Of a stretch of 64,000 bases of DNA, positions 1 through 64,000 are shown one piece after another. Source of the DNA: Akkermansia muciniphila. Its GTDB lineage: Bacteria > Verrucomicrobiota > Kiritimatiellia > RFP12 > UBA1067. Position 1 is the stretch's first letter, and every line of letters begins with the position of its first letter. Under the pieces are notes generated by a model. The model had not been told where the DNA came from and searched no databases. It saw only the letters and a list, made by a program, of their open reading frames with translations. The DNA lies in assembly GCA_945870145.1 (NCBI GenBank), contig CAMBQV010000001.1, forward strand, positions 495 through 64,494. Direction: 5' to 3'. Made by a program: the position numbers and the translations under genes.

Positions 1-1074
1 CTTTGGCGAGGTCAAGCCCAGATCCTTGATCAGCATGCCGGGACGGAAATCAAAGACTTCGCCAGACATCAGAATCTTCTCGATCTTCGTCTCTTCAATT
101 TTTCCGGTACCATACGTACTGACATTGATGCTCAGCGGCTTTGCAACACCGATGGCATATGCCACTTGAATCTCGCACTTTTCTGCCAAGCCAGCAGCAA
201 CGATGTTCTTCGCGACATAGCGTCCATAGTAGGCCGCGGAGCGGTCCACTTTCGAGGGATCCTTGCCGGAGAAAGCTCCACCGCCATGGGACCCGACACC
301 GCCGTAGCTGTCAACAATGATCTTACGACCTGTAACACCCGAGTCGCCGCAAGGACCACCGATGACAAAGCGTCCGGTGGGGTTGATGAAGAACTTGGTC
401 TTGTTCGTCAACATCCCTGTGTCTTTCAGGAGAATACGAGCATTCTCTTCCAGATCCTTACGGATTTTTTTAATGGAAATGTCGCGGGTCTGGTGTGAAA
501 CCACCACAGCTGTGATCTCCTTCGCCACCCCATCGTCATGCAGAACGCTCACTTGGGCCTTGGAATCGGGGCGGAGATAAGGGATCTCGCCGTTCTTGCG
601 CAGGGTGGTGAACATCTGGAGCAACTGATGGGAGAAGATGATGGGCGCGGGCATCAACTCCGGAGTGGAGGTCGTTGCATAGCCAAACATCATTCCTTGG
701 TCACCAGCACCTTGTTCTTCGAGCGTCTTCTTGTCCACGCCTTGGTTGATGTCAGGAGACTGTCCATGCAGCGCACTCACATAGTTAAACGTGTCAAAGC
801 TAAAGCCTTCGGAGGGATCATCATAGCCAATGTCGGCGACTACCTCTCGGGCGATGTTCTGCGGGTTGATCTTGTCCCAGTTCTTGCAGGTAACTTCACC
901 TACATTGACCACCAGATTGGTGCCGACAGCAGTCTCGCAACCAACATGTGCATTCGAGTCTTGCGCCAAACAGGCGTCCAGAATCGCATCAGAAATCTGG
1001 TCACAGACCTTGTCTGGGTGACCTTCCGACACGGATTCGGAAGTAAACACATGACGTGTATTCAACTTACTCAT
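1..1074 (-). CDS. metK: S-adenosylmethionine synthase (MetK), C-terminus truncated by window start
   Basis: Reverse-strand translation from ATG (revcomp of 1072-1074) gives MSKLNTRHVFTSESVSEGHPDKVCDQISDAILDACL...GYATTSTPELMPAPI...GGPCGDSGVTGRKIIVDSYGG...GAFSGKDPSKVDRSAAYYGRYVAKNIVAAGLA, canonical MetK motifs. The ORF runs off the window edge, so it is absent from the ORF track. Confidence 0.9.
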   Translation of the reverse strand, partial: MSKLNTRHVFTSESVSEGHPDKVCDQISDAILDACLAQDSNAHVGCETAVGTNLVVNVGEVTCKNWDKINPQNIAREVVADIGYDDPSEGFSFDTFNYVSALHGQSPDINQGVDKKTLEEQGAGDQGMMFGYATTSTPELMPAPIIFSHQLLQMFTTLRKNGEIPYLRPDSKAQVSVLHDDGVAKEITAVVVSHQTRDISIKKIRKDLEENARILLKDTGMLTNKTKFFINPTGRFVIGGPCGDSGVTGRKIIVDSYGGVGSHGGGAFSGKDPSKVDRSAAYYGRYVAKNIVAAGLAEKCEIQVAYAIGVAKPLSINVSTYGTGKIEETKIEKILMSGEVFDFRPGMLIKDLGLTSPK

Positions 1075-1340
1075 CTTATTCCTTTTTTTTGTTTAGTTCT
1101 GCACGCAACATGCGGGCAAAAAAGACAGTTTTCTCCTCAGCCAACAGAATAACGGTAGACTCCGTCCCCGAGAATTACGCAAAAAGAGCCCTTTTGAATA
1201 ATTCACAATCTGTTAACAATGAGAATGTTATAAACATTATAAACAAGGATTATCTCAACAGAAAATCCTCTGCTTTTCAGTGTTAAAATGTACCATAATT
1301 TGGCTTGTTTAGCAAGCAGAACTCTTTCAAATCTCCTGCT

Positions 1341-1369
1341 GACAAAAGCCATCACTTGTGATACTCTTT
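1341..1369 (+). promoter_or_regulatory. candidate sigma70-like promoter (CTGACA-N17-TACTCT) for the lipoprotein gene
   Basis: -35-like CTGACA at 1341-1346, 17-nt spacer, TACTCT at 1364-1369, then GGAGG RBS at 1380-1385 and ATG at 1390. Sequence-only prediction. Confidence 0.3.
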
Positions 1370-1389
1370 CTGACCTTTTAGGAGGTTTT

Positions 1390-1752
1390 ATGACTCATAT
1401 CGTATCCCTATTTCTACTCGCCCTGTTCCTGTTGTCGGCTGGCTGTATCACGTCAACACCTGTGGCTGACTCCCGTGAACCTGAAATTCAGGTCACCTCT
1501 TCAGGGGAGATTCTCTTTGAAGAACAGACGACTACACAAGAGAATATTCTTTCCTTTTTTAAGGAACGCCAAATTACACGCGACCAGACCATCTTTATCT
1601 TGGTTCCCTCGGATCCATCAGAACGAAACACTCAAGTCATGCGCTCGCTTGTCGCCACATTGAAGCGAGCCGGTTATGGGAGAACGGTCTTTACCACGCA
1701 CCGCAAGGCCGTCTCCAATCTGAAAGGGGAAAACACAAAAGTACCCCACTAG
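1390..1752 (+). CDS. hypothetical small lipoprotein
   Basis: GGAGG RBS 5 nt upstream of ATG 1390. N-terminus MTHIVSLFLLALFLLSAGC is a lipoprotein signal with lipobox Cys. The track ORF 1288..1752 is in the same frame with an earlier, less likely start. Confidence 0.5.
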   Translation: MTHIVSLFLLALFLLSAGCITSTPVADSREPEIQVTSSGEILFEEQTTTQENILSFFKERQITRDQTIFILVPSDPSERNTQVMRSLVATLKRAGYGRTVFTTHRKAVSNLKGENTKVPH

Positions 1753-1758
1753 TTATGT

Positions 1759-1933
1759 GCAGCGGCAGTTGGCAGTGGCAGTTGGCAGTTAGTAGACTCC
1801 GTCAACACTAGGGCTACGGAGGGCAGGCGAAAAGCCCGAAACTGTATTTGTCTCTGAGTGCGTTGACGACCAGTGAGCGACGCCGCCCCGCAAGTGAAGC
1901 TAACTGCCAACTGCTACTGCCGACTGCTACTCT
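1759..1933. repeat. intergenic hairpin with arms made of tandem GCAGT(N)GCAGT units (arms 1759-1797 and 1899-1933, about 100-bp spacer, no ORF inside)
   Basis: gcagcggcagttggcagtggcagttggcagttagtag is the imperfect reverse complement of agctaactgccaactgctactgccgactgctactc. The same unit family recurs at 4994-5030, 5434-5479 and 56226-56256. Confidence 0.6.
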
Positions 1934-1949
1934 CCATGAACCCTAATAC

Positions 1950-2939
1950 TTGAAGCCATCCACCTTTAACTTTATGAAGCCAAATCCCCTGCCCATGTTA
2001 GCGTCCTGTGACTTATGCCCTCGGGAATGTCATGTGGATCGGCTTTCCGGAAAGACTGGCTACTGCAAAGCTGGCATGAACCCCCGTGTCTTCCGTCATG
2101 GACCTCATTTTGGGGAGGAACCCCCAATCAGTGGGGCTCGCGGTTCAGGCACAATCTTCTTTTCTCACTGCACGTTACGTTGTATCTATTGCCAAAATCA
2201 CCCGTGGAGTCAGGCTAACCAAGGTGAGGATCTGACGATTGAGGATCTGAGGGAACTCTTCAAGGGAATAGCCCTTCGAGGCTGCCATAACTGGAATCTG
2301 GTCTCCCCTACCCCATGGCTCCCTCAGATAAAAGAAGCGGTAAAACCCTTAATTCAGGCTGGCATCTCTCTCCCATTTGTGTATAATACATCGGGTTTTG
2401 AGTCGCCAAAGGTCTTGGCTGCGTTTTCTGAGCTCATCGATATTGCGCTCGTGGATTTGCGCTATGCCACGGCCGAAGTGGCCTCGGAAGGTTCAGATGC
2501 TACTCACTATGTTGAGGCTTCACGTCAGACATTCCAATGGTTCTGGCAGAGGCTAGGCCCTTTGGTGACCAACGAAGAAGGGCTCGCCAAAAAGGGTGTG
2601 ATCTGTCGCATTTTGGCTTTGCCAGGGCATATTGAGGAGGCGATAGCTAACCTTCATTGGTTGGCAGACACCGTAGGAACCGAAGTGGCGGTGAGCGTCA
2701 TGTCGCAGTATACGCCGGTACATGTGGCGTGCCAGCGCGAGGGGTGGAACAGGAAAGTCTCGCCAGACGAGTATACGCGATTGACTGACGTAGCCGAAGA
2801 ACTCGGCTTCGAGAACGGATGGATACAGGATTTTGAGGGCGATGCGCCGTCCGACCTGCTAGGGCAAGCTATGCCAGCGGGGGAGGGTGTCGTCGGAAGA
2901 GGCGACGAACAACGAACAGGTGAGCAAAGTTTTAGATAA
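1950..2939 (+). CDS. radical SAM protein, PflX-like (COG1313)
   Basis: N-terminal CDLCPRECHVDRLSGKTGYC cluster followed by the radical-SAM CxxxCxxC motif (CTLRCIYC). Start ambiguous among 1950, 1977 and 1995. Confidence 0.7.
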   Translation: MKPSTFNFMKPNPLPMLASCDLCPRECHVDRLSGKTGYCKAGMNPRVFRHGPHFGEEPPISGARGSGTIFFSHCTLRCIYCQNHPWSQANQGEDLTIEDLRELFKGIALRGCHNWNLVSPTPWLPQIKEAVKPLIQAGISLPFVYNTSGFESPKVLAAFSELIDIALVDLRYATAEVASEGSDATHYVEASRQTFQWFWQRLGPLVTNEEGLAKKGVICRILALPGHIEEAIANLHWLADTVGTEVAVSVMSQYTPVHVACQREGWNRKVSPDEYTRLTDVAEELGFENGWIQDFEGDAPSDLLGQAMPAGEGVVGRGDEQRTGEQSFR

Positions 2940-2964
2940 CTGGCTCAAATAAGCGAGGAAGACG

Positions 2965-3726
2965 ATGAGCGGTCATAGTAAATGGGCAACGATTAAGCAT
3001 AAAAAGGGCGCGGCAGATGCCAAGCGCGGAAAAATCTTTTCGAAAATCGCCAAGGAAATGACGATTGTCGCTAAAAACGGTGGCGGTGACCCAGGGAACA
3101 ACCCGACGCTCCGCACGTTGCTCGCCAAGGCAAAGTCCGTGAACATGCCGAATGATAACATCGAGCGTGCTATCAAGAAGGGAACTGGCGAACTGGCAGC
3201 AGACGCACTCGAAGAAATTACGTATGAAGGTTACGCGAGTGGCGGGGTTGGATTGGTCGTTAAGGTTCTGACCGACAACAAGAACCGCGCAGCCTCAGAA
3301 GTTCGAAACATCTTTAAAAAGAATGGTTCCGATTTTTCAGGTCAGGGTTCTGTTTTCCGTAGCTTTGAACGCAAGGGAACTATCATGATCCCAGCAGCCG
3401 CAGACCTCACAGAAGACAAGATCATGGAGGTCGCTTTGGGCGCAGGGGCGGATGACCTTTTGACTGAAGAGGGTGGTTTCACCGTCACCTGTCAACCGAA
3501 TGCCTTTGCTGAAGTCAGTGCGGCCATCGAAGCCGCTGGTATTGCGTTTGACCGCGAAAATTCGCAGGTCGGACTAGTCCCTCTGACAAAAGCAAATGTT
3601 AAAGATGTCGCCGTCGCCAAGGCCGTCAATAAGTTCGTCGGAATGCTGGAAGAGCACGATGACGTACAGGATGTCTACTCCAACATGGAAGTTGATGACT
3701 CCATCGCCGACCAAGTGGATGAATAG
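2965..3726 (+). CDS. yebC: YebC/PmpR family DNA-binding transcriptional regulator
   Basis: MSGHSKWATIKHKKGAADAKRGKIFSKIAKE... full-length YebC signature; 253 aa. Confidence 0.9.
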   Translation: MSGHSKWATIKHKKGAADAKRGKIFSKIAKEMTIVAKNGGGDPGNNPTLRTLLAKAKSVNMPNDNIERAIKKGTGELAADALEEITYEGYASGGVGLVVKVLTDNKNRAASEVRNIFKKNGSDFSGQGSVFRSFERKGTIMIPAAADLTEDKIMEVALGAGADDLLTEEGGFTVTCQPNAFAEVSAAIEAAGIAFDRENSQVGLVPLTKANVKDVAVAKAVNKFVGMLEEHDDVQDVYSNMEVDDSIADQVDE

Positions 3727-3865
3727 CGGAATAGCTGGAATAGCGGAATAGCTGGAATAGTGGAATACTGAGAAGCTCCGCAATCGGTGTACAGTTGTCT
3801 GTACTCCATCGTATTGAGCTTTTTAAAATATTCCTACATTCCACTATTCCAACATTCCATAAACA
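3721..3865. repeat. intergenic hairpin with arms of tandem GGAATAG(C/T) units (3721-3770 and 3828-3865), no ORF inside
   Basis: gaatagcggaatagctggaatagcggaatagctggaatagtggaatactg pairs with ttcctacattccactattccaacattccat. A related one-sided copy is at 27037-27078. Confidence 0.55.
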
Positions 3866-3891
3866 TTATACTCAAGGGGTGCTGTCTCTCA

Positions 3892-4988
3892 TGCGTATTC
3901 TTTCACGCTATATTCTTCGTGAATTTTTGGTGCCCGTGGTATATTGCCTAACCATGTTTTTGGGCATCTATATCCTGTTTGATTTGCTTAGCTCTTTTGA
4001 TGAATTGCTCGCGGCTAAGCCACCCTTCCTCACTGTACTCGCTTACTTTATTGGATACCTCTCTCCCTACTTTATCTATCTCTTTCCCGCGACGCTGATG
4101 CTCTCAGCGCTCTACACGATGTGGAATTTCTGCCGTCACAGTGAAGTCACCGCGATGCGCGCAAATGGGATTGGGTTCATCGTCATTGTACGTCCTCTAT
4201 TACTCGTCGCCACCTGCGCCATGATTCTGGTCGCCGTCCTGAATGAGGTATACACGCCAGGGGCTGCGGAGTGGGCATCGAAATTCAAGCATGATGATTT
4301 CAAGCAGAACACGAAGACCCTCTGCGATTTCGTGGTCTACAAAAACCAGCTGGAACACCGTTACTGGACGATCAATCGCATGGATACCCAAAAACCCGGC
4401 ATCCTGGAGGGCGTAGTGCTCACGCTGCTCCGAGAGGACGGGAGCTTAATGCTGAAGATCACGGCCCGACGAGCTGAATATCTCGATGGCGTGTGGTGGT
4501 TCTTTAATCCCCAATATCAGTACTTTGATGAACTCAACGAGCCCGTCGCCAACCCTTATAAGGCTCTAGAGTCCCTCTCAATCCGTTCGTTCCCGGAGCT
4601 TTCCGAGACGCCTCGTGATTTTTTGGTCATGAATAAAAAACCCGAGCATAGCACAACACGGGACCTGTTGGTTGACCTAAAACAAAATTCACTTCTCAGC
4701 AAGCAGGAAAGATGTGTCAAGCTCTATGATATTGGAGCGCGTCTCATCGCGCCGTTTTCCTGTCTGGTCATCACGCTCTTTGCGATTCCAGCAGGGGTTG
4801 TCACAGGACGTCAAAGTGTATTCTTTGGTATCGTCTCTGCGGTGGCCATGTTTTTCTCCTTTTATGGGACGGTCATTCTCTGCGAAATCCTCGCAAAAAA
4901 CATGTTTCTCCCTGTCTCCTTTGCGGTCCTCTTCCCAAATCTATTATTCCTCTGCATCGGGATCTATCTCTTCTACCGCCAGCGGTAA
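3892..4988 (+). CDS. LptF/LptG family LPS export permease (YjgP/YjgQ)
   Basis: MRILSRYILREFLVPVVYCLTMFLGIYILFDLL... typical LptF/G N-terminus with 6 TM segments. The track ORF starts earlier at 3795 inside the repeat; ATG 3892 preferred. Confidence 0.8.
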
Positions 4989-4993
4989 AGGGT

Positions 4994-5479
4994 CAGTTGG
5001 CAGTGGGCAGTAGCAGTCGGCAGTGGCAGTTTTTATTACAACTTGTCTGAGCAGAGAACACCAAATTTCTCGGGGTGATCCATCATATATCCCAAAAGTT
5101 TTCCAACATCTCCATAACGGGAAGCGAGTTGCTCAAATTTTTCTGGTGTTATGTAACCGCAATCCTTTGCAAAGCGCAACCAAACACCTGTCTCACTTGC
5201 TTCGCCATCTGCATCTGTAAGTTTCGATAAGTAATGCTTCAGATAACTTCTCTTACGATAGGCTTCAGCCGTATTCGCGCATACCGAACGAGATGAACGT
5301 CGAATCTGATCAGTCAGCGAATACCTTTCCTCAACTGGAAAGTTTTTTGACAATTCAAAAATCTGCATTGCGCCTTCGTAAGCTAATTCAAAAACCTTTA
5401 ACCCTTCAACACCTTTTTGCATCTCTATCCTTTCACTGCCGACTGCTACTGCCAACTGCTACTGCCGACTGCTACTGCC
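4994..5479. mobile_element. IVS-like hairpin element: GCAGT-repeat inverted arms (4994-5030 and 5434-5479) enclosing a four-helix-bundle protein gene
   Basis: Left arm cagttggcagtgggcagtagcagtcggcagtggcagt is the reverse complement of right arm cactgccgactgctactgccaactgctactgccgactgctactgccc. The enclosed gene belongs to the 23S-rRNA intervening-sequence protein family. Confidence 0.5.
5036..5422 (-). CDS. four helix bundle protein (23S rRNA intervening-sequence protein / DGR Avd-like family, PF05635/TIGR02436-like)
   Basis: MQKGVEGLKVFELAYEGAMQIFELSKNFPVEERYSLTDQIRRSSRSVCANTAEAYRKRSY... The ERYSLTDQIRRSSRSVxANIAE motif is diagnostic. The track ORF extends to 5455 into the repeat; ATG at 5422 preferred. 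Confidence 0.8.
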   Translation of the reverse strand: MQKGVEGLKVFELAYEGAMQIFELSKNFPVEERYSLTDQIRRSSRSVCANTAEAYRKRSYLKHYLSKLTDADGEASETGVWLRFAKDCGYITPEKFEQLASRYGDVGKLLGYMMDHPEKFGVLCSDKL

Positions 5480-5484
5480 CTCCC

Positions 5485-6375
5485 TTACTCGACATTCTGG
5501 ACCTGTTCACGGGCGGCTTCTAGTCCAGCCTTAAAGACAATCACGAGGCGTGTAATTTCGGCATCATTTGCCTTCGAGCCTGTCGTGTTAATCTCTCGAA
5601 ACATCTCTTGGCAGAGAAAGTCGAGTGTGCGACCTGAGGCGTGACCTTCCAGAAGCGCCTTCTCGACTTGCACAAAGTGACTGGCGAGTCGGGTCATCTC
5701 CTCGCTGACATCACAGCGATCAGCAAACACCGCAACCTCGCGCGCGAGCAAGGCGGGATCGACCACGTTCTTTGTGCCGTCCCCCAGCAACTCTACCAGA
5801 CGCTTTTCAAGCGTGGACTGATACCGTTTGGGCACTGCCAAGGCTAACGGTGCAAGCGCCTCGCTCAAAACCTTCAGCTCTTGAAAACGTTGCTTTAGGT
5901 CCACAGCCAAGGCCTCGCCTTCATGGGCACGCATCTGGCAAAGCTTCTCTAAGGCAAGCTTGGTCGCCTTCTCAAGCAAACCCCACAACGCCTCTGGGTC
6001 TTCAAAAAGCGCGATGTTATTCATGGCCTCTGGAAGTTGTAAGAGAGACGTGATCGAGAGATCATCCGTGAGCGCCAGTTGGCCTGCAGCCTCTCGCAAC
6101 TCGGCGATCTGCGCCTTGACACGTTCCATATTCAAAAGGCGTGACGTCTGCCCCTCTTGCGCGGCCTTGACCATGACGTTCCCCTTCACATACCCGCGTG
6201 AGATCCTTGCATGCAACAGTGCATGAATCTTGGACTCCAGACAGCCCAATTCTCGGGGGAGCGAGAGCGAACAATCAAACTGTTTGCGATTCACGGTACT
6301 GAGCTCAACAACAACTTTAATCCCTTGCTCACTGATCTCGCCTCGCCCGAAGCCTGTCATGCTGATAATAGCCAT
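5485..6375 (-). CDS. yicC: YicC/YloC family endoribonuclease
   Basis: MAIISMTGFGRGE... N-terminal YicC signature plus C-terminal DUF1732-like region; 296 aa. Confidence 0.85.
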   Translation of the reverse strand: MAIISMTGFGRGEISEQGIKVVVELSTVNRKQFDCSLSLPRELGCLESKIHALLHARISRGYVKGNVMVKAAQEGQTSRLLNMERVKAQIAELREAAGQLALTDDLSITSLLQLPEAMNNIALFEDPEALWGLLEKATKLALEKLCQMRAHEGEALAVDLKQRFQELKVLSEALAPLALAVPKRYQSTLEKRLVELLGDGTKNVVDPALLAREVAVFADRCDVSEEMTRLASHFVQVEKALLEGHASGRTLDFLCQEMFREINTTGSKANDAEITRLVIVFKAGLEAAREQVQNVE

Positions 6376-6391
6376 ACGTTACCTCGAAGGA

Positions 6392-6429
6392 ATTGCCTTA
6401 TTGCGTGATTGCCTTATTGCCTTATTGAA
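6392..6429. repeat. tandem ATTGCCTTATTGC repeats upstream of kor operon
   Basis: attgccttattgcgtgattgccttattgccttattg. The same unit recurs at 36531-36613. Confidence 0.5.
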
Positions 6430-6573
6430 AATCCAAATACAACATTGGATGTGTTTTATATTTTAACTTTTTTTGATGGAGAAAGCCAATCTGAAAACAT
6501 AAAACAGGCTTGTTATTTTGGCTCATTTGCGTTAAGGTAGAGGTCTATTTTTTTATATCGGAGAACCGAAAAC

Positions 6574-6807
6574 ATGGCGAGTACGGAGACCCTGAGGACA
6601 GGCATTCCCCATCCCGTAATTAATGCAGATGAATGCAAAAGTTGCACGCGGTGTATTGTGGCCTGCCCAAAAAAATGTCTACGCCTCTCTGACCACCTCA
6701 ATCGTCGAGGGGTCAAGCCTGTCGAGTACAGTGGCGAGGGATGCGTCGGCTGTGGCATCTGCTTCTACACCTGTCCGGAACCGTATGTCCTTGTGATCGA
6801 GAAGTGA
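6574..6807 (+). CDS. korD: 2x[4Fe-4S] ferredoxin, delta subunit of 2-oxoacid:ferredoxin oxidoreductase
   Basis: Two CxxCxxCxxxCP motifs ([24 protein letters not shown]); 77 aa; immediately precedes the alpha subunit. Confidence 0.8.
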
Positions 6808-6812
6808 GACCT

Positions 6813-7862
6813 ATGACCAAGTTTATCAAAGGTAATGAAGCGGTCGTTATCGGAGCCCTCTATGCAGGGGCTGATGTCTATTTTGGGTATCCCATCACGC
6901 CCGCCAGTGAGATCGCTCATGCAGCGGCTGACTGGTTCCCGGCCTTGGGACGCGAATTCTTGCAAGCGGAGTGCGAGACCGCCTCGATCAACATGATGTT
7001 TGGGGCAGCTGCAGCGGGTAAACTCGCCATCACCGCCACCTCTGGACCTGGCATGAGCCTCATGCAGGAGGGGCTCTCCTACATGGCTGGTGCGGAACTT
7101 CCAGGCGTGATTGTCAACATCATGCGTGCTGGACCGGGACTCGGAAACGTCTATCCTGAGCAAGCGGACTACAACCAGGCGGTCAAAGGCGGAGGGCACG
7201 GCAACTATCAGTGTGTCGTCCTCGCACCCGCCAGCATTCAAGAAATGTGCGACTTTACCCAGCGCGCCTTTGCTCTCTCCTGTAAGTACCGGACGCCTGC
7301 TATTGTTTTGTCAGATGGCTTGCTCGGTCAGATGATGGAAAACTTAATCCTGCCACAGTCGATCATGCCGCGTCCAGACCTACAGGCTTGGGCCGTAGCG
7401 GGAACCGCTGAGACTCGCAAAAATCTCGTCAGCTCAATCTTTTTAAATGCACCAGAACAAGAGTTGCACAACCAGCGGTTACAAGCCAAGTACGACAGCA
7501 TGCGACCGGATGCGGCGCATGAAACCTACCTCTGTGAAGATGCGGAAGTCGTCTTGGTCTGTTATGGCATCTCCAGTCGCATCGCCCGCACGGCTGCTGA
7601 AACCCTTCGTTCAGAGGGCGTGAAGGCGGGTGTCTTTCGGCCCATCACGCTGAATCCCTTTCCTGCAGAGGCGCTCTGCAAAACCTTGGTAGGACGTAAA
7701 GCCTTAGCAGTGGAACTCAGTTGCGGCCAATTCCGCGATGATCTGCTGATGCATCTTGCTAAGGAAGGGAAACGTTATCAGGAGGTCGCCCTCGTCAATC
7801 ACATGGGGGGCATCGTCATGTCTGTTGAAGAGATCGTCGCTGCAGCAAAGAAGTTGCGATAA
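6813..7862 (+). CDS. korA: 2-oxoacid:ferredoxin oxidoreductase alpha subunit (KorA/VorB-type)
   Basis: MTKFIKGNEAVVIGALYAGADVYFGYPITPASEI...ATSGPGMSLMQEGLSYMAGAELPGVIV. ATG at 6813, 6 nt after the ferredoxin stop. Substrate (2-oxoglutarate versus branched-chain) not resolvable from sequence. Confidence 0.85.
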   Translation: MTKFIKGNEAVVIGALYAGADVYFGYPITPASEIAHAAADWFPALGREFLQAECETASINMMFGAAAAGKLAITATSGPGMSLMQEGLSYMAGAELPGVIVNIMRAGPGLGNVYPEQADYNQAVKGGGHGNYQCVVLAPASIQEMCDFTQRAFALSCKYRTPAIVLSDGLLGQMMENLILPQSIMPRPDLQAWAVAGTAETRKNLVSSIFLNAPEQELHNQRLQAKYDSMRPDAAHETYLCEDAEVVLVCYGISSRIARTAAETLRSEGVKAGVFRPITLNPFPAEALCKTLVGRKALAVELSCGQFRDDLLMHLAKEGKRYQEVALVNHMGGIVMSVEEIVAAAKKLR

Positions 7863-7897
7863 CCGTTGAAAGCCATTGAGAGGAATGTGAGAAAACG

Positions 7898-9304
7898 ATG
7901 ATCACGAAACAAACCCTTGGAATGTATAAGGTCTTCACCCGGGGCGGTGACGCCACCCGCGCAACACACTATTGCGCAGGATGCGGCCATGGCATCATCA
8001 ATAAACTCATTTCCGAAGCCCTCGCAGAGATGGGGCTTCAGGATAAGGCCATCATGGTCGGACCTGTCGGCTGTGGCGTCTTTGGTTATTACTACTGGGA
8101 TTGCGGTAACATCAGCGCGGCTCATGGACGAGCGCATGCCGTGGCCACAGGCGTCAACCGTGTTTTGCACGATTCCGTTGTCCTCTCGTATCAAGGGGAT
8201 GGTGATCTTGGCGCGATCGGCTTTAACAACGCATTTCAAGCGGCAAGTCGAGGGGAACACTTTGCAGCCTTCTTTGTCAACAATGCCACGTATGGCATGA
8301 CTGGTGGACAGATGGCGCCCACGACCCTGCTGGGTATGGAGACCCTGACCTCCCCGCTCGGACGTAGCGCACAACACGATGGGTACCCGCTTCATGTCTG
8401 CGAGGTCTTTAATCAGCTTGCCGGACCTGTTTATATCGAGCGTGTCTCTGTTGCAGATTCCACGCGTATTCTAAAGGCGAAGAAGGCGATCCGAAAGGCG
8501 ATTGAGATCCAGCGCGACAAAAAGGGATATGCCTTTGTCGAAATTATCGCCCCCTGCCCCACCAATATGGCGATCGACGCCATCAAGTCTGCTGAGTTTT
8601 GTATGACGGTCATGGAGAAGGAGTTTCCGCTTCACTGTTTCCGCGATAAGAGCGCAGAGGCACTTCCTCGTGAAGAAGCCCCGACGCCTCCTGACATCAA
8701 TACGTTTTTTGCCGCGGACCAAACCTTGGACGTTCCTGCGGCTTTAACAGACGACAGTTTTGGTGAAGTCCGTCTTAAATTTAGTGGTTTTGGAGGCCAA
8801 GGTATTTTAAGTCTGGGACACTTAGTTGCGGATGCCGCCCGCCTTGAGAGGCGCTTCACCTCTTGGTTTCCGACCTACGGACCTGAACAGCGCGGTGGCG
8901 CGGCAGCCTGCTCGGTCGTAATCTCGGGCAAGCCGATCGGCTCGCCCTCGGTTGACACCCCTGATGTCCTCGTCTGCATGAATCAGCCCTCTTACGAAAA
9001 GTTCGTGGGGAGTGTCGTGCCCGGCGGCACCGTGATCGTAGATGCGACAGTTACGCGCACCATCGAGCCGCCTGCAGGGGTAAAGCTGGTCGTGATGCCT
9101 GCCATCGACCTTTCGACCCAACTGGGCATGCCCAAAGCAGCAAACACTCTAATGCTCGCTGCCCTCTCCAAATATGGCGTGTCGCGTCTCAAACGCGAGA
9201 GTTTGCTCACGATTATGGCAAACAACTTCCGCAAGAAACCCGCCTTCGCCGAAAAAAATCTCGCCCTCTTTGAAGCAGGCGAGAAAAGCGTGGCGAACAC
9301 GTAA
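7898..9304 (+). CDS. korB: 2-oxoacid:ferredoxin oxidoreductase beta (TPP-binding) subunit fused to gamma subunit
   Basis: N-terminus has the TPP-domain CAGCGHG motif. C-terminal 180 aa (VRLKFSGFGGQGILSLGHLVADAA...) is a POR gamma-type domain. Confidence 0.8.
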   Translation: MITKQTLGMYKVFTRGGDATRATHYCAGCGHGIINKLISEALAEMGLQDKAIMVGPVGCGVFGYYYWDCGNISAAHGRAHAVATGVNRVLHDSVVLSYQGDGDLGAIGFNNAFQAASRGEHFAAFFVNNATYGMTGGQMAPTTLLGMETLTSPLGRSAQHDGYPLHVCEVFNQLAGPVYIERVSVADSTRILKAKKAIRKAIEIQRDKKGYAFVEIIAPCPTNMAIDAIKSAEFCMTVMEKEFPLHCFRDKSAEALPREEAPTPPDINTFFAADQTLDVPAALTDDSFGEVRLKFSGFGGQGILSLGHLVADAARLERRFTSWFPTYGPEQRGGAAACSVVISGKPIGSPSVDTPDVLVCMNQPSYEKFVGSVVPGGTVIVDATVTRTIEPPAGVKLVVMPAIDLSTQLGMPKAANTLMLAALSKYGVSRLKRESLLTIMANNFRKKPAFAEKNLALFEAGEKSVANT

Positions 9305-9317
9305 AACGGTATGACGG

Positions 9318-10364
9318 CTAGAAGTATTTCCTGACAGCTTGCTGGAACTGTTCCATGAATAGGGCCTTGAAGTAGGAAACATTGTTCTGTTCATAAAAGA
9401 GCAACATTCCTTTCTTATATTCCACTTCATCCACACTTCGATAGGACAAAGGACAATAATGGTATGCTAGCAAAAGGGCATTGCCAAGAATACGCGACGT
9501 ACGTTTGTTTCCATCTTCAAACGGTTGGATATACGAAAGCATCAGGACGGTGATAAGCGCCTTCTCTATCGGGTGCATCGTCTGATTGACAAGGACGCAT
9601 AAGTCACGCAGGGCCTCTTGGATTTGAAAAACATTATCCAATGGCCTATAGTTTGTCCCTGTAATGCGAACCAAGTTCTTGCGTATGCCATGCATCACCC
9701 CAAGATCTTTGACCAGCAAACGATGAACCTCCTCAATCTTTGCAACCGTGAGTTCTTTGAAAAGATCAGCGCTTTTGATGACAAAGTCCAACGCATCTTT
9801 GTGGTTCAGAATCATGATGGCCTCTTCCTTAGTCTTCCCTGTTGCTTCGACATGTTCTTTTAAGAGTCGCTCCGTATCGAGCAAGGTATAGGTATTACCC
9901 TCAATTTTTGAGGATTTCCAGGAGAGTTCAATGGTCAACCGCTCCAGCTCTTTCTGAAGTACGACAGGTGTGAGGGCCGCCCTGTTCTTCCGATATTGCT
10001 CATTCAGGAGGTCACTTTCACGCTTCTCCTCCTCTGTCAGCAACCCTGTTAAATGTGGCCAAATTTCAAAATTGAAGTTCTCGGATCGCAAGACACGTTG
10101 ATCAGACTCCTGCTCAAAGTAGGACTTCACATCCAAAGTATCGAGAAGGAGCGACCTTGCGGAGGGCTGATAGGTCGTTCCCCTACCCGCTCCGAACTTT
10201 ACAACAAGGCGATCTTCAATTAAAAGCTCCAAATCCCGCAATATTGTAATACGGGAGTTTTTTTCAGAAAAGGCTTTTGCTACAGCGCCCTCAAGCTCCT
10301 GCCGAGAGACCTTCTTTTGTGACTTGATATACCCAAGTATCCACTCTTGCCGTTTATTGTACAT
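9318..10364 (-). CDS. Fic/DOC family protein with N-terminal winged-helix domain and degenerate Fic motif
   Basis: Core IQPFEDGNKRTSRILGNALL aligns to the Fic motif HPFx[DE]GNGRxxR, with His replaced by Gln and the second Gly by Lys. N-terminal region ELEGAVAKAFSEKNSRITILRDLELLIEDRLV is wHTH-like. The track ORF extends to 10409; ATG 10364 (MYNKRQ) preferred because the upstream palindrome would otherwise be coding. Confidence 0.7.
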   Translation of the reverse strand: MYNKRQEWILGYIKSQKKVSRQELEGAVAKAFSEKNSRITILRDLELLIEDRLVVKFGAGRGTTYQPSARSLLLDTLDVKSYFEQESDQRVLRSENFNFEIWPHLTGLLTEEEKRESDLLNEQYRKNRAALTPVVLQKELERLTIELSWKSSKIEGNTYTLLDTERLLKEHVEATGKTKEEAIMILNHKDALDFVIKSADLFKELTVAKIEEVHRLLVKDLGVMHGIRKNLVRITGTNYRPLDNVFQIQEALRDLCVLVNQTMHPIEKALITVLMLSYIQPFEDGNKRTSRILGNALLLAYHYCPLSYRSVDEVEYKKGMLLFYEQNNVSYFKALFMEQFQQAVRKYF

Positions 10365-10378
10365 AGCTAAAAGCTCTT

Positions 10379-10420
10379 TCGTATCATTTTTGCACCCGAA
10401 TCGTATCATTTTTGATACGA
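10379..10420. promoter_or_regulatory. candidate operator: direct repeat TCGTATCATTTTTG x2 (22-bp spacing), the second forming perfect palindrome TCGTATCA-TTTT-TGATACGA
   Basis: Repeats at 10379-10392 and 10401-10414; palindrome at 10401-10420, about 40 bp upstream of the preferred Fic start. Confidence 0.35.
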
Positions 10421-10455
10421 AAGCGCAAGGTCTTTAGCTATATTTGGGGCGAAAT

Positions 10456-13212
10456 TTACGTAAAGAAGGTCTCCACGGAAGCGAGGAGTTCGTCGGGTGA
10501 GGTGATTTTGCGCACGGGGCAGGGCAGGCTGCGGCTGAAGACCGTTCCGTAGCCACGCGTGACGAGCCGCGGGTCAGCCACAATGACAACCCCCTTGTCG
10601 GTACAGGTCCGAATCAGGCGTCCAAAGCCCTGACGGAAACGGATCACAGCCTGCGGCATGGAGAACTCGCGGAAGGAGCTGCCACCTGCTTGGTCGATCT
10701 GCTCGCAACGTGCCTCGACAATAGGGTCCCCCATGGATAAGAAGGGCAAACGCGCCATCACCACACAGCTCAAGGCATCCCCTGCTACATCAACTCCCTC
10801 CCAGAAGGACTGCGCGCCTAAGAGCACACAGGGACCATCCTTGGCTCGGAAAAGACGGGTGATCTGATCCCGCGTGCCACTCGAACCATGGACCAAGAGT
10901 CGAATCCCAGCCTCTCGCAGCGGTGTCTCTAAGAGTTGAACCACCTTCTTCATCATCTCGTAACTGGTAAAGAGTCCCAAGGCGCGACCCTGGGTTTTAA
11001 TAAAGACATCAAGCATGAGCGCACTGAGTTGCTCGACATAACTTCCGCCATCGGATCCCGAGGGCTCCGGCAGGCAGGTCAAGGCATAGGTAGCGCACTG
11101 CCGCACATAATCAAAGGGACTCTCGGCAACACAGGTCACGATACGCCCCTCTTCAACCTTATCGAGTCCCAATCTTTTTCCAATAAACTCAAAACTTCCT
11201 CCCACCCGAAGCGTGGCGGAGCAAAAGATAATCGAAGTCTTCTTGGCATAGAGCCGTTCCGCCAGCGCCGTTGAAATCTTGAGGGGCGCTGCGACTAGGC
11301 TGGCTTGTCCATGCCAAAACCGTCCAGCGGGTTCCGCCCAGAAGACATACGAGGAATCCTGTGCATCCAAGACAAAATTGACCTCTGTCATAAAGCCTTG
11401 AAGCGAGGCGATCGCGCCTTCAATGTTTGAGGCTTGATCCCCATACAAAGCCAATTCGCCCTCAGAGGCTTGACGCAACGTGTCGGCCAGATAGGTCAGC
11501 TGCTCCGACGATTTCTTAACCGCGAGACGCAAGGCTTCACGCTCCTTGGCTAGAGCTTGTTCATCCAAGCGTTTCTCAGCGGAGAGAAAGGCTTTGTTGT
11601 TGAAGATCAGGCGTCTTAAGGGCGGGAGAGCGGACTCTCCAGTCAACATGGCGGGTGTTATTTCCATCCCTTCTGTTTCGCAGCGATATCGGGTGGCGTG
11701 ATTCTCCTCGCCAAGTAATCCAGAGAGGCGTTGAAAGAGCTGATGCGCAACATCATGCACGTCGGAGAGTGCCTGTTTGGAGCCCCGAATATGCTGACGA
11801 ATTTTTTGGGCAACGGTCTCATCATTTGTCAGCGCACCCTTTTCAAGATGGGTGTTCAGCACTTCGAGCGTCCCGCTGCTCCGCTTGCCTTTGGTTCTGC
11901 TCAAGCGATGGAGTAGCTGGCTGAGGCGATATGGCGAGACCTCGACCGAGAGATGGCGCGTGGCAGCCTCTTCCAAGTTATGCGCTTCATCAAAAACCAG
12001 TTGCGCATGCGGGGGAAGCATCCCGCCATCGGCTTGAAGATCAGAAAAGACCAACGCATGATTGGCCACGATGACATGCGCTGCCAAAGCCTTTGCGCGG
12101 GCCTTCTGTAAAAAACAACGCCGATAGAAGCGACAGGCACGACCGGTACACTCCTCACCAACAGAGGCGAGCTTTGACAAAAAAGCAGGTTCTGCATGAC
12201 TCGCCCCAGCAAAGGCATCCAAATCACCATCCGGCGATTGGATCGCCCAGGCGACCACCTCGGTAAAGAGTCTGAGCTCCGGACGATCCATCTCAAACTG
12301 CGAGTGTTCCAACAGGATGCTGAATTGACGCAAGCAGAGATAATTGGAACGCCCCTTCAGGACCGCCAAGCGTAACTGCGAACCCTCTTCCTCGCCAAAT
12401 TCAGCACGGATGGCTTCACGGACCATGGGAAGGTCCTTCTCGATGAGCTGGGACTGGAGATTACGGGTATTGGTGCTGACCACGACAGGCACATCGTTTA
12501 GACGCGCCCAGGCTGCTGCAGGAATGAGATAAGCAAGGCTCTTTCCTACACCTGTACCAGCCTCAACCACCAAATGCTTGCCTTCATTAAACGCACGGAT
12601 GACCGCTTTCAGCATCTGCAATTGTCCAGTCCGCGCCTCATACCCTTTCATGAGTTGAGCAAAGATGCCCCCAGGCATCAAATGGCTGGAGATGCGCTCA
12701 ATGGAGAGTGGTGAGCAGTCCTCATGCCGAGGCTGATCCTTGCGTTCATGATGACTCTGCTCAGCCTTAAAGGACTCCAGCCACGAACCACACTTTGCCC
12801 CTGACTGACGAACACGATGAGCAAAATCCCCAAAGAGTTTGGCCAGGGCTTTATCATCGAGATCACGCAACAAAAGCTCAATAGTCTCCAAAGCCCACAG
12901 CGGAAAAGTGAGCAGGCGTTTCTCAATCTGGAGCCAGACCTTCCAGAGCTCTTCGGAGCTCGGGGTCACCCCCTCCAAAAAGAGTTGTGAGGGCCGTTCT
13001 AGCGGAGCTTCTGGAAAGGCGTAAGCTCTCAACGTCATGATATTGATCATGCGCGCGTGACACTCGGGGAGGTACTCCTCAAACGCGGCGAGGTCATTCG
13101 TCAAATAAAAGGGCTGTTCAGGAGTTGGGGATGTTTTCTGAGGAAAAACAACGAACGCAGGTTTTTTACCTGCGTTTGTTGAGGGAATCCATACAGCCTG
13201 AACAGAGATCAT
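10456..13212 (-). CDS. ATP-dependent DNA helicase, DinG/Rad3 (DEAD_2) family, with about 150-aa N-terminal extension
   Basis: Walker A AGTGVGKSLAYLIPAA and DEAH box VFDEAHNL, with a Cys cluster (CLRQF...C...C). The C-terminal helicase domain ends 4 bp before the upstream gene. Confidence 0.8.
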   Translation of the reverse strand: MISVQAVWIPSTNAGKKPAFVVFPQKTSPTPEQPFYLTNDLAAFEEYLPECHARMINIMTLRAYAFPEAPLERPSQLFLEGVTPSSEELWKVWLQIEKRLLTFPLWALETIELLLRDLDDKALAKLFGDFAHRVRQSGAKCGSWLESFKAEQSHHERKDQPRHEDCSPLSIERISSHLMPGGIFAQLMKGYEARTGQLQMLKAVIRAFNEGKHLVVEAGTGVGKSLAYLIPAAAWARLNDVPVVVSTNTRNLQSQLIEKDLPMVREAIRAEFGEEEGSQLRLAVLKGRSNYLCLRQFSILLEHSQFEMDRPELRLFTEVVAWAIQSPDGDLDAFAGASHAEPAFLSKLASVGEECTGRACRFYRRCFLQKARAKALAAHVIVANHALVFSDLQADGGMLPPHAQLVFDEAHNLEEAATRHLSVEVSPYRLSQLLHRLSRTKGKRSSGTLEVLNTHLEKGALTNDETVAQKIRQHIRGSKQALSDVHDVAHQLFQRLSGLLGEENHATRYRCETEGMEITPAMLTGESALPPLRRLIFNNKAFLSAEKRLDEQALAKEREALRLAVKKSSEQLTYLADTLRQASEGELALYGDQASNIEGAIASLQGFMTEVNFVLDAQDSSYVFWAEPAGRFWHGQASLVAAPLKISTALAERLYAKKTSIIFCSATLRVGGSFEFIGKRLGLDKVEEGRIVTCVAESPFDYVRQCATYALTCLPEPSGSDGGSYVEQLSALMLDVFIKTQGRALGLFTSYEMMKKVVQLLETPLREAGIRLLVHGSSGTRDQITRLFRAKDGPCVLLGAQSFWEGVDVAGDALSCVVMARLPFLSMGDPIVEARCEQIDQAGGSSFREFSMPQAVIRFRQGFGRLIRTCTDKGVVIVADPRLVTRGYGTVFSRSLPCPVRKITSPDELLASVETFFT

Positions 13213-13216
13213 CTGT

Positions 13217-14599
13217 CTATGCCTTTAAGACCCAGCCATTGAACATGGGGGATGCCTTCAGCTTGTCAGCTTCGGGATCGTTCACAAAACACTCGGTCTT
13301 GGGATTCCACTGAATCTTGTTGCGTCCAAGGCGCAACCCGATATTGGCCAAATGCGCAATCGAGATCGAGCGATGTCCAATTTCACACGTGCAGATGGTG
13401 GGTTCGCCGCCGTAGATACAGTCAATGAAGTTGCCCTCATGGCGGGCGCTCTTGTAGAGGCGAACAGACTTGTCATCCAACTTGGTACGGATGAGCTCCG
13501 CGGGCGTGGTCTCAAGATTGCCACGTGTCACAAAGATCTTTTTTCCTCCCTCGCCGTAGAAAGTAATCCCATTCGTAAACGCATCACTCACAAAGACACG
13601 CGTCCCTTCCTCATAGACCACCTCAAAGGAGTAGTGCGCAGCAGTGTTTAGAATCTTGTCGCGAGAGGGCATGTCGCTCTTGAGATTTTCAATTGCGACG
13701 GGGCCCGAGTCATCCTTGCCCAAGGCCCACTGAACAATGTCCAAGTGATGCGCACCCCAGTCCGTAATTGCACCGCCAGAATAATCCAGATTATTACGCC
13801 AGGTCATGTTGCGATGCAAGGCAGGGATGTAAGGGCGTTTCTGAGCTGGGCCCAGCCACAGATTAAAGTCCGTCATCCATTCCGGTATGGGTGCCGGTTC
13901 TTGCGAAAAGTCTGCATCGCTCTTCTTCCAGCGGAAGTGGCCTCCTGGGAGACCGACCTCAATCTTCTCAAGTTTGCCGATCACGCCATTACGAATAAAT
14001 TCGCACGCCATACGAAAATAATTGTCAGAACGTTGCTGGGAGCCGACCTGGAAGGTTACTTGGTTCGCCTTGACCGTATCAGCCATATAACGGCCCTCGG
14101 CAATGCAATAGGACATCGGCTTCTGACCATAAATATGAAGGCCCTTGCTGGCGGCATAGACCGTCTGGAGTCCATGCCAATGATCGGGTGTGCTGATCAG
14201 CACGGCATCTAATTTTTCCTTTTCAATCATCTCTCGAAAATCAACGTGGGTGGTACAGGCCTTGTAGCCTGGCTGGTTTAGCTGTTTGGCATAAAATTCA
14301 TCAATGATTCGCTTTCCGGCAAGACGTCCACCCTTGCGGTTCGGATCTGAAGAATATCCATGACATCCTGTTTCGGAAACAGGATCCGCCACGGAGACGA
14401 CCTGAACCTTGTCGTTATTTAAAAAATTGCCGATGTTATCCCCTGCCATGGTACCAAATCCGATCACCCCGAGCTGGATACGTGCGGAGGGAGCGGGGCG
14501 TCCCTTACCCAAGGCTCCGATCGGAATGATATACGGAGCGACAGCAGCAGTCCCTAATCCTGAAACAAAGGAACGACGTGAAACATGTATTTGATTCAT
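13217..14599 (-). CDS. Gfo/Idh/MocA family oxidoreductase with twin-arginine (Tat) signal
   Basis: SRRSFVSGLGTAAVA Tat motif; Rossmann GxGxxG region; conserved STPDHWH, GxQxRS, VGLPGG and HHLDIVQW blocks shared with the other two paralogs in the window. Confidence 0.8.
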   Translation of the reverse strand: MNQIHVSRRSFVSGLGTAAVAPYIIPIGALGKGRPAPSARIQLGVIGFGTMAGDNIGNFLNNDKVQVVSVADPVSETGCHGYSSDPNRKGGRLAGKRIIDEFYAKQLNQPGYKACTTHVDFREMIEKEKLDAVLISTPDHWHGLQTVYAASKGLHIYGQKPMSYCIAEGRYMADTVKANQVTFQVGSQQRSDNYFRMACEFIRNGVIGKLEKIEVGLPGGHFRWKKSDADFSQEPAPIPEWMTDFNLWLGPAQKRPYIPALHRNMTWRNNLDYSGGAITDWGAHHLDIVQWALGKDDSGPVAIENLKSDMPSRDKILNTAAHYSFEVVYEEGTRVFVSDAFTNGITFYGEGGKKIFVTRGNLETTPAELIRTKLDDKSVRLYKSARHEGNFIDCIYGGEPTICTCEIGHRSISIAHLANIGLRLGRNKIQWNPKTECFVNDPEADKLKASPMFNGWVLKA

Positions 14600-14822
14600 A
14601 ACAGACTCCTGATAGGTGACACCCTTTTGAAAAAGAATCTTTTTAGTATGAACCTACAGCCCTCATAAATCAACAAAAAAGGGGAGTGAAAAACGGGCTC
14701 ATGCTTGTATTCACAACGGAAATACGTTATCCTATGGCACCTATGAACCTCTGTTTTATGACGCATAAAATGGAGTTGTGAAAAATTAACATGCGGAAAC
14801 CCGCATTTAGGAGGAAAACCCC

Positions 14823-16403
14823 ATGACAACACAATTTGCATGGTATGACGTGAGTGATGCAACGGTTGCATTACTCTTTGGATTGGCTGGTGTTCTGGGC
14901 GGTTTTGCGCTTCGGGGACTTATTGGAAAATGGCAAGCCAATACGATCGAGAAACAAGCCAAACTGAAGTTGGATGAGGTGGATGTCGAGGTCAAGAGCA
15001 AAATGAAAGAGGCCGACATCTTGGCTCGCGGGGAGGTCGTCAAGGCTAGAGAAGAGTTTGAAAAGGGCACCAAGACGAGACGCAAGGAGTTACAGGACAT
15101 CGAAGACCGACTCACGATCCGCGAAGAGAACATGGATAAAAAGGCTGCCCTCCTCGACAAGAAAGACCAGACCGTTACACAGAAGCAGGAAGAGGTGCTC
15201 CGAAAAGCCGAGGATATCCAGCAGAAGCGCCTAGAGACTGACCGTCGTGTGCAAGAGGCGGATGCCCGTTTGCAAAAATTAGCCAGCATGACGTACGAAG
15301 AGGCAAAGCGCGAACTCTATCATCGAGCTGAAATTGAGGTGAAGAGTGAGTCTGGCAACCTGATCCGAAAACTTCAGGAAGAGGCCAAAGAGACCGCAGA
15401 AAAAGAGGCCACACGTATCGTCACCATGGCGATCCAGCGATTTGCCATCGCTCATGCGAGCGAAACGGTCACCACGACGGTTCATCTTCCGAGCGACGAT
15501 GTCAAGGGACGCATCATCGGTCGCGAGGGACGTAACATCCGAACCCTTGAGGCGTTGACTGGTATGACCATGTTGGTGGATGATACACCCGAAGCCGTCG
15601 TCATCTCCGGCTTCGACCCGATTCGGCGTGAAGTGGCTCGCCAAACCCTTGAACTGCTCGTCGCAGACGGACGCATCCACCCGGCACGCATCGAGGAGAT
15701 CGTCAAGGATGTCACCGACAATTTGGACAAGACCATCCGTGAAGCCGGGGAAGCCGCTGCGTATGAAGCCCAAGTCCAAGGGGTTTCGGCTGACCTGTTA
15801 CAACATATTGGACGCCTCAAATTCCGTACTAGCTTCTCGCAGAATGTTCTGCGCCACTCCATCGAAGTCGCACACCTCATGGGACTGATGGCTGCAGAAC
15901 TGGGGCTCGATCCCGTCATCGCTCGACGCATCGGGTTCTTCCACGACATCGGCAAGGCTTTGGATCATAACGTAGAAGGCGCGCACGCGGTGATTGGCGC
16001 GGACCTCCTCCGGCAAAACGGCGAGAGTGAAATGGTCTGCACCAGTGTCGGAGCGCATCACGGTGACCTCCAGGCAGAGGGCGTCTATGGCGTGCTTTGC
16101 TCAGCCGCGGATGCGATTTCAAGTTCCCGCCCAGGTGCACGTAGCGAAAACATGGGACTCTATGTCCAGCGTCTAGAAAAGCTGGAGGCGATTGCCAATG
16201 CCTTCCCGGGAGTGAAAAAGACCTTTGCTGTCCAAGCAGGACGCGAAGTCCGGATACTTGTTGATCCTGTCCAAGTGAGTGATAACGACGCCATGGTGAT
16301 GGCACGCGAGGTTTGTCAACAGATCTCCGCAAACCTCCAGTTCCCTGGACAAATCCGCGTGGTGATCGTCAGAGAAACCCGCTGCGTTGAATACGCAAAG
16401 TAA
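14823..16403 (+). CDS. rny: ribonuclease Y
   Basis: N-terminal TM helix, coiled coil, KH domain (GRIIGREGRNIR), HD domain (HSIEVAHLMGLMAAELGLDPVIARRIGFFHDIGKA). Confidence 0.9.
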   Translation: MTTQFAWYDVSDATVALLFGLAGVLGGFALRGLIGKWQANTIEKQAKLKLDEVDVEVKSKMKEADILARGEVVKAREEFEKGTKTRRKELQDIEDRLTIREENMDKKAALLDKKDQTVTQKQEEVLRKAEDIQQKRLETDRRVQEADARLQKLASMTYEEAKRELYHRAEIEVKSESGNLIRKLQEEAKETAEKEATRIVTMAIQRFAIAHASETVTTTVHLPSDDVKGRIIGREGRNIRTLEALTGMTMLVDDTPEAVVISGFDPIRREVARQTLELLVADGRIHPARIEEIVKDVTDNLDKTIREAGEAAAYEAQVQGVSADLLQHIGRLKFRTSFSQNVLRHSIEVAHLMGLMAAELGLDPVIARRIGFFHDIGKALDHNVEGAHAVIGADLLRQNGESEMVCTSVGAHHGDLQAEGVYGVLCSAADAISSSRPGARSENMGLYVQRLEKLEAIANAFPGVKKTFAVQAGREVRILVDPVQVSDNDAMVMAREVCQQISANLQFPGQIRVVIVRETRCVEYAK

Positions 16404-16416
16404 GGAGGAGAGCCTC

Positions 16417-17190
16417 ATGAAAATATTATTTGTCGGGGATATCGTCGGCGGGCCCGGTAGAAGGATCTTTGCGGAGGTGGTGAAAAAGCTCCGTTCCGAG
16501 AATGCTGTGCATGTTGTCATTGCAAATGCCGAGAATGCAGCGGCGGGCAATGGTATTACGCTCGCCTTGGCCAACGAACTCTTTAAGGCTGGCGCGGATG
16601 TGCTGACGCTTGGCGACCATGCATGGGGACAGAAGGATTTGGAGGCAGGTATCAGCGGGGAGAAGCGATTGCTTCGTCCGGTGAACTATCCGCCCAATGT
16701 CCCTGGCAACGGGTGTGGCACTTACCAAACCTCTCTGGGGCCTATCTCCGTTGTCAACCTGCAAGGTCGTGTCTTCATGGGCCCAATGGACTGTCCTTTC
16801 CGAGCCATGGATGCTGTACTGAAGACGTTGCCGGCCAATGCCCCTGTCGTTGTTGACTTCCATGCAGAGGCAACCTCGGAAAAGATTGCTATGGGCCACT
16901 ACCTCGATGGCCGTGTCGCGGCGGTTGTGGGTACGCACACACACGTGCAAACCAGCGATGCCGTACTCCTGCCCAAAGGAACGGCCTACATGACCGACCT
17001 CGGCATGACAGGTCCTTCGCTCTCGGTCATTGGTCGTGAAATCGAACCTGTGACCCGAAAATTTCTAACGGGTATGTCGACCAAATTTGATGTGGCTGGC
17101 GGACCGGCCGTACTCGAGGGCGCTCTCCTCGAACTTGAAAATGGCACCGGCAAGGCCCTCTCGATCACGCCGTATCGCTTCAGGGAGTAA
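16417..17190 (+). CDS. ymdB: YmdB-like metallophosphoesterase (TIGR00282 family, 2',3'-cNMP phosphodiesterase)
   Basis: MKILFVGDIVGGPGRRI...ANAENAAAGNGIT...; conserved rny-ymdB gene order. Confidence 0.85.
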   Translation: MKILFVGDIVGGPGRRIFAEVVKKLRSENAVHVVIANAENAAAGNGITLALANELFKAGADVLTLGDHAWGQKDLEAGISGEKRLLRPVNYPPNVPGNGCGTYQTSLGPISVVNLQGRVFMGPMDCPFRAMDAVLKTLPANAPVVVDFHAEATSEKIAMGHYLDGRVAAVVGTHTHVQTSDAVLLPKGTAYMTDLGMTGPSLSVIGREIEPVTRKFLTGMSTKFDVAGGPAVLEGALLELENGTGKALSITPYRFRE

Positions 17191-17197
17191 CACTCTC

Positions 17198-18466
17198 ATG
17201 CACGAGACCCTCAAACCCCTCTCGATCACCGAACTGACGCAGCGCATCCGTTCTGCGGTTGAACCTTCGTTCAGTTCGGTCTGCGTAGAGGGGGAGCTCT
17301 CGGGCTTCAAGACCTATACGAGTGGCCACAGTTACTTTACACTCAAAGACGCCGGGGCTCTGCTAAACGCTGTTCTTTTCTCGAGCGCTCGTGCCAAGCT
17401 CCCAGCGGAGCTCGTGCTGAAAGATGGACTCAAGATCCGCGCACAGGGCTCCATCACCGTCTACCCAGAACGGGGCCAATATCAGCTGGTGGTCCGACAC
17501 CTTGAACTGGCTGGCGCTGGTGACCTGATGCAACAATTTGAGGAGCTCAAGAAGCGGCTTCAACAGGAGGGGCTCTTTGCGCCTGAACAGAAAAAGCCCT
17601 TACCTCTCCTACCCCAACGTGTTGGTATCGTGACCTCTCCCTCTGGCGCGGTTATCCATGACATCATCACTGTCCTCGGCAGGCGCTTTCCCAACCTCCA
17701 TATCCGCCTCGCCCCTGTCAAAGTCCAAGGCGAGGGTGCCTCGACCAGTATTGCCAATGCCATACGCTTCTTTAATGCGTCAACAGAATGGGTTCCTGAT
17801 GTCTTGATTGTGGGACGCGGGGGCGGGAGCATTGAAGATCTCTGGGCTTTTAACGAAGAGCCTGTTGTGCGCGCGGTTGCAGCATCGCGGATTCCGATCA
17901 TCTCCGCAGTGGGACATGAAACGGATTTCACACTCTGCGACTTTGCCGCTGACCTCAGGGCCCCAACACCCTCTGCCGCAGCGGAACTGGTGATCCTTCC
18001 TAAAACCGAGTTCCAAGCAAGACTCCAACGCCTGCAGGAAGACCTCCGCCAAGCCCTCTCCCGTCGTCAAGAGAAGAACATGCAGCGCTTGGACGACATA
18101 GATGGTCATCTACGCTCGGCGCTTCAACAAAAGGGCCAGCAATTCCGTAAGCGCGTCGAACAGGCTAGCGCACGCCTCGGAGTCTTGCGGGAACGTCAGA
18201 CGCGCACCTTGGAGTCACGTCTCGGACTTCACGAACAACGCCTAACACAAGCCGCACACCGGCAGATCGAACGTTCGCGGGCTCGCCTTGAGACCCTGAA
18301 ACGCCAGTTTGAGTTGCTGAATCCACTCGCTGTACTCGACCGCGGGTACAGTTTGACCCGCACGGCAGACGGACGACTCGTACGCTCTGTCAAAGATGTC
18401 TCCTCGGACACCCCCTTGCTGACGCAAGTTAAGGACGGCACTATCGCAAGCCGTGTCACACCATGA
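17198..18466 (+). CDS. xseA: exodeoxyribonuclease VII large subunit
   Basis: N-terminal OB fold (LSITELTQRIRSAVEPSFSSVCVEGELSGFK) and catalytic region (IVGRGGGSIEDLWAFNEE, AVGHETD); ATG at 17198. Confidence 0.9.
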   Translation: MHETLKPLSITELTQRIRSAVEPSFSSVCVEGELSGFKTYTSGHSYFTLKDAGALLNAVLFSSARAKLPAELVLKDGLKIRAQGSITVYPERGQYQLVVRHLELAGAGDLMQQFEELKKRLQQEGLFAPEQKKPLPLLPQRVGIVTSPSGAVIHDIITVLGRRFPNLHIRLAPVKVQGEGASTSIANAIRFFNASTEWVPDVLIVGRGGGSIEDLWAFNEEPVVRAVAASRIPIISAVGHETDFTLCDFAADLRAPTPSAAAELVILPKTEFQARLQRLQEDLRQALSRRQEKNMQRLDDIDGHLRSALQQKGQQFRKRVEQASARLGVLRERQTRTLESRLGLHEQRLTQAAHRQIERSRARLETLKRQFELLNPLAVLDRGYSLTRTADGRLVRSVKDVSSDTPLLTQVKDGTIASRVTP

Positions 18467-18870
18467 TCAGTCCTGGAACCATCGAGAAGATTAAAGAGCT
18501 CATGACCCTCGCAAGTCTCTTTGAGGAGGACCTGGAGGAGAGCTTCATCCTCGGTTCAGGTCCAGGCGGGCAGAAGGTCAACAAGACCTCCTCAACGGTT
18601 CGCCTCTATCATGCGCCGAGTCAACTCACGATCAAGTATGGGGCAGGACGGTCACGCGAGATGAACCGTTGGCTCGCCCGGCGCGAACTCGCTGAGAAGA
18701 TTTTAGAAAAGGAAAAATCCGCTCTCTCCTCGCGCAGGCAGGAGGTCGAGCGGATTCGTCGCCAAAAACGGCGTCGTTCACGTCGTCAAAAGGCCAAAAC
18801 CGTGGCTGAGAAGCGGATACATGGCGAAAAGAAGGTTGATCGCCAACGCGTCACCTCTTTTGACGAGTAA
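18463..18870 (+). CDS. arfB: ArfB-like peptidyl-tRNA hydrolase (RF-1 domain, GGQ motif) with basic C-terminal tail
   Basis: GSGPGGQKVNKTSSTVRL GGQ motif; Arg/Lys-rich tail; 135 aa. The ATGA start overlaps the xseA stop. Confidence 0.6.
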   Translation: MISPGTIEKIKELMTLASLFEEDLEESFILGSGPGGQKVNKTSSTVRLYHAPSQLTIKYGAGRSREMNRWLARRELAEKILEKEKSALSSRRQEVERIRRQKRRRSRRQKAKTVAEKRIHGEKKVDRQRVTSFDE

Positions 18871-18878
18871 ACGCGTGG

Positions 18879-19688
18879 TTACTTCGCGAGATAGTCGTTA
18901 TACCACTTCACGCATTCAGCGACTTCGTCCACCAGCTTGTCAGACATGTGCTCATATTCACAGGTCAGGACGCCATTGAACTTTTGACGCTTCAGTTCAT
19001 CCATCACCTTTGAAAGATCTGCGCAACCTTTGCCATAGGGTACGACACGTCCTTTGGCATCCAAACTTGCCACATCCACCAGATGCAATGTGGTGATGCG
19101 TCCTTCGAGCTTCTTAACACCCTCCAATGCGGGCTTGCCAGCATTGATCCAGTGTCCAACATCTGCGCCAGCGCCGATCGCGGGATACTTCGCCAGCACC
19201 GCAGCCATCGCGTCCGGGAAGCCGGCAGGCTGCTTATGATTATGCAGGGCGACCTTGATGCCAGTCTCTTTTGAAAGCGTGCTCAGAAGCTCCATATCTT
19301 TGTCGCTCTTGCCGACCTCGACTTGCAGTGTCTCGATGCCCATCTCCTTGGCGAAAGCAAAGAGCTGCTTCCAGCCCGCCTCATCCTTCGCGCCGCAGAC
19401 ACCGTAGTTAACCATCTTGATGTTCTGTTCCTTGAGGAAGGCTTTGATCTGATCCCGCGTGGCTTGGTCCATCGAGAACTGCGTGTTGCCCGTCATATCG
19501 CCACCTAGCTTCTGGCCAGGGTACGCCTCGACATATTCGAAGCCAATCTTTTTGGCTGTCTTGACGGCGTCCACGAACGACATGTTCCGGAACGAATAGA
19601 GCTGGAGCGCCAATTTTGGCTTCCAGGTTTCACACATGCCCGACAACGCCACACCAGCAACCATCATCCCCATGATTAAACGCTTCAT
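18879..19688 (-). CDS. secreted sugar phosphate isomerase/epimerase (xylose-isomerase-like TIM barrel)
   Basis: Signal peptide MKRLIMGMMVAGVALSG; QLYSFRN...GFEYVE...HNH...E motifs of the AP-endonuclease 2 / xylose isomerase-like fold. Confidence 0.7.
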   Translation of the reverse strand: MKRLIMGMMVAGVALSGMCETWKPKLALQLYSFRNMSFVDAVKTAKKIGFEYVEAYPGQKLGGDMTGNTQFSMDQATRDQIKAFLKEQNIKMVNYGVCGAKDEAGWKQLFAFAKEMGIETLQVEVGKSDKDMELLSTLSKETGIKVALHNHKQPAGFPDAMAAVLAKYPAIGAGADVGHWINAGKPALEGVKKLEGRITTLHLVDVASLDAKGRVVPYGKGCADLSKVMDELKRQKFNGVLTCEYEHMSDKLVDEVAECVKWYNDYLAK

Positions 19689-19815
19689 ACGAGTCTCCCC
19701 TAATCCTTTAATTTTTTAGCGAAACAAGGGGCGGCATCCAAAAAGCCACTCCCTTTATTCATCGTTGTCCAGTATAGTTAAAACCCTCTCCCCATTCGAG
19801 CCTTTTTTTAGCTCT

Positions 19816-20355
19816 TCACACCATCGGGCAGTCATTGCAATGTTTCTTGCGGTCGCAGGCGACACAGTGATCGCCACGCCACACCGCATCGAACTGCTCG
19901 ATCAGCGGGGTCAGAAGTGCAGCAGAGTCCGTCAAAATACCATTCTCAAAGTTCCGGCGCTTCACACTCTTGGCGCCCATACCTGCACCAGTGAGATTCG
20001 CACTGCCGAGATAGGCAATCTTGCTGTCGCAGATGACACACTTAAAATGGACCCTCGGACAGAGCATCCTTTCAAGTCCGTCAATGAGAAGCGGATATTT
20101 ATCAAAGTCCTCTCGAAAGGCTGGGCCTGGTTCCTTGGCATGGATGAGGCGAACCTCCACTCCCCGCGCAATCAGGTCAGCGAGAACTTCCAGAAACGGA
20201 ATCATCTTGCGCCCCTTCCCCGGATGCTCCGTATACATATCTTTAATATCCGCTGTCGCAATCCACAATTGACGTTCCACCTGCGGGACAAGATCCCGAA
20301 TCACTCGTTCAAAGATCTGTCGGTCTGAAACAAATTCGGTCATAGGCCCTCCCAT
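19816..20355 (-). CDS. phospholipase D-like (HKD) domain protein, Nuc-like
   Basis: Single HxK(x4)D(x6)GSxN motif HFKCVICDSKIAYLGSANLTGAG; 179 aa; C-terminal Cys cluster CVACDRKKHCNDC. Confidence 0.7.
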   Translation of the reverse strand: MGGPMTEFVSDRQIFERVIRDLVPQVERQLWIATADIKDMYTEHPGKGRKMIPFLEVLADLIARGVEVRLIHAKEPGPAFREDFDKYPLLIDGLERMLCPRVHFKCVICDSKIAYLGSANLTGAGMGAKSVKRRNFENGILTDSAALLTPLIEQFDAVWRGDHCVACDRKKHCNDCPMV

Positions 20356-20576
20356 TCAACGGGCCCACATCGTCCATCTCCCACTTGCGCATATCTTTTC
20401 CCTTTTGCCATAATGATAGGATAACCCAGTAATCGTGCATTGACAAGGTTAACCATTTTCAACGTGATTATTTCACACTTTTTACACTTGCCCCTGTGTT
20501 CCGTAGGGACTATACTTCTACAAGATATTCATGTTTTTAACATTCCTATTATTCACGAATAGAAGGGGAATTCATT

Positions 20577-21914
20577 ATGTCCACAGGTTACACTACAAGT
20601 CGTCGTTCATTGCTTAAAATGCTGGCCGCTTCAACAGCGGCGCCTATGATTGTACCTTCCCGCCTCTTTGGCGCGGATGCGCCTTCCAACAAGATCACAC
20701 TGGGCTGCATCGGTGTAGGCTGGCAGGGCGGCGGCAATCTCCATGCTTTTCTTGGTGAAGATATGTGTCGTGTCGTGGCCATCTGCGATGTGGATGAAGG
20801 CCACCTTAAGAGTGCCATTGACTCTGTAAACAAGCGCTATGGCAATCAGGACTGCAAGGGCTATAAGGATTTCCGCGAACTGCTCGCCCGCAAAGATATC
20901 GATGCAGTCTGCATCAGCACACCGGACCACTGGCATTCCATCCCGGCCATTGCTGCCGCCAACGCAGGCAAGGATATCTTCTGCGAGAAGCCGCTCTCGC
21001 ATACCCTGAACGAGGGCATCGCCATGGTCAATGCAGTTCAAAAGAACAATCGGATCTGGCAAACCGGCTCCTGGCAGCGCAGCCAAGGTCAATTCCGCTG
21101 GGCAGCTCAAATTGTCCAGAATGGCTTCCTGGGCAAGGTCACGAATGTAGAGGTTGGCCTGCCCTCGGGTCATGCAGATTTCGGGAAGACCGGCAAGGAC
21201 AAGCCTGACGGACCTGTTCCTGCTGGCGTAGATTATGATTTCTGGGTCGGTCCTGCGCAGATGATGCCGTTCAACCCCTGCCGCTTCCATAAGAACTGGC
21301 GCTGGAACTACAACACCGGTGGCGGCCAACTGATGGACTGGATCGGCCATCACTGTGACATTGCTCATTGGGGTCTTGCCAATCCGAAGTTCGGGTGCGG
21401 ACCCGATGACGCAATCGGACCCCTTGAGGTATCTGCAACAGCCGAGTACCCAGACAAAAACGCTACCTGGAACACCGCCACAAAATTCCGGCTTGATTGC
21501 AAATATCCAAATGATGTCTCTGTTGTCATTGCCGGTGGTCATAGCGAGATCAAGGGGGGCGCAAAATGGATCGGACCGAATGGCTGGGTACGCGTGGATC
21601 GCGGTACCATCGAGGCCTCTGACAAGCAGTTTATTCGCGACATACAGGATCGCGAAAAGAAGGGCGATCTTGATATCAAACTGTACAAGAGCCCGGGTCA
21701 CATGAGAGAGTTCCTTGACTGCATCAAGTCACGCAAACGCACGCTGACGCCTGTTGAGATTGCACACCGTTCGCAGACGCCCGGTCACCTGGGACACATT
21801 GCCGCAACGGTTGGACGTAAAATCAAATGGGATTCTGTCCAGCAGGTCATTGTTGATGATGCCGAGGCCACTAAGATGCTCTCCAAGAAGATGCGGGAGC
21901 CCTGGCAGCTCTAA
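20577..21914 (+). CDS. Gfo/Idh/MocA family oxidoreductase with Tat signal
   Basis: SRRSLLKMLAASTAAPMIV Tat motif; STPDHWH, GSWQRS, VGLPSGH and GHHCDIAHW blocks. Confidence 0.8.
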   Translation: MSTGYTTSRRSLLKMLAASTAAPMIVPSRLFGADAPSNKITLGCIGVGWQGGGNLHAFLGEDMCRVVAICDVDEGHLKSAIDSVNKRYGNQDCKGYKDFRELLARKDIDAVCISTPDHWHSIPAIAAANAGKDIFCEKPLSHTLNEGIAMVNAVQKNNRIWQTGSWQRSQGQFRWAAQIVQNGFLGKVTNVEVGLPSGHADFGKTGKDKPDGPVPAGVDYDFWVGPAQMMPFNPCRFHKNWRWNYNTGGGQLMDWIGHHCDIAHWGLANPKFGCGPDDAIGPLEVSATAEYPDKNATWNTATKFRLDCKYPNDVSVVIAGGHSEIKGGAKWIGPNGWVRVDRGTIEASDKQFIRDIQDREKKGDLDIKLYKSPGHMREFLDCIKSRKRTLTPVEIAHRSQTPGHLGHIAATVGRKIKWDSVQQVIVDDAEATKMLSKKMREPWQL

Positions 21915-21950
21915 GGCATGACAAAACACAAAACATTGCTTTGTTAAGAT

Positions 21951-22186
21951 TTTAACGCGAAAACCGCAATAAGAAGGGTGGTTATCACGTCTGCCTCACG
22001 CTGAATACAGCACGGCAGAACGGATAACCACCCAGATAAAGTGACTTTCATTTTCATCAGCAAAAAACGAGTTTTTTGCTGATGAAAATTAGTATGATTC
22101 AGCGCAAATGTCCGCTCCGCCGTCCATGTATTCATGGGTGAGGCGGGCGTGACATTTGCGCTCTTCTTTGCGGCTTTTGCGTTAAA
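21951..22186. mobile_element. MITE-like composite repeat, copy A (about 25-bp TIRs TTAACGC(G/A)AAAACCGC...; internal hairpin modules)
   Basis: 5' tttaacgcgaaaaccgcaataagaag versus 3' ctcttctttgcggcttttgcgttaaa are inverted. Internal 60-nt module gcgcaaatgtccgctccgccgtccatgtattcatgggtgaggcgggcgtgacatttgcgc is shared with copy B at 29830-30068. Confidence 0.6.
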
Positions 22187-22285
22187 GTATTCAGTCTTAG
22201 CTTAACACGTATGGGTTAGACCCCGACCATAGCACAGATGTAACCGTGCCCTCCATTACCACAACATCCTCTCACCGAAAAGGCT

Positions 22286-23767
22286 CTACTCCCGGATCTT
22301 CTTCGGGGTATAGACCTTGCGCTCATTGCCCGTGATCACCTTTTCGCTGTAGGGGGCGGATTGACCCGGTTTAAACGGGAACCCCCAACGGCTGAGGGCT
22401 TCACTTGCTGTCGGGAAGTCATCGCCGATACGCTTCAACTCTGCATCGAGTTGGGTTTCCAGTTTTGCACGCACGGAAGCAGTCGCCGGTTTTTCAGCAA
22501 GGTTATCCATCTGATGGGGATCTTTTTGATCATCAAACAAGAGCGTGTCACCGCCTTTTTGACGGATAAGGGTATACGAGGCTGTACGAATGGCACGATA
22601 CGGGGCAACATTGGAAATGAAGGGACTGACCTGCATATAAAGAGCGGCCCGGTCAGATTCAGAACCTGCGTTAATCAGCCCTGAGAGGTCTTCACCCTCA
22701 AGGGTTGTCGGTTTTGTAACGCCTGTCAACCCGAGCAAGGTCGGGAGGATGTCAGGTGTCGTCAGCGGTGTCGAGACCGTCCTCGGCGCAACAGACCCTG
22801 GCAGGCGCATCAAAAAGGGGACACGAGCCGATTCATCCCAGGCCACCTGTTTGGATGTGGGCCTTATGCCCTGCGAACCCATCATCTCACCATGATCAGA
22901 AGTAAAGATAAAGATCGTATTCGTGGTCAACCCCGTCGCATCAAGTGTTGTCAGCAGCTCCCCTACACACCGATCCAGCGCCGTACAGTGGGCATAATAT
23001 CCTTGTAACTCCGTGCGGATCTTCGTTTCATCACCCTTCACATTCGGCGCAAGACGCAGGGACTCCAGGGGGTACAGCTTCTTCATGTCTTCAGGCGCAC
23101 TATTATGGGGAAAATGTGGCGTGCCGTATGAGAGCATCAAAATAAACGGTTTATCCTCTTTAGTACGGGACTTGATATAGGCCTGGGCATCACGGGTTTG
23201 GGCATAAGCATCATATCCGTCCCAGAATTTTTTAACCTCTGAATCACCCTCATAGTAGTGCGAATTCTGATAGTTGTGGTCGCACTCTGCGACCTTCCAG
23301 TACTCCCACCCCTGGCGACGCTCGCGTGGAATAAAAGCGCTGCGACCTTGGCCATCCAGATGCCACTTGCCGATATAGGCCGTTGCATACCCTGCGGTTT
23401 TGAAGATCTCGGCCATACACAGTTCTTCGTCCGGCAGATGCAGATCGTTCAGAAACATACCTGTCGAGGTCGGGAAACGGCCAGTAAGGAGTGACGCCCG
23501 GTAAGGCGTGCAAACGGGGCAGACAGAGACTGTATTCCGGAAATTCAGTCCGTTTTTCGCCAGTCGGTCGAGATTTGGCGTCTTGATATTCGGATCGCCC
23601 TCATATCCCATAGCCTTCGCGCGCCACTGATCAGCAAGCACAAAAACGATGTTCTGTTGTTTGCCCGCTGGCGCATTCTGCGCAACGGAGGTCAGCGGCT
23701 GAAGAGCGATCATGGCTGTCACACAAGCTCCGCCCAGAATAAAGGATCGGCAATTTCTACCATTCAT
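22286..23767 (-). CDS. sulfatase (formylglycine-dependent arylsulfatase family), secreted
   Basis: CTPYRASLLTGRFP (C-x-P-x-R sulfatase signature), VFVLADQWRAK, signal peptide from MNGRNCRSFILGGACVTAMIALQ. The track ORF extends to 23818. Confidence 0.85.
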   Translation of the reverse strand: MNGRNCRSFILGGACVTAMIALQPLTSVAQNAPAGKQQNIVFVLADQWRAKAMGYEGDPNIKTPNLDRLAKNGLNFRNTVSVCPVCTPYRASLLTGRFPTSTGMFLNDLHLPDEELCMAEIFKTAGYATAYIGKWHLDGQGRSAFIPRERRQGWEYWKVAECDHNYQNSHYYEGDSEVKKFWDGYDAYAQTRDAQAYIKSRTKEDKPFILMLSYGTPHFPHNSAPEDMKKLYPLESLRLAPNVKGDETKIRTELQGYYAHCTALDRCVGELLTTLDATGLTTNTIFIFTSDHGEMMGSQGIRPTSKQVAWDESARVPFLMRLPGSVAPRTVSTPLTTPDILPTLLGLTGVTKPTTLEGEDLSGLINAGSESDRAALYMQVSPFISNVAPYRAIRTASYTLIRQKGGDTLLFDDQKDPHQMDNLAEKPATASVRAKLETQLDAELKRIGDDFPTASEALSRWGFPFKPGQSAPYSEKVITGNERKVYTPKKIRE

Positions 23768-23840
23768 TTTATGTCCCCCAAAAATCGAATAATACTCTTT
23801 TGCGGTTGGCTTGGGCAAGACGCAATTTCAAACTGTGATC

Positions 23841-24557
23841 CTATGCCAGGCGCTCGCGCAGATAGGCTTCAAGTTGTCGGACAAGGACAGGATCAGCGGC
23901 GGGGACATCGGGAAGTGGCAGGTCGCGTCCGAGGGCCTGATATTTTTCCGCGGCCATCGTGTGATAGGGCAACAGCTCGACCCGCTGAATACAGGTATAG
24001 GGTTTTAACAGGCGCGCCAAGGCATCCATCACCTCTCGCGTGTCGCTCCAGCCCGGAACCACCACATGCCTGATCCAGACAGCTTGGTGCTGTTCTTCAG
24101 CTTGCTGGAGAAGTTTTAAAGGCCCCTCGAGTCTGCCCCCGGTCAAGGCGTGGCATTTCTCGGAATCAGGATGTTTAATATCCAACAACAAAAGATCTGC
24201 TAGCCGAGCAGCCTCCAGTGCAGGAGCTGTCACGCACACGCCACTGGTATCAATCGCTGTATGAATGCCCTTCGCCTGGCAGGCCTTGAGGAGCTCGGCA
24301 ACCGCCTGAGGCTGCGCCAGGGGCTCACCGCCGGAGAGTGTCACCCCTCCCCCCGGTCCAAAGTACGGACGCGTCCGCTCGATTGTATGCATGAGCTCTG
24401 CAAGGGCCATCTCATGTCCACCCGCAAAACTCTGGGTGTCCGGATTCTGGCAATAGAGGCAACGCAGCGGACAGCCCTGAAAAAAGATGACACAACGCAC
24501 CCCGGGACCATCCACACCCCCGAGTGTCTCAATGCTATGGATACGGCAGTTGTTCAT
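23841..24557 (-). CDS. pflA: pyruvate formate-lyase activating enzyme (glycyl-radical activase)
   Basis: GGVDGPGVRCVIFFQGCPLRCLYCQNP radical-SAM motif; 238 aa; start codon abuts the pflB stop. Confidence 0.9.
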   Translation of the reverse strand: MNNCRIHSIETLGGVDGPGVRCVIFFQGCPLRCLYCQNPDTQSFAGGHEMALAELMHTIERTRPYFGPGGGVTLSGGEPLAQPQAVAELLKACQAKGIHTAIDTSGVCVTAPALEAARLADLLLLDIKHPDSEKCHALTGGRLEGPLKLLQQAEEQHQAVWIRHVVVPGWSDTREVMDALARLLKPYTCIQRVELLPYHTMAAEKYQALGRDLPLPDVPAADPVLVRQLEAYLRERLA

Positions 24558-26804
24558 TTAGAGTCCTGTGTGAAAGGTGCGCGCAATCACTTCATCCTGC
24601 TGTTTGCGGCTCAAGCGTGTAAAGTTGACTGCATACCCGGAGACGCGAATGGTCAACTGCGGGAAACGTTCCGGATGGGCCTGCGCCTCCAGCAGTTGTT
24701 TCCTATTCAAGACATTCACATTGAGGTGATGGCCAGCCTGTCCGAAATACCCATCGAGAATCTGAGTCAGGTTGGTCGTCTGTTCTGGAAGGACAGGACC
24801 GAGGCTCTCGGGTGTGATGGTAAAGGTGCAACTGATGCCGTCACGGCAACTATCATACGAAATGCCCGCCACAGAGTTCAGCGAAGCCAAGGCTCCGCGA
24901 CCATCGCGATTGTGCATGGGATTGGCCCCGGGCGCAAAGGGCTTACCCGCAGGGCGTCCATCGGGGGTCGCGCCTGTCGCGCGTCCATAGACCACATTCG
25001 AGGTGATGGTCAATACGGAGAGGGTGTGAATGGCATTGCGATAGGTGGAATTCTTTTTCAGTCCTTGTTCAAAGTCTTTGACCAACTCTTGCGCCATGCG
25101 ATCCACGCGCTCGTCATCATTCCCGTAACACGGGAACTCCCCCTCGATCCTGAAATCAATAGCCAGTTCACGGTCATCCTGCACAGGCGTCACGCGGGCA
25201 AAGCGAATGGCGCTCAAGCTGTCCGCCATGACCGAGAGACCTGCCAGTCCGAAGGCCATGAAGCGTTCCACGTCAGTATCATGCAGGCTCATCTCCAACT
25301 TCTCATACGCATACTTGTCGTGCATGAAGTGGATAATGTTCATGGTATTGACATAGAGCTCGCAAAGCCAGTCGGCATAGAACTGGAATTGCTCTTTCAC
25401 CTGCTCATAGTTTAGCTTTGCTCCTGTCAGCAATGGACGCTCCGGCGCAATCTGAAGTCCAGAGGGTTCATCCCTGCCTCCATTGATCGCGAGCAGCAAC
25501 ACCTTGGGCAAGTTACACCGTGCGCCGAAGTACTGCATCTGCTTGCCGATCTTCATGGCCGAGACGCAACAGGCGATGCCGTAATCATCACCGTATCGGG
25601 GACGCATCAAGTCATCATTCTCATACTGAATCGAATCCGTCTCGATGCTGACCTTCGCGCAATACCTGCGAAACGCGACGGGCAACTGCTTCGACCAGAG
25701 GATCGTGAGATTAGGTTCCGGTGCATGTCCAAGCGTATAGAGCGTATTCAGGAAGCGATACGTGGTCCGCGTCACCAAGGTACGGCCATCCTCGCCCATG
25801 CCTCCCAACGCCTCTGTAATCCACATCGGATCCCCGGCAAAGAGATCATTGTATTCGGGTGTCCGGAGCTGACGCGCCATTCGTAACTTCATCACAAACT
25901 GATCCACCAGTTCCTGTGCCTGAGCCTCCTGAAACAAACCATTTCGCAGATCGCGCGCAATATAGATGTCCAGAAATGAACTCACACGGCCGAGGGACAT
26001 CGCTGCGCCATTCTGCTCTTTAATAGCACCTAAGTAGGCGAAGTAAACCCACTGGAAAGCCTCTTGGGCCGTGCGGGCAGGAGTGGATATATCCAGTCCA
26101 TACGCAGCCGCCATCTCTTTGAGTTTCTGGAGGAAATCCATCTCCTTCCACAACTCCTCACAGCGCCGGATCGTCTCTTCGGTCATGGGTGTCGCAGCAA
26201 GAGTGTCTTTGTCCTGTTGCTTATCTTTGATCAACGCGTCAACCCCGTACAGTGCGACACGCCGGTAATCGCCAATGATGCGTCCGCGGCCGTAGGCATC
26301 CGGGAGGCCCGTGATATACCCATACTTTCGCAAGAGCAACATGGTTTGGTTATAGACATGAAACACGCCATCATTGTGTGTTGTCCGATAAGCGCACGCC
26401 CGTTCCACCTCTTCACCCAGCTTGTATCCATAAGCCTCGCACGCCTGGCGCGCCAGTCGCAGACCGCCAAAGGGATTAACGCCACGGCAGAGCGGCTTCT
26501 CAGTCTGCAGCCCCACAATCAGCTCATTCTCGCGATCCAGATACCCCGGCGTATATGTCAGGAGGGAGGAGACCACATTGACATTCACATCAAGAACGCC
26601 CCCTTTTGCAGCCTCCTGGCGCAAGAGCTCCTGAAGCTTCAGGTTCAAGGCCTGCGTACGGGGGGTCGGTCCGGAAAGAAAGGACTCATCACCCCCATAA
26701 GGGGTCACGTTTTGCTGGATAAAATCGCGGACGTCGATGGCGTGTTGCCAACCGCCGGAATGGAAGCCTTGCCAGGCTGTTTCACATACTGCCGAACTCT
26801 TCAT
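24558..26804 (-). CDS. pflB: formate C-acetyltransferase (pyruvate formate-lyase)
   Basis: 748 aa; glycyl-radical motif RVSGYAVNF near the C-terminus; PFL fold throughout. Confidence 0.9.
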
Positions 26805-27036
26805 GCTGGGCGTACTCCTTGTCTCTTATGACATTGATCAGGGCGCCCAGGCGGTCGGCAGTTAAACGATACAGTCCCTCGTGGTGTCAACCCACACACA
26901 ACATGTCGTTGCGTTTCCGCCAGTCCTGTATCGAAGAAATTGTTTTAAAGTGTACCTGATTTTCTCTTCGGATGCCACTCTTTTTAGGTGACAACCGCGG
27001 AACCATGATTTATCCTTAACCCCGACGAAAGATAGA

Positions 27037-27078
27037 CTGGAATATTGGGATGCTGGAACAATGGAATACTGGAAGAGG
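27037..27078. repeat. tandem (C)TGGAATA(T/C)TGG units just upstream of P-type ATPase start
   Basis: actggaatattgggatgctggaacaatggaatactggaagagg; same unit family as the 3721-3865 hairpin. Confidence 0.4.
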
Positions 27079-27094
27079 AGAGGTGGAGAGAACG

Positions 27095-29791
27095 ATGAAT
27101 AGCTGGCATACTTTGGATACCGAGGCCGCACTGAACCATTTGCAAACAAACATGCACCAGGGCTTGTCAACAGCACAAGTAACCGAGCGTTTAGCGAAAG
27201 ACGGCCCTAATGAATTGATTGAAAAAGGAGGGCGCACCCCCTTTCAAATTTTATGGGAACAGGTGACGGCAACCATGGTTCTGATCTTGGTTGCCGCTGC
27301 CGTCATTTCAGGTTTTCTGGGCGACACCAAAAATCTCATCGCCATCCTCTCGATCGTCGTCCTCTACGCCTTCCTGGGCTTCATCCAGGAGTACCGTGCC
27401 GAGCGCGCGATCGCGGCACTCAAGAAATTGTCGGTTCCCCATGTGCGCGTCAAGCGAAATGGACAGATCGTTGAATGTTCTGCAAGCGAACTTATTGCTG
27501 GTGACATCCTGTTGCTTGAAACAGGAAATCTCATCCCTGCGGATGTGCGATTGCTTGAAGCGGTCAATCTGCAGGTGCAGGAGGCAGCGTTGACAGGGGA
27601 GTCCGAACCCGTCGAAAAGCAGACCCGTCCGTTACCCGTGCTGGAACTTCCGCTCGGCGATCGCCGCAACATGGCATACATGGGGACCATCGTGACACAA
27701 GGACGCGGAGAAGCCGTCGTGGTGGCCACAGGCATGAATACCGAGCTGGGCAAGATCGCCAACTTGATCCAACAGGTTCCTCAGGAGGCGACACCGCTCC
27801 AGAAGCGACTCGACCGACTCGGCAAAAGCATGGCCTTGGTGGGTGTCATTATCGCAGGTCTTATTTTAGTTATCGGCCTCTGGCACGGCGATGATATCCG
27901 CCACATGCTGTTAACCGCAGTCAGCGTCGCTGTGGCAATCGTTCCCGAAGGGCTGCCTGCCGTGGTGACCATCACCCTGGCTCTCGGCGCTCAGCGCATG
28001 CTCGCACGGAAAGCATTGATCCGGAAGCTGCCCGCTGTCGAAACGTTGGGTTCCGTCACCGTGATCTGTTCGGATAAAACAGGGACCCTGACTGAAAACC
28101 GCATGACCGTCGTGGTACTCGATGTAGTCGGTCACTCCGTTGACCTGACTGAGGAGATGAAAAATTCAGGCAGTTTTCAATTCCAACGCTGGAGCACGCA
28201 ATCAGCCTCTGCTCCTGAAAGCGCATTGGATCTGCTTTCGGTCGGTGGCGTTTTATGTAATGACGCCAAGCTCATTGAGCAGACCGAAGGACGTTATCAT
28301 ACTTTTGGCGATCCGACCGAAAGTGCGCTGGTTGTCGCGGGCGCCAAGCGCGGCTTCTGGAAAGAGGAGATGGAAACTGATTTTCCGCGCGTCTCCGAGT
28401 TGCCGTTTGACAGCGATCGGAAGCGGATGACCACCCTTCACACCGTTGCCAAAAAAATACCCGCATGGGGAATCACCAGCCCGTATCTGGCCTTCACAAA
28501 GGGGAGCGCAGATGGATTGCTGGAGGTCTCCTCGCATGTCCGAGTCAACGACACGGTCGAGGTAATGGATGATCAATGGAAAGGACGCATTATCGCCTCC
28601 GTAGAGAAGATGGCCGCACGCGGCATGCGGGTCCTCGGCGTCGCTTATCGGACGCTTGATCAAATCCCTGCCCCTGCAGAGACAGAGAAAGACCTCATTT
28701 TTGTGGGGCTCTTTGCCATGATTGATCCCCCGCGGCCAGAGGTCAAAGATGCTGTGGCGTTAACCAAGAGCGCCGGAATCCGCACCGTGATGATCACGGG
28801 CGATCATCCGCTGACCGCGGTGGAGATCGGACGGCAACTCGGTATCTCAGAAAACAATCAAGCGCTGACCGGGGTGGAGATTGAGCGGATGTCCCCTGAA
28901 GAGCTCAAGGCCAAAGTCGCAACTGTGAATGTCTTTGCACGCGTCTCGCCCGAGCACAAGATTAAAATCGTCCAAGCCTTGCAGGAGCTCGGACATATCG
29001 TCTCCATGACAGGTGATGGCGTCAACGACGCCCCGGCGCTACGGCGTGCCAACATCGGTGTGGCCATGGGTATTACCGGCACCGATGTTTCAAAAGAGGC
29101 GAGCGACCTGGTGCTTCTGGATGATAATTTCGCGACCATCGTGGCGGCGGTCAAGGAGGGCCGCACCATTTACGACAACATCCGCAAGTTTGTGCGCTTC
29201 AGCGTGGCAGGAAATATCGGCAAGGTGCTCGTGATGCTGATCGCGCCCTTTTTGGGCAAACCCATTCCGTTGCTGCCCTTGCAGCTGCTCTGGCTAAACT
29301 TACTGACCGATGGCTTGCTGGGATTAGGGCTCGGCGTGGAAAAATCCGAGAAGGATACAATGCAGCGTCCCCCCTACTCGCCTGCGGAGGGCGTCTTCAG
29401 TCAGGGGTCCGGTCGCCAGACCCTTGGAACCGGACTCCTGATCGGTCTTTTGTGCCTCGGGATCGGTACGTGGTATTACGCCAACAATCGCGACGAGTGG
29501 CAGACTATGATTTTCAGTTCGCTCGCCTTTGCGCAAGTCGGGCAGGCGCTCTCCAGCCGTTCCAACCGTGAATCCCTTCTGCAACTCGGTTTAGGAAGCA
29601 ACCCGCTGATGACAGGCATGGCCCTGCTGGTCACAACACTCCAGCTCGGCGTGCTCTATATTCCGCCAGTGGCCTCCTTCTTCTCTGTCGTCCCTCTGGG
29701 ACTCCTCGATCTCGCAATTGCGTTGGGGGCTGGCCTCTTGGTCCTCGTCATCCTGGAGCTTTTCAAAGCCAGCCGAGCTGGAAAACTCTAG
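27095..29791 (+). CDS. cation-transporting P-type ATPase, Ca2+-type (type IIA-like)
   Basis: DKTGTLT phosphorylation site, [11 protein letters not shown] hinge, TM4 PEGLP motif typical of Ca-ATPases; RBS GGAGAG then ATG at 27095. The track ORF starts earlier at 27050. Confidence 0.85.
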
Positions 29792-29829
29792 TCTTTTTTT
29801 ATCACAGTTTGTCAAAAAACTGCTGAAGC

Positions 29830-30068
29830 TTTAGCGCAAAAACCGCTAAGAAGAGCTCAAATGCCTCGCCCGCCTCACCCGTGAATACACGGACGGCGGA
29901 GCGGGCATTTGAGCTGGCAATAAATCTTCTACATTTAATTACTGTGAACACTAGTCATGAGTAATTTAACGCTTTCTTAAACTTCCGCGAGGCTATCCAT
30001 TCCGCCGTCCATGTATTCATGGGCGAGGCGGATGAGATAGCCTCGCAAAATTTGCGGTTTTTGCGTTA
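29830..30068. mobile_element. MITE-like composite repeat, copy B
   Basis: TIRs agcgcaaaaaccgctaagaag and gcaaaatttgcggtttttgcgttaag. Contains the 60-nt hairpin module twice, once inverted (29851-29912) and once direct with a different stem (29984-30045). Lies between convergent ATPase and cstA ends. Confidence 0.6.
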
Positions 30069-30094
30069 AGATTTCTTAGAATCGCTAGCAGCCA

Positions 30095-31948
30095 TTAATC
30101 CGAAATCGTCACAGGAGGAGGTTCCTCCGGTTCAGGCGGATATTCAGCCATTCCTGGATTCCGCATGAGCCGTATCCACGCCACAATACTTTCAAGCGTG
30201 ACAATCACGACCAAGAGGATCAACAGCGCAGAGATAAACACGAGGAGATAGTTCTTCTTCGGCAGAAAATTATCGGTGATATTGAGTACCGCCGCCGTGA
30301 GCGTGACGACCAGCACAAAGGCCATCGGCAGGAGTGTGACCCACAGATACTTCGCCTTGCCGATCCGGATGAGAAATGCTGTGCCAACGCCAAAAGCGAT
30401 GATGGCCAACATCTGGTTTGCCACGCCAAAGAGCGGCCAAATCGTCTTCACATCACCCGTATACAGCAACCAGCCCCACGCACCTGAAAGGAGCGCGGAG
30501 AAGACGACAATATTTCCAATATGCGACTTATCCCCCAACGGCTTCCACAGGTGCCCCGCGAAATCCTGAAGCAGGTAGCGGCCTACGCGTGTCCCCGCAT
30601 CAATCGTCGTGAGGATGAAGAGCGCCTCGAACATGATGCAGAAGTGATACCAAAAGCCCATCAGCCGCTCCAGGTACGGAATCTTGTGGAAGATCCACGT
30701 CATTCCCGCAGCGAGGGTCACAGCCCCGCCTGGACGGCCCGCAAGTTCCTCCCCTGCTAGTTTCGAGAGTTCAGCGAGTTGCTCCGGCACCATGCCGAGC
30801 TTCGCAAAAGCCTCTGGACTGACGTTGATCGCGAAGTAATCAGGCATGGGGAGCACCACTGCGGCCACCAGCGCCATAATCGCGACAAAAGCCTCCAGCA
30901 ACATGGCACCATAACCAATGGGCAGAATATCGCGCTCGTTACTAATAAGCTTGGGAGTGGTACCCGAGCTAATCAAGGCATGAAATCCGGAGAGCGCACC
31001 GCACGCGATCGTCACGAAGAGGAAGGGGAAGAGCTTGCCCGGGATCACAGGTCCGCCACCGCTGATAAATTGTGTCAACGGTGGCATTTTGATTTCGGGA
31101 TGGACAATCAAGATGCCGATGGCCAAACCAAAGATCACCCCGAGCTTCATATACGTACTCAAATAATCACGAGGAAGGAGCAAAAGCCACACCGGCAAGG
31201 CGGCCGCCATGAACCCATACACAGCTAGCGCCACCGACATCGTCTTCTCATTCAAGGAGAGATAATGGGCCCAGGAGAGTTCTTTCACATAAGGACCAGC
31301 GGCCACACCGAACAAGATCAAGGTCATGCCGATCACCGTGGCCTCGACGATCTTCCCGGGACGGATGAACTTCAGGTAGAGTCCGATAAAGATGGCAACC
31401 GGGATAGTAAAGCCGACCGTAAAGGTTCCCCACGGCGAATCTTTCAACGCATTGACCACGGGAATGCCGAGGCCAGCCATGGCAATGATCAAGATGATCA
31501 GGATCGCGATGGATGTCACAAAGCCCATACGCGGACCAATAATCTCACGCCCGATCTCTGCAATGGAACGTCCTTGATGTCTCACCGAGGCGAGGAGAAT
31601 AACCACATCATGGACTGCTCCCGCCATCACCGCGCCGATAAGAATCCAGAGTGTTCCCGGCAGCCACCCGAACTGCGCAGCCAACACAGGTCCGATCAAG
31701 GGTCCCGCCCCTGCAATCGCGGCGAAATGGTGTCCCATTAAAACCCATTTATTGGTGGGCAAATAGTCATGTCCATCCTGATGCGTTTCAGAAGGCACCT
31801 TACGTTTAGGATCCAAGGCCAACACTTTCGCCGCCATAAAGGCACCCAAAAAGCGATAAGCAAGCACAAGCACCAGAGCCGAGACTAAGACCAGATAGAT
31901 TGAATTTATCATGTTGACAGTATAAGCATTCGGAGCTAACTTGGACAA
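30095..31948 (-). CDS. cstA: carbon starvation protein A (CstA family peptide/pyruvate transporter)
   Basis: YRFLGAFMAAKVLALDP...GHHFAAIAGAGPLIGPVLAAQFGWLPG and the rest are collinear with E. coli CstA. Alternative start at 31912 (MINSIY). Confidence 0.85.
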   Translation of the reverse strand: MSKLAPNAYTVNMINSIYLVLVSALVLVLAYRFLGAFMAAKVLALDPKRKVPSETHQDGHDYLPTNKWVLMGHHFAAIAGAGPLIGPVLAAQFGWLPGTLWILIGAVMAGAVHDVVILLASVRHQGRSIAEIGREIIGPRMGFVTSIAILIILIIAMAGLGIPVVNALKDSPWGTFTVGFTIPVAIFIGLYLKFIRPGKIVEATVIGMTLILFGVAAGPYVKELSWAHYLSLNEKTMSVALAVYGFMAAALPVWLLLLPRDYLSTYMKLGVIFGLAIGILIVHPEIKMPPLTQFISGGGPVIPGKLFPFLFVTIACGALSGFHALISSGTTPKLISNERDILPIGYGAMLLEAFVAIMALVAAVVLPMPDYFAINVSPEAFAKLGMVPEQLAELSKLAGEELAGRPGGAVTLAAGMTWIFHKIPYLERLMGFWYHFCIMFEALFILTTIDAGTRVGRYLLQDFAGHLWKPLGDKSHIGNIVVFSALLSGAWGWLLYTGDVKTIWPLFGVANQMLAIIAFGVGTAFLIRIGKAKYLWVTLLPMAFVLVVTLTAAVLNITDNFLPKKNYLLVFISALLILLVVIVTLESIVAWIRLMRNPGMAEYPPEPEEPPPVTISD

Positions 31949-32033
31949 GTCCAGAATTCTGCAGTGGCAAAATTCTCAAAAACACTCTAATCCAGAACCA
32001 TGCTCTGTGAGAACCAATGAGTTACGCTTTTCC

Positions 32034-32076
32034 GAAAACAAAAAAAGCCCCGCAGAGCACGAATGCTCGCGGGGCT
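32034..32076 (-). terminator. intrinsic terminator downstream of PFOR gene
   Basis: Minus-strand GCCCCGCGAGCA-TTCG-TGCTCTGCGGGGC hairpin followed by TTTTTTTGTTTTC. Confidence 0.6.
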
Positions 32077-32099
32077 TGTTCTTTTATAAGAGGTAGACC

Positions 32100-35000
32100 T
32101 TATGACTGGGGCATATTCGCCAAGTTCTGAAGCATGGTGTAGTTGTCCCTGAAGAGCGCCTCTGCATTCTTCAACATCGCTTCGCCATTCGGGTTGAGCG
32201 CGAGGAGCTGCTTAAAGCGGTTCTCCTTGAGTGCGGTCTCCGCGAAGGACTGGGTCGGCGCCTTGCTGTCCAACTGCAACGGATTCTTGCCTTCGGCCTT
32301 GAGTTCCGGATTGTAGCGATACAGCGGGAAGTGACCTGTCTCGACAGCGATCTTCTGGTGTTCAAAACCAGCGACCATGTCGATACCATGCGCGATACAG
32401 TGCGAGTACGCAATGATCAAAGCCGGACCGTCATACGCTTCTGCTTCTGCAAAGGCCTTGACCGTTGCAGCCGCATTGGCGCCCATGCTGACCTGCGCGA
32501 CATAGATGTTCTTGTAGGTCATGGAGATCATGCCGAGGTTCTTCTTCATCTGGCCCTTACCGGAAGCAGCGAACTTCGCGATCGCGCCGAGCGGCGTGGA
32601 CTTTGAAGCCTGTCCGCCAGTGTTGGAATAGACTTCGGTATCGAGAACGAGGATCTTGATATTACGGCCCGTCGCGAGCACGTGATCCAGACCGCCGTAA
32701 CCGATATCATAAGCCCAACCGTCACCGCCGATCGCCCAGACCGACTTACGGATGAGATAATCAGCGACACCCAACAGGTTCTTGCAGATTACGCAGTCAC
32801 AACCGCAGGCGCTGAGCTGCTTCTTCAGTTCAGCCACGAGTGCGCGCATCGCTTCAACACCTTCAGGAGCCGTTTGATCAACACCCTTGATCTTCTGTGC
32901 GACGTCCTTCAGAGCGGCAGGAGCCTTCTCTGTAGCAATCACCTGATCGATCAGCTCGAGCGCATAGACATTGAGCTTATCTGCAGTCAGACGCATACCC
33001 AACGCGAACTCTGCGTTATCCTCGAAGAGCGAGTTGGCCCATGCGGGTCCGCGTCCATCTTCGCGCTGGCAGTACGGCGTGGTGGGCAGGTTACCACCAT
33101 AGATTGACGAGCAACCCGTGGCGTTACCAATGAGCAACCGATCACCGACCAACTGGGTGAGCAGCTTGATGTAAGGCGTTTCACCACATCCTGCGCAGGC
33201 GCCCGAGAACTCGAAGAGCGGACGCTTGAGCTGGCTGCCCTGGATCGTGGTCGAACTGATCTTCGAGCCATCGGCTTCCGGCAGGGAGAGGAAGAAGTGG
33301 AAGTTGGCTGCCTCAGAGGCGCGGAGCGGGATCTGATCCGCCATGTTGATCGCCTTCTTCGTCGCATCAGCCTTGTTCTTGGCTGGGCAACGCGCTACGC
33401 AGAGTCCGCAACCTGTGCAATCTTCCGGAGCGCACTGGATCGTGAACTTCATACCAGGGAAGGCCTTGCCGATCACACCCTTTGCATCCACTGACTTGAA
33501 GGTCGCAGGTGCGCCGGTGAGTTTCGCCGGATCATAAACCTTGCCGCGGATTGCGGCATGGGGGCAGACCAGGGAGCACTGCGTGCACTGGATACAGGTG
33601 TCAGGATCCCAAACCGGGATCTCGGTGGCAATATTACGCTTTTCCCACTGCGTGGTTGCGGTCGGCCAGGTACCATCATTAGGCATCTGGGAGACAGGGA
33701 TCGCATCGCCACGCTGAGCCATAATCTCAGCCGTGACACTCTTGACAAAGGCTGGGGCTTCATCCGACACAACCTTCGGCATCTTGATCTTGCCAGCGGG
33801 TGTGGAGGGATAGCTGACCTTCTTCACAGCGTCAGAAGCAGCGTCGATAGCGTCCCAATTCTTCTTGACGACTGCCTCGCCCTTGCTTCCGTAGCTCTTC
33901 TTTGCAGCCTTCTTCAGGGCGTTGATCGCCTCATCTGGAGGAAGGATACCGGAAATCTTGAAGAACGCGGTCTGCATGATGGTGTTGATGCGTCCGCCAA
34001 GATTCAATTCATGATCGAGCTTGAGGGCATTGACCACATAGAAGTTGAGTTTCTTGTCGATGATCTGCTTCTCGATTTCGTCGGGCATCTTGTCCCAGAC
34101 TTCGTTCGCCTCAAAGGGCGAAGCGAGCAGGAAGGTGCCGCCGGGCTTGATGTTCGCGAGCATGTCATACTTCTCAAGGAAGGAGAAGTTATGGCAAGCC
34201 ACAAAGTCAGGCTTGGTGCAAAGGTAGGTGCTGCGGATCAGCTGGGGACCGAAACGGAGATGAGAAACCGTGATTGCGCCAGCCTTCTTTGAATCATAGA
34301 CGAAGTAGCCTTGAGCAAAGTTCTCGGTGTCATCGCCAATGATCTTGATCGAGTTCTTGTTCGCGCCAACGGTTCCATCTGATCCGAGACCGTAGAACAT
34401 GCACTCTTTACGGCCTTCATCCGCGAGGGTGAAGGGCAGAACCTTAAGGCTCAGGCCAGTAAGATCGTCGTTGATGCCCACGCAGAAGTGGTTCATCGGC
34501 GTTGCTGTCTTGGCATTGTCAAAGACAGCCTTGACCATGGCCGGGGTGAACTCCTTGGAGCCCAGGCCGTAGCGACCACCAAAGGTCGGGATCCAGGACT
34601 TGATATCCGCCAGCTTGTACTGCATGATCTCGCCCATGGCTGTACGGACATCCACATAGAGCGGTTCGCCGATGGAGCCAGGCTCTTTCGTGCGATCGAG
34701 AACGGTGAGCGTCTTGACGTTGGTCGGAAGCGCCATGGCGAAGGCCTTCGCATCGAACGGACGGAAGAGACGAACCTTGATGACGCCGACCTTCTCGCCC
34801 TTTTGGGTGAGTTCTTCGACGGTTTCATGAACGGTCTCAGCGCCGGAACCAATGATCACGATGACGTGTTCAGCATCTGCTGCGCCAACATAATCGAAAA
34901 GCTTGTATTGACGGCCCGTGAGCTTGGCAAACTTGTCCATCTGCTTCTGGACGATCCCGGCGGTCGCGTTGTAGAAGGTGTTGACTGTTTCGCGGCCCTG

Positions 35001-35675
35001 GAAATAAACGTCCGGATTCTGAGCCGTACCGCGGATAACAGGCTTCTCAGGATTCAGCGCGCGGGCGCGATGCGCGGAGATGAGGTTGTCGTCAATCATC
35101 GCGCGGATGGTCGCCTGCTCAACCTGATCAATCTTCTGCACTTCATGGGAGGTACGGAAACCGTCAAAGAAGTGAAGGAAGGGGATGCGGGATTCAAGGG
35201 TCGCCGCGTGGGAGATGGTGGCCATGTCCATGACTTCCTGGACGCTGTTCGAGGCCAACATGGCAAAACCGGTCTGGCGGCAAGCCATGACGTCGCCATG
35301 ATCGCCGAAGATCGAGAGACCCTGCATTGCAAGGGCGCGGGCCGTGACATGGAAGACGGTCGGCGTCAGTTCGCCAGCGATCTTATACATGTTCGGGATC
35401 ATCAGGAGCAATCCCTGGGAGGCTGTAAAGGTGGTGGTGAGTGCGCCGGTGGTCAACGCGCCATGCACTGCGCCAGCTGCGCCGCCTTCAGACTGCAACT
35501 CGATCACATGTGGCACGGAACCCCAGAGATTCTTCACGCCCTTGGCGGACCACTCATCGGACCATTCTCCCATGGGCGAGGAGGGGGTGATCGGATAGAT
35601 AGCAGCGACTTCACTGCATGCGAATGCGACTTCGGCAGCGGCTTGATTGCCGTCAACCATGATTTTCTTAGCCAT
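32100..35675 (-). CDS. nifJ: pyruvate:ferredoxin (flavodoxin) oxidoreductase, single-polypeptide PFOR
   Basis: 1191 aa; N-terminus MAKKIMVDGNQAAAEVAFACSEVAAIYPITPSSPMGEWSDEW; two ferredoxin CxxCxxCxxxCP motifs; TPP domain; AGGAG RBS. Confidence 0.9.
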   Translation of the reverse strand: MAKKIMVDGNQAAAEVAFACSEVAAIYPITPSSPMGEWSDEWSAKGVKNLWGSVPHVIELQSEGGAAGAVHGALTTGALTTTFTASQGLLLMIPNMYKIAGELTPTVFHVTARALAMQGLSIFGDHGDVMACRQTGFAMLASNSVQEVMDMATISHAATLESRIPFLHFFDGFRTSHEVQKIDQVEQATIRAMIDDNLISAHRARALNPEKPVIRGTAQNPDVYFQGRETVNTFYNATAGIVQKQMDKFAKLTGRQYKLFDYVGAADAEHVIVIIGSGAETVHETVEELTQKGEKVGVIKVRLFRPFDAKAFAMALPTNVKTLTVLDRTKEPGSIGEPLYVDVRTAMGEIMQYKLADIKSWIPTFGGRYGLGSKEFTPAMVKAVFDNAKTATPMNHFCVGINDDLTGLSLKVLPFTLADEGRKECMFYGLGSDGTVGANKNSIKIIGDDTENFAQGYFVYDSKKAGAITVSHLRFGPQLIRSTYLCTKPDFVACHNFSFLEKYDMLANIKPGGTFLLASPFEANEVWDKMPDEIEKQIIDKKLNFYVVNALKLDHELNLGGRINTIMQTAFFKISGILPPDEAINALKKAAKKSYGSKGEAVVKKNWDAIDAASDAVKKVSYPSTPAGKIKMPKVVSDEAPAFVKSVTAEIMAQRGDAIPVSQMPNDGTWPTATTQWEKRNIATEIPVWDPDTCIQCTQCSLVCPHAAIRGKVYDPAKLTGAPATFKSVDAKGVIGKAFPGMKFTIQCAPEDCTGCGLCVARCPAKNKADATKKAINMADQIPLRASEAANFHFFLSLPEADGSKISSTTIQGSQLKRPLFEFSGACAGCGETPYIKLLTQLVGDRLLIGNATGCSSIYGGNLPTTPYCQREDGRGPAWANSLFEDNAEFALGMRLTADKLNVYALELIDQVIATEKAPAALKDVAQKIKGVDQTAPEGVEAMRALVAELKKQLSACGCDCVICKNLLGVADYLIRKSVWAIGGDGWAYDIGYGGLDHVLATGRNIKILVLDTEVYSNTGGQASKSTPLGAIAKFAASGKGQMKKNLGMISMTYKNIYVAQVSMGANAAATVKAFAEAEAYDGPALIIAYSHCIAHGIDMVAGFEHQKIAVETGHFPLYRYNPELKAEGKNPLQLDSKAPTQSFAETALKENRFKQLLALNPNGEAMLKNAEALFRDNYTMLQNLANMPQS

Positions 35676-35869
35676 GTTCTATTTCTCCTTAGTTTAAAAC
35701 TGTAGGTCTATCTCTTTCGGTCCACGAAACATGAATTTTAATTCCGTCTCTTCTCCTGAATCCAGAACAAAAAGAAACCTATTTTTATAAAAAAAACGAG
35801 CTTATAAGTTACCCCAATTAGGGGGTAATGTCAATCTGCGAACCCCTGAAAAGGAGTTTTTTCGCCTTT

Positions 35870-36502
35870 TTAGCCTTGGACTCCCCTTTTTTTGCATATT
35901 AGCAAGAGGAGGCCGGAGACCAAGATGGCTGCACCAAAAGCAGGAAAGAAGGAGTCCGTCACTTTTCCCCAGGTCCCTATCGCGGCATAAACCGCTGAAA
36001 CTGTCAGGTTACCGATCGATGCCACCCCCATCACGTGCAGGAAGGGTTGTCGGGCCACCCCGCTGAAGAGCACAGAGGTTTCCGCCAACATCGGAACAGG
36101 GCGGAGGGCCAGCAGCATCCAGAGTCCGTAACGGTCATAAAAGGATGCCATCAGCCTCTTTTCCCGCTCGCCAAGCCAGCGCGTGGCCTTGCCTGAGGCG
36201 GCAACACCCAGCAGGTAACCGAGGATTGTGCTGATGGTCATCCCTAAGAACGAGGCGACCAAACCGCCCCAGAAACCCAACGCGAGGCCACACGCCACGC
36301 TTGCTAGGCTGGAGGGGACCGGGAGGAGAATGTCCAAGGCCAGCAGAGCCGTCAACCACCCACCCGCTTGCCACGGATGGGAGGAGGCTTGCTGGATCAC
36401 ACGGTCGGTCCATGCGTCAATCGCTGGACCATAGAGCCAAAAGGAAACCCCAATCAGGACAAGGATGACCAGAGCCATTAAAATTGTACGTTTATAAGGC
36501 AC
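35870..36502 (-). CDS. DedA/TVP38/TMEM64 family membrane protein
   Basis: 210 aa, multiple TM helices; LLPVPSSLASVACGLALGF resembles the SNARE-associated/DedA core. Confidence 0.65.
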   Translation of the reverse strand: MPYKRTILMALVILVLIGVSFWLYGPAIDAWTDRVIQQASSHPWQAGGWLTALLALDILLPVPSSLASVACGLALGFWGGLVASFLGMTISTILGYLLGVAASGKATRWLGEREKRLMASFYDRYGLWMLLALRPVPMLAETSVLFSGVARQPFLHVMGVASIGNLTVSAVYAAIGTWGKVTDSFFPAFGAAILVSGLLLLICKKRGVQG

Positions 36503-36530
36503 ATGCCCCTTCCCTATAACTTCGTTTAGA

Positions 36531-36646
36531 ATTGCCTTATTACCGCTTCGCTTTCGGCGTTCGCCTAATGGTTACGGCTACGTAACGAGCCTCATTGCCT
36601 TATTGCCTTATTTTTAACATTCGTGTGGTTCGTGCCATTCGGATGC
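36531..36646. repeat. ATTGCCTTATT repeats plus dispersed 34-bp repeat (inverted copy of 62586-62616)
   Basis: attgccttatt at 36531 and 36592-36613. cattcgtgtggttcgtgccattcggatgct (36617-36646) is the reverse complement of agcatccgaatagcacgaaccacacgaatg at 62584-62613. Confidence 0.45.
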
Positions 36647-36692
36647 TAAAAAAGTTGGCAGTCAGTTTGTCCCCGTTTGGCGAGCGGGGAGC

Positions 36693-38228
36693 TTACTTTA
36701 ATGGCGCGGCTTTTTCGAGTTCGCGGATGAGGGGCAGGAGCTTGTCGTAGATCGCGGCGGTCTCGGACTGAGGCAGGCAGACATCGCTCACAGGCGAGAA
36801 GGCCTCGGTCATCTTGGCCAGCGGGACGCCGTCAGCATGAGCAGCCATCATCGCGCCACCCAAAGCCGCAGAGTCAGCAACCGCGATACTCTCCACGCGG
36901 GCTTGGAAGACGTTCGCCAGTGTCTGGCGGATACCAGGACTCTTTGATGCGCCGCCGGTCACACGAATACTCTTGAAGGTACCGATCCAGGCTGCATGGC
37001 TCCTGAGGGCCAAGGCCTGGCCTTCCACAGTCGCACGGATACGCACCTCTGGCTTGGCTGCGGCAAAGTCAAAGTTCGCACGCAATCCAGGCGTCAGCAC
37101 AGGCGGGGTGATCTCGGCCTCGAACCAGGGCAGGGCCAATTGTCCGTTATTCCCGGCGGGGGTCAGCTCAAAGGCTGTCTTATCAAAGAAACTCCATTCC
37201 GCACCGGCCTCCTTGCGCACACGGTCGCGGGCCAGCGAACCATTCTTGAAGCAAGCGAGACTCATGCAACCACCGGCAGGATTTCCGAAGACGTGGCCAC
37301 ACCCCTCAGGATCCGTGCTAAACCGCTCTAACGAGGAGAAGAAGGTATCGCTCGTCCCAAGGCTGATCACGGCAACGCCAGCGCTCCAAGCGCCTGTACC
37401 AACCAAACTGGCGGGATTGTCACCCGTCCAGACCGCCACAGGGATACCGGCCTTGAGACCGTATTTTTCAAAATAGGGCTGTAACTTCCCTGCCACGCCA
37501 CCAGCAACAGGAGGCAACTTCGAAAGCAAGCCAGGGGCGGTAAACTCCGTAATCGCCGAATCCCACGTGTTGGTCTTGAGATTCAGAAGATTCATGCCTG
37601 CGCCGTCACCACGATCAATCGGCGCGTCCTTGCCGATTAGCACCGAGCAGAGGAAGGAGCTGACCAAGTGGATACGGGCGGTCTGCGCATAGTGTTCAGG
37701 CTCCTGCTTGGCGAACTTACGGATCTGGGGACCTGTAAAACGCTCAATGGCGGGAGACCCTGTATCGGCCTGGAGGCGCGCCCCAAAAGCCTTGTCCAAT
37801 TCGCGGCACTCGGCAGAGGTCGAGCTGTCCATCCAGATCGGCGAGGTCGGACGCGAGAGCGTTCCCGTCAACTGTTCCGACAGCGACGCACTTGAATTCA
37901 ACGTGGCCACAACCGTCGTGAAGGTGCTATTGAGATAGACTGAACCATGCTGCTGGCCGTCACCACCAATGGCGGCAATCTTCTCCATGGCTAGGCCGCT
38001 CTTCTGCAAACGGGACAACATCAGATCCAAGGCCGCCAGCCACATCATCGGATCCGAATGCTTCACCAGTGGATCCGGATTCGCGAGAACTCCATCCGGG
38101 CAATTGAAATGGGGCAGATCCGCCTTGAAGTTGACGCTTGCGCTACCGACGATTTTTCCTGCTGAAGGGTCAATGACAAGTCCCTTCAAACTCTGTGTGC
38201 TACTATCAATCCCTAAATAATATGACAT
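36693..38228 (-). CDS. D-xylulose kinase, eukaryotic XKS1/XYLB-like FGGY kinase
   Basis: GIDSSTQSLKG, GGDGQQHGSVY, PIWMDSSTSAECRELD, ERFTGPQIRKF, GMNLL, WTGDNPASLVG, SLGTSDT and CFKNGSLARD blocks are collinear with human XYLB and yeast Xks1 rather than bacterial XylB. Confidence 0.8.
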   Translation of the reverse strand: MSYYLGIDSSTQSLKGLVIDPSAGKIVGSASVNFKADLPHFNCPDGVLANPDPLVKHSDPMMWLAALDLMLSRLQKSGLAMEKIAAIGGDGQQHGSVYLNSTFTTVVATLNSSASLSEQLTGTLSRPTSPIWMDSSTSAECRELDKAFGARLQADTGSPAIERFTGPQIRKFAKQEPEHYAQTARIHLVSSFLCSVLIGKDAPIDRGDGAGMNLLNLKTNTWDSAITEFTAPGLLSKLPPVAGGVAGKLQPYFEKYGLKAGIPVAVWTGDNPASLVGTGAWSAGVAVISLGTSDTFFSSLERFSTDPEGCGHVFGNPAGGCMSLACFKNGSLARDRVRKEAGAEWSFFDKTAFELTPAGNNGQLALPWFEAEITPPVLTPGLRANFDFAAAKPEVRIRATVEGQALALRSHAAWIGTFKSIRVTGGASKSPGIRQTLANVFQARVESIAVADSAALGGAMMAAHADGVPLAKMTEAFSPVSDVCLPQSETAAIYDKLLPLIRELEKAAPLK

Positions 38229-38304
38229 CTTCTAGCTCCTTTTTTTAATGAGAATATGAGTTTTTATTGAAAAATACAAGTTCAGAGTCAGGGGGTGTCT
38301 GGTT

Positions 38305-39768
38305 TTAACCAAGCTCCTCAAATTTTCCTGACACAACGAGGAACTTCTTAAACAACTCATCATACTGCTGCGCAACAACCGAATCCGGCTGGTGACGTTC
38401 CGCTGGCTGGGCCAACGTGTCCATGATTGAGAAGTCCTTCCAGACACCCGTGCCAATTCCCGCCAAGACCGCTGCACCCAGCGCGGCACATTGTTGCCCG
38501 ATCGTAGTACGCATGACTTCTACGTTATAGATATCCGCCGTGAGCTGTCGTGTGAAGGCCGCGTTGGCCCCGCCTCCCACAAGAATGAGGGGCTCTTTGA
38601 CCTCTGTCAGCTTTTTCAACTCGGTCAGCACATTGCGCAATCCCAGTGCGATGCCCTCTTGGGTGGCGCGCAAAAGATCCGCGCGCGTGTGGCGAAGTTC
38701 GAGTCCAACAAAGCCCCCTCTACCCTTAGGACCTGAAAGCGTAGGTATGAAGAAAACCCCGTTTGCTCCAATCGGCGAGGTCGCGGACTCCGCATCAATT
38801 TCTTTGTAGCTCAGTTCTTTGGCCATGATGCCCTTGACCCAGTTGAAGGCCGTACCTGCCGAAAAGATGGCCAATGCGGAGACATACTGTCCGGGCGCAA
38901 CATGGTCAAAGACATACGACCGTTTCACATCGTCTAGGAGCGGCTTGGAATCGGAGACTGCGATCCAGCTCGACGACCCGAGCGAATTATAGGCGCGTCC
39001 GTCACGGAAGGCTCCTGCGCCCAAACTCATGCACGAGTTGTCCACACCACCTGCAACCACTTTGACAGACTGCGACAAACCCAACGCCTGTGCAGCTTCA
39101 GACGTCAGCGTGCCGAGCACCTGCGTGGAGGGGACGATCTTCGGCAAGACCGATGGCGGCAGCCCAGTCGCCGCAACCAAGCGCTGCGAATAGGCGCGCG
39201 CCTTTAAATCATAGACGCCACTGCCCGAGGCATACGATTGATCCGTGGCACAGACGCCCGTCAGTTTGTAGTTGATGTAATCCTTGGTGCCGAGCACAAC
39301 CGCAATCTTCTGAAACATCTCAGGTTCATGTTCCTGAAACCACATCAGCTTGAAAGCGGAATAGAGCGCGGCAGGGAAGCCGTTCCCCGTCATGCGATAC
39401 CACTCGATTTCTGGGATAGCCTTAAATACACGCTTGGCCTGTTCACCTGCGCGAGCATCCGACCAGATCGGCGTGCGGGCCCTCAGTAACATGCCCGACT
39501 TGTCCAAGGGGACGACCCCGAGGCTATGGCCTGAGATACCAATGCCGACAATCTGTTGTTTCACTTCTGCGGTAAGCGTGTCCAAGAGTTTACGGGTACT
39601 ACTCAACGTCGCTTGCCACCACGCCTCGGGTTCCTGCTCATGAAAGCCAGGGGCTGGATAATAGGTCGGGTAACTGTCGAAACCATCAGCGATGCAGGCT
39701 CCCTTTTCATCATAGAGCGAGACCTTGATGCCACCTGTGCCAAAATCATACGCCAAGAGATAGTTCAT
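38305..39768 (-). CDS. FGGY family carbohydrate kinase (pentulose/fuculose/gluconate-kinase-like; substrate unresolved)
   Basis: MNYLLAYDFGTGGIKVSLYD N-terminal ATPase motif and ILVGGGANAAFTRQL C-terminal motif. Confidence 0.75.
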   Translation of the reverse strand: MNYLLAYDFGTGGIKVSLYDEKGACIADGFDSYPTYYPAPGFHEQEPEAWWQATLSSTRKLLDTLTAEVKQQIVGIGISGHSLGVVPLDKSGMLLRARTPIWSDARAGEQAKRVFKAIPEIEWYRMTGNGFPAALYSAFKLMWFQEHEPEMFQKIAVVLGTKDYINYKLTGVCATDQSYASGSGVYDLKARAYSQRLVAATGLPPSVLPKIVPSTQVLGTLTSEAAQALGLSQSVKVVAGGVDNSCMSLGAGAFRDGRAYNSLGSSSWIAVSDSKPLLDDVKRSYVFDHVAPGQYVSALAIFSAGTAFNWVKGIMAKELSYKEIDAESATSPIGANGVFFIPTLSGPKGRGGFVGLELRHTRADLLRATQEGIALGLRNVLTELKKLTEVKEPLILVGGGANAAFTRQLTADIYNVEVMRTTIGQQCAALGAAVLAGIGTGVWKDFSIMDTLAQPAERHQPDSVVAQQYDELFKKFLVVSGKFEELG

Positions 39769-39831
39769 GCGTCATAGTATACGCGTTTGATGCGCTTATA
39801 TTCAAGGTGCATTTTTTCAATAAATCCGTAC

Positions 39832-41643
39832 TTACGTTGCCGGGATCAGGCGCAGGGCAGAGACGCGGATGTTTCTGCCCTCTGCGGTGGTCGGGCCGAA
39901 GACGAGTTGCTGCGCGCCGGGTTTCGGAAAGTCAATGACGCCCACGCGGGTGGTGCGGAAACGTGGCAAGGCACCGCCAAAGGCTTTGCGGGTTGCCCGC
40001 TCACCAGTGTCAATCAAGGGGAAGGTCACACGGGTGTCACCGCAGTTTATACCCCACTCCGAGTAATCGTCGTCAGCAGGGCAGGTGTACTCCACATCGA
40101 GGTAGAAGGAACCGGGTGCGACGGTATTGAAGTTCCACGTTACAGAAGGCTCGCTCCCTTTCCAGTCACCCACGCACTCCATGTGTTTCCAGTCGCCGAA
40201 CTTTTCCATCCAGTTGACAGCCTTTATTTCGCACCCCTTCAAGTTCGCCATGCCCATTTCCAGGGTATTGTGGCAGCCGTTCAGCACATACAAGTCACGG
40301 CGCGCATCGATGGGTCCTGACAGTTCCAATGTGATGACTGGAATGAGCGTATCAGGACGCAGCTTCGGAACGTGGAGGATGAGGAGTTTCTCTTCATGTA
40401 CGACCTTGATGATCTCCCCTTCCAGTGTCGCCCGCTTGACCTTGGACTGGAGTCCCGGCAAGATGAGCTTGCCGTTCGAGGGCCATTGGAATACATGCAT
40501 AAAAAGTGTGTTGCCGCGTGCGGTACACTCGCCCCAGGGGATCGGGCCGAAGGGGGTTGAGTCTGTACCGTGAATCGCGTCTTTATGCGCATGGACCCAC
40601 GTGCCGACCTCGCGCAGGATGCGAGCCGACTGCTCGGGGATGTGTCCCTGACCGTCAGGTCCGACATTCAGCATGTAGGTTCCGCCGCGGCTGACCACAC
40701 GGACCAGCCGTTCAGCGATCTCGCTGGGGCTTTTCCAGTTGCGGTCATACCAGGCGTAGCCCCAAGTGTCGTTGGCGGTGTCAGGTGTCTCCCACAGGCC
40801 GGGACGTGGGAGGCGCGGAATCTCCTGGTCGCCAAGCGTGTCGTAATCGCCAAGCCCGTTGCCGATGCGGCTGTTGGCGAGACACTGAGGCTGGAGTTTG
40901 TGGACAAGGTCGACGAGCATCTTGGACTCCTCGGGTGTGATGGGTCCTGGAGTGTCAAACCAGACGCCGGCAATCGGACCGTAGTTCTTCAGCAACTCCT
41001 CAAGCTGAGGAATCGCCTTGCCTTTGAGATAACGTTGGAAATCGGCTTCGCTCTCTTTAAAATCCCAGTCATTGCCGATGGCGTCGCGCTCATGCCAGTC
41101 CTGCGATTGCGAATAGTAGAAGCCCAGCCGCAGACCGCCCGTGCTACAGGCCTCAGCCAGCTCTTTCATGGGGTCACGCTTGAAGGGCGTGGCATCCACG
41201 ATATTGTAGGGGCTGGTAGCAGACTTGAACATGGCGAACCCCTCGTGGTGTTTCGCCGTGATCATGACGTGGCGCATCCCGGTGTCTTTCGCAAGCTGGA
41301 CCCACTCCTTGGCATCGAACCCAACGGGGTTGAAACGGGATGCCACCTTCTCGTATTCAGCGACCGGAATTCGAGCTCGTTTCATGATCCACTCGGCGAT
41401 TCCATACTGGGACGTGTTGTTCCATTTGTTTCCTAGTTCGGAATAAAGTCCCCAGTGGATAAACATCGCAAAGCGCGAATCCTTTAGCCACGCCCCGCGT
41501 ACGGTGTTGGTCATTGATTTCCCCGTGCCCCACATGGCTGTCGAGGTGCCATCCACGGAGATCACACGCTCAGCCGCGCAGGAAAAAATGCACGAGAAGA
41601 TCAGCAAGCCTGCTGTGGTTCGGAATAATAGATTATTGTTCAT
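39832..41643 (-). CDS. alpha-L-fucosidase, GH29, secreted, with C-terminal beta-sandwich domain
   Basis: Signal peptide; FAMFIHWGLYS, ITAKHHEGFAMF and GNDWDFKESE motifs typical of GH29; 603 aa. Confidence 0.8.
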   Translation of the reverse strand: MNNNLLFRTTAGLLIFSCIFSCAAERVISVDGTSTAMWGTGKSMTNTVRGAWLKDSRFAMFIHWGLYSELGNKWNNTSQYGIAEWIMKRARIPVAEYEKVASRFNPVGFDAKEWVQLAKDTGMRHVMITAKHHEGFAMFKSATSPYNIVDATPFKRDPMKELAEACSTGGLRLGFYYSQSQDWHERDAIGNDWDFKESEADFQRYLKGKAIPQLEELLKNYGPIAGVWFDTPGPITPEESKMLVDLVHKLQPQCLANSRIGNGLGDYDTLGDQEIPRLPRPGLWETPDTANDTWGYAWYDRNWKSPSEIAERLVRVVSRGGTYMLNVGPDGQGHIPEQSARILREVGTWVHAHKDAIHGTDSTPFGPIPWGECTARGNTLFMHVFQWPSNGKLILPGLQSKVKRATLEGEIIKVVHEEKLLILHVPKLRPDTLIPVITLELSGPIDARRDLYVLNGCHNTLEMGMANLKGCEIKAVNWMEKFGDWKHMECVGDWKGSEPSVTWNFNTVAPGSFYLDVEYTCPADDDYSEWGINCGDTRVTFPLIDTGERATRKAFGGALPRFRTTRVGVIDFPKPGAQQLVFGPTTAEGRNIRVSALRLIPAT

Positions 41644-41663
41644 CGAGTTTTATCCTTTGTCTA

Positions 41664-44126
41664 CTATTGGGTTTTCAGTCGCCATGTGGAGGTCGGTTTG
41701 TTGTCCAGCGGCAGATTGTAGGTCAAGCTGTAGGTTCGGCTGTCATCGTCATAGTCGGCCTGCCAAAAATCATTTCCGTGGACGCTCTGATCGAGCCGAA
41801 CCTCTTTGCCATCCACCACTTCCGACAGCACGGCATCCTTGATCGATGCGAGCCCTTCAATGCGGAGTGGTACATATCCGAGGCCGCCTGCGATGGTAAC
41901 CTCGACAGCGGGCTTTTCGGCCTGGATCAAAATTGGGTAGCGGTTCAAGAGCTTTCCACCGCGCGCCGTCACACGCAGGTCGTTTCCGATCGCCTCGCGA
42001 TAGGTCGTCTTCCAGGATGACGGATTTTCGACGAGATGTTTTCTGAAATTTTCGTTCGGGCCATAGTAGTCATCAGCCGTGCGGTGAAGGGTAATCCACT
42101 CGACATCCATCTCGATCATGTCGCCGGGTTTGAAGGCCGTGACCTCGCGTGGCGGCACGAGGAGAAGGTCCACGTTCGAAATCTCCATTTTGGGGCCGTG
42201 CACAGGTACGGAGACTGGGAAGGAGACCGTCGGCTGCGTATAGATCTTGCCGTTGATCATGGCCGTATAGGAGCGGATCACAAAGGCGCGGTAGCCGGTT
42301 CCCCAGTCACGTCCATTGGTGTGTTTCGCGCCCGGGAATGCGCCCCACCAGGGACCCTTTCCTTCCAAGGCGAGACGGTCGATGAAGCACTGGCCGGCCT
42401 TCAGGCCTAAGGGGACGTCCTGCTCGGCGAGGAGTCCGTCCCGGTTGCCGTAGGCGACTTTGGGCGTGGCGTACTGGCCTGTCTTCCCCTGTCGATAGAA
42501 GGAGATGTTCGTGTTTGCGACAGGCACGTTAAATGTGTATCGGAAGTGCTGGAAGGTCCGCGCATAGTCGTCCGTGCGCAGGGTGTGAACTTCAGCCTTC
42601 ATTGCAACTTCACGCTGTGCGCCATAGAATCCTGAGTAACGGACATCGGTGAGGCAGGGACCCTGCGACAGATAGGCGGTCTTGAGATCTTTGAACGCGA
42701 GCTTGTTTCCCTCCGCATCCAGCATCTCGAACCAGTCGCCGCCCCAGCCGGCATCGGTCCAGTTCCACTTCTGGCCATTCAGGCCGTTTCGTGCCATGAG
42801 CATGCGCACGTCCGTCACGACCAGATTCACAAGACTCATGTCCATATCGAAGCAGATCGTCTCGCCCCAGCAGCCGATGGCCAGCTGGTCCCAGCGTCCG
42901 TTGCCGCCTTTGTTGTGATAGCCAATCAGGGACAACTGAGCATGACTCGAAGAGGGCAGCGTGCCATAGAAGCCATACGCCACGCGCAGGAGGTACTCCG
43001 TACGTCCCGGCTTTACGAGCAGGGAGGTGTAGGCCATCAGATAGGCGCCCATGGCCTCATAATGCCAGTTCTTACTCAGTTGCACAGGGATGCCCGTGGG
43101 CCGTCCCTCCTTGTCGCAGAGCATGGGGCAGAGGCCAGTGATATTGGCCGGCGAACGGAAGTCGAGCAGGAAGGGAATCTCTTTTGTCTGCGTCTCCGTA
43201 CTGTCAACCGTAATCAAAAAATCGTCATAGTCCCGGATGTCCGTATACCCAGCCTTGAACGTACGCTTGATTTTTGGCGCCTTTGCTACAAAGCAACTCT
43301 TTGTCGGCTCATACGCCACAGGGAAGACGTTGTTCGTCCCTGAGGTCACTTGAACAGAGAACTTTTCCGTAGAAATGACTCTCCCAGGATATGCATACGT
43401 CAGGGTCACCGCATTCGTTATCGAAGGAAGCCATACGTCAGCAAATGCTTTTTCACTCCGGCAGTCAACGCCGCTTCCCTTGAGCTGAAAAGCAATTTTT
43501 GCATTGTTCCATCCAGCTCCGTCTCCTACGGCCGGCGCGAGTGAAGCGGTCAGCGTCAGGGAGTCCGGCCAGGCGACCAGGTCCAAGTTTGCTTTGCAGT
43601 TCAACGTTTTTCCTGAAGCGGTTTGAAACTTGAGATCTTCAAACTCGAAATGTTGAACAAAGCGTCCTGATTCCCACATTTTTGCGAAGCCGAGTCGCCT
43701 GGGGTCAGGATCTGTGCCTGCTGCGCAACTGACCGCGCGATACTGCTCGCCGTTCACCTCGAGCATGAGGAGTAGCTCTGGCGTGGGGAGCCGGTATAAG
43801 GGATCTGTACTGGCCGTCAGCATGGATGTGTAACTCAAAGGCCCTGCCACTTCGGAGGAGAAGCCCGCGTTTACAAAGTTGGCCATGTCCAAGGTAAAAG
43901 CATAGCAGCTGGCCTGGATCGCTAGAATCTCCGGGCTCTTATCCGTCTTGTACTTGCGCCAGCCGTTCAGCCAGCAGGCGTATGTGTAGCCGGAGGCACG
44001 CAGGGGTTGTATTGCCGGAATAGGTTCCGCTTTCTTTTCGATCCCTTGCTTGCATCCGAAAAACAGGCCTGAGAAGGAACCCAGAATAACAATCATCACT
44101 ACAGTCATTAAATAGTTTTGCCTCAT
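41664..44126 (-). CDS. hypothetical 820-aa lipoprotein, no recognisable family (possible novel glycan-active enzyme)
   Basis: Lipoprotein signal MTVVMIVILGSFSGLFFGC. Full-length ORF with no overlap conflicts, embedded between the GH29 and GH95-like genes on the same strand. Confidence 0.55.
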   Translation of the reverse strand: MRQNYLMTVVMIVILGSFSGLFFGCKQGIEKKAEPIPAIQPLRASGYTYACWLNGWRKYKTDKSPEILAIQASCYAFTLDMANFVNAGFSSEVAGPLSYTSMLTASTDPLYRLPTPELLLMLEVNGEQYRAVSCAAGTDPDPRRLGFAKMWESGRFVQHFEFEDLKFQTASGKTLNCKANLDLVAWPDSLTLTASLAPAVGDGAGWNNAKIAFQLKGSGVDCRSEKAFADVWLPSITNAVTLTYAYPGRVISTEKFSVQVTSGTNNVFPVAYEPTKSCFVAKAPKIKRTFKAGYTDIRDYDDFLITVDSTETQTKEIPFLLDFRSPANITGLCPMLCDKEGRPTGIPVQLSKNWHYEAMGAYLMAYTSLLVKPGRTEYLLRVAYGFYGTLPSSSHAQLSLIGYHNKGGNGRWDQLAIGCWGETICFDMDMSLVNLVVTDVRMLMARNGLNGQKWNWTDAGWGGDWFEMLDAEGNKLAFKDLKTAYLSQGPCLTDVRYSGFYGAQREVAMKAEVHTLRTDDYARTFQHFRYTFNVPVANTNISFYRQGKTGQYATPKVAYGNRDGLLAEQDVPLGLKAGQCFIDRLALEGKGPWWGAFPGAKHTNGRDWGTGYRAFVIRSYTAMINGKIYTQPTVSFPVSVPVHGPKMEISNVDLLLVPPREVTAFKPGDMIEMDVEWITLHRTADDYYGPNENFRKHLVENPSSWKTTYREAIGNDLRVTARGGKLLNRYPILIQAEKPAVEVTIAGGLGYVPLRIEGLASIKDAVLSEVVDGKEVRLDQSVHGNDFWQADYDDDSRTYSLTYNLPLDNKPTSTWRLKTQ

Positions 44127-44182
44127 TTTTAACCTTCCTTCTCCAGTGGCTCTCTGCGCGGATCATATCCCGACCAGAGATC

Positions 44183-47023
44183 TTAAATGGTTTGAGGCAC
44201 CTTAGCCTCCTTTAAAGAATGCATAGCTTCTTCCATGCCCATGACGATGACATCTTTTCTCCGCGCTTCTGGCGTGACCTTCAGTTCAGCCAGTTTCCCA
44301 TTTTGTACCCGGCCCTCGACAATGGTGTTCAACGGCGCGTGCAGCTTGAAATTCACATCCCACTCCTTCGGCCAGGCTGGCAAAAGACGGATGGTACCTC
44401 CGTCACACAGCATCAGCATGCGCTGAAGAGCGATGAGGGTGACGGAACCGTGGTCTTGATCCGGCGTCCAGTCGAAGTTCGGGCCCCAGAATGCAGGGAA
44501 GCGGGGCTCGACAGCCGGCCGGCCGGCCGGAGCTCTGTCGGTTGCGTTGATCACCACATAATCCTTGGCTTCCTGCGTCAAGCCGAGCATCGCGGCCTGG
44601 ATCGGGTCCTGCGTCCAGCCGCCTGTTCGCTTCACAAGCCTCCGGCGCCAAGTTTCGAGCGCACTTTTCATATCGGGTTTACCTACCGTATACGCCCGAT
44701 ACGGAAAGACCGCGTACAACTCGGGATTCTCGGAGTTTCTAAGATCCGAATAAACATGTGCAGGCTTGATCCATTTTTTGCCGTCTTCCTCGCCCAGGGG
44801 GATTTCCGGCAGTTCAGAACGGAACCGCTTCCAGCGTGCGCGCTGGTCCGGAACGGCCAGTGTTTCAGGAAGTTCGAGGAGTCGATCCAAGACCGTCATG
44901 AGTCCGGCAACGACAGGGAGGGGATTCTCGGCCGTATGCCAGGTTTCAAGACTTTGCGCTGGAGAGAAGAGCACCTTGCCCTGTGCGGTGCGTTTGTGGT
45001 GCTGGTCGTAGAACTTCACCACCTCATCGGCGAGCGGGATGAGCGTGCTGGTGACAAAGGCTCTGTCCTGAGTATGCGCATAGAAGTCAAGCATCATCAT
45101 GGAAAGCTCAAGGCCGCTGTCCCAGTAGTAACGGATGTAGGCATTGTTGGGATAAAAGCCTTTGTTGGCATAGCCGAAGTCGTGGTTGGCGTTGAGGCCC
45201 CAAGGATAGATCGTTTCAGAGCAGAAGATCCCCTCGTGGTTAAAGTACGTTTGGGTGCGCTCCTTCAGCATCGGCAGGGCGTCCCGGTACATCCGCCAAA
45301 GCGGCTCCATCTGGTCAAAGTCGCCGGAATAAAGCATCGACCAGTACGGCAAGCGCGTATTCTGAAACCAATAGCAGCCACCCCATTGACGGGCATCCGG
45401 ACCCAATTTCTGCACAGTTCCGTCAGCTTGGCGGTGGACATAATCCACGGTAAAAAGCGAACCGTTAAACTTGATGGGGGAGTTACCCCGCCCGGCGCAG
45501 GCCTGGATAAAGCGTTGCAGCACGTAGGCTCGCGTGACAACAAACGCCTCGTTTGGTTTTCCCACCGGACCACATCCGGCAATCCGCTTTCCATCTAGAT
45601 ACATTTCCAGACGCCCTGTCTCTGCGTCCACAGCCACCGCAACATGATGCCACTGGCCCGCTTTCAGGCAATCAGGAACAGAGAAGCGCCTCTCTCCGAT
45701 AATGAGCCGCAGGCTGTTACCAGGGTGGGTGTCCAACAGGAAGCCGTTATCTTTGCCCGGCGTAGAATTGTCAATGATTCGTGTACCAGGGTTATCGGAC
45801 GTCGGGTTGACCCACGCCTCCACCGTGAGTTGCTTTAAACTCGTCCAGATTGAGGATTTTCCGATCTCGCTATACAGCACCGGAGTGCCGCCATGCAGGA
45901 TCTCCGCCGGGGCCAATCCGCTGTCTGCCGCTTGAGTGCCCGCAAGCGTCTTGATTTCAGCCTCGGTCAGCGCGCGCTTTAAAATGGTCACTCTGCCGAA
46001 CTTGCCCGTGAAGCGATTGCCTCCATGGGTATCGCCTCCGATCCAGAAATTATTGTTATTGGTCGGGATCATAGAGGGCGTTAATCCATTTATGGCGCCC
46101 TTACAGGAGGAGATAAAGATCCAACTGCGGTTCCAGAAACTTGCCCAGTAGGCTTCGTGCTTCGCGCGAGTCTCTTTGACGGAAAGCCCCTCGACGCCCG
46201 CACGTTGGCCTTCTAACTTTTTCAGCCACTCCTCGGGAGTCGCTGTCTGGGCTGCCAAGGCGTGTACACGCAGGCGCAGGTTCTGCAACGGCTTTTTAGT
46301 AACGAGTGTCTTCGCGTCTTTGCTTGTTAGCCCCTCCCCGGAAATCAGGCAGCCGAAGGTTCTGTTCAGAAGCGGATCTGGATACTTCCCGATCAACTGC
46401 TCGAGATGCTGGTTCTTGAGGGTCTCATTAAAGATGCTGTGCGTATTACGCTGGTACCAACGGATTGAGTCCCCTTCCGCGGGCAGCACCACATCGGGTT
46501 CCGCCGCGCCGTACCGCTTGGCGTCAGCCGTGCGCCATACGTCCAGCGACACTTCTGCTGTGAACGCCGTTGAACGCTCGATCTCAATGTTGATAACCGG
46601 ATTATTGGCGTCGACCCAGAAGAGGATTCGGCCCGACTGTCCGCTCGCCGTAGAGCGAAAGGAGATGGAGGCTGATTTGAGATCCAACTCCTGCCGGAAG
46701 TCGGCTCTATCCGCCGTGAAGTCACTCTCAAGACGAATACGCACCCGGCCCAGTTTCAGAAGCTCCTGGGTTCCGCTCCAGCTATCGCTCTTAGAGAGAT
46801 AGAAGACAAGGTCACCCGTGGGCTCCAGCCAGACATTCGCTGCCAGATCACCGTTGCCGATCGGCATGGACCCATGACAGTCCTTGCTCGGTGAATCCCA
46901 GATAACGTTGTAGGCATCGAGCTGAGGAGATGAGGCAATCGCTTCTCCCAACCACCCGTTCAAAACTGCAAAAAAACAGCCGAAAGTCCCTAATGTGAAT
47001 CTACATGTTGAAAAATCTTTCAC
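44183..47023 (-). CDS. putative glycoside hydrolase with GH95-like N-terminal domain, inserted LamG-like (ConA-like) domain and (alpha/alpha)6-like C-terminal region
   Basis: SMPIGNGDLAANVW resembles the GH95 N-terminal motif. Residues about 300-480 carry WHHVAVAVDAETGRLEMYLDGKRIAG, a LamG_3 signature. GTG start at 47023 with RBS-like GAGGGG. Confidence 0.55.
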   Translation of the reverse strand: MKDFSTCRFTLGTFGCFFAVLNGWLGEAIASSPQLDAYNVIWDSPSKDCHGSMPIGNGDLAANVWLEPTGDLVFYLSKSDSWSGTQELLKLGRVRIRLESDFTADRADFRQELDLKSASISFRSTASGQSGRILFWVDANNPVINIEIERSTAFTAEVSLDVWRTADAKRYGAAEPDVVLPAEGDSIRWYQRNTHSIFNETLKNQHLEQLIGKYPDPLLNRTFGCLISGEGLTSKDAKTLVTKKPLQNLRLRVHALAAQTATPEEWLKKLEGQRAGVEGLSVKETRAKHEAYWASFWNRSWIFISSCKGAINGLTPSMIPTNNNNFWIGGDTHGGNRFTGKFGRVTILKRALTEAEIKTLAGTQAADSGLAPAEILHGGTPVLYSEIGKSSIWTSLKQLTVEAWVNPTSDNPGTRIIDNSTPGKDNGFLLDTHPGNSLRLIIGERRFSVPDCLKAGQWHHVAVAVDAETGRLEMYLDGKRIAGCGPVGKPNEAFVVTRAYVLQRFIQACAGRGNSPIKFNGSLFTVDYVHRQADGTVQKLGPDARQWGGCYWFQNTRLPYWSMLYSGDFDQMEPLWRMYRDALPMLKERTQTYFNHEGIFCSETIYPWGLNANHDFGYANKGFYPNNAYIRYYWDSGLELSMMMLDFYAHTQDRAFVTSTLIPLADEVVKFYDQHHKRTAQGKVLFSPAQSLETWHTAENPLPVVAGLMTVLDRLLELPETLAVPDQRARWKRFRSELPEIPLGEEDGKKWIKPAHVYSDLRNSENPELYAVFPYRAYTVGKPDMKSALETWRRRLVKRTGGWTQDPIQAAMLGLTQEAKDYVVINATDRAPAGRPAVEPRFPAFWGPNFDWTPDQDHGSVTLIALQRMLMLCDGGTIRLLPAWPKEWDVNFKLHAPLNTIVEGRVQNGKLAELKVTPEARRKDVIVMGMEEAMHSLKEAKVPQTI

Positions 47024-47103
47024 TTTTTTAACTACCCCTCGCTCGCTTCACAAACACCCCTTACTGTTCAGGAAGTTTGAACGCTCTGTCGAAGACCGAT
47101 AAA

Positions 47104-49902
47104 CTAACGCTTCAGTTTGGACCACACCTTGACGAGTAGCACCTTTTCTTTCCCTATATTAAACGGCCCCGGCGAGGGTGTTTCCGCATTCCTCTTCTCG
47201 CCGAAGTAGTCGGTGTCAAGCCGATAAGGCGTTCCATCTGGCTGCTCGAAAGGCGCATCCGAACGGGTTGCCTTGCCGAGCAGGGCGCTGGTGATGAGGG
47301 TTCGTTTGACCTTTTCCTGCCAAGAGGGGTCCACGTTCATCTCCAGCCACCAGCCATCGGCTTTCTCAACAAGTAGGATGTCTGGCTCAAAGGTTTCCGC
47401 AACAACCGCGTCCTTGTCTTGTACTGAAGGTTTGGCTCCTGCAAGAAAAACATTGCCGGTTGCCGTGATGGCGAACGTGTGTTCGTTGTAAACAGAGAGC
47501 TTTTTGGGATGGCTGAACAGATTGTTGTAGAACCGGTCGTCATGCTGATCAACCCCCACGCCGACCCCGCCCCACTGATCCATCAAGGCTTTACGGGACT
47601 CGGCAGTCACCACTTCGAAATCAGCGACAAAATCTTTCCAGGCCTCGCCGCCACAATTGATCCGAAGGGCAAAGGGCTTCGATGGCTCACGCTCTTGGGT
47701 TCCGACGACCTCAATCCCGGCAATGCTTGGAAATTCACGCTCCCGGATAAACCCGATGCGCAGCACCCCATCCTCAACCCGCACCTTCTCCTCGACAAGA
47801 TCAAGCGCCCGATTCTTGCCAGCTACTGCTATGAGATCCAACCCGTTCGTCAGGGTTCGTCCTTGGAGCGTAATCCCGAAGCGGCGTTGTCCTGGCTTGT
47901 TATAGAAGGGTTCGTTGAATTTGAGTGTCACGCAATAGAGCCCTTTGGGGACATCCAGACGGTAGCCTTCGCTTCCGTAACGAATGGTCTGATAGACTGG
48001 GTCCTGTTCTGTTTTCTCAACAGGCTCAGTAAAGAGCGCCTTCTGTCCGCCTAGTGCACCGAAGTTGCTTGATGCTAGTTTAGTACTCACGATATCTGTA
48101 CTGTGCGGTTTAAAAACAGGTGTTTTTCGCGCCGTGAGATCCGCCCAGATATCTTGTGTGCCGCGAATCAGATTATGCACATAAGCACCACCACCACTCG
48201 CATCCAATACGCCGCGATTGGAGAGGAGAATATTGTTGTCGATGAGCATCGGGCCATGATTCATCTCGAACATGAAGTCATTGCTGTTGTCATGCAACAG
48301 GTTGCCGGTCACGCGCGCGCCCTGCGCCATCCAGTCGAGCCAGAGACCGCCCCAGTGTCCGCAGCGGTAAATATGGTTTCGGCTGATGACAGTATCCACT
48401 GCGCCATGCAGCTTGATGCCAGCGGTTTCGCAACCTCCGTAGGGATGGTGCTGCGTGATGTCATGGATTTCGTTCCCTGTGATCAGTGAAAAACTACAGC
48501 CCAGGCTCCCGTTGATTCCACCTTGGTCGCAGTTGTAAATATGGTTGCCTCGTACAACATGGCTCCCAATGTTCTCGCGCATCCAGCCCTTTTCCAGGCC
48601 AAGACGGATCGTTCGGTTATAGTTGAAGGTGTTATCAAACTCGTCACCGTGCTTTCCGAGCGTCACGCCGACACACGTGGAAAAACGGACCGTGTTGCTC
48701 TCGATGATCCAGCCCTTTGACCAGTGCGTGCCGATCAAACCGATCTGCTCAGCGGTCGGCGGTGACCACGGCGTGGCAGCCTGCTCCAAGGTAAAGCCCC
48801 TGACCGTAATGTAATTCCGTCCCGGCTTGTCGGGATAAAAGACCGTCTTGCGCACATTGACCTCCACGAGCGCCTCGTTCGGGTCAACACCCTTGAACTG
48901 CGCCCAGAGGGTGGTGGTGTCCGTGTCGACCTTGGCAAACCAGTAGCCAGGATCGTTCGCACTGTTCGCCGGCGCGCTCGGTTCGGCCCTGCAAACCAGG
49001 ACAATCCTCTGCTTTCCGGCAACCTTTGTGATCGGCGTACGGAAGGATTGGAAATGAGTCCATTCCGCGGTCACGGTCGGACGGCAGATCCCCAGCACAA
49101 CGCCTTCGGGACTCTCTCGGCGGATCTCCAAAAAACCCCCGCCGACCGGTGAAGCGAGCGAGAGCGTCAGGAACTCCGTGCCGTTTCCACAGTCCACGTC
49201 ATCATAAGCTAGCCAGTTCCCGTTCTCTAGGTGTCCTACACAGCTCTTGCCCTCCGGCAACTCAAGAAACTTAACCTCCCCTTTCTTGGACGAAAACCGA
49301 GACGCCTGAACAACCCCCGATCCTTCCGGTTGAAGGGACACCACATTCAGCAGTTCCTGTTCGTCCTTGTCTGTGGCACCCGTGAGTGCGGACTTCACAA
49401 CAACGGACTTGCGGGCCGCCTCTTTGAGCCAGATGCCATTCACATACACAGCACCGGTGTGATAGGGCTGCCGGGTTTCATACCAATCCCCCTTGATCAG
49501 GTCGCGGCACGGATTGAAATCGCCGAAGAACCTGTTCGGGAGCGTGACACACCAGGTATCGTCCTCTACCTTCTTCCATCCTGTCACGCGCTCAGAGCCC
49601 TTGATGGTGACCTTTTCGCCAGGGGCCGCCTGATAAACAATACGCTTGTCATCAGATGTTCCGCCGCGAGGCGGATTGACGCGCTCGCGGTAAACCCCTT
49701 CGTGTATGGTGATCACATCCCCGGGTTGCGCCAGGGCCGATGCCGCGGAAATCGTCTTCAAGGGTGCCGATGCCCTCCCGTCATTGCCATCGCTGCCCGT
49801 GACTGATACGTGGTAGGTCTGTATACCTTCGGCTCCTTCTGTTGCACAGACGAACAGTGATAGGCTGGCTAGCACAGCCAGATTAAATAGCAGTCTCTTC
49901 AT
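47104..49902 (-). CDS. secreted right-handed parallel beta-helix protein (pectate-lyase-like fold) with C-terminal malectin-like carbohydrate-binding domain
   Basis: Signal peptide; N-terminal SVTGSDGNDGRASAPLKTISAASALAQPGDVITIHEGVY (beta-helix cap). Repeated NxxxxGxxxHN-type coils (GNHIYNCDQGGINGS, GNEIHDI, RNHIYRCGHWGG). C-terminal YRLDVPKGLYCVTLKFNEPFYNKPGQRRFGITLQG is malectin-like. Confidence 0.6.
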   Translation of the reverse strand: MKRLLFNLAVLASLSLFVCATEGAEGIQTYHVSVTGSDGNDGRASAPLKTISAASALAQPGDVITIHEGVYRERVNPPRGGTSDDKRIVYQAAPGEKVTIKGSERVTGWKKVEDDTWCVTLPNRFFGDFNPCRDLIKGDWYETRQPYHTGAVYVNGIWLKEAARKSVVVKSALTGATDKDEQELLNVVSLQPEGSGVVQASRFSSKKGEVKFLELPEGKSCVGHLENGNWLAYDDVDCGNGTEFLTLSLASPVGGGFLEIRRESPEGVVLGICRPTVTAEWTHFQSFRTPITKVAGKQRIVLVCRAEPSAPANSANDPGYWFAKVDTDTTTLWAQFKGVDPNEALVEVNVRKTVFYPDKPGRNYITVRGFTLEQAATPWSPPTAEQIGLIGTHWSKGWIIESNTVRFSTCVGVTLGKHGDEFDNTFNYNRTIRLGLEKGWMRENIGSHVVRGNHIYNCDQGGINGSLGCSFSLITGNEIHDITQHHPYGGCETAGIKLHGAVDTVISRNHIYRCGHWGGLWLDWMAQGARVTGNLLHDNSNDFMFEMNHGPMLIDNNILLSNRGVLDASGGGAYVHNLIRGTQDIWADLTARKTPVFKPHSTDIVSTKLASSNFGALGGQKALFTEPVEKTEQDPVYQTIRYGSEGYRLDVPKGLYCVTLKFNEPFYNKPGQRRFGITLQGRTLTNGLDLIAVAGKNRALDLVEEKVRVEDGVLRIGFIREREFPSIAGIEVVGTQEREPSKPFALRINCGGEAWKDFVADFEVVTAESRKALMDQWGGVGVGVDQHDDRFYNNLFSHPKKLSVYNEHTFAITATGNVFLAGAKPSVQDKDAVVAETFEPDILLVEKADGWWLEMNVDPSWQEKVKRTLITSALLGKATRSDAPFEQPDGTPYRLDTDYFGEKRNAETPSPGPFNIGKEKVLLVKVWSKLKR

Positions 49903-49945
49903 AAACTATTGTCTCGGACGTGGATGTTGCCAAGCAAGGTGCCGC

Positions 49946-52900
49946 TTATAAGAAACTGATCATCGTACCGACGGGCGAATACTTCAGGAGTAGCGCATTG
50001 CTGTTTGTCTCGACTTTGTAGTCCCCATGAGGACCCGCCAATGCGCTTTTGTCCACCACGAAACGGTCAGATGAGAAACCAATGATCCCGCCACTTGCCA
50101 CTGCCAGCGTCCATGTATAGCTCCGGCCTGAGGTAAAATTCGCCGGCTGGCCTGGCACGGCGCCATTTAGCGTCACCAGCTTGACGGTGCAGGTTGTGGC
50201 GGCGAAAAGATCCAGCACACCGTTGACGGTCATTGTGTCGTATCCCGTGCCTGCGGCACCTGTCGCATCATTCATCTCGCAGGTGAGTTTCCCTCCCGTG
50301 TTCCAAACCTGTCCGCCTGTCGTCAGCGTGCCGATGAGTGAACCGGGGGAGAGGGTTCCGCTGTTGGTCACGATCCCTGAAACCGTTCCGTTTCCGGTCA
50401 AGGTTCCCAAGGAGGTGATGAGCACGGAGCCGCTTCCCGTGGCGCTGCCTGCGGTATTGCTGACGCAAAGCATACCCCCACTGATCGTTGTCAGTCCTGA
50501 ATAGGTGTTGTTAGTGCCACTCAAGACAAGCGTGCCGGTGCCGACCTTGGTCAGCGCTAGCGTACCCGCGGTATTCTTGATCGCGCCGCCGAAGGTCGTG
50601 GTGTCGTTGTCGTTACCCACCGTCAGGGTGGCGACACCGGAGATCGTGTTATTCACCACGCTGCTGCCGGTGCCGCTGCTGGAAAGACCATTGATGGTTT
50701 CATTGTTTCCGGCAAGGTCGAAGGTCGCAGTATTGGGGCTGATGGGGTCGAAGGAGAGGTCGCCTTTTCCGGAACCGTCCGGAATGACGCCTGCCGCCCC
50801 GAGTTTCAACGTGCCACTAGCGATCCTGGTGCCTCCGGCGTAGGTGTTGGCGCCGCTTAGAACCTGGACAGATGCCCCAGCTCCCGCAATATACAACTCG
50901 CCTGGGCCGTTGATGGTTCCGCTGAAGATCGCCCCGCTGAAGTATGAGGGCATACTCAGCGACAGGCTGGAGCCTGAAGGCAGGTTACTCACGCTACCGG
51001 CTCCGCTGAGGTATCCAACCCCTTCGGCCTTGCTATTCAGGTCAAAGGTGCTGCCGACTGCGATGTCAACGCGCACGTAGTCGCTGATGCAGTGCTGATT
51101 CTGTGCCAGCTTGACGGTGCTGTTTCCTTTGACAAAAAGGGTCGCAGACCCGTTTCCATAGATACCTTCCATGAACTTGTTGTATCCCTCATACAAGAGA
51201 TTCAGGGTTCCGCCTCCGGTCACAATGACAGAGTAGTTCGGGTTCGCGACTGCCAGCTTTCGCGTAGTCAATGTCTGGCCGCTCGCAATGTTAATCGTCA
51301 GGTTGCCGGACGCGAGTTCCATGCGGTCGTCACCGCCCTCGGCCTGAGCGATCGTGGCGCTGGTATTGACAATAATGGACGGCCCCGTACCGCCAAAGGA
51401 GAGCGTATTGACCCCGGCCACCGCACTCTGGTCAATCGTGTAGTTTCCGGAACCCGGCGCGTTAAAAACGAGACCGTTGAGGGTGATGGTGCCGCTTTGG
51501 GTGATGCTTCCCGCTGCGCCGCTGTTAGCCCCGATAATTGCCACGTCCGTTATTGTGTTGCCCCAAGCACCGTATGTGGAGCCGTTGAGCCAGTTAGCGC
51601 CGCCTGAAGCGACCCAGGAACCAGCACCGTCATTCAACGGCGCCACGCCGTCTGCATCCCAGGTATACGCCTTCGGGCCGGTCTGGACTGTTAAGACCCC
51701 TGTGCCCTGAAAATACATATCGCTCTTGTTGTCGGCTGCGCTGGAGGTCGACCCCCAGGTGCCTGCTGCCTTCGGAACGCCATCGAGCATGAGCTGCTTT
51801 ACGGTCTGATTGATACTGCTGTCCAGATCCAATTTTCCGGGATAATCAATAGAGACTACTGTGGCCGGATTCAGGCTGGCTCCGGTGGCAAGCCGCAGCA
51901 CACCGTTATTGATCGTCGTTGCCCCGGCATATTGGCACAGACCCGAGAGCGTCTGCATGCCACTGCCCGTCTTCACAAGATTCATCACCGTGCTCAATGC
52001 GGCCGCATTCGTCACGATTGTTCCCGAAAACGTTCCGCTCCCATTGTCCACACCGACTGTAACTGTGACATTGTTCCACTGCTGCGCCTTGGTGATGATA
52101 CCACTTCCCGTAAGCGCATCGACATACACCGCATTCCCGTCCCGGAGATCGAACTTACCATCCACATTCATATCCGCGAGATTCTGCAAAAGCCTTATTT
52201 TTTGCCATTCCCCGTTGTAGAGTTCGCTGCCAGACTGAATGTCAATCACGCCGCCGGAACCGAGCGAGAGGTTAACAATGCCACCGTTACTACCTGCGAA
52301 CCGTCCGCCTGATATACGAAGCGTGCCGGAACCTGAAATTGTATGCGTGCCCGGCGGGGTCTGTCGATCACCTTCAAGATGTAACACCGACCCGGAGGCG
52401 ATCGAGTAGTTCAGAAACTTGTTGTTCCAATAATCCCACAAAAGACGTAGCGTCCCGCCTCCTGTAACAAAGGCGGTCGAATTCGCGTTGGCACCCTTCA
52501 TCCTTCGCGTGGTCAACGTCTGTCCACTGGCGATGTTCACCGTCAGTGTATCCCCAGCGAACGCAATGTTGTCGTCGTCTTCCCATTGATTCTGATCGAT
52601 CAAGGCGCTGCTATTGACTTCTATGGCCGGTGCCGTGCCGCCAAAGGAGAGCACATTGGCTCCTGGCGAGTACTGGCTAAGGGTGTAGCTACCGGATCCA
52701 GGGGCGTTGAACGTGAGTTTGTTGAGGATGTTGGTGCCGCTCTGCCAAATGGTGCCCCCAGCTCCGCTGCCCACCCCTATGATGGCTTTGTCCGCCGTGG
52801 TATTGCCCCAGGCGCCGTAGGTGGATCCGTTGAACCAGTTGGCACCGCCGGAGGAAACCCACGCGCCGCCACCGTCATTCAGGGGTGCCCCGCCGCTGGC

Positions 52901-52999
52901 ATCCCACGTGTAGTCTGTTGCCCGGATAGTCGAACTCACTGACAGAATAAAGAGTGAGCTAAGCGCCATACATTTCGTCTTTTGATTTCTTACGTTCAT
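49946..52999 (-). CDS. giant secreted autotransporter-associated beta-strand (PATR) repeat protein
   Basis: Internal duplication TDYTWDASGGAPLNDGGGAWVSSGGANWFNGSTYGAWGNTTADKAIIG / KAYTWDADGVAPLNDGAGSWVASGGANWLNGSTYGAWGNTITDVAIIG. Repeated GGGTLxL and GTLTL units. GGGAGGA RBS then ATG at 52999 (MNVRNQKTKCMALSSLFILS signal). The track ORF starts at 53149. Confidence 0.7.
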   Translation of the reverse strand: MNVRNQKTKCMALSSLFILSVSSTIRATDYTWDASGGAPLNDGGGAWVSSGGANWFNGSTYGAWGNTTADKAIIGVGSGAGGTIWQSGTNILNKLTFNAPGSGSYTLSQYSPGANVLSFGGTAPAIEVNSSALIDQNQWEDDDNIAFAGDTLTVNIASGQTLTTRRMKGANANSTAFVTGGGTLRLLWDYWNNKFLNYSIASGSVLHLEGDRQTPPGTHTISGSGTLRISGGRFAGSNGGIVNLSLGSGGVIDIQSGSELYNGEWQKIRLLQNLADMNVDGKFDLRDGNAVYVDALTGSGIITKAQQWNNVTVTVGVDNGSGTFSGTIVTNAAALSTVMNLVKTGSGMQTLSGLCQYAGATTINNGVLRLATGASLNPATVVSIDYPGKLDLDSSINQTVKQLMLDGVPKAAGTWGSTSSAADNKSDMYFQGTGVLTVQTGPKAYTWDADGVAPLNDGAGSWVASGGANWLNGSTYGAWGNTITDVAIIGANSGAAGSITQSGTITLNGLVFNAPGSGNYTIDQSAVAGVNTLSFGGTGPSIIVNTSATIAQAEGGDDRMELASGNLTINIASGQTLTTRKLAVANPNYSVIVTGGGTLNLLYEGYNKFMEGIYGNGSATLFVKGNSTVKLAQNQHCISDYVRVDIAVGSTFDLNSKAEGVGYLSGAGSVSNLPSGSSLSLSMPSYFSGAIFSGTINGPGELYIAGAGASVQVLSGANTYAGGTRIASGTLKLGAAGVIPDGSGKGDLSFDPISPNTATFDLAGNNETINGLSSSGTGSSVVNNTISGVATLTVGNDNDTTTFGGAIKNTAGTLALTKVGTGTLVLSGTNNTYSGLTTISGGMLCVSNTAGSATGSGSVLITSLGTLTGNGTVSGIVTNSGTLSPGSLIGTLTTGGQVWNTGGKLTCEMNDATGAAGTGYDTMTVNGVLDLFAATTCTVKLVTLNGAVPGQPANFTSGRSYTWTLAVASGGIIGFSSDRFVVDKSALAGPHGDYKVETNSNALLLKYSPVGTMISFL

Positions 53000-53103
53000 A
53001 ATCCTCCCTTTTTCGTTTCGGAATACCCGCTGCATTCTAGCCAGCATAAATAGCCCCATACGACTTTCTGTCAGTATCGCATAACCGTTCCTCTTTGAAT
53101 ACA

Positions 53104-53150
53104 GACAATTTGTGCAAATATCGGACAATTTGTGCAATTGGACGTGCAAA
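53104..53150. promoter_or_regulatory. direct repeats GACAATTTGTGCAA x2 (20-bp periodicity) plus partial third, in divergent promoter between PATR gene and XylR-like regulator
   Basis: 53104-53117 and 53124-53137 are identical 14-mers; GACGTGCAAA follows at 53141-53150. Direct-repeat half-sites are typical of AraC/XylR operators. Confidence 0.4.
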
Positions 53151-54310
53151 GTCTTCAGGGATCTGTTAGAGTAACCACCATCATAAAGAGGAAAACGTCT
53201 ATCCTGTTTCTACTCGCCTGGAATGATTATCGTATCTTTCAGGGGATCAGCCGTTATGCCCACCAGGCTGGGTGGCAGATGGATACGCGCCATTTTTTTC
53301 TGAATCTCTTTCCCAAAGATCGCACGTTCCAGGGCATGATCGCCATGTATCACAATGACCCTGCCGTCAGGGCTTACATCCGGGAGAAGGCGGAGCACGT
53401 GCCGACTGTGATCCTTGGGACCCAGAACCCCGGTGTCAAGGCACCTATGGTCATGCCGGATAATCGCGCGGCCGGTTGCTTGGCAGCTGACCATCTGTTT
53501 AATCTTTTCCATAAGCATTACGGATGGTTTGCCTGTGACTCCTGTCCGTCAGGCAAAGAGCGAAAGCTTGCCTTTGAGGGACGTCTTCGTGAACAAGGCT
53601 TCTCCTGTGTTGATCTTTCGTGTGGCAAAGCTCCTTTCAATGCAACAACGGTCATGCACAAACTGAAGCAGAGCCCTAAACCCTTAGGCGTGATGGCCCG
53701 TGATGACCATGACGCCGCCGTGCTGCTCGACCTCTGCCAGCGCGCCGGACTTTGCACGCCCGAAGAGGTCGCTGTGATCGGGGTGGGCGATCTAGAGTCG
53801 CTCTGCGCCTTCTCCCCCTTGCCGGTTTCCAGTATCAGCCTGAACATGGATGAGCTGGGCTTTCAATCTGCGGCGGTTCTCGATCAGCTTATGCGTGGCA
53901 AGCCTGTGCCTGATAAATCCGTCATCCCGCCAGGTCCGCTGACACAACGCCTCTCGACCGGATGTCTGGCTATCACCCATCCTGACCTGCGGGTCGCGGT
54001 CAACAAGATCGACAAGGAGTATAAAACACTCCTGACGATGGATGACCTTGCCCTAGCAGCCGGCATCTCCCGTCGCCAACTCTATCTGCTGTTCGAAAAC
54101 GAAATGCGCTGTTCGCCCTGTGATTATCTGCTAAACGTACGCCTGGAGTATGCCCGAAAACTTGTAACAGAAAACAAACTTCACTTAAATGAGATCGCGC
54201 AGGTGTGCGGGTTCAACACGCCGCGTACCCTCCACCGGGTCTTTCTTCAGCGCTTTGGGCTCTCTCCTTCCAAATGGGCAAAAAACTATGATCTTATCAC
54301 GCATACCTGA
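53132..54310 (+). CDS. XylR-like transcriptional regulator (periplasmic-binding-protein-like sugar-sensing domain plus AraC-type HTH)
   Basis: N-terminus KRKTSILFLLAWNDYRIFQGISRYAHQAGWQMD is collinear with E. coli XylR RITLLFNANKAYDRQVVEGVGEYL. C-terminus LAAGISRRQLYLLFENEM...LNEIAQVCGFNTPRTLHRVFLQRFGLSPSKW is an AraC HTH. The track start is a GTG inside the operator repeat; the true start is probably slightly downstream (for example GTG 53144). Confidence 0.75.
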   Translation: MQLDVQSLQGSVRVTTIIKRKTSILFLLAWNDYRIFQGISRYAHQAGWQMDTRHFFLNLFPKDRTFQGMIAMYHNDPAVRAYIREKAEHVPTVILGTQNPGVKAPMVMPDNRAAGCLAADHLFNLFHKHYGWFACDSCPSGKERKLAFEGRLREQGFSCVDLSCGKAPFNATTVMHKLKQSPKPLGVMARDDHDAAVLLDLCQRAGLCTPEEVAVIGVGDLESLCAFSPLPVSSISLNMDELGFQSAAVLDQLMRGKPVPDKSVIPPGPLTQRLSTGCLAITHPDLRVAVNKIDKEYKTLLTMDDLALAAGISRRQLYLLFENEMRCSPCDYLLNVRLEYARKLVTENKLHLNEIAQVCGFNTPRTLHRVFLQRFGLSPSKWAKNYDLITHT

Positions 54311-54560
54311 AAAAGTATTCGAAGTGGCTGGGGTCGTTATCGGTTTTATAGGGCCGATTCTGATCGCGCTCCAAATCCGTGTCGAGTGGCTCAGTCAGAC
54401 GCCCTCATCACTCTCTCCCGCCTATCTCGGAGGTTTTCTCTTGGTCTATTTCTTCTGGTTTCTCTATGGTGTCCGGTTCAACCGCTTTGCGGTCTGGTTC
54501 GGAAACCTTATGGGGATTATCTTACAAACGATCCTCTTAATCCTTGTGTTAGCACTCTGA
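54283..54560 (+). CDS. small 3-TM membrane protein, SemiSWEET/PQ-loop-like (tentative)
   Basis: MILSRIPEKVFEVAGVVIGFIGPILIALQIRVEWLSQTPSSLSPAYLGGFLLVYFFWFLYG... 92 aa; WFLYG matches the SemiSWEET WxxYG motif; ALQ sits in place of the PQ motif. Overlaps the 3' end of the xylR-like gene in another frame. Confidence 0.4.
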
Positions 54561-54610
54561 CTACCGCAACAATTCTAATTATGGCGTGGGATACGGATAC
54601 GCTATACCCA

Positions 54611-55294
54611 TTAATAACTGTCACCGCTGGTTACAGCGCCTTCGAGAATCGCACGGGCGGTCCGTACGCCGATCCCGAAGCGGCGGACACCTCGTTCGTA
54701 CATCGCGAGGAGCGTCTGGAGATCCTTCACGCCACCCGCTGCCTTGACCTGACAGCGGTCACCTACGGCCTGCTTCATCAGAGTCACATTCTCCAGTGTC
54801 GCACCTGTAGGTGCCCAGCCTGTACCGGTCTTCACCCAGGAGGCGCCTGCTTCGACACACCATTCGCAGGCCCGGACAATCTCGTCAGGCGTCAACCAGT
54901 GACACTCCAAAATGACCTTGACTGGCAGACCCCTGGAAGCTTGTATCACGGAGCGGACATCGTTCACGTAGGCACCTTTGTTATTGGCCTTGAGCCAGGC
55001 GATATTATTGACCATGTCAATTTCCCGACACCCCATGGACACAAGCTCCTTCGCGACGACCACCTTGGTCGCAGTGGTTTCTGCTCCGCCCGGAAATCCG
55101 ACTGCTCCTCCAGCAAAGACTGTACTCCCGCCCAATTTTGAAATCAGGTAGGGCGTATGTGCCGGAAGCGCGAAGACGCAGATACAACCATACTGCTTGG
55201 CCAGCTCAGCAGATTCTTTGATCTCTTCCATCGTACTATCCGCGCGCACCGCGCTGATATCCATCAGCTTCGCAATCTCATTCGTTGTCATCAT
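54611..55294 (-). CDS. deoC: deoxyribose-phosphate aldolase (DeoC/LacD family)
   Basis: LMDISAVRADSTMEEI..., ...VKTGTGW..., catalytic-Lys region VKAAGGVKDL; RBS GGGGAGA then ATGATG. The track ORF extends to 55336. Confidence 0.8.
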   Translation of the reverse strand: MMTTNEIAKLMDISAVRADSTMEEIKESAELAKQYGCICVFALPAHTPYLISKLGGSTVFAGGAVGFPGGAETTATKVVVAKELVSMGCREIDMVNNIAWLKANNKGAYVNDVRSVIQASRGLPVKVILECHWLTPDEIVRACEWCVEAGASWVKTGTGWAPTGATLENVTLMKQAVGDRCQVKAAGGVKDLQTLLAMYERGVRRFGIGVRTARAILEGAVTSGDSY

Positions 55295-55341
55295 CGTCTC
55301 CCCAACTAACGCACTAACGCAATAACGCACTAACACACTTC

Positions 55342-56076
55342 TTAAATCGCCGTATACCCGCCATCAATAATCAAATCACTCCCCGTCATATACCCAGAAG
55401 CATCGCTTGCCAAATAAATGAAGAGGCCTGTCAACTCATCTGGCTTTCCGAGACGGCCCAAGGGAATGCGCGGTTTCCAGATCGCATGATAGTCGGTGAG
55501 GGGTTCGACCAGTTCGGTCATGATATAACCGGGGCTGATGCTGTTGACGCGGATGTTACGGGTAGCCAACTCGATGGCCAACGCCTTCGTCAACATCAGC
55601 ACGGCCCCTTTGGAAACACAGTAGTGACCAATGTCCTGAGGCGTGTTGACCACATGTCCTGACATCGAGGCCGTGACAATGATGCTCCCGCCTGACTTCA
55701 TCTCTTTCGCACAGGTTCGTGCGACAAGGAAGACACCTGTCACATTCGTCTTTTGGACGCTTTCAAACTCCTCCACTGGCATATCGCAGAGTTTCGCCAG
55801 CGTGACAATGCCGGCATTACAAACGGCAACATCAATTCGACCCCACTTCTTCATGACCAAAGCGACCATGGAAGCAACCGAGGCTTCATTTGTCACATCA
55901 CACGATACAGCAAAGGCGGACTCACCCAACTCGTTTTCAGTGTCCGTCAGTTTCGTCGTGTCGCGCGCAACCAGCGCGACCTTGGCACCCATCTTGACAT
56001 ACGCCCGCGCCACAGCCTTGCCAATGCCACTGGTCGCGCCCGTCACAATCGCCACTTTATTCGTCAGTTCAAACAT
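55342..56076 (-). CDS. SDR family NAD(P)-dependent oxidoreductase
   Basis: VAIVTGATSGIGKAVA Rossmann motif; NAG; YxxxK (YCVSKGAVLMLTK). Confidence 0.85.
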   Translation of the reverse strand: MFELTNKVAIVTGATSGIGKAVARAYVKMGAKVALVARDTTKLTDTENELGESAFAVSCDVTNEASVASMVALVMKKWGRIDVAVCNAGIVTLAKLCDMPVEEFESVQKTNVTGVFLVARTCAKEMKSGGSIIVTASMSGHVVNTPQDIGHYCVSKGAVLMLTKALAIELATRNIRVNSISPGYIMTELVEPLTDYHAIWKPRIPLGRLGKPDELTGLFIYLASDASGYMTGSDLIIDGGYTAI

Positions 56077-56114
56077 AGTTCTCTCCTTAACCTATAACTT
56101 GGCTAAATTATCTC

Positions 56115-56275
56115 GCACAAAGCCACGAAGCCACAAAGAATATGAGACTGAAGCTTCATTTCTTAACTTTGTGGCCTTGAGTCTTTGTGCGATACAGTTA
56201 TTCATTCGTTTATTCCCGGGTCTTAACTGCCAACTGCTACTGCCGACTGCTACTGTGCCGCCCCCAGGCGGCACG
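56115..56275. repeat. intergenic hairpin with CCACAAAG-unit arms (56115-56139 and 56166-56190), then a GCAGT-family tandem repeat (56226-56256) and GC hairpin GTGCCGCC-CCCA-GGCGGCAC (56254-56275)
   Basis: cgcacaaagccacgaagccacaaag pairs with ctttgtggccttgagtctttgtgcg. ctgccaactgctactgccgactgctactg belongs to the same family as 1899-1933 and 5434-5479. Confidence 0.45.
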
Positions 56276-56276
56276 A

Positions 56277-57074
56277 TTACCCCTGATATCCAAAAATGCG
56301 TGAGATTTTCAAAGCCCCGTCCCGAATCTGTTCACCAATGCTTGGATACTGGCTCGGCGTGACACGATTATCCGGACCCGTCACCCAGATCGCCGCAATC
56401 GGAAACCCGTTACGGTCAAAAATCGGGGCCCCTAAGCAGTAAATGCCAGCGTACTCCTCGCCATGATCAATCGAATACCCTTTTTCGCGCACAGTCGTAA
56501 GCTCCTGCTGAAACGCCTTGAGCGAGGTGATCGTGTGATTGTTGTACTTCACAAACTTGATATTCTGAATTGTGCGATCCCGTTGATCCTCTGGCAGAAA
56601 TCCCAGCATTGCCTTGCCAGGCGCAGAGGCATGGAGACCGATCCGGTGTCCGGCAGTCAATGAAAACCGAAAGAGATGCGAGCCCAAGACGCTTTCGAGC
56701 ACAATGATTTCCATCGCATTCAGCACGCCCAAGGCGACTGTATCCTGCAAGGCATCACGTAGCTTACGCATGGTGGGCAACGCATTGCCCACCAGGTCAA
56801 TCTCCGAGATGGCCTTCTGACCCAACATCAGCAGCTTCATCGTATGACGAAAGGCTTTAGTCTGCGGATTGCGGATCAGATATCCCGCCTTTTCGAGGCT
56901 CAGCGTCATGCGAAACACACTGGCAGAGGGGCATTTCAACGCCTCCGCAATCTCATTTTGGGTCTTGCCTTCAGGATGTTCCGCAAGGTATTCCAAGATG
57001 GCCAAGCCCCGTTCGAGTCCGGGCACCGAATAGGTCGTATCAGATTTCTTTTTTTTACTGCTTGTCGCCGTCAT
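56277..57074 (-). CDS. IclR family transcriptional regulator
   Basis: LERGLAILEYLAEHPEGKTQNEIAEALKCPSASVFRMTLSLEKAGYL HTH plus C-terminal IclR effector domain. ATG at 57074 (MTATSSKKKK) overlaps the upstream gene end by 20 nt. The track ORF extends to 57194. Confidence 0.75.
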   Translation of the reverse strand: MTATSSKKKKSDTTYSVPGLERGLAILEYLAEHPEGKTQNEIAEALKCPSASVFRMTLSLEKAGYLIRNPQTKAFRHTMKLLMLGQKAISEIDLVGNALPTMRKLRDALQDTVALGVLNAMEIIVLESVLGSHLFRFSLTAGHRIGLHASAPGKAMLGFLPEDQRDRTIQNIKFVKYNNHTITSLKAFQQELTTVREKGYSIDHGEEYAGIYCLGAPIFDRNGFPIAAIWVTGPDNRVTPSQYPSIGEQIRDGALKISRIFGYQG

Positions 57075-60015
57075 AGATCTTCTTTCCGGTTCGAATAGCT
57101 TCATAGATTTTACTTTCAGCCGCAAGCCGTTCCTGATAACGGCGCTCACGCACCAGATCCGCTTCACAAGGCTGAAAGCCAGGTGCGTCAGCATCTGGCT
57201 TTTCGGCGAGACGCTTTTTGCCTTCGCTGATCAATGCGACAGCTTTCTTGTAGTTTTCGGAAAGTGGATCCATCTTGCCAAGCATGCGGCTCTTCTCCGA
57301 ACGCGTAAAGCTGATTTGTGAACGCTGCCGCGCACCATGACTGCCGGCAACCTTGCCACCTGTCAATCCTGAAAGGGTTTTGAGCTCACCACCCGTGAGT
57401 GGTGAACGGCCCCCCGGATTGCTCGGATAGGCACACTCATAGCGCGGATAGTAGGGCGCATTGATATCTACCCACGTAATAAGCCGGTCCATCTCCTCTG
57501 TCGACAACTTCACACCGTGATGACCCTTCTTCAGTACCTGAATCAGCGGCGAGAGGTGACTACCCCAACTGTAGGCTTCCTGAAGTTCAGCGAGTCCGCC
57601 CCCTACACACTTGACCATGTTCAAGGCCCAGAGATCCACATACGAGGTGGCAAAATAGACATCGCGATCCCCTGCGAGGTTGAGTTTTTCGCCTTCCTTC
57701 TTTCCATAGTCGTGACAAGTGATGCAGTGCTTGTTGAAGACAGGCTGGACCTCCTGCTGAAAACTGAAGAGGCGTGCGGGTCCGTACCACCCATTCAACT
57801 GATCCGCTTTGCGTGACAACGCCTTGGGCTTCTGCTTCACGGGCGGAATATCCCCTACTCGGTTCTCATGGCAACCCACACAGCCGTAGGTCTCGCCGGG
57901 TTGCACATAGATGCCTGAGCGCATAGACTGGATCAGCATGCCATCCTTGTCGAGCGCCTGAAAGTAAAGGTAAGTGTTGCCGGGTGCTGCGAAATAGGCG
58001 CTGCCATCGGCCTCCACAGGCACTATCCCTAAGATCCGCTTATTCTCAAAACTATGCCAGTTCATGGCGGCTGCCTGCGCTCCTTGCCCTCCCCAATCGC
58101 CCTGAGACCAGCTACGTTTCTCAGGGGATTCGACCACGCGTAAAAATTTAATCGCCCCTGGCTCTACACCCTTCATATGTGTCCCGATGGCCGCATTCTG
58201 AACATAAAAATAACCCGCTCCATTTACATCGGAGAAATTACGGCGCGTCGGTTGCACAGCCGGCTTTTTGCGCGGACGTATCGGCATCGGGTCATAGCAG
58301 CCGGGAGCTTCCGCAACCACCAACACCTCATTGCCATGGAGGTCTAAATAATAGATGCCCATCTCCTCGCCCTTGCCCGTCATACGGGAACAGAGAAAAT
58401 GTTCATCATCTAAAGGGATGGGGTCTTCGTATTTAATCTTGAGCCTGCCTGGCGAATCAAAGTTCTGTCCCTTCGTCGAGATCTGTTCGCGAAACTCAAC
58501 CGGCCATGTCCTGAGTACAGGCTCCTTGCCGTCCACACCCTTTGAACGGTCAATGAGGCCCAAGGCGCCCCAGGGACGGTCATGGCAAGCCGCAAGGACT
58601 GCGATACAGAGATTGGCCTTTGAAAGGGTCCGCGCATCAATCACGCCGCCGGGGCTTGTGGTGTTGTTGCCCCAATAAATGGCATGGCCTGTTCCATCCG
58701 GGTTGCAGACCCAAAGCCCCTGGGCGTCCCCGAAGTTGCGATCTACATACTCCCAACGGTCATAGAGGATACGTCCATCGGGCATTACGGAGGAATGACC
58801 CTCAAACAAGGTGGACTTTCCGATCTGGTGGATGTTTGCACCGTCTGGCTCCATGCGATAGAGATTGCACATGATGTGGCGGTTGCACATGCAATATTTG
58901 GGTTCACGCGAGCTGGAGAAGAGGATGTGGCCGTCCTGCAACCAAATCGGATCAATATCCGAGACTTGCGGCTTCGAGGTGAGCTGTTTTGCCTCCGGCT
59001 TCTCAAGTGAAAGCGTATAGATGTGATAATCATCTGTCACGCTCTTGCGCATTGAAAAGACAACCTTCTTCGCATCAAAGTCCACGTCCGGGTCACGGAC
59101 CGTCATTCCTTTGCCTGGCGCAAACAGTGTTGTGACCATGTTGGAGCGCACATCCAGAATCTTCAAGGCGCCCTCGGTATCATATTTTGGGGTATTGATC
59201 TCCTGAGTCTGAAACATCGTCTCGGTATTGTGATGATCGGAACGATACTGTTTGCGTGTGACAAAGAGGATGGGGGCACTATTGACAATCGGATTCAGCG
59301 TCACAAGCGCCTTGCGCTGGAAAGACGCGAGGTCCTGGGTCGTCTCCAACTCCTGAAGCAGTTGAGCAGCAGGATACTGCGGATAGAGCCGTCCCAACTC
59401 CTCAATCGCGGCCTTCGTCGGCGCCAAGACCTTGGCACTCAAGGCAGCCTTCTGCTGGGCAACGCGCTCCGCCATCTGGGTCGCATCAACTTTTCCGGAG
59501 CAGGTGATGTCATCCACGATAATATGTCCCCACCCTCCTGTAGCATGATCGACGACGCGGAAAAAGAGCGGCTTGCCCAGAGCTTCAGCCGGTACTGTCC
59601 AGCTGACCTGCTCCATCACCTGGTTGTCTTTACCACGGGCATAGAGGATCTCCTTTCCGTCGCTCGTGCAGAGCGCCACATAGACCTCCTGAGCGCTCCC
59701 CCCGCACACGCGCAACTTAACCGTGGGCGAATCGAGCATGACGATTGGCGATTCAATGATGCCCGTAAAGTCATCACTAGGGCCGTTCTGTGTATCCAAG
59801 GTCGAGAGAAAATAGGTGCCGGCCTTACCAAAAGGCGTTGCAGTCTGGTACTGCGTCTTGCGGTCGCTGATCAACTTGCCAAAACTCCCCTCAACAATCT
59901 GCCAACCCTGCAAATCGCCAGTCTCAAAACTAAAGTTTACCTCCGCTGCGCTGCAGACCTGCGCGAGGCAAAACAAGACGCTCATGGCCAGTACCACTTT
60001 TTTCATAAGTAACAT
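57055..60015 (-). CDS. secreted multidomain protein: N-terminal ConA-like/LamG-like domain, TolB/PD40-like beta-propeller region, C-terminal di-heme cytochrome c region (two CXXCH; PSCyt1-like)
   Basis: Signal peptide MLLMKKVVLAMSVLFCLAQVCSA. CVGCHENRVGD and CITCHDYGKKEGEKLNLAGD, the latter matching the Planctomycete cytochrome C (PSCyt1) CxxCH...L.L.D pattern. Propeller-like repeats DGHILFSSSRE and DGRILYDRWE. Confidence 0.6.
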   Translation of the reverse strand: MLLMKKVVLAMSVLFCLAQVCSAAEVNFSFETGDLQGWQIVEGSFGKLISDRKTQYQTATPFGKAGTYFLSTLDTQNGPSDDFTGIIESPIVMLDSPTVKLRVCGGSAQEVYVALCTSDGKEILYARGKDNQVMEQVSWTVPAEALGKPLFFRVVDHATGGWGHIIVDDITCSGKVDATQMAERVAQQKAALSAKVLAPTKAAIEELGRLYPQYPAAQLLQELETTQDLASFQRKALVTLNPIVNSAPILFVTRKQYRSDHHNTETMFQTQEINTPKYDTEGALKILDVRSNMVTTLFAPGKGMTVRDPDVDFDAKKVVFSMRKSVTDDYHIYTLSLEKPEAKQLTSKPQVSDIDPIWLQDGHILFSSSREPKYCMCNRHIMCNLYRMEPDGANIHQIGKSTLFEGHSSVMPDGRILYDRWEYVDRNFGDAQGLWVCNPDGTGHAIYWGNNTTSPGGVIDARTLSKANLCIAVLAACHDRPWGALGLIDRSKGVDGKEPVLRTWPVEFREQISTKGQNFDSPGRLKIKYEDPIPLDDEHFLCSRMTGKGEEMGIYYLDLHGNEVLVVAEAPGCYDPMPIRPRKKPAVQPTRRNFSDVNGAGYFYVQNAAIGTHMKGVEPGAIKFLRVVESPEKRSWSQGDWGGQGAQAAAMNWHSFENKRILGIVPVEADGSAYFAAPGNTYLYFQALDKDGMLIQSMRSGIYVQPGETYGCVGCHENRVGDIPPVKQKPKALSRKADQLNGWYGPARLFSFQQEVQPVFNKHCITCHDYGKKEGEKLNLAGDRDVYFATSYVDLWALNMVKCVGGGLAELQEAYSWGSHLSPLIQVLKKGHHGVKLSTEEMDRLITWVDINAPYYPRYECAYPSNPGGRSPLTGGELKTLSGLTGGKVAGSHGARQRSQISFTRSEKSRMLGKMDPLSENYKKAVALISEGKKRLAEKPDADAPGFQPCEADLVRERRYQERLAAESKIYEAIRTGKKIYDGDKQ

Positions 60016-60097
60016 CCTCTTTTATTGATGAAAAGATGGTACACCGATTACTCTAAGAATTCAAGCGGATTTTTGTCTCAAGACGAATCAAATATCA

Positions 60098-61160
60098 CGT
60101 CTGATCGATTGAGCGACTGAACGATTGAACGAGGAAACCCAAACTGGCGGCCTTGGACCAAGGAACAGCCGACCTACTTTGTTTCCACATTGCGAAGGCC
60201 GTTGCACTGAGGATATTTTGAGCACCCCCAGAATTCGCCTCCCGCATTCTTGCCGGCTTTTGCTTTCCGCTTACGCATGGGCGCTCCACACTCTGGACAC
60301 ACAGGCGCCGCCTCCTGACCAGCCAAGTTCTGACGGCGAGCCACCGAAAGCTTCTCCCTAAAGCCACCCTCTTCCCTAAATGTTTTCCCTAATGATTCGA
60401 GTTGCCGATTGAGCATCGTAATAGCTCGCTCGATCATAATGAGCAAAGCATTTGCAACCACCACATCATCTTCCGCATCTAACCACTGGACAAATTTCTT
60501 TCTCTGCGTAAGAACATGCCGGCAAGCATCGTGTAGCACATCATCGCCATACTCGGCTCGGTCGAGCTTGAGTGAAAAGACCTGCCTCGACATCTCCGTT
60601 TGCTTAGACCACGGCACCTGATTGAGTTTCATCAACCAGTTTAAGTAATCACCCTGTAACTCTGCAAAGGATGCACGGGCTACATCAATTAATTTCATCT
60701 CACTTTCCTTAGATGTCATGCCACGTGAAGAACCTTCTGCAATATTTGCCACACCTGAGCGCGCAGCTTGCGTCATCTGATCGTATTGCCGTCCTTTCGG
60801 ATCACTTTTGAATGTCAGGAAAGTTTCACAAAAGCGTTGTGTTCCCAACTGAATGAGGTTGGCCATCACCCATGAGTCGAGCCTGAAATGGCCGACCGTG
60901 CCGCCGAACATGCCCATTGTCACTCCTTATTTTCGACTGACCGATTAAACGACTGATCGATTGAACGGAACGACCCACGCTCCGTTTTTCGCTCTTTTTT
61001 CGAAGTATTTCAAAAGCTCGCACTTCAGACAAGCCCATTTTTATGTTCACTCGTCTTTAGCGCGTATTTCCTTAATCGTTCAGTCGATCAGCCATTCAGT
61101 CGATCAGTCGTCTCCCTCACACTCGTTCAGTCGCTCACTCGATCAATCGTTCAGTCGCTA
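60098..61160. mobile_element. IVS-like hairpin element: CGATTGAACGACTGA-family inverted arms (60098-60132 and 61074-61160, extra direct copy 60926-60968) enclosing a four-helix-bundle plus zinc-ribbon gene
   Basis: cgtctgatcgattgagcgactgaacgattgaacgag pairs with aatcgttcagtcgatcagccattcagtcgatcagtcg...cgatcaatcgttcagtcgc. Confidence 0.45.
60174..60923 (-). CDS. four helix bundle protein (Avd / 23S-IVS protein family) fused to C-terminal topoisomerase-type C4 zinc ribbon
   Basis: QMTQAARSGVANIAEGSSRGMTSKESEMKLIDVARASFAELQGD matches the 4HB ANIAEG motif. C-terminus CPECGAPMRKRKAKAGKNAGGEFWGCSKYPQCNG matches the zf-C4_Topoisom pattern. Confidence 0.7.
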   Translation of the reverse strand: MTMGMFGGTVGHFRLDSWVMANLIQLGTQRFCETFLTFKSDPKGRQYDQMTQAARSGVANIAEGSSRGMTSKESEMKLIDVARASFAELQGDYLNWLMKLNQVPWSKQTEMSRQVFSLKLDRAEYGDDVLHDACRHVLTQRKKFVQWLDAEDDVVVANALLIMIERAITMLNRQLESLGKTFREEGGFREKLSVARRQNLAGQEAAPVCPECGAPMRKRKAKAGKNAGGEFWGCSKYPQCNGLRNVETK

Positions 61161-61240
61161 TTTCACCTTCTTTTTACTCGCCTTCAAAAGCCCTTTCGTC
61201 TTATACTAAGCTCTTATTATTTAACAAGGGAGTCACACTT

Positions 61241-62587
61241 ATGAAGAGTTCACGTCGCACATTTCTAAAGACAGCCGGGGCAGCCATCACATTCCCGACG
61301 ATTATTCCTTCCCATGTCTTAGGGGAGAATGCACCTAGCAAGACGATTGCGCTCGGCCAGATCGGGTGCGGACGCATTGCACGCGACATGGACATCTCGG
61401 GCCTCATGAAGTGCAAAGGTGCCCGTTACGTCGCTGTGGCAGACTGTGACATCACTCGCGCAAATCTGGCGAAGACGCTCACCAAGTGCGAGAAGTCCTA
61501 TCAGGACTACCGCGAGCTCATCGCCGACAAGAGCATTGACGCTGTCGTGATCTCGACGCCCGACCATTGGCATGCACAGCCTGCTATCGAAGCCTCCTTC
61601 GCCAAGAAGGATGTCTACATGCAGAAGCCCACCTCCCTCACCATTGACGAGGGACGTTGTTTCGCGAACGCCATGGCACTTAACAAAACCGTCTTCCAGC
61701 TCGGTTCCCAACAACGCTCCACCTCGCAATTCCAACGCGCCTGCACCCTGGTGCGCAATGGCCGTCTGGGCAAGGTCCACACGATTGAGATCGGACTCCC
61801 TGGCGACCCCGGTGGTGGCAAGACGGATAAGATGGCTGTCCCTGAAAATCTGAACTATGATTTGTGGCTCGGCTCGACACCTGATGTGTTCTACACAGAA
61901 GATCGCGTCCATCCGCAAAAGGGATTCAGCCGTCCCGGCTGGCTTCGTTGCGAGCAGTTCGGCGCCGGCATGATCACAGGCTGGGGCTCCCACCATCTCG
62001 ACATCGCTCACTGGGGTATGGGCTGGGAAGCCATGGGACCTGTCACCATTGAGGGCAAGGGCGTGTTTCATACAACAGGCCTTTGGAATGTACATGGCGA
62101 TTATGATATCACCATGACCTATCCTGGGGACGTGAAGATGCATATCTGGGAGAAGTTCCCGAACGGCATCCGCTTCATCGGCGAAAAGGGCTGGATCTTT
62201 GTAAGCCGCGGTGGTGCAAAGATGACGGCCTCTGATCCGACCTCTCCGGGCAAGGCGCTCAAGGCTCTTGATGCCAGCGATCCAAGTCTCCTCGCCAGCG
62301 ATCCCGCCTCGGAACTGATCAAGCTCAACTGTTGGAGTGGTATTCACCAGCAGAACTGGGTCAACTGCATCAAGACCCGTGAAGAGAGCAACGTTCCCGC
62401 CGAGACAGCTCATCGCTCCTGCTCGGCTTGCCTAGTCGCCCATATCGGCATGAAGCTGGGACGCAAACTGACCTGGGATTACAAGACCGAGACCTTTGTC
62501 GGCGATGAAGCGGCCAACAAGCTGCTCAAGCGCGAAGAACGTGCCCCCTACGGCGCACGCCGCGCCTTTGAGAGACTTTCCTCTTAG
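61241..62587 (+). CDS. Gfo/Idh/MocA family oxidoreductase with Tat signal
   Basis: SRRTFLKTAGAAITFP Tat motif; STPDHWH, GSQQRS, IGLPGD and GSHHLDIAHW blocks. Confidence 0.8.
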   Translation: MKSSRRTFLKTAGAAITFPTIIPSHVLGENAPSKTIALGQIGCGRIARDMDISGLMKCKGARYVAVADCDITRANLAKTLTKCEKSYQDYRELIADKSIDAVVISTPDHWHAQPAIEASFAKKDVYMQKPTSLTIDEGRCFANAMALNKTVFQLGSQQRSTSQFQRACTLVRNGRLGKVHTIEIGLPGDPGGGKTDKMAVPENLNYDLWLGSTPDVFYTEDRVHPQKGFSRPGWLRCEQFGAGMITGWGSHHLDIAHWGMGWEAMGPVTIEGKGVFHTTGLWNVHGDYDITMTYPGDVKMHIWEKFPNGIRFIGEKGWIFVSRGGAKMTASDPTSPGKALKALDASDPSLLASDPASELIKLNCWSGIHQQNWVNCIKTREESNVPAETAHRSCSACLVAHIGMKLGRKLTWDYKTETFVGDEAANKLLKREERAPYGARRAFERLSS

Positions 62588-62620
62588 CATCCGAATAGCA
62601 CGAACCACACGAATGAAAAA

Positions 62621-62660
62621 CATCGAACATTCAACATTGAACGTTGAACGTTGAACTTTT
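62621..62660. repeat. tandem (CA)TTGAACG units
   Basis: catcgaacattcaacattgaacgttgaacgttgaac; related to the repeats flanking the 60174-60923 gene. Confidence 0.4.
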
Positions 62661-62676
62661 AATAGGCAATTCTCTT

Positions 62677-63711
62677 ATGACACAGACACACTGGGAACAA
62701 CTCATCGCCGTGGTCAACGGACAACGGCTTGATAAACCGCTCTGCGGGTTCATCGCGGACAGCCCCTGGCTGCCAGGATGGACCAAGAAATATTCGATCC
62801 TCGACTACTTCACCTCGGACGAGATCTGGTTCAAGACAAACCTTGAAGCCATCAAGACCTTTCCCGACGCGATCTTCCTGCCGGGCTTCTGGTCCGAGTA
62901 TGGGATGTGCACGGAACCTTCCGCCTTTGGTTCGAAGCTGATCTGGCATGAGAACGAACTGCCCTTTGCCGCACCGATCGCCCCTCCTGGCGAGAAGGCA
63001 CTCGTTCTTGAAAAGCCGGATGTGACCTCCTCAGGGCTCCTGCCCTTCGCCCTGCGTCGCTTGGTGCGGATGCGTCCTGCTATCGAGGCTGAGGGACATG
63101 CCATACGCTTCGCCGTGGCGCGGGGTCCGCTCAACATCGCCTCCTTCCTCATGGGTACGACTGAGTTTCTGATGGCGATGCAGTTTGATCCTGAAGGCAC
63201 GCATGCCATGCTCAATGTGATTACAGCCTTCCTCGAGGATTGGCTGAAGCTTCAGGCCAAGAGCATCCCGACGATCAAAGGCACGATGTTGCTGGATGAT
63301 ATTGTCGGCTTCCTCGGACCAGAAGATGTCGAGACCTTTGCGGTCCCCTACCTGAAGCGCGCCTTTGCCGCAATTGACAGTGACGTACGGCTCTTCCACA
63401 ACGATGCGAACGGCACGAGCTGCGCGTCGCAAATGGGCGGCTGCGGCATCAACCTCTTCAACTTCGCCTTTGACCATCCCATCCAGGAGATGCGCGAATG
63501 GGTCGGTCCGAAGGTGTCGCTGCTCGGCAACATCCCGCCCCGGGACGTGCTGGCCGCAGGAACACCTGAGGATGTGCGCAAGGCAGTGGCAGCGATGAAG
63601 ACCGCACTGGGCAACGACTATTCCCGCGTGATCTTCTCCTGTGGCGGCGGCATTCCGCCAAATGTCTCTACTGCGAACATGAACGCCTTCCTCGCGGAAT
63701 CTATGTTGTAG
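62677..63711 (+). CDS. conserved hypothetical protein (possibly URO-D/MtaA-like TIM-barrel; function unresolved)
   Basis: 345-aa ORF with strong coding periodicity; no canonical HemE PVWxMRQAGR motif seen. The track ORF starts at 62644 inside the repeat. Confidence 0.4.
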   Translation: MTQTHWEQLIAVVNGQRLDKPLCGFIADSPWLPGWTKKYSILDYFTSDEIWFKTNLEAIKTFPDAIFLPGFWSEYGMCTEPSAFGSKLIWHENELPFAAPIAPPGEKALVLEKPDVTSSGLLPFALRRLVRMRPAIEAEGHAIRFAVARGPLNIASFLMGTTEFLMAMQFDPEGTHAMLNVITAFLEDWLKLQAKSIPTIKGTMLLDDIVGFLGPEDVETFAVPYLKRAFAAIDSDVRLFHNDANGTSCASQMGGCGINLFNFAFDHPIQEMREWVGPKVSLLGNIPPRDVLAAGTPEDVRKAVAAMKTALGNDYSRVIFSCGGGIPPNVSTANMNAFLAESML

Positions 63712-64000
63712 CAGGCCCTAATCCAGAAGAGATTATACCGCCCCCCAGAAGGCAGTCGCCGTCGTAGAGGACGAGGGACTGGCCGGGGGTGATGCCGAAG
63801 ACGGGCTCGGCGAAGCGGACGCTGACGTGGTCGGCCTCCTGTTTTTCCAGGATCGCGGAGACGGGTTTCTGGCGATAGCGGACTTGGGCCATCAGGGCTG
63901 TCCCGGGGGGCGGGGGTTCGCATTGCCAGAGGAAGTCGTTTGCCGTGCAGGCACTGCCCATGACCGCATCGGGTCGGCTGCTGATGACAATGGTTCCGGT
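63701..64000 (-). CDS. mnmA: tRNA 2-thiouridine(34) synthase MnmA, C-terminal part (gene continues beyond window end)
   Basis: C-terminus VRYRQKPVSAILEK...VRFAEPVFGITPGQSLVLYDGDCLLGGGII is collinear with the E. coli MnmA C-terminus (TRYRQ...[29 protein letters not shown]). Confidence 0.8.
   Translation of the reverse strand, partial: TGTIVISSRPDAVMGSACTANDFLWQCEPPPPGTALMAQVRYRQKPVSAILEKQEADHVSVRFAEPVFGITPGQSLVLYDGDCLLGGGIISSGLGPATT

Follow-up and report, generated by a model that had tools for sequence, protein, structure and literature searches.

At positions 1759-1933 of the 64-kb stretch of DNA analysed here (the window), between a 120-aa ORF (1390-1752) and a radical-SAM gene (2034-2939), lies an ORF-less hairpin whose two arms consist of tandem copies of a heptamer. 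The arms are 93% complementary, stand 107 nt apart and can pair into a stem of ~30 bp (fold z −6.1). Related elements are found elsewhere in the window, either as hairpins, as hairpins with a small gene in the loop or as arrays with a single arm (Table 1). The host is a PVC-group bacterium, with Kiritimatiellia and Lentisphaerae MAGs as its nearest named relatives.

Table 1. Arrays, hairpins and cassettes of the window (positions are those of the window).
Type	Position	Strand	Composition
ORF-less hairpin	1759-1933	.	5′ arm GCAGTNG x5 (1759-1792); loop 1793-1899; 3′ arm ACTGCYR x4-5 (1900-1933)
ORF-less hairpin	3721-3865	.	5′ arm GGAATAGC x5.6 (3721-3767); 3′ arm TATTCCNN x4 (3829-3865)
Cargo-bearing cassette	4998-5480	-	Arms 4998-5031 (GCAGTNG) and 5434-5480 (ACTGCYR x7); 4HB gene 5036-5422, 128 aa
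One-armed array	6392-6427	.	ATTGCCTT x4.5; YicC / ferredoxin divergent spacer
One-armed array	27036-27074	.	ACTGGAAT x4.9; upstream of P-type ATPase gene
Direct arrays	36531-36647	.	ATTGCCTT at 36531-36545 and 36589-36612, then 30-nt motif CATTCGTGTGGTTCGTGCCATTCGGATGCT (36618-36647)
One-armed array	55305-55339	.	ACTAACGC x4.4; occupies spacer from SDR stop (55342) to DeoC-like start
ORF-less hairpin	56106-56199	.	CACAAAG/CACGAAG x3 (56106-56138); CTTTGTG x3 (56167-56199); 28-nt loop
Conserved module	56205-56276	.	TTCGTTTATTCCCGGG; one-armed ACTGCCNACTGCT array 56226-56255; GC-rich hairpin GTGCCGCC-CCCA-GGCGGCAC (56257-56276)
Composite cassette	60097-61157	-	CGAYTGAA array 60097-60132; gene 60174-60917; direct array 60934-60967; 108-nt spacer; inverted TCGWTCAG x10 (61076-61157)
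Motif and array	62586-62656	.	Reverse complement of 30-nt CATTCGTG motif (62586-62615); AACRTTG x5.4 (62619-62656)

The arrays were located by TRF and the arms by an inverted-repeat scan, which together place the hairpins and arrays where a sequence-only reading of this DNA had put them, including the one-armed arrays (at 6392, 27036, 36531-36612, 55305, 56226 and 62619). The window holds 16 strong short-unit tandem arrays (TRF score of at least 40), compared to a mean of 0.7 and a maximum of 3 in Markov shuffles; at a score of at least 50, there are 12 arrays, versus none in 50 kb of E. coli K-12. The sequence-only reading had put its loci in intergenic DNA, and 15 of the 16 strong arrays are non-coding in a window that is ~92% coding. 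At least seven different units occur within the 64 kb (TRF), and period 7 is dominant, also in related loci. The view that each locus uses a unit of its own was mistaken, as GCAGTNG is common to 1759, 4998 and 56226, ATTGCCTT to 6392 and 36531/36589, and CACAAAG is found again immediately beyond the window (L001 6463-6920). The spacers between arms measure 28 to 123 nt in the window, rather than the 60-100 bp first given. The elements also recur beyond the window, one of the points on which the sequence-only reading had made its claim depend: three more lie in the upstream 7 kb (L001) and many in related genomes. When five loci were folded (1759, 3721, 4998, 56106 and 60097), stems of 25-45 bp with z values of −3.8 to −7.5 were obtained, so that, in agreement with the inverted-repeat scan, the window elements share with IVSs a long stem formed by terminal inverted repeats.

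The 3721-3865 hairpin (z −7.5) occupies the whole YebC-LptF/G spacer, and the first unit of its array includes the YebC stop codon (GAA TAG, 3721-3726). The 4998-5480 cassette takes up the spacer that runs from the LptF/G stop (4988) to the YicC stop (5485); its protein (5036-5422) belongs to TIGR02436 (94 bits) and matches PF05635/PF22296 and the PDB structures 2RLD and 2GSC. The arms of this cassette are 90-96% complementary in three registers, and the stem encloses the entire mRNA (z −4.2); the cassette starts 4 nt past the yicC stop, and the arm ends 12 nt upstream of the 4HB ATG. The second 4HB gene (60174-60917, minus strand) encodes a 247-aa protein with a 4HB domain, a suffix and a Zn-ribbon (TIGR04258, 58 bits; TIGR02436, 29.5 bits; PF05635 and PF01396). 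The inverted-arm design ascribed earlier to both 4HB elements is present at 4998-5480; the second gene itself lies between direct arrays (60097-60132 and ~60934-60967), with an inverted partner beyond them at 61076-61157 (fold of the cassette, z −5.2; outer pair 60097/61076, inverted score 21). A 4HB-family ORF in the loop, as in an IVS, is found at 5036-5422 and 60174-60917, and is missing from the hairpins at 1759, 3721 and 56106. In the 107-nt loop 1793-1899, a blastn comparison of the fetched loci with the window, at the nucleotide level, gave no match to a 4HB-gene remnant. The 56106-56199 hairpin (z −3.8) lies between IclR-type and SDR genes, and the 62619-62656 array, which is self-complementary, between GFO/IDH/MocA and URO-D genes.

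Relation to known repeats

The hairpins had been suggested to be terminators or attenuators. There is no T-run after the stems, several hairpins lie between co-directional genes of apparent operons, and the terminator and promoter scans of the window showed no enrichment; the terminator scan gave nine sites versus 7.6-7.9 expected, and the sole site coinciding with an element is the self-complementary array at 62626-62652. Since terminator sites are not enriched, an intrinsic terminator was rejected. The elements had also been described as neither CRISPR nor classical REP, and both indeed fail in their defining features. The units are 6-8 nt long and arranged head-to-tail, without CRISPR spacers. 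REP/BIME/REPIN elements are likewise numerous, intergenic, often within operons and strain-variable; however, REPs have one consensus per genome, are non-tandem and are tied to a RAYT transposase, whereas here the arms differ (at least seven units in 64 kb) and no RAYT is present among the Pfam/NCBIfam-annotated genes of the window. MITEs resemble the present elements in their short ORF-less copies, which retain the inverted termini of a longer element that has an ORF. The window elements differ from MITEs in having no transposase, target-site duplication or terminal sequence shared by all copies: a filled/empty comparison of 1724-1960 with L002 revealed neither a target-site duplication nor clean insertion junctions, and no transposase or other mobilising enzyme was seen. 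Integron attC sites were rejected by eye, with no R′/R″ core and no array adjoining an integrase. Rfam 15 at E ≤ 1 gave no match over 1500-6600 and one chance-level match, outside the elements, over 55200-62800; the gathering scan of the whole window returned a ZTP riboswitch only, and no rRNA.

STRR sequences of cyanobacteria were reportedly described by Mazel in 1990, and Vioque (1997) is said to have found that STRR arms lengthen helix P12 of RNase P RNA; to our knowledge, the function of STRR/LSSR sequences has been unknown since ~1990. The window arrays conform to the STRR/long-SSR type, as tandem 5-11-nt units that are non-coding and over-represented, and cyanobacterial STRR/LSSR5-11 likewise comprise non-coding tandem heptamers, with several unit families per genome and variable copy numbers. 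Unlike the present elements in their PVC host, STRRs have been described as arrays rather than as pairs of arms enclosing a cargo gene, and a link between STRR-like heptamers and the flanks of 4HB genes was not found in the literature searched. Heptamer SSRs are over-represented in many bacteria, as Mrazek (2007) is cited in PMC4692102. In Xanthomonas, GGGAATC forms 70-75 convergent inverted pairs per genome, which are capable of forming stem-loops and are transcribed (Rehm et al. 2015, PMC4692102). These are also intergenic heptamer arrays, but with one unit per genome, conserved between species and read as G-quadruplex motifs, and the report contains neither a cargo link nor cargo polymorphism nor a polarity rule (PMC4692102).

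The elements also resemble the 23S IVSs of Coxiella burnetii and Leptospira, in which a terminal-inverted-repeat stem carries a 4HB (PF05635) ORF in its loop. In the Coxiella IVS, the stem is 28 bp long, the loop holds an S23p ORF, and two to three tandem GACAGAT heptamers plus a degenerate copy precede the start codon; the number of heptamers varies between strains (PMC4990558). This IVS has the polarity of the present elements, its upstream unit being of the CAG type. RNase III makes the 5′ cut at the first repeat, in the heptamer-bearing stem, and IVS excision by RNase III is known for Coxiella, Salmonella and Leptospira (PMC4990558). The differences are that all elements of the window lie between protein-coding genes and none in a 23S rRNA helix (9, 25 or 45), that both arms are tandem arrays throughout, with many units per genome, that most copies are ORF-less, and that the cargo includes GxxExxY and 4HB-suffix genes as well; cutting by RNase III would apply here by analogy.

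Cargo genes and arm polarity

We examined the flanks of 4HB genes at 80 loci picked by 4HB protein similarity alone, of which 69 were distinct and had usable flanks. The loci came from a protein-seeded metagenome scan, used instead of a local phmmer/HMM search that was too insensitive for 4HB (it missed the 4HB gene of L002). Complementary 130-nt flanks above the control 95th percentile were present at 53 of the 69 loci (controls, ~5%), and TRF arrays were found upstream in 50/69 and downstream in 50/69, with an array density of 3.0/kb beside 4HB genes versus 0.96/kb in the rest of these contigs. Median values are 31 bp for the stem, 30 nt from the end of the 5′ arm to the start codon and 13 nt from the stop to the beginning of the 3′ arm. 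Tandem-unit arms are, hence, a family-wide trait of 4HB genes. Loop sizes are bimodal: of 85 inverted pairs of arrays, 62 enclose 0-120 nt and 11 enclose 350-500 nt, and there is no loop of 250-350 nt.

GCAGT arms accompany homologues of the window's first 4HB protein in MAGs labelled Chloracidobacterium, Bacteroidales, Pyrinomonadaceae, 'Akkermansia', Lentisphaerales and Flavobacteriales. CACAAAG, the unit of the 56106 hairpin, flanks GxxExxY cargo elsewhere, with homologues down to 57% identity in unrelated contexts, and one 19-nt arm sequence recurs across many phyla. At the level of sequence, this shows that the unit travels with the cargo clade, GCAGT with the 4HB clade of the window and CACAAAG with that of GxxExxY. 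Such a tie would also be compatible with protein-binding arrays, another of the possibilities named in the sequence-only reading. The 4HB genes of Nostoc and Leptolyngbya plasmids have GCAGGGA-type heptamers and their complement on the flanks, and in Xanthomonas a GGGAATC array listed by Rehm et al. 2015 (PMC4692102) lies at the start of XCC0516, the 4HB protein of PDB 2GSC. There are exceptions: a Novosphingobium GxxExxY copy is one-armed, and at some 4HB genes the arrays are direct or missing. A search of viral contigs turned up no relative of the 4HB gene.

The two arms are not equivalent. Of 66 pairs, 60 have a 5′ arm rich in purines (p = 3e-12), as do 26/32 when GCAGT units are excluded; at 4HB loci, the CAG-upstream/CTG-downstream orientation outnumbers the reverse by 25 to 1. 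Out of three reading frames, 5′ arms close 1.74 and 3′ arms 0.70 (p = 8e-7), with all three closed by 23/66 5′ arms, compared to 11.1 in shuffles. These results show a design rule, in that, whichever DNA strand is read, the 5′ arm is the one rich in purines and stop codons. Arm mismatches of the G-U type (87) and of the A-C type (76) show no asymmetry (p = 0.43), and therefore an RNA-level role of the arms is not supported by the sequence; with no RNA-specific signature in the arms, the stems could matter as DNA.

Such arrays might also be a neutral by-product of mutation, in which slippage lengthens 5-11-nt SSRs in non-coding DNA, template switching yields inverted copies and nearness to small genes is incidental. 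The excess of heptamer SSRs reported for many bacteria (Mrazek 2007, cited in PMC4692102), the dominance of period 7 here, the copy-number variation between strains and some arrays that look seeded by a local stop-codon sequence would fit. Against it stand the three-fold higher array density beside 4HB genes with their complementary flanks, the strict polarity, the excess of three-frame stops beyond the expectation from composition, the 19-nt arm sequence common to many phyla and the two classes of loop size, and we disfavour this explanation as improbable.

Differences between strains

Sister strains that are 94-98% identical differ at most of the sites examined, and array copy number varies between them. 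The 1759-1933 hairpin is replaced by 17 nt in the sister strain L002/L004, a presence/absence polymorphism of the kind that the sequence-only reading had proposed to look for in closely related genomes. In L002, the YebC-LptF/G site carries a hairpin of another unit, CAGTGATCAGT, the 6392 site has extra ATTGCCTT copies and the 30-nt CATTCGTG motif, and the 4998-5480 site holds a different hairpin, the right arm alone being retained. At single sites, then, a one-armed array can be the remnant left after replacement of the other arm and the cargo.

Loss of cargo was observed at one site, between the SAM synthetase and AdoHcy hydrolase genes. In L001, CACAAAG arms enclose a GxxExxY gene (118 bits), and in L002 identical arms and leader enclose a 12-nt loop. 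In other samples and related species, the same CACAAAG arms hold a 71%-identical GxxExxY gene; the gene-bearing state is thus ancestral and the empty hairpin derived. Hence, an ORF-less hairpin can be a cassette minus its cargo. Together with the family-wide arms of 4HB genes and the heptamers of the Coxiella IVS, this supports and extends the earlier suggestion of decayed IVS-like elements that have lost their 4HB cargo.

Other elements are highly conserved. For the 3′ part of the window, strain comparison was drawn from the 4HB-suffix protein, and exact-protein look-ups of 55342-56076, 56277-57194 and 61241-62587 gave no match. The 55305-55339 array is identical in strain L197, which has one mismatch over 60920-61245, and some elements show 0-1 mismatch between strains whose flanking genes differ by 3%. 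Conservation of the 56205-56276 module was seen in an alignment of nine loci from related MAGs. The 56106-56199 hairpin is retained at the orthologous site in the related MAGs L069, L042 and L108, and the L108 copy has an identical 21-nt block change in both arms. From the four orthologous CACAAAG hairpins, RNAalifold recovered a single compensatory pair, as this two-sided change, plain by eye, had been misplaced in the alignment.

The near-identity across strains and the hairpin kept across species make it possible that the elements have a host function and are not selfish inserts. They could then be operon RNA elements that set mRNA ends, keep 3′ exonucleases off the messages upstream or uncouple the genes on either side, as REP/BIME are thought to in enterobacteria, with the small genes as occasional passengers. 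Hairpins occupying entire intercistronic spacers of co-directional genes, the YebC / LptF/G site with a hairpin in both strains despite differing units, elements better conserved than their flanking genes, the two-sided block change, and the Xanthomonas pairs, which are transcribed and conserved between species (PMC4692102), are all consistent with this. However, one hairpin is absent altogether in the sister strain, no U-tract or terminator enrichment was found, the arms have no bias of G-U over A-C, and the tie between unit and cargo clade as well as the bimodal loop sizes would be left unexplained. We consider a host-serving role quite unlikely.

A further alternative, which is in our view unlikely, is that these are self-mobilising mini-elements, the cargo protein recognising its own array and driving insertion, excision or homing into hairpin loops. 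The arms would be protein-binding sites first and stems second, and ORF-less hairpins non-autonomous, like MITEs. The tie of unit to cargo clade over phyla and contexts, the fast turnover between strains and the change of both arms as one block (L108) point in this direction; in addition, arms usually have ~4-5 units, with the median 31-bp stem, and the related 4HB structures 2RLD and 2GSC comprise five chains each, while Pfam places GxxExxY in the PDDEXK_3 nuclease-fold family. On the other hand, no binding or nuclease activity is known for 4HB or GxxExxY proteins, joint inheritance of arms and cargo explains the tie equally well, the L002 comparison showed no target-site duplications or clean junctions, and the 4HB and GxxExxY folds are unrelated and yet share the arm design.

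A proposed family of IVS-like cassettes

We favour, at a probability of roughly 0.55, the explanation that the loci of the window form one family of IVS-like hairpin cassettes between protein genes, an estimate that covers the proposed RNase III cleavage and mode of spread. A cassette comprises two inverted arms, each of 3-10 tandem copies of a 6-8-nt unit, which pair into a 25-45-bp stem, and a loop formed either by a short spacer (0-120 nt) or by a gene of ~125-250 aa (TIGR02436 4HB, TIGR04258 4HB-suffix or TIGR04256 GxxExxY). As it has no room for a promoter of its own, it would be transcribed along with the host operon. By analogy to rRNA IVSs, the arms may then form a long dsRNA stem that is cut by RNase III, thereby freeing the insert from the host message, and the stop-rich first arm would halt translation entering from either side. 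Being tandem, the arms could tolerate slippage and pair in any of several registers. Spread and turnover probably take place at the DNA level via the arms: same-unit arrays might exchange with one another, or one arm might be copied onto its partner. Against the cassette family stand the lack of an RNA-specific signature, of target-site duplications and of a mobilising enzyme, the near-identity of some elements across strains and the exceptions among the cargo genes. In addition, no element lies within an rRNA gene, the role of RNase III being an analogy; most arrays of the window are without cargo and several without a partner; and cargo loss was seen at a single site.

A wider proposal, which we put forward tentatively as unlikely, is that heptamer and octamer arrays (STRRs, the Xanthomonas GGGAATC and those of PVC, Bacteroidota and Acidobacteriota) are the footprints of one tiny, widespread mobile element. 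Its ~125-aa cargo, a pentameric 4HB ring or a GxxExxY protein with a PD-(D/E)XK fold, would recognise its own unit array and mediate insertion into hairpin loops; the 23S IVS would be the particular case in which the element has entered an rRNA helix, with ORF-less hairpins as non-autonomous progeny of the element. As pure speculation, a telomerase-like extension of 3′ ends would give inverted tandem arms with a fixed polarity.

The favoured cassettes link the long-unexplained heptamer repeats of bacteria to small "selfish" 4HB/GxxExxY genes. Three separate, decades-old puzzles would be tied together, namely the heptamer repeats (STRR, long SSRs), the nature and spread of rRNA IVSs, and the abundant 4HB and GxxExxY 'hypothetical' proteins, in a single object whose rules are clear: the tandem arms are paired, with the purine-rich one leading, the unit is tied to the cargo clade, and the loop is either empty or ~400 nt long. 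In practice, the arrays break metagenome assemblies and are hot spots of strain difference among otherwise near-identical genomes. Each of the three puzzles can thereby be put to the test in carriers that grow in culture, among them Nostoc, Xanthomonas and Bacteroidota.

Tandem-armed hairpins in the window

The intergenic hairpins with arms of short tandem units that the sequence-only reading had described were recovered by TRF and an inverted-repeat scan, as five inverted pairs and a set of one-armed arrays (Table). At a TRF score of at least 40, the window holds 16 arrays, compared to a mean of 0.7 (maximum 3) in Markov shuffles, and at a score of at least 50 it holds 12, whereas 50 kb of E. 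coli K-12 hold none; the array pattern is far above chance. Intergenic placement was confirmed as well, with 15 of the 16 arrays being non-coding in a window that is about 92% coding, and in the GGAATAGC array the stop codon of YebC serves as first unit. The predicted RNA folds of the five paired loci have stems of 25-45 bp (z = -6.1, -7.5, -3.8, -5.2 and -4.2). The claim that each locus uses its own unit did not hold, as the 19-mer ACTGCCNACTGCTACTGCC has nine matches at three loci, ATTGCCTT is found at two, and CACAAAG has a further locus 7 kb upstream of the window.

Positions of the tandem-armed elements, cargo genes and neighbouring features in the window
Feature	Position (strand)	Unit or sequence	Remark
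Inverted pair	1759-1792 / 1900-1933	GCAGTNG	93% complementary; 107 nt between arms
Inverted pair	3721-3767 / 3829-3865	GGAATAGC	
Inverted pair	4998-5031 / 5434-5480	GCAGTNG	minus-strand gene inside
Inverted pair	56106-56138 / 56167-56199	CACAAAG	
Inverted pair	60934-60968 / 61076-61157	CGAYTGAA	
One-armed arrays	6392, 27036, 36531/36589, 55305, 56226, 62619		
4HB1 gene	5036-5422		TIGR02436, 94 bits; PF05635/PF22296 matches
4HB-suffix gene	60174-60917		4HB with TIGR04258 suffix and Zn ribbon
Fic-domain gene	9318-10364 (-)		present in L001/L003, absent in L002/L004
22-nt tandem duplication	10379-10421	TCGTATCATTTTTGNNNCGAA	5′ end of Fic-domain gene
GFO/IDH/MocA oxidoreductase gene	13217-14599 (-)		missing in L002, with 11 nt for window 13246-14643
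Perfect 19-bp palindrome	22050-22089	ATTTTCATCAGCAAAAAAC / GTTTTTTGCTGATGAAAAT	2-nt loop; A/T runs on flanks
~60-nt hairpins	22101-22162, 29854-29915, 29980-30053	core CCGCCGTCCATGTATTCATGGGYGAGGCGG	bracketed by TTAACGCGAAAACCGCAA / TTTGCGGTTTTTGCGTTAA
Pyruvate formate-lyase-like gene	24558-26804		
ZMP/ZTP riboswitch (pfl motif)	26838-26937 (-)		55 bits
Identical 30-mer	36618-36647 (+), 62586-62615 (-)	CATTCGTGTGGTTCGTGCYATTCGGATGCT	each adjoins a tandem array
Large ORFs	39769-54637		~15 kb; no counterpart in L197
Conserved module	56205-56276	GTTTATTCCCGGGG	~70-100 nt
Spacer	63700-63731		32 nt

That the stems could be terminators, an option raised by the same reading, was rejected: no T-run follows any of the window stems, and the window scans showed no enrichment of terminator-like sites, nor of promoter-like ones. 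Rfam gave no family for the element regions. We conclude that the hairpin elements are real, and are neither an artefact nor a set of terminators.

Other repeats lie among these elements. The 30-mer CATTCGTGTGGTTCGTGCYATTCGGATGCT, a degenerate run of CACGAAY-type units, is present too in L002 (sister strain, 11110-11150) and in the metagenome contigs L044 and L108. The GTTTATTCCCGGGG module, in which this sequence is followed by a one-armed ACTGCC array and a GC-rich hairpin, recurs at several loci in related MAGs (bin-0330, OW818680, ELA499), always beside a hairpin of a different unit. In a Pyrinomonadaceae MAG (L097, 7214-7330), a nested hairpin has outer arms of GGATGAG units and inner arms of GCAGT/ACTGC units, one stem thus combining two unit types. 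A second, unrelated family of hairpins shares the core CCGCCGTCCATGTATTCATGGGYGAGGCGG, with a further copy upstream of the window (contig L003, 223-497), and looks REP-like rather than built of tandem-unit arms. The palindrome may be a bidirectional terminator, and the riboswitch immediately precedes the pyruvate formate-lyase-like gene, a known and ordinary arrangement.

Architecture, polarity and cargo of the cassettes

The gene enclosed by the 4998-5480 arms (4HB1) encodes a four-helix-bundle (4HB) protein, whose closest solved structures are 2RLD and 2GSC. Its cassette lies 9 nt past the LptF/G stop and 4 nt short of the yicC stop, and the arms, which pair in three registers (90-96%), are 12 nt from the ATG on one side and 4 nt from the stop on the other. 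So tight a fit leaves no space for a separate promoter, and the arms should therefore lie within the transcript.

The link between unit arrays and 4HB cargo is general. Metagenome contigs were scanned with the 4HB protein alone, so that the sample was blind to the flanks, and the complementarity of the upstream and downstream 130 nt was compared with a cut-off set at the 95th percentile of 73 control ORFs. Complementary flanks exceeded it in 53 of the 69 distinct 4HB genes with usable flanks; TRF arrays lay upstream of 50, downstream of 50 and on both sides of 38, with a density of 3.0/kb beside the gene vs 0.96/kb elsewhere. Median values are 31 bp for the stem, 30 nt from the end of the 5′ arm to the start codon and 13 nt from the stop to the 3′ arm; the units vary by clade (GCAGT, xCAGT, TCAGA/TCGGA). 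Among 85 inverted array pairs (879 kb), the loop sizes are bimodal (62 at 0-120 nt, none at 250-350 nt, 11 at 350-500 nt), and the genuine cases of the 350-500-nt class contain 4HB genes. A genome scan for the 19-nt arm motif gave at least 110 matching stretches, compared to about 17 expected under uniform base composition, mainly in MAGs labelled Bacteroidota, Acidobacteriota, Lentisphaerae, Kiritimatiellae and 'Akkermansia'; a close 4HB1 homologue adjoins the motif at six of them.

Polarity is a real property of these elements, as an inverted pair reads alike from either strand. Of 66 non-redundant pairs, 60 have a purine-rich 5′ arm (p = 3e-12), as do 26 of 32 once the GCAGT units selected by the search are dropped. 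At the 4HB loci, 25 are CAG-upstream/CTG-downstream, one is reversed and two are direct, the remaining 41 being too weak to call. Stop codons close 1.74 of the three frames in 5′ arms vs 0.70 in 3′ arms (p = 8e-7), and all three frames in 23 of 66 5′ arms vs 11.1 (maximum 19) in composition-matched shuffles. Periods of 7 and 8, which rotate a stop codon through all frames, dominate among the units. The first arm met would thus stop the ribosome, from whichever side it arrives.

GxxExxY genes behave as 4HB genes do with respect to tandem arms. A 57%-identical copy (contigs L223 and L224) immediately follows a reverse-transcriptase (RVT_1) gene, with the same unit in reversed order (CTTTGTG/CACAAAG arms), and a Novosphingobium copy inside fabD-fabG has an array on its upstream side only. 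The 4HB family takes in the DGR accessory protein Avd.

Strain-level replacement of elements and one case of cargo loss

Searching for exact matches to the YebC protein gave five metagenome contigs, one identical to the window, two at about 99% and two (L002 and L004) from a sister strain at 94-98% identity. Over the shared 14 kb, every repeat element differs between the window and this sister strain. The hairpin at 1759-1933 is absent there, a presence/absence difference of the kind the sequence-only reading had proposed to look for, and the YebC/LptF/G spacer carries a hairpin of another unit in place of the GGAATAGC one. Between LptF/G and YicC, where the window has a GCAGT arm, the 4HB gene and an ACTGC arm, the sister strain has an ORF-less GAATGCGC hairpin, and only the right ACTGC arm of the cassette remains. 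Such arm replacement accounts for one-armed arrays such as 56226-56255, which likewise adjoins a hairpin built of another unit. Cargo presence/absence is clearest at the SAM synthetase/AdoHcy hydrolase site, where L001, a contig extending upstream of the window, has CACAAAG arms around a GxxExxY gene (TIGR04256, 118 bits) and L002/L004 a 12-nt loop; arms and leader are shared, the cargo is not. In other samples, a 71%-identical GxxExxY copy occupies this site between the same CACAAAG arms. The filled cassette is hence the ancestral state, from which the L002 hairpin arose by losing its cargo, so that the view of hairpins as elements that lost their cargo is borne out at this one site.

In the contigs of a second strain set (L197-L201, 97% identity), the elements at 55305, 56106-56255, 60097-61157 and 62619 are kept with 0-1 mismatch. 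Turnover is thus patchy rather than uniform. In L197, a DeoC-like gene is joined directly to an FGGY kinase gene, and the tRNA methyltransferase and URO-D genes are separated by a RelB/ParE toxin-antitoxin pair in place of the window's 32-nt spacer. Contigs L200, L201 and L199 end in or beside tandem arms, e.g. 70 nt upstream of the 4HB-suffix gene; tandem arrays appear to break short-read assemblies.

Relation to rRNA intervening sequences

In the 23S rRNA intervening sequence (IVS) of Coxiella, terminal inverted repeats pair into a 28-bp stem that RNase III cuts, and the loop carries an S23p (4HB) ORF. Ahead of its start codon stand GACAGAT heptamers in tandem, two or three depending on the strain, with the 5′ cut at the first of them (PMC4990558). 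Build and polarity are the same as in the cassettes here. In Xanthomonas, 70-75 convergent GGGAATC heptamer array pairs per genome are transcribed and conserved between species, and one array listed in the supplementary table of Rehm et al. 2015 lies at the start of XCC0516 (PMC4692102). XCC0516 is the 4HB protein of PDB 2GSC, a link not drawn in that paper. Nostoc plasmid 4HB genes have four GCAGGGA units abutting the ATG and CCCTGC repeats behind the stop, those of Leptolyngbya plasmids follow the same pattern, and an Oscillatoria plasmid 4HB gene has direct purine arrays on both sides. Our literature search, largely confined to sources outside subscription journals, found no paper tying 4HB or GxxExxY genes outside rRNA to tandem-repeat arms.

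As location in rRNA defines the IVS class, the elements here, which lie outside rRNA, are not strict members of it; they are best filed as IVS-type hairpin cassettes and ORF-less derivatives outside rRNA, and their arms as the heptamer/octamer SSRs long noted in bacterial genomes. G-U-type and A-C-type arm mismatches are equal (87 vs 76), so this count fits an RNA-level and a DNA-level role of the stem alike. In contig L108, a 21-nt block has changed in both arms of one orthologous hairpin, a two-sided change that suggests copying of one arm onto the other as DNA. The cassettes would be co-transcribed with their host operons, the stem may be cleaved by RNase III, by analogy with rRNA IVSs, and the stop-rich arm could provide translational insulation, with tandem arms probably being robust to slippage and register shifts. 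Given the same build, the cassettes most likely work as the rRNA IVS does.

Follow-up and report, generated by a model that had tools for sequence, protein, structure and literature searches.

Thousands of genes are annotated 'four helix bundle protein' without comment, and to our knowledge no function has been assigned, from the early 1990s onwards, to the S23p/four-helix-bundle (4HB) ORF that is carried by intervening sequences (IVSs) of rRNA. We likewise know of no explanation for the short heptamer arrays of cyanobacteria, Beggiatoaceae and Bacteroidetes. In Coxiella the IVS has a 28-bp terminal stem that is cut by RNase III, and its ORF runs in the sense of the rRNA. The ORF start is preceded by tandem GACAGAT heptamers, and RNase III makes its 5′ cut where the first of these heptamers begins. 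Once excised, the IVS RNA is quickly broken down; the ORF is decaying and apparently yields no protein (PMC4990558). TAACTGA intergenic repeats occur in Beggiatoaceae, Cyanobacteria and Bacteroidetes (MacGregor 2015, PMC4679880). In the literature on the 4HB/S23p family and on STRR arrays we found no account of inverted arrays flanking non-rRNA members of the family. Here we analyse a 4HB gene in a 64-kb stretch of DNA (the window, by which we mean the whole stretch) and find that it sits between two inverted tandem arrays, the element as a whole being an IVS-type cassette in an mRNA context.

The cassette and its insertion site

The gene (5036–5422, minus strand) encodes a protein of 128 aa, which Pfam and NCBIfam matches place in the 23S_rRNA_IVP / S23p / TIGR02436 family, distantly related to Avd. 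The ORF starts with an ATG, with AAGGA 8 nt upstream, and ends with a TAA stop. An alternative TTG start at 5455, which would extend the protein to 139 aa, is unlikely as it falls within one of the arms described below. The neighbours are those given in the preliminary description, LptF/G (3891–4988, plus strand) and YicC (5485–6375, minus strand). The two genes are convergent and the cassette sits at the 3′ end of yicC, with which the 4HB ORF is co-oriented, its start lying 62 nt past the yicC stop.

Comparison with relatives delimits the whole inserted unit to 496 nt (4989–5484, minus strand), consisting of 5′ arm, ribosome-binding site (RBS), ORF and 3′ arm and nothing more, and flanked by the stop codons of lptF (4986–4988, plus strand) and yicC (5485–5487, minus strand). 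Relatives in which YicC is 75% (L116 and L117) or 81% identical (L118, L119 and L121) have 6 nt between the yicC and lptF stops, TCTTGC or CTGTGG, a spacer counted in four relatives with these flanking genes, and those in which YicC is 89% identical (L115 and L120) have a 522-nt cassette at the same yicC/lptF site. Since the empty site is 6 nt long and array-free, the arms arrived together with the ORF, and the arm-RBS-ORF-arm cassette was inserted as one unit. Occupied and empty yicC/lptF sites, when compared, reveal no duplicated flank of the kind left by target-site duplication. Neither the insert nor its neighbours include a recombinase or transposase gene. The element had been described as an autonomous IVS-like cassette: the IVS-like part stands, both on the clean arm-ORF-arm insertion and on the build of the Azospirillum and Coxiella elements, while autonomy is unsupported, with no recombinase, transposase or target-site duplication to point to it.

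A short intergenic insert with terminal inverted repeats, present in several copies per genome, accompanied by gene-less versions and carrying a promoterless ORF that would use an outside promoter, is also reminiscent of MITE/REP elements and of integron cassettes. Unlike these, the window cassette has no visible target-site duplication and no cognate transposase, RAYT or integrase that we could find, and its arms are tandem arrays instead of unique terminal inverted repeats or attC sites.

Read in the sense of the gene, the 5′ arm (5434–5480, minus strand) consists of seven CAGT units at 6- or 7-nt spacing, GGGCAGTAGCAGTCGGCAGTAGCAGTTGGCAGTAGCAGTCGGCAGTG, identified by repeat search, TRF and minimum-free-energy (MFE) folding; it begins a few nt past the yicC stop, and 11 nt separate its end from the ATG. 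These 11 nt (5423–5433, minus strand), read directly from the sequence, comprise a spacer and the RBS, AAAGGATAGAG, a stretch that is also preserved in L115 (orthologue) and L086 (paralogue), and they leave no room for a promoter. A promoter scan of 4900–5700 gave nothing beyond shuffle expectation, and the one candidate for an own promoter of the 4HB gene, a single weak sigma-70-like site that lies within yicC, was rejected at that same level. The 3′ arm (4994–5031; minus-strand sequence AACTGCCACTGCCGACTGCTACTGCCCACTGCCAACTG, from repeat search, TRF and fold) begins 5 nt past the TAA, and its far end is 5 nt short of the lptF stop, which lies on the opposite strand.

The two arms are inverted repeats of 26–31 nt with a complementarity of 90–96%. 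The preliminary description took them for arrays of tandem 6-mers; inverted tandem arrays they are, at 4994–5031 and 5434–5480, and it is the strict 6-mer that has to be given up, because TRF finds GCAGT units of 6 and 7 nt in alternation, that is a period of 13 nt, with 2.4 and 3.5 copies and 88–93% matches (3.5 copies and 93% in the 5′ arm). The pentamers themselves are of ordinary frequency in the 64 kb, with 52 GCAGT and 75 ACTGC against 64 expected, and clusters of at least four occur in five places, four of which form two inverted pairs. Near-identical variants in the population differ in the arms by two adjacent substitutions in the 5′ arm and by nothing more, which leaves no array-length polymorphism there. 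In the MFE fold of the minus-strand RNA of 4985–5490 (−166.4 kcal/mol) the arms are paired in a stem of ~40 bp, with z = −4.2 and 0 of 100 shuffles as good, so the long stem round the ORF that had been proposed does form in silico. Rfam searches with the arms and hairpins gave no known RNA family, even up to E 0.5.

The protein and its likeness to Avd

Membership of the 4HB family, proposed earlier from the letters of the sequence, is borne out by profile scores well above the curated cut-offs, both for PF05635 (E = 4.5e-29; 101.2 bits, cut-off 33.8) and for TIGR02436 (E = 4.4e-27; 94.4 bits, cut-off 24), and the diagnostic motif ERYSLTDQIRRSSRSVCANTAE is indeed present. The family motif is GxxRxxxSxxxNxxE (PMC3936711); the window protein, DQIRRSSRSVCANTAE, fits RxxxSxxxNxxE, with Q replacing the G, and R41/R42, S46, N50 and E53 are invariant in an alignment of 25 sequences. 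By sequence similarity its PDB relatives are 2RLD and 2GSC (E ~1e-7 each), depositions of five chains each, of which 2GSC is described as a homopentamer. The ORF has a dN/dS of 0.07–0.13 against orthologue and paralogue and is thus under strong purifying selection (dN/dS ~0.1), from which it follows that the protein is functional. A PADLOC search matched no defence system.

As judged from sequence, the protein is a distant homologue of Avd (bAvd of Bordetella phage BPP-1), predicted to have the same four-helix-bundle fold, and it gives weak matches to Avd models (PHROG 3206, 6.9e-13; PF22296, 4.6e-12; NF033474, 3.7e-9). On the strength of these matches the gene might be taken for an orphan avd, the remnant of a diversity-generating retroelement (DGR). 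We regard this reading as very improbable and close to refuted. The NF033474 score of 36.8 bits is under the Avd equivalog cut-off of 80, and, unlike Avd, the gene has no reverse transcriptase beside it: no RVT domain was found in the ten flanking ORFs at 538–16403 (reaching ~4.5 kb to one side and 11 kb to the other), on which grounds the element had rightly been described as not a DGR. These neighbours are all housekeeping genes (Pfam: Radical SAM, YebC, LptF/G, YicC, Fic, helicase, GFO/IDH and RNase Y), and the precomputed Pfam hits of the ferredoxin/POR genes at 6574–9304 are to POR and Fer4 families only. The insert holds arms and ORF and nothing else, a repeat search of 4900–5600 having given the arms and no template/variable repeats, and no close relatives of the protein were found in viral contigs. 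Avd genes, moreover, are not described as enclosed by inverted tandem arrays, as the window gene is.

The same build in other phyla and in 23S rRNA

Homologous loci were drawn from Bacteroidota, Acidobacteriota, Lentisphaerota, Chloroflexota, Planctomycetota, Cloacimonadota and other phyla. Of the 84 homologous genes, 48 are flanked by significant inverted arms, with a median length of 32 nt, against 1 of 106 control ORFs from the same loci, and at least seven bacterial phyla show the arm-ORF-arm build round genes of the 4HB family. Tandem repeats cover 33–39% of the first 100 nt on either side of the 4HB genes versus ~2% farther out, and the flanks form stronger duplexes, with a median of −57 kcal/mol compared to −35 kcal/mol for controls (p = 1e-14). 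Upstream of the 4HB genes CAGT is 9.6-fold enriched, with 6 or 7 nt from one copy to the next. CAGT lies upstream and ACTG downstream at 49 of 81 genes, with the reverse order at 2–3 of the 81, and only 16 of 2117 background windows contain a CAGT array. In 71 of 77 cases the neighbour upstream of the 4HB gene runs in the same direction as that gene, and a median of 84 nt separates its stop from the 4HB ATG. The cultured cyanobacteria Nostoc punctiforme (pNPUN02), Nostoc MS1 and Leptolyngbya have the same build with units of GCAGGGG type. Some observations count against an IVS-type cassette: the arrays of the Oscillatoria copy (L124) are direct and not inverted, a relative with 30% identity (L127) is armless, and, as described above, both a target-site duplication and a recombinase are missing.

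The build is also found within 23S rRNA. In Azospirillum lipoferum 4B a 23S gene (Rfam LSU, 2108 bits) contains a homologous ORF (L126) in sense orientation, and the arms of this IVS, ~32 bp long, are built of tandem GGACRGA heptamers; it is the sole rRNA copy found and is distant from the window gene. The window cassette and the ORF-bearing 23S IVSs of Coxiella burnetii, Leptospira and Azospirillum have in common an ORF of one protein family, in sense to the host transcript, in a unit of ~430–500 nt with inverted arms of ~28–45 bp set tightly round the ORF. Heptamer-like units with a CAG core are shared as well, GACAGAT upstream of the Coxiella ORF, GGACRGA in both arms of Azospirillum and GCAGTNN in the window. 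The host transcript is different, being an mRNA (the 3′ end of yicC) and not helix 9, 25 or 45 of 23S rRNA; the window has no rRNA at all in an Rfam search, nor a signature of an RNase III gene. Unlike the ORF of Coxiella, decaying and apparently untranslated, the ORF in the window has a good RBS and is under strong purifying selection. Since the Coxiella IVS RNA is degraded and its protein apparently absent, the rRNA precedent leaves the conservation of the ORF here unexplained.

Dispersed arrays and possible readings of the arms

The arms of non-rRNA 4HB genes belong to dispersed array families. The same genome contains a second cassette, with a protein 91% identical; the closest homologues (91% and 83%) are at a different site and are armed too, and one of them shares its contig with the window gene. 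An identical 25-mer array is found at ~20 further intergenic loci of the population. The cassette is therefore not the single copy, unrelated to other GCAGT loci, that would have spoken against the earlier interpretation. The preliminary description had asked whether further copies sit inside rRNA; none of the other copies found does, and no rRNA motifs were detected in 121 loci. As the ~20 intergenic copies are mostly solo and gene-less, the arrays exist independently of the gene and do more than enclose an ORF.

Two related elements apart from the cassette are in the window. A gene-less hairpin (1759–1931; TRF, fold z = −5.9) has arms of the GCAGT array family and a 112-nt loop, and its segment 1903–1931 is identical over 29 nt to 5448–5476, in the 5′ arm of the cassette, and to 56226–56254. 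The latter belongs to a solo copy of the array (56225–56255) that has no inverted partner and stands in a recurrent intergenic module of GC hairpin, array, conserved ~28-nt motif and octamer hairpin. In the relative L121 the hairpin of 1759–1931 is missing and a 24-nt spacer is found instead. We considered that the hairpin may be a deletion derivative of the cassette and rejected this, as its loop aligns with a score of 9 against a shuffle mean of 9.7 and none of its frames resembles the 4HB protein. The loop is thus unrelated to the 4HB ORF, unlike the MITE-type pattern.

These arrays raise the question of whether the arms belong to the gene at all. They could be generic intergenic elements of the clade, STRR-like hairpins that act as terminators or mRNA stabilisers, an ordinary 4HB gene either sitting inside one by chance or being prone to land in one. 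A census of the window agrees with this, as its 5 inverted array pairs and ~8 solo arrays are all intergenic; solo GCAGT arrays are common in the population, and the yebC|lptF spacer contains a tandem-unit hairpin in every relative examined, the unit differing in each. The arrays of the window also resemble the STRR/TAACTGA arrays in being intergenic tandem 7-nt units, often with a CAGT/ACTG core (the complement of TAACTGA is TCAGTTA), with a patchy phyletic distribution and a position directly beside start codons. The resemblance is limited to this core, since the window units are GCAGTAG, GCAGTCG and GCAGTTG and have CAGT alone in common with the TAACTGA complement. In addition, STRR/TAACTGA arrays were described as direct repeats tied to no gene family, in contrast to the inverted pair round 4HB genes. 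A gene landing in a pre-existing hairpin is difficult to reconcile with an empty yicC|lptF site of 6 nt that holds no array, with the excess of arms at 4HB genes over controls and the rarity of CAGT arrays in background windows, and with the same build within 23S rRNA. We therefore consider this explanation improbable, although much less so than a DGR remnant.

A more serious alternative is that the arms act as DNA. They would be inverted arrays of short, polar sites for protein binding (CAGT plus 2–3 nt), similar to the subterminal repeats of transposons, and either a trans-acting recombinase or the pentameric 4HB protein would recognise them; their capacity to fold into an RNA stem would be incidental. 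Across phyla the spacers differ but the CAGT core is kept, as is its polarity (40 against 2 for the reverse order), and in some orthologues (L087) pairing is limited to the CAGT cores, with the spacers unpaired. An RNA stem under selection is expected to show an excess of G:U among its mismatches; we sought this signature in the transcribed sense and found no bias, with 61 G:U vs 53 A:C and 125 mismatches of transversion type. The arms therefore give no support for selection at the RNA level, and this result, together with the core-only pairing in L087 and the mostly solo occurrence of the arrays at ~20 loci, counts against reading them as an RNA stem. The scatter of identical 25–29-mers over these loci, the clean insertion of the unit, and the gain and loss of gene-less hairpins with the same array all speak for DNA sites.

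On the other hand, no transposase or recombinase is encoded in or beside the cassette and the target-site duplication is absent. That the upstream gene so often (71 of 77) runs in the same sense as the 4HB gene points to a role at the RNA level, as do the rRNA IVS copies, which are known substrates of RNase III. Unusual units, such as CGGTAAG and GAGCGTG, co-vary between the two arms of one locus, so that even these arms still match each other, as a stem requires. A related idea, that a pentamer sets the length of the array, was discarded, as the longest CAGT runs are spread from 3 to 15 with no peak at 5. Overall we hold the DNA-site explanation to be unlikely, yet the strongest of the competitors.

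Proposed mechanism

We favour, with a probability of roughly 0.55, the interpretation that the cassette is a non-rRNA copy of the ORF-bearing 23S IVS type of element, promoterless and inserted into the 6-nt spacer between yicC and lptF. The observations that carry it are the insertion as one unit, the arms found family-wide, the sense co-orientation with the upstream gene, the lack of space for a promoter, the purifying selection on the ORF and the like build of a genuine 23S IVS; pairing of the RNA in vivo, its cleavage by RNase III and the way in which the unit is inserted are inferred. In this mechanism the cassette would be transcribed by read-through from yicC. The arms would then pair in the transcript into the ~40-bp duplex of the predicted fold, so that the ORF forms a closed loop domain of its own. 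If rRNA IVSs are a guide, this duplex would most likely be cut by RNase III, which would free a 4HB mRNA with base-paired ends, the host transcript then ending in the stem's lower portion. The 4HB protein is kept by selection and may, as Avd does, bind nucleic acid.

Implications for the 4HB family

If the interpretation is extended beyond this locus, S23p genes with inverted CAGT-type arrays could represent a large, unrecognised, multi-phylum class of insertional cassettes that ride on host transcripts, a generalisation that we put forward tentatively and consider at present doubtful. Were it true, the IVSs of 23S rRNA would be just those copies that fell in rRNA, and the 23S_rRNA_IVP genes found near cas operons would be hitch-hikers. 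Solo heptamer arrays and gene-less hairpins, including STRR- and TAACTGA-like ones, would be products, relics or trans targets of the cassettes, and the pentameric 4HB protein would bind the repeated units. The results in any case tie together the IVS ORF, the many annotated 4HB genes and the short heptamer arrays, and they call for caution in taking 4HB genes as functional partners of their host operons, for example at cas loci. They also provide a testable model, in which the cassette is carried on the host transcript and isolated by its long stem, and for which Nostoc punctiforme PCC 73102 (plasmid pNPUN02) and Azospirillum lipoferum 4B are available as cultured hosts.

The cassette and its protein

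The minus-strand ORF at 5036-5422 encodes 128 amino acids from an ATG preceded by AAGGA and lies between two inverted GCAGT arrays (4994-5031 and 5434-5480), so that the core of the preliminary description, a four-helix-bundle (4HB) gene between such arrays, is confirmed. Profile searches bear out the proposed family membership, with matches to PF05635 (23S_rRNA_IVP; E=4.5e-29) and TIGR02436 (four helix bundle protein; E=4.4e-27) that are both far over the curated cut-offs. The closest solved structures are 2RLD and 2GSC, with five chains each as deposited, and PADLOC gave no match for the protein. The gene itself is unremarkable for this known family and is under strong purifying selection, its dN/dS being 0.13 with the same-site orthologue and 0.075 with a paralogue (dS 0.6-0.7). 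A TTG start at 5455 is unlikely because of its position inside the repeat array. Models of Avd, the accessory protein of diversity-generating retroelements (DGRs), match weakly (NF033474 at 36.8 bits, its cut-off being 80; PHROG 3206 at 6.9e-13) and no reverse transcriptase is found among ten flanking ORFs (538-16403); the earlier statement that this is not a DGR therefore holds, and an orphan avd left from a DGR is a highly improbable reading.

In the sense of the gene, 11 nt, enough for the RBS alone, separate the 5' arm (5434-5480, minus strand) from the ATG, and the 3' arm (4994-5031) starts 5 nt past the stop. The arms form inverted repeats of 26-31 nt that are 90-96% complementary, and in both, 6- and 7-nt GCAGT units alternate in a tandem array with a 13-nt period; the original reading as tandem GCAGTN 6-mers was nearly right, the tandem GCAGT arrays being real but the strict 6-mer not. 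The frequency of the word GCAGT is not raised in the window, and it is the clusters alone that are unusual. An RNA fold of the minus strand over 4985-5490 pairs the arms into a stem of ~40 bp (-166.4 kcal/mol, z=-4.2, no shuffle as low), in agreement with the stem around the ORF that had been predicted.

Insertion between yicC and lptF

The cassette has LptF/G on one side and the endoribonuclease YicC on the other, as first described, and no rRNA is found within the window. Homologues of YicC place the host organism near Kiritimatiellota. Relatives with YicC at 81% (L118, L119, L121) or 75% (L116, L117) have the same gene order with the yicC and lptF stop codons 6 nt apart, the spacer reading CTGTGG or TCTTGC, while a closer one (L115/L120, YicC 89%) carries a 522-nt cassette at exactly this site, compared with 496 nt in the window (4989-5484). 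The insert consists of 5' arm, RBS, ORF and 3' arm and nothing more, and no target-site duplication is visible at the junctions when occupied and empty sites are compared. Since the empty site is 6 nt without an array, the arms must have arrived with the ORF and not earlier, which speaks against the arrays being generic host hairpins that the 4HB gene fell into, a reading we consider improbable.

The genes for the nearest homologues (91% and 83%) occupy another site, where a Wzy_C gene and a GHMP-kinase/NTP-transferase gene flank the 4HB gene, all three are co-oriented and GCAGT-type arms again surround the 4HB gene. The 91% copy shares a metagenome contig with the window's own gene, and so there are at least two cassettes in one genome. 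Two ribonuclease genes are found near the cassette, that of the YicC-family enzyme directly upstream (5485-6375), whose transcript would carry the cassette, and that of RNase Y ~9 kb off (14823-16403); this is probably a coincidence, because the relatives' empty site has the same yicC.

The same build across the family

Scanning a single genome for each species yielded 80 loci whose proteins are 54-73% identical; they belong to Bacteroidota, Acidobacteriota, Lentisphaerota, Chloroflexota, Planctomycetota, Cloacimonadota, Kiritimatiellales and further groups. Significant flanking inverted arms are present at 48 of 84 4HB genes (median 32 nt), compared with 1 of 106 control ORFs from the same loci, and the 120-nt flanks have a median duplex energy of -57 kcal/mol versus -35 for controls (p=1e-14). 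Of the nearest 100 nt on each side, 33-39% is tandem repeat, as against ~2% past 300 nt and 1.3% within the gene. CAGT is the top enriched 4-mer upstream (9.6-fold), consecutive copies being 6 or 7 nt apart in 192/199 cases; a CAGT array upstream with an ACTG array downstream occurs at 49/81 genes, the reverse order at 2-3/81, and such arrays in 16/2117 background windows. Where the unit is an odd one (CGGTAAG, GAGCGTG, GGCAGAA), the opposite arm holds the matching complement. Upstream neighbours are co-oriented with the 4HB gene in 71/77 cases and downstream ones in 66/78. Most of the gap between the stop of the preceding gene and the 4HB ATG (median 84 nt) is arm sequence, so there is no space for an own promoter and the gene depends on the host transcript.

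Copies on cyanobacterial plasmids, for example those of Nostoc punctiforme PCC 73102 (pNPUN02), Nostoc sp. MS1 and Leptolyngbya BL0902, share this build, their units being of the GCAGGGG or GGGGAGA type. There are two exceptions: on an Oscillatoria nigro-viridis PCC 7112 plasmid (L124, 1330-2010) the G-rich arrays (GGGAGAGT/GGGGAGAG) are direct, not inverted, and the gene upstream runs on the other strand; and a distant 4HB gene (30% identity) on a Pseudanabaena galeata plasmid (L127) directly follows cas1-cas2 without clear arms.

One plasmid hit, in Azospirillum lipoferum 4B AZO_p2 (37.6% identity), lies in a stretch without annotated genes, all of which Rfam assigns to a 23S rRNA gene (2108 bits) that shares its strand with the 4HB ORF. 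The ORF is flanked there by GTACCGAAGCTGCGGA and GTGGTAGCGGAGCG, which we take, by the E. coli 23S sequence, to be the helix-45 site. The arms of this intervening sequence (IVS), TTCAGAGGACGGATGACAGAGGACGGAGGACAGA and TCCGTCCTCTGTCTTCTGTCATCCGTCTTCTGA, are tandem GGACRGA heptamers forming a ~32-bp duplex (-66.8 kcal/mol). The Coxiella burnetii IVS, of 428 nt, has its S23p ORF sense to the rRNA and two or three tandem GACAGAT heptamers directly before the start codon, its 5' cut falling at the start of the first heptamer (PMC4990558). The window cassette has all the architectural features of these two IVSs and differs only in the host gene, which is the strongest support for the original 'IVS-like cassette' and strengthens it; we class the element as an IVS-type cassette in an mRNA context. 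The first interpretation is borne out in part, with its 'autonomous' and 'RNase III substrate' elements being putative. A preprint places such ORFs within insertions of the 16S and 23S rRNA genes of CPR bacteria, and TAACTGA heptamer arrays have been noted, without being tied to a gene, in Beggiatoaceae, Cyanobacteria and Bacteroidetes (PMC4679880). The family-wide arm-ORF-arm build appears undescribed: searches of the open literature, which most subscription journals lie outside, gave no account of inverted tandem arrays flanking non-rRNA members, nor of their sense co-orientation and unit insertion, and an earlier description is possible.

Repeat arrays outside the cassette

Three places in the window (1903-1931, 5448-5476 and 56226-56254) share one identical 29-nt sequence, ACTGCCAACTGCTACTGCCGACTGCTACT. 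Its first 25 nt retrieved 25 metagenome stretches, corresponding to ~21 distinct loci, mostly from two samples also containing the host organism; one is the cassette, one a gene-less hairpin and the remainder solo arrays. About half of the solo arrays belong to a recurrent module, intergenic and upstream of genes, at ~10 distinct loci of the same population (56100-56276 in the window; L090, L091, L093, L094, L096, L098, L105, L106 and L110). Toward the downstream gene it comprises a small GC hairpin (GCCGCCYGGGGGCGGC), the GCAGT array, a conserved ~28-nt motif (CCCCGGGAATAAACGAAYGARTAACTTT), an octamer-array hairpin (e.g. CACAAAGC) and the gene start, and may be a promoter or 5'-UTR element. 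The same pairing of GC hairpin and adjacent GCAGT array is seen in L120 at the 3' end of the orthologous cassette (7342-7413), where an extra GC hairpin (GCCGTCCCTGCCGGGACGGC) follows the 3' arm. The gene-less hairpin (1759-1931), between a 154-aa ORF and a radical-SAM gene, has GCAGT-family arms and a 112-nt loop (fold z=-5.9) that pairs internally, matches nothing in Rfam and has no similarity to the 4HB ORF. It is missing from L121 (24-nt spacer) and has other arrays (CGACAAAG, CCTGAAC) in its place in L120.

Overall, the window contains five inverted pairs and ~8 solo arrays, ~13 in 64 kb, all intergenic and outside ORFs. In every relative examined, a hairpin of short tandem units occupies the spacer between yebC and lptF (3721-3859 in the window; L115, 5011-5164; L116, 4495-4611; L118, 4501-4605), with a different unit each time (GGAATAGC, GGTTCAG, TAAAATC, TCAGTAA), which means rapid turnover or repeated replacement at this position; the window's first unit overlaps with the stop codon of yebC (GAATAG). 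A (ATTGCCTT)n array (6392-6427) shortly before the start of yicC is kept in the 89% relative (L120), the 81% relative has (TGGAATG)n instead, and ATTGCCTT arrays also lie near GCAGT arrays at L102, L105 and L108 of the population. A 16-nt unit (CGACTGACCGATTAAA / TCGTTCAGTCGATCAG) makes up the inverted pair 60934-60967 / 61076-61157, with ~108 nt between arms, and a related solo array (60097-60132) lies 800 nt away. Further solo intergenic arrays with 7-8-nt units are found at 55305-55339, 27036-27074, 36589-36612 and 62619-62656 (ACTAACGC, ACTGGAAT, GCCTTATT, AACATTG). A ZMP/ZTP riboswitch (RF01750, 55.4 bits) is located at 26838-26937 on the minus strand, upstream of a 748-aa ORF (24558-26804).

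Proposed mechanism

How would such a cassette be expressed? We propose that the yicC message includes it as its last part, and that at most other loci it is transcribed from inside an operon. The arms would pair in the transcript and RNase III would process the duplex, by analogy with the rRNA copies, freeing a 4HB mRNA with base-paired ends while the lower stem closes the host transcript; the protein would be translated from the RBS at the stem base. The observed basis is the unit insertion, the family-wide arms, co-orientation, lack of promoter space, purifying selection and a real IVS of the same build; pairing in vivo, cleavage and any host benefit are inferred, and we give the whole model a probability of roughly 0.55.

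Alternatively, the arms could be arrays of polar protein-binding sites acting on DNA. No RNA-specific signature is apparent in the arm mismatches: read in the sense of the transcript, G:U (61) is not in excess beside A:C (53) and the others (125). At the comparison locus L087 the CAGT cores pair and the spacers do not. Together with the dispersal of the GCAGT array, solo at most of its loci, the variable presence of the gene-less hairpin and the abundance of tandem arrays in the clade, this makes a DNA-level or protein-binding role of the repeat units conceivable, though we think it less likely.

The expression from host transcripts that we favour also bears on 18 23S_rRNA_IVP genes inside cas operons, one of them between cmr3 and cmr2 and ending 6 nt before cmr2, which have been read as cas-associated (PMC3936711). 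The L127 copy without clear arms is a counterpoint, but a hitch-hiker model would be the simpler reading of these cas-operon 4HB genes.

Follow-up and report, generated by a model that had tools for sequence, protein, structure and literature searches.

A probable MITE family of freshwater PVC bacteria with an inverted pair of covarying hairpins as its core

Two intergenic repeats, copy A and copy B, in the 64-kb stretch of DNA analyzed here (the window) probably belong to a MITE family of freshwater PVC bacteria that is moved in trans and whose hairpins may act as bidirectional terminators. The element consists of an inverted pair of ∼90-nt half-modules placed with their tails outward around a central hairpin, and each half-module is a 62-nt hairpin followed by a U-rich tail. 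The family, which abounds in one clade of freshwater PVC bacteria that are uncultured (Verrucomicrobiota/Kiritimatiellota-like), is apparently undescribed, with no match in Rfam and no description found in literature searches.

A sequence-only reading of the window had placed two repeats of ∼240 bp at 21951-22186 and 29830-30068, each between convergent gene ends. Both copies are found at these coordinates, and the flanking genes bear out their position, with copy A lying between convergent Gfo/Idh/MocA and sulfatase genes and copy B between convergent P-type ATPase and CstA genes. Within the 64 kb, the terminal motif TTTGCGGYTTTTGCGTTAA has four matches with 0-2 mismatches, as compared with a chance expectation of ∼0.03, and the 30-nt hairpin apex/core CCGCCGTCCRTGTATTCAYGGGYGAGGCGG occurs three times against an expectation of 0. 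A covariance model run on the same 64 kb reports exactly four half-modules at 95-107 bits, the next independent match scoring 12 bits. Since the motif, core, and covariance-model matches all far exceed expectation, chance is excluded for the window copies. The three hairpin modules counted in the sequence-only reading are all present, but the total is four, two inverted in each copy. The fourth core, at 21993-22016 on the minus strand, is recovered with the looser pattern GCCGTN{4,5}TATTN{4,6}GYGAGGC, and the left hairpin of copy A, previously described as unrelated, is thereby seen to be a diverged subtype of the same module. The 60-nt module itself is confirmed at ∼62 nt, but its stem is an interrupted one of 26 bp rather than 11 bp. 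Likewise, the 25-bp inverted repeats are real, but they are subterminal tails and not the element termini (the tail of the copy A beta half-module is the left repeat of that reading); the repeated unit reaches ∼21929-22227 for copy A and ∼29794-30093 for copy B. The parts of both copies are collected in Table 1.

Table 1. Features of the two window copies and matches to the terminal motif
Feature	Coordinates	Strand	Remarks
Copy A left outer arm (GGCATGAC...GTTAAGATTT)	21915..21950	.	Resembles variable A-type left arm GCAATATRCAAAG..TTTGTAATTAAAGATTTTAM; adjoins Gfo/Idh/MocA stop codon (21912-21914)
Copy A beta half-module, subtype T3	21949..22038	-	95.4 bits; hairpin GGGTGGTTATC..GATAACCACCC, apex CTGCCGTGCTGTATTCAGCGTGAGGCAG, then tail CTTCTTATTGCGGTTTTCGCGTTAA
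Copy A central hairpin, perfect 18-bp stem ATTTTCATCAGCAAAAAA-CGAG-TTTTTTGCTGATGAAAAT	22050..22089	.	
Copy A alpha half-module, subtype T1	22097..22188	+	107.1 bits; hairpin GCGCAAATGTC..GACATTTGCGC, apex CCGCCGTCCATGTATTCATGGGTGAGGCGG, then U-rich tail TCTTCTTTGCGGCTTTTGCGTTAA
Copy A right outer arm	22189..22214	.	Ends in A-type outer inverted repeat CTTAGCTTAACACGTATGG (22196-22214)
Further repeated material beyond copy A	22215..22285	.	Up to sulfatase stop codon (22286-22288); includes GATGTAACCGTGCCCTCC (22237-22254)
Copy B long outer arm, alpha side, TTTTTTTATCACAGTTTGTCAAAAAACTGCTGAAGCTTTAG	29794..29834	.	Begins 2-4 nt past ATPase stop codon (29789-29791)
Copy B alpha half-module, T1-like	29828..29919	-	103.4 bits; hairpin AGCTCAAATGCC..GGCATTTGAGCT, apex CCGCCGTCCGTGTATTCACGGGTGAGGCGG, then tail CTTCTTAGCGGTTTTTGCGCTAA
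Copy B central hairpin ATTACTGTGAAC..GTCATGAGTAAT, inside AT-rich centre	29938..29965	.	
Copy B beta half-module, T2-like	29982..30072	+	99.2 bits; hairpin GCGAGGCTATC..GATAGCCTCGC, apex CCGCCGTCCATGTATTCATGGGCGAGGCGG, then tail AAAATTTGCGGTTTTTGCGTTAA
Copy B short outer arm, beta side, TTAAGATTTCTTAGAATCGCTAGCAGCC	30066..30093	.	Boundary approximate, alignment partly manual; adjoins cstA stop codon (30095-30097)
TTTGCGGYTTTTGCGTTAA match	21952-21970	-	
TTTGCGGYTTTTGCGTTAA match	22167-22185	+	
TTTGCGGYTTTTGCGTTAA match	29831-29849	-	
TTTGCGGYTTTTGCGTTAA match	30051-30069	+	

The conserved core of the element spans ∼180-292 bp, mostly ∼230 bp, and full-length forms measure ∼260-300 bp. Within the core, two distinct 62-nt hairpins are inverted relative to each other, one of class alpha (T1/T4/T5 outer stems) and one of class beta (T2/T3); the outward U-rich tails end in GCGGYTTTTGCG, and the short centre usually folds as a third hairpin, which in copy A is kept in most A-type copies elsewhere. 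When the four half-modules of the window are aligned, they show the same design. An outer stem of 11-12 bp, differing in sequence between copies, is followed by a 3-bp step in which both strands have a bulged U, a stem of 5 bp (CCGCC/GGCGG, or CUGCC/GGCAG in the left hairpin of copy A), an internal loop of G opposite UGA, and an inner stem of 5-6 bp (CCAUG/CAUGG, CCGUG/CACGG, or GCUG/CAGC) capped by the loop UAUU, after which comes the U-rich tail ending in GCGGYUUUUGCG. The half-modules fold at -43 to -52 kcal/mol (z-scores -6 to -8) and the whole elements at -137 and -131 kcal/mol (z about -12), and the whole element, taken as a single strand, is predicted to form a four-way junction whose base stem consists of the two tails. 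ARAGORN made no tRNA-like call on this cloverleaf fold, and Rfam 15, queried with both loci at the gathering threshold and at E<=10, returned no family match, the only hits being generic microRNA-precursor hairpin models at 14-27 bits as compared with gathering scores of 63-100.

The hairpins are maintained by compensatory changes. In an alignment of 59 distinct half-modules, pairing is kept in 96% of cells and both sides change at 18 of the 26 pairs, with a covariation score of 0.475, as compared with 0.18 in shuffles and 0.05-0.10 in slid controls; the invariance of apex and tail in this alignment is partly imposed by the search pattern and the seed filter. One U.G pair is invariant on the tail-bearing strand, and outside it the stems hold 12 G.U pairs versus 4 A.C mismatches, a bias that points weakly to the tail-bearing strand as the structured strand. 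The outer stems that look unique in the window are in fact discrete subtypes, within which copies are near-identical. Every typable pair combines one alpha with one beta hairpin, and pairs of the same class never occur. The combinations T1+T2, T1+T3, T4+T2, and T4+T3 are all found around the same central hairpin and therefore the modules recombine, in agreement with the earlier suggestion of recombining hairpin cassettes. Because the alpha and beta stems differ, one long perfect palindrome is impossible, and this inability may help the element to persist.

The sequence-only reading had staked its claim on two expectations, namely, compensatory base changes between copies, which are abundant, and further copies, which exist in related genomes. 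A degenerate-pattern scan of the genome collection gave at least 105 loci; among the matches listed, ∼10 are chance matches inside genes of unrelated bacteria, and the others come from 13 assemblies, mostly PVC MAGs together with the 6.1-Mb chromosome OW818680.1. This chromosome carries at least 44 pairs in only 45 blocks of 8 kb, spread over its length, and the remaining hosts among the matches listed are the Lake Loclat MAG CAIZQW01 and MAGs labelled Kiritimatiellia, Lentisphaeraceae, or Akkermansia. Whole elements are 77-94% identical to the window copies over 230-290 bp. In the fetched DNA, the covariance model and nhmmer identify at least 183 half-modules, arranged as 75 pairs and 33 singles, and all 75 pairs have their tails outward. 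No copies of the family were found in the viral collection. Only spurious ORFs cross the repeat, and the element is non-coding. The named homologues of the window Gfo protein are from Verrucomicrobiota (75-78% identity), and the host is therefore probably an uncultured PVC bacterium living in stratified lakes. For three window proteins there are no exact-protein matches on record.

The true terminal inverted repeats are seen in full-length relatives, where they are located 8-54 nt beyond the tails, with target-site duplications of 8 or 10 bp on either side. Directly beside the inverted repeats of the sequence-only reading, a search for direct repeats at every fixed offset between 0 and 19 gave no signal. 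Exact direct repeats of at least 8 nt are present in the flanks of 14 of 66 elements, versus 6% in a shuffled-partner control, and those of at least 9 nt in 7 of 66, versus 1.5%. The ends are of three kinds. The copy-B type has the outer repeat GGYTCTTCACGGTTTGT...ACAAACCGTGAAGARCC (termini GGYTCTTCACGG) and an 8-bp duplication, which is exact in five loci (L048, L035, L089, L057, and L073) and matches at 6/8 in three more (L060, L030, and L007); its outer motif stands beside the hairpin module in 18 of 18 occurrences. The copy-A type, with CCATAGG ends, has the outer repeat CCATAGGTGTTAAGCTAAG...CTTAGCTTAACACCTATGG (termini CCATAGGTGTTAAGC) and an 8-bp duplication directly after it (8/8 in L022 and 7/8 in L045); in addition, L083 has variant arms, without the left outer repeat, and an exact 8-bp duplication, TGCCACTA, lies beyond these arms. 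The T5 type, found in other MAGs, has CAGGGC ends with the outer repeat CAGGGCRAACGCATCT (termini CAGGGCRAACGC/CAGGGCRAACGCATC) and a 10-bp duplication, exact in L046, L031, and L059 and 9/10 in L070 and L009.

The outer-repeat consensus of the copy-B type, GGTTCTTCACGGTTTGTCGAAAAA, is identical to the IRL of ISArsp7 at 17 of 24 positions. ISArsp7 is an ISL3-family element that makes an 8-bp duplication (PMC6305408), and an ISL3-derived MITE of Microcystis has GGCTCTTCG ends and 8-nt duplications (PMC11448079). The CAGGGC ends and 10-bp duplication of the T5 type fit a published ISAs1-family example. Judged from end similarity and duplication length only, the copy-B type would be ISL3-like and the T5 type ISAs1-like. 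The outer repeats would then be recognized by DDE transposases that move the elements in trans, and the GGYTCTTCACGGTTTGT ends and 8-bp duplications suggest an ISL3-family enzyme as the mover of the copy-B type. No parent transposase with matching ends is present in the window or in any fetched locus, these loci having been chosen for the hairpin, and the best 25 families listed for the 64-kb window do not include an ISL3 transposase (DDE_Tnp_ISL3). Clustering of the ORFs beside the elements brought together paralogues of the sulfatase and of Gfo as well as spurious ORFs, but no transposase that recurs; where two elements enclose a gene, it is a housekeeping gene such as that for ArgRS. A BLAST search of the outer repeat against plasmids gave chance matches only.

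At the window copies themselves the ends are worn. The A-type outer repeat is absent from the left side of copy A, and its right side is followed by repeated material of which GATGTAACCGTGCCCTCC recurs beside A-type copies elsewhere. The long arm of copy B is a degenerate form of the ISL3-like terminal repeat GGTTCTTCACGGTTTGTGGAAAAA..TTTTAG and carries TTTTTATCACAG where GGTTCTTCACGG stands in the ISL3-like consensus, and the short arm matches the consensus GTGAAWTTTTCGACAAACCGTGAAGARCC at ∼54%. A clear target-site duplication is absent from both window copies; for copy B, the best candidate matches at 5/8 or 6/8 according to the boundary chosen. With the outer repeats of B degenerate, one outer repeat of A missing, and neither duplication clean, the window copies are probably decayed, immobile relics. 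The MITE-like nature proposed from the window nevertheless stands for the family, given the dispersed copies, the duplications in full-length relatives, and the presence/absence of the element at both window sites.

Indeed, at each of the two window sites the element is present in some close relatives and absent from others. Copy B is carried by two contigs with 98.7% nucleotide identity to the window (L106 and L107), and site B is empty in L109, from a sister species (91% nucleotide identity, 96% CstA identity). In L109 the cstA and ATPase stop codons overlap in TTAA with nothing between them, and the gene pair has no intergenic terminator at all; the ATPase proteins with and without copy B have the same length. 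In the simplest model, copy B inserted at the overlapping stops and each of the two diverged 8-mer copies still gives a stop codon, in which case CTCTAGTC and CATTAATC match at 5/8 and both proteins keep their length. An alternative model places the insertion inside the last ATPase codons, where GCCAGCCG and GCTAGCAG match at 6/8. Over its 303 nt, copy B is identical in the window and in L106/L107, strains that differ by 1.3% overall and by 2.4% in other intergenic DNA; this invariance, which is effectively a single comparison, fits constraint or homogenization.

Site A tells of a replacement. L117, which belongs to the same species as the window (96.5-98.9% identity) and comes from the same sample as L106, lacks copy A. 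Its intergenic region of 76 nt, of which 67 nt (8123-8189) do not align to the window, holds a canonical bidirectional terminator with a 12-13-bp GC stem and U-runs on both strands. This terminator is also found at the site in the sister-species contig L115 and is therefore ancestral. In the window, ∼348 nt (about 21938-22285; element A with its associated repeats) take the place of a ∼53-nt terminator-bearing stretch of the L117 segment. Copy A thus replaces the ancestral terminator and does not simply stand beside it, which requires recombination, or insertion followed by deletion. The idea that flanks of the L115 terminator survive in the window was given up, since the stretch in question resembles the left arm of the element itself. 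In L113, a third relative, site A is instead taken up by 8-nt repeats in an inverted array.

Among pairs located between genes, 20 lie between convergent, 30 between tandem, and 9 between divergent genes, as compared with 57, 131, and 56 in the background. The elements are therefore enriched at 3' ends, yet they are not confined there; divergent placement accounts for 9 of 59 elements (15%) and the other 85% adjoin at least one gene end. In L007, for example, an element occupies a divergent promoter region where the window has none. The distance from stop codon to module has a median of 36 nt, which is mostly outer arm. Given this arrangement, transcription entering from either side would pass the near half-module and reach the far one, whose very stable hairpin and U-rich tract would stop transcription or protect the 3' end, and the element would behave as a portable bidirectional terminator or insulator. 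Such a role would explain why the element is tolerated right against stop codons and how it could replace a native terminator. A portable bidirectional terminator is a plausible function of the core as read from its sequence, and it is the most likely one because a hairpin and U-rich tract are met on the far side from either direction and because of the replacement at site A. Most subtypes have an interrupted U-tract (UCUUCUUUGCGG), the tails being U-rich but broken (UCUUCUUUGCGGCUUUUGCG), and T5 has GAUUUUUUG. A simple terminator scan, which is ill-suited to long interrupted stems, left the 62-nt hairpins uncalled and called one short alternative stem per element.

The occurrence of one core between unrelated ends raises a broader and more tentative reading. 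It is possible, though we would not favor it, that the hairpin pair is a self-contained cassette (a terminator/insulator, or a site at which a host protein binds RNA or single-stranded DNA). MITEs of at least three transposase families (ISL3-like, ISAs1-like, and a third) would each have taken it up independently, selection would keep it, and it would be displacing native terminators. A rival explanation invokes intrinsic terminators or other structured RNAs (for example, a protein-binding 3'-UTR hairpin) that are selected by the host and spread mainly by recombination or gene conversion, with the transposon-like ends being incidental. The strong covariation, the invariant U.G pair, and the G.U over A.C bias on the tail-bearing strand all speak for such an RNA, and so do the absence of substitutions in copy B between strains, the shared core within three unrelated kinds of termini, the position of copy A in place of a canonical terminator, and the frequent adjacency to gene ends. 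However, near-identical copies of a subtype are dispersed over a 6-Mb chromosome, the duplications flank the outer repeats exactly, divergent promoter regions contain some of the elements, and Rfam offers no match, and we regard this explanation as unlikely. It concerns the function of the cargo and is compatible with the MITE reading.

The inverted doublets also recall REP/BIME/REPIN repeats of Enterobacteria and Pseudomonas, in which imperfect palindromes are recognized as single-stranded DNA by a RAYT (an HUH Y1 transposase) and the inverted doublet is the replicating unit. Those repeats are likewise mostly extragenic doublets with a spacer or linker and a mosaic of subtypes, and termination and mRNA stabilization are among their proposed roles (PMC3116915, PMC3333891). 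A lead in this direction is a Y1_Tnp gene at 10965-11462 of L114, a contig with a 90%-identical Gfo/Idh/MocA homologue; however, this RAYT lies between GC-rich hairpins of an unrelated kind, and neither the window nor the fetched loci contain a homologue of it. The hairpins of the present family are about twice as long (62 nt vs 20-40 nt), the GTAG or CGTC tag is absent from the hairpin foot in the aligned flanks (cf. PMC3733652), and outer inverted repeats with 8- or 10-bp duplications are not expected for HUH transposition. Membership thus fails on hairpin size, tag, and duplications, and also because other hairpins flank the only RAYT seen in a limited sample, in which the family showed no association with a RAYT; an origin of this kind is quite improbable.

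Less probable still are divergent small-RNA gene pairs, with promoters in the AT-rich centre and each hairpin and tail forming an sRNA body and terminator; a small-RNA gene had been raised as a role for the window copies. The AT-rich centre has TAnnnT-like hexamers a few bases upstream of each hairpin, and a U-rich tract ends each half-module. However, a sigma-70 promoter scan found no promoter in either window element, Rfam again gave no match, some centres are only 14-22 nt and too short for two promoters, and the centres are not conserved between element types; the small-RNA suggestion is accordingly not upheld. Integron attC sites were rejected, as GTTAAAG/GTTAAGA misfit GTTRRRY and the elements are isolated inverted pairs between unrelated genes rather than single-orientation arrays.

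A MITE family moved in trans remains our preferred reading, and its nearest counterparts are the ISL3 MITEs and ISArsp7, with which it shares a small size and non-coding nature, repeats starting with GGYTCTTC, 8-bp duplications, and many intergenic copies. It differs from them in that the interior is not filler but a conserved, covarying pair of 62-nt hairpins with U-rich tails, in that two further kinds of termini, unrelated to these, enclose the same interior, and in that no ISL3 transposase is linked to it; copy B, moreover, has only degenerate ends. Canonical bidirectional terminators resemble the family in combining a GC-rich hairpin with U-rich sequence in both directions between convergent genes, and in their position at site A. 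The family, in contrast, has two hairpins, one per direction and each at the far side, interrupted U-tracts, and a repeated, mobile unit that is 4-5 times longer. The Correia elements (NEMIS) of Neisseria are MITEs of 100-160 bp with inverted-repeat ends and no identified dedicated transposase; their copies lie close to genes, form long hairpins in transcripts, and have reported effects on termination and RNA processing. They differ from the present family in having a TA duplication, one long hairpin rather than two covarying hairpins with tails, and an unrelated sequence and host phylum. The BOX elements of Streptococcus pneumoniae are, like this family, modular interspersed repeats with interchangeable boxes and stable intergenic structures, but their modules follow the direct order A-Bn-C and their sequence is unrelated.

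MITEs and REP-like repeats are well known, so that the kind of element is not new, even though the family appears to be. The mobile DNA of uncultured freshwater PVC bacteria has been little studied, and several features of this family are unusual: an interior of two distinct hairpins under extensive compensatory change, one covarying hairpin-pair core within MITEs that have three kinds of ends, and an element at a site where a same-species contig and a sister species carry a canonical bidirectional terminator. In practical terms, the family causes assembly breaks and spurious small ORFs in these MAGs, and it provides a strain-level marker. If the terminator role is true, mobile DNA in these bacteria would carry its own transcriptional insulation and rewire 3' ends, and if the more tentative cassette reading were also true, transposons would be domesticating and spreading a regulatory RNA structure.

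Site A, the convergent intergenic region between the Gfo/Idh/MocA and sulfatase genes that holds copy A of the hairpin-carrying MITE family, coincides with a shift in divergence from the same-species contig L117. Identity to that contig is 96.5% to the left of the site (window 13802-21923) and 98.9% to the right (window 22286-28928), a difference suggesting that the element marks a recombination breakpoint. This one convergent site has three occupants: copy A in the window, a tandem array in locus L113 and a canonical terminator in L117.

Gene content also differs among the relatives (coordinates for all features are collected in the table). The same-species contig L106 carries an insertion of ~2 kb, absent from the window, with a Gp49 (HigB-like) and HTH_3 toxin-antitoxin pair and two small ORFs as cargo. 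Between its PFOR and cstA genes the sister species (L109) has two additional genes, encoding an RNase D-like protein of 306 aa and an ORF of 126 aa; the window interval lacks both and spans only 119 nt. In the window, immediately upstream of the pyruvate formate-lyase gene and its activase gene, lies a riboswitch of the ZMP/ZTP type (pfl motif), which scores 55.4 bits (gathering score 39).

Coordinates of the features described
Feature	Sequence	Position
Short tandem arrays	window	1759-1931, 3721-3859, 5000-5479, 6392-6427, 27036-27074, 36589-36612, 55305-55339, 56226-56255, 60097-60132, 60934-60967, 61076-61157, 62619-62656
Short tandem array	L113	7390-7500
Toxin-antitoxin insertion	L106	1543-3621
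Region lacking it	window	38292-38359
Two additional genes	L109	4454-5922
PFOR-cstA interval	window	31914-32032
ZMP/ZTP riboswitch	window	26838-26937 (-)
Pyruvate formate-lyase	window	24558-26804 (-)
Activase	window	23841-24557 (-)
23S_rRNA_IVP/bAvd-like genes	window	5036-5455 (-), 60174-60923 (-)
Same, with flanking arrays	window	4996-5486, 60098-61165
Site lacking first cassette	L007	6962
Y1_Tnp gene with flanking palindromes	L114	10880-11600
40-nt inverted repeat	window	36610-36649, 62584-62623
Modules with nested insertion	L066	5528-5569
	L075	4681-4801
	L081	1645-1764
	L092	3300-3420
	L095	5442-5562
	L104	926-1045
	L063	6014-6131
	L014	4957-5075
	L006	2363-2516, 5458-5611
	L105	2835-2988

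Short tandem arrays with a period of 8, 13 or 16 nt occupy numerous intergenic regions of the window, frequently in inverted pairs whose two members would fold together into one long hairpin. Such inverted arrays lie on both sides of each of two genes for 23S_rRNA_IVP/bAvd-like four-helix-bundle proteins. The first of these cassettes (~490 nt) is missing from the syntenic region (L007) of OW818680.1, the chromosome of a related PVC bacterium, and therefore behaves as an insertion. An inverted repeat of 40 nt and 90% identity (ATTTTTAACATTCGTGTGGTTCGTGCCATTCGGATGCTAA) is probably a further small repeat family; its two copies are intergenic and far apart, each adjoining an 8-nt or 7-nt tandem array.

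In a related lineage (L114), a Y1_Tnp (RAYT/IS200-like) gene of 165 aa has short GC-rich palindromes on either side (GTGCCCTGAAAGGGCAC, CCCGGGGCAACGCCCCGGG), and looks like a classical REP/RAYT system separate from the hairpin MITE family. Within that family, the 3' arm of at least 10 hairpin modules is interrupted by a nested insertion, GC-rich and ~30 or 62 nt long, as in GGCGGGC[CAACGGAACCCGTGCGGGTTCGCCGGGCCCCT]ACATTT. A small REP-like palindrome lies inside the nested insertion, suggesting a second small element targeting the MITE hairpins.
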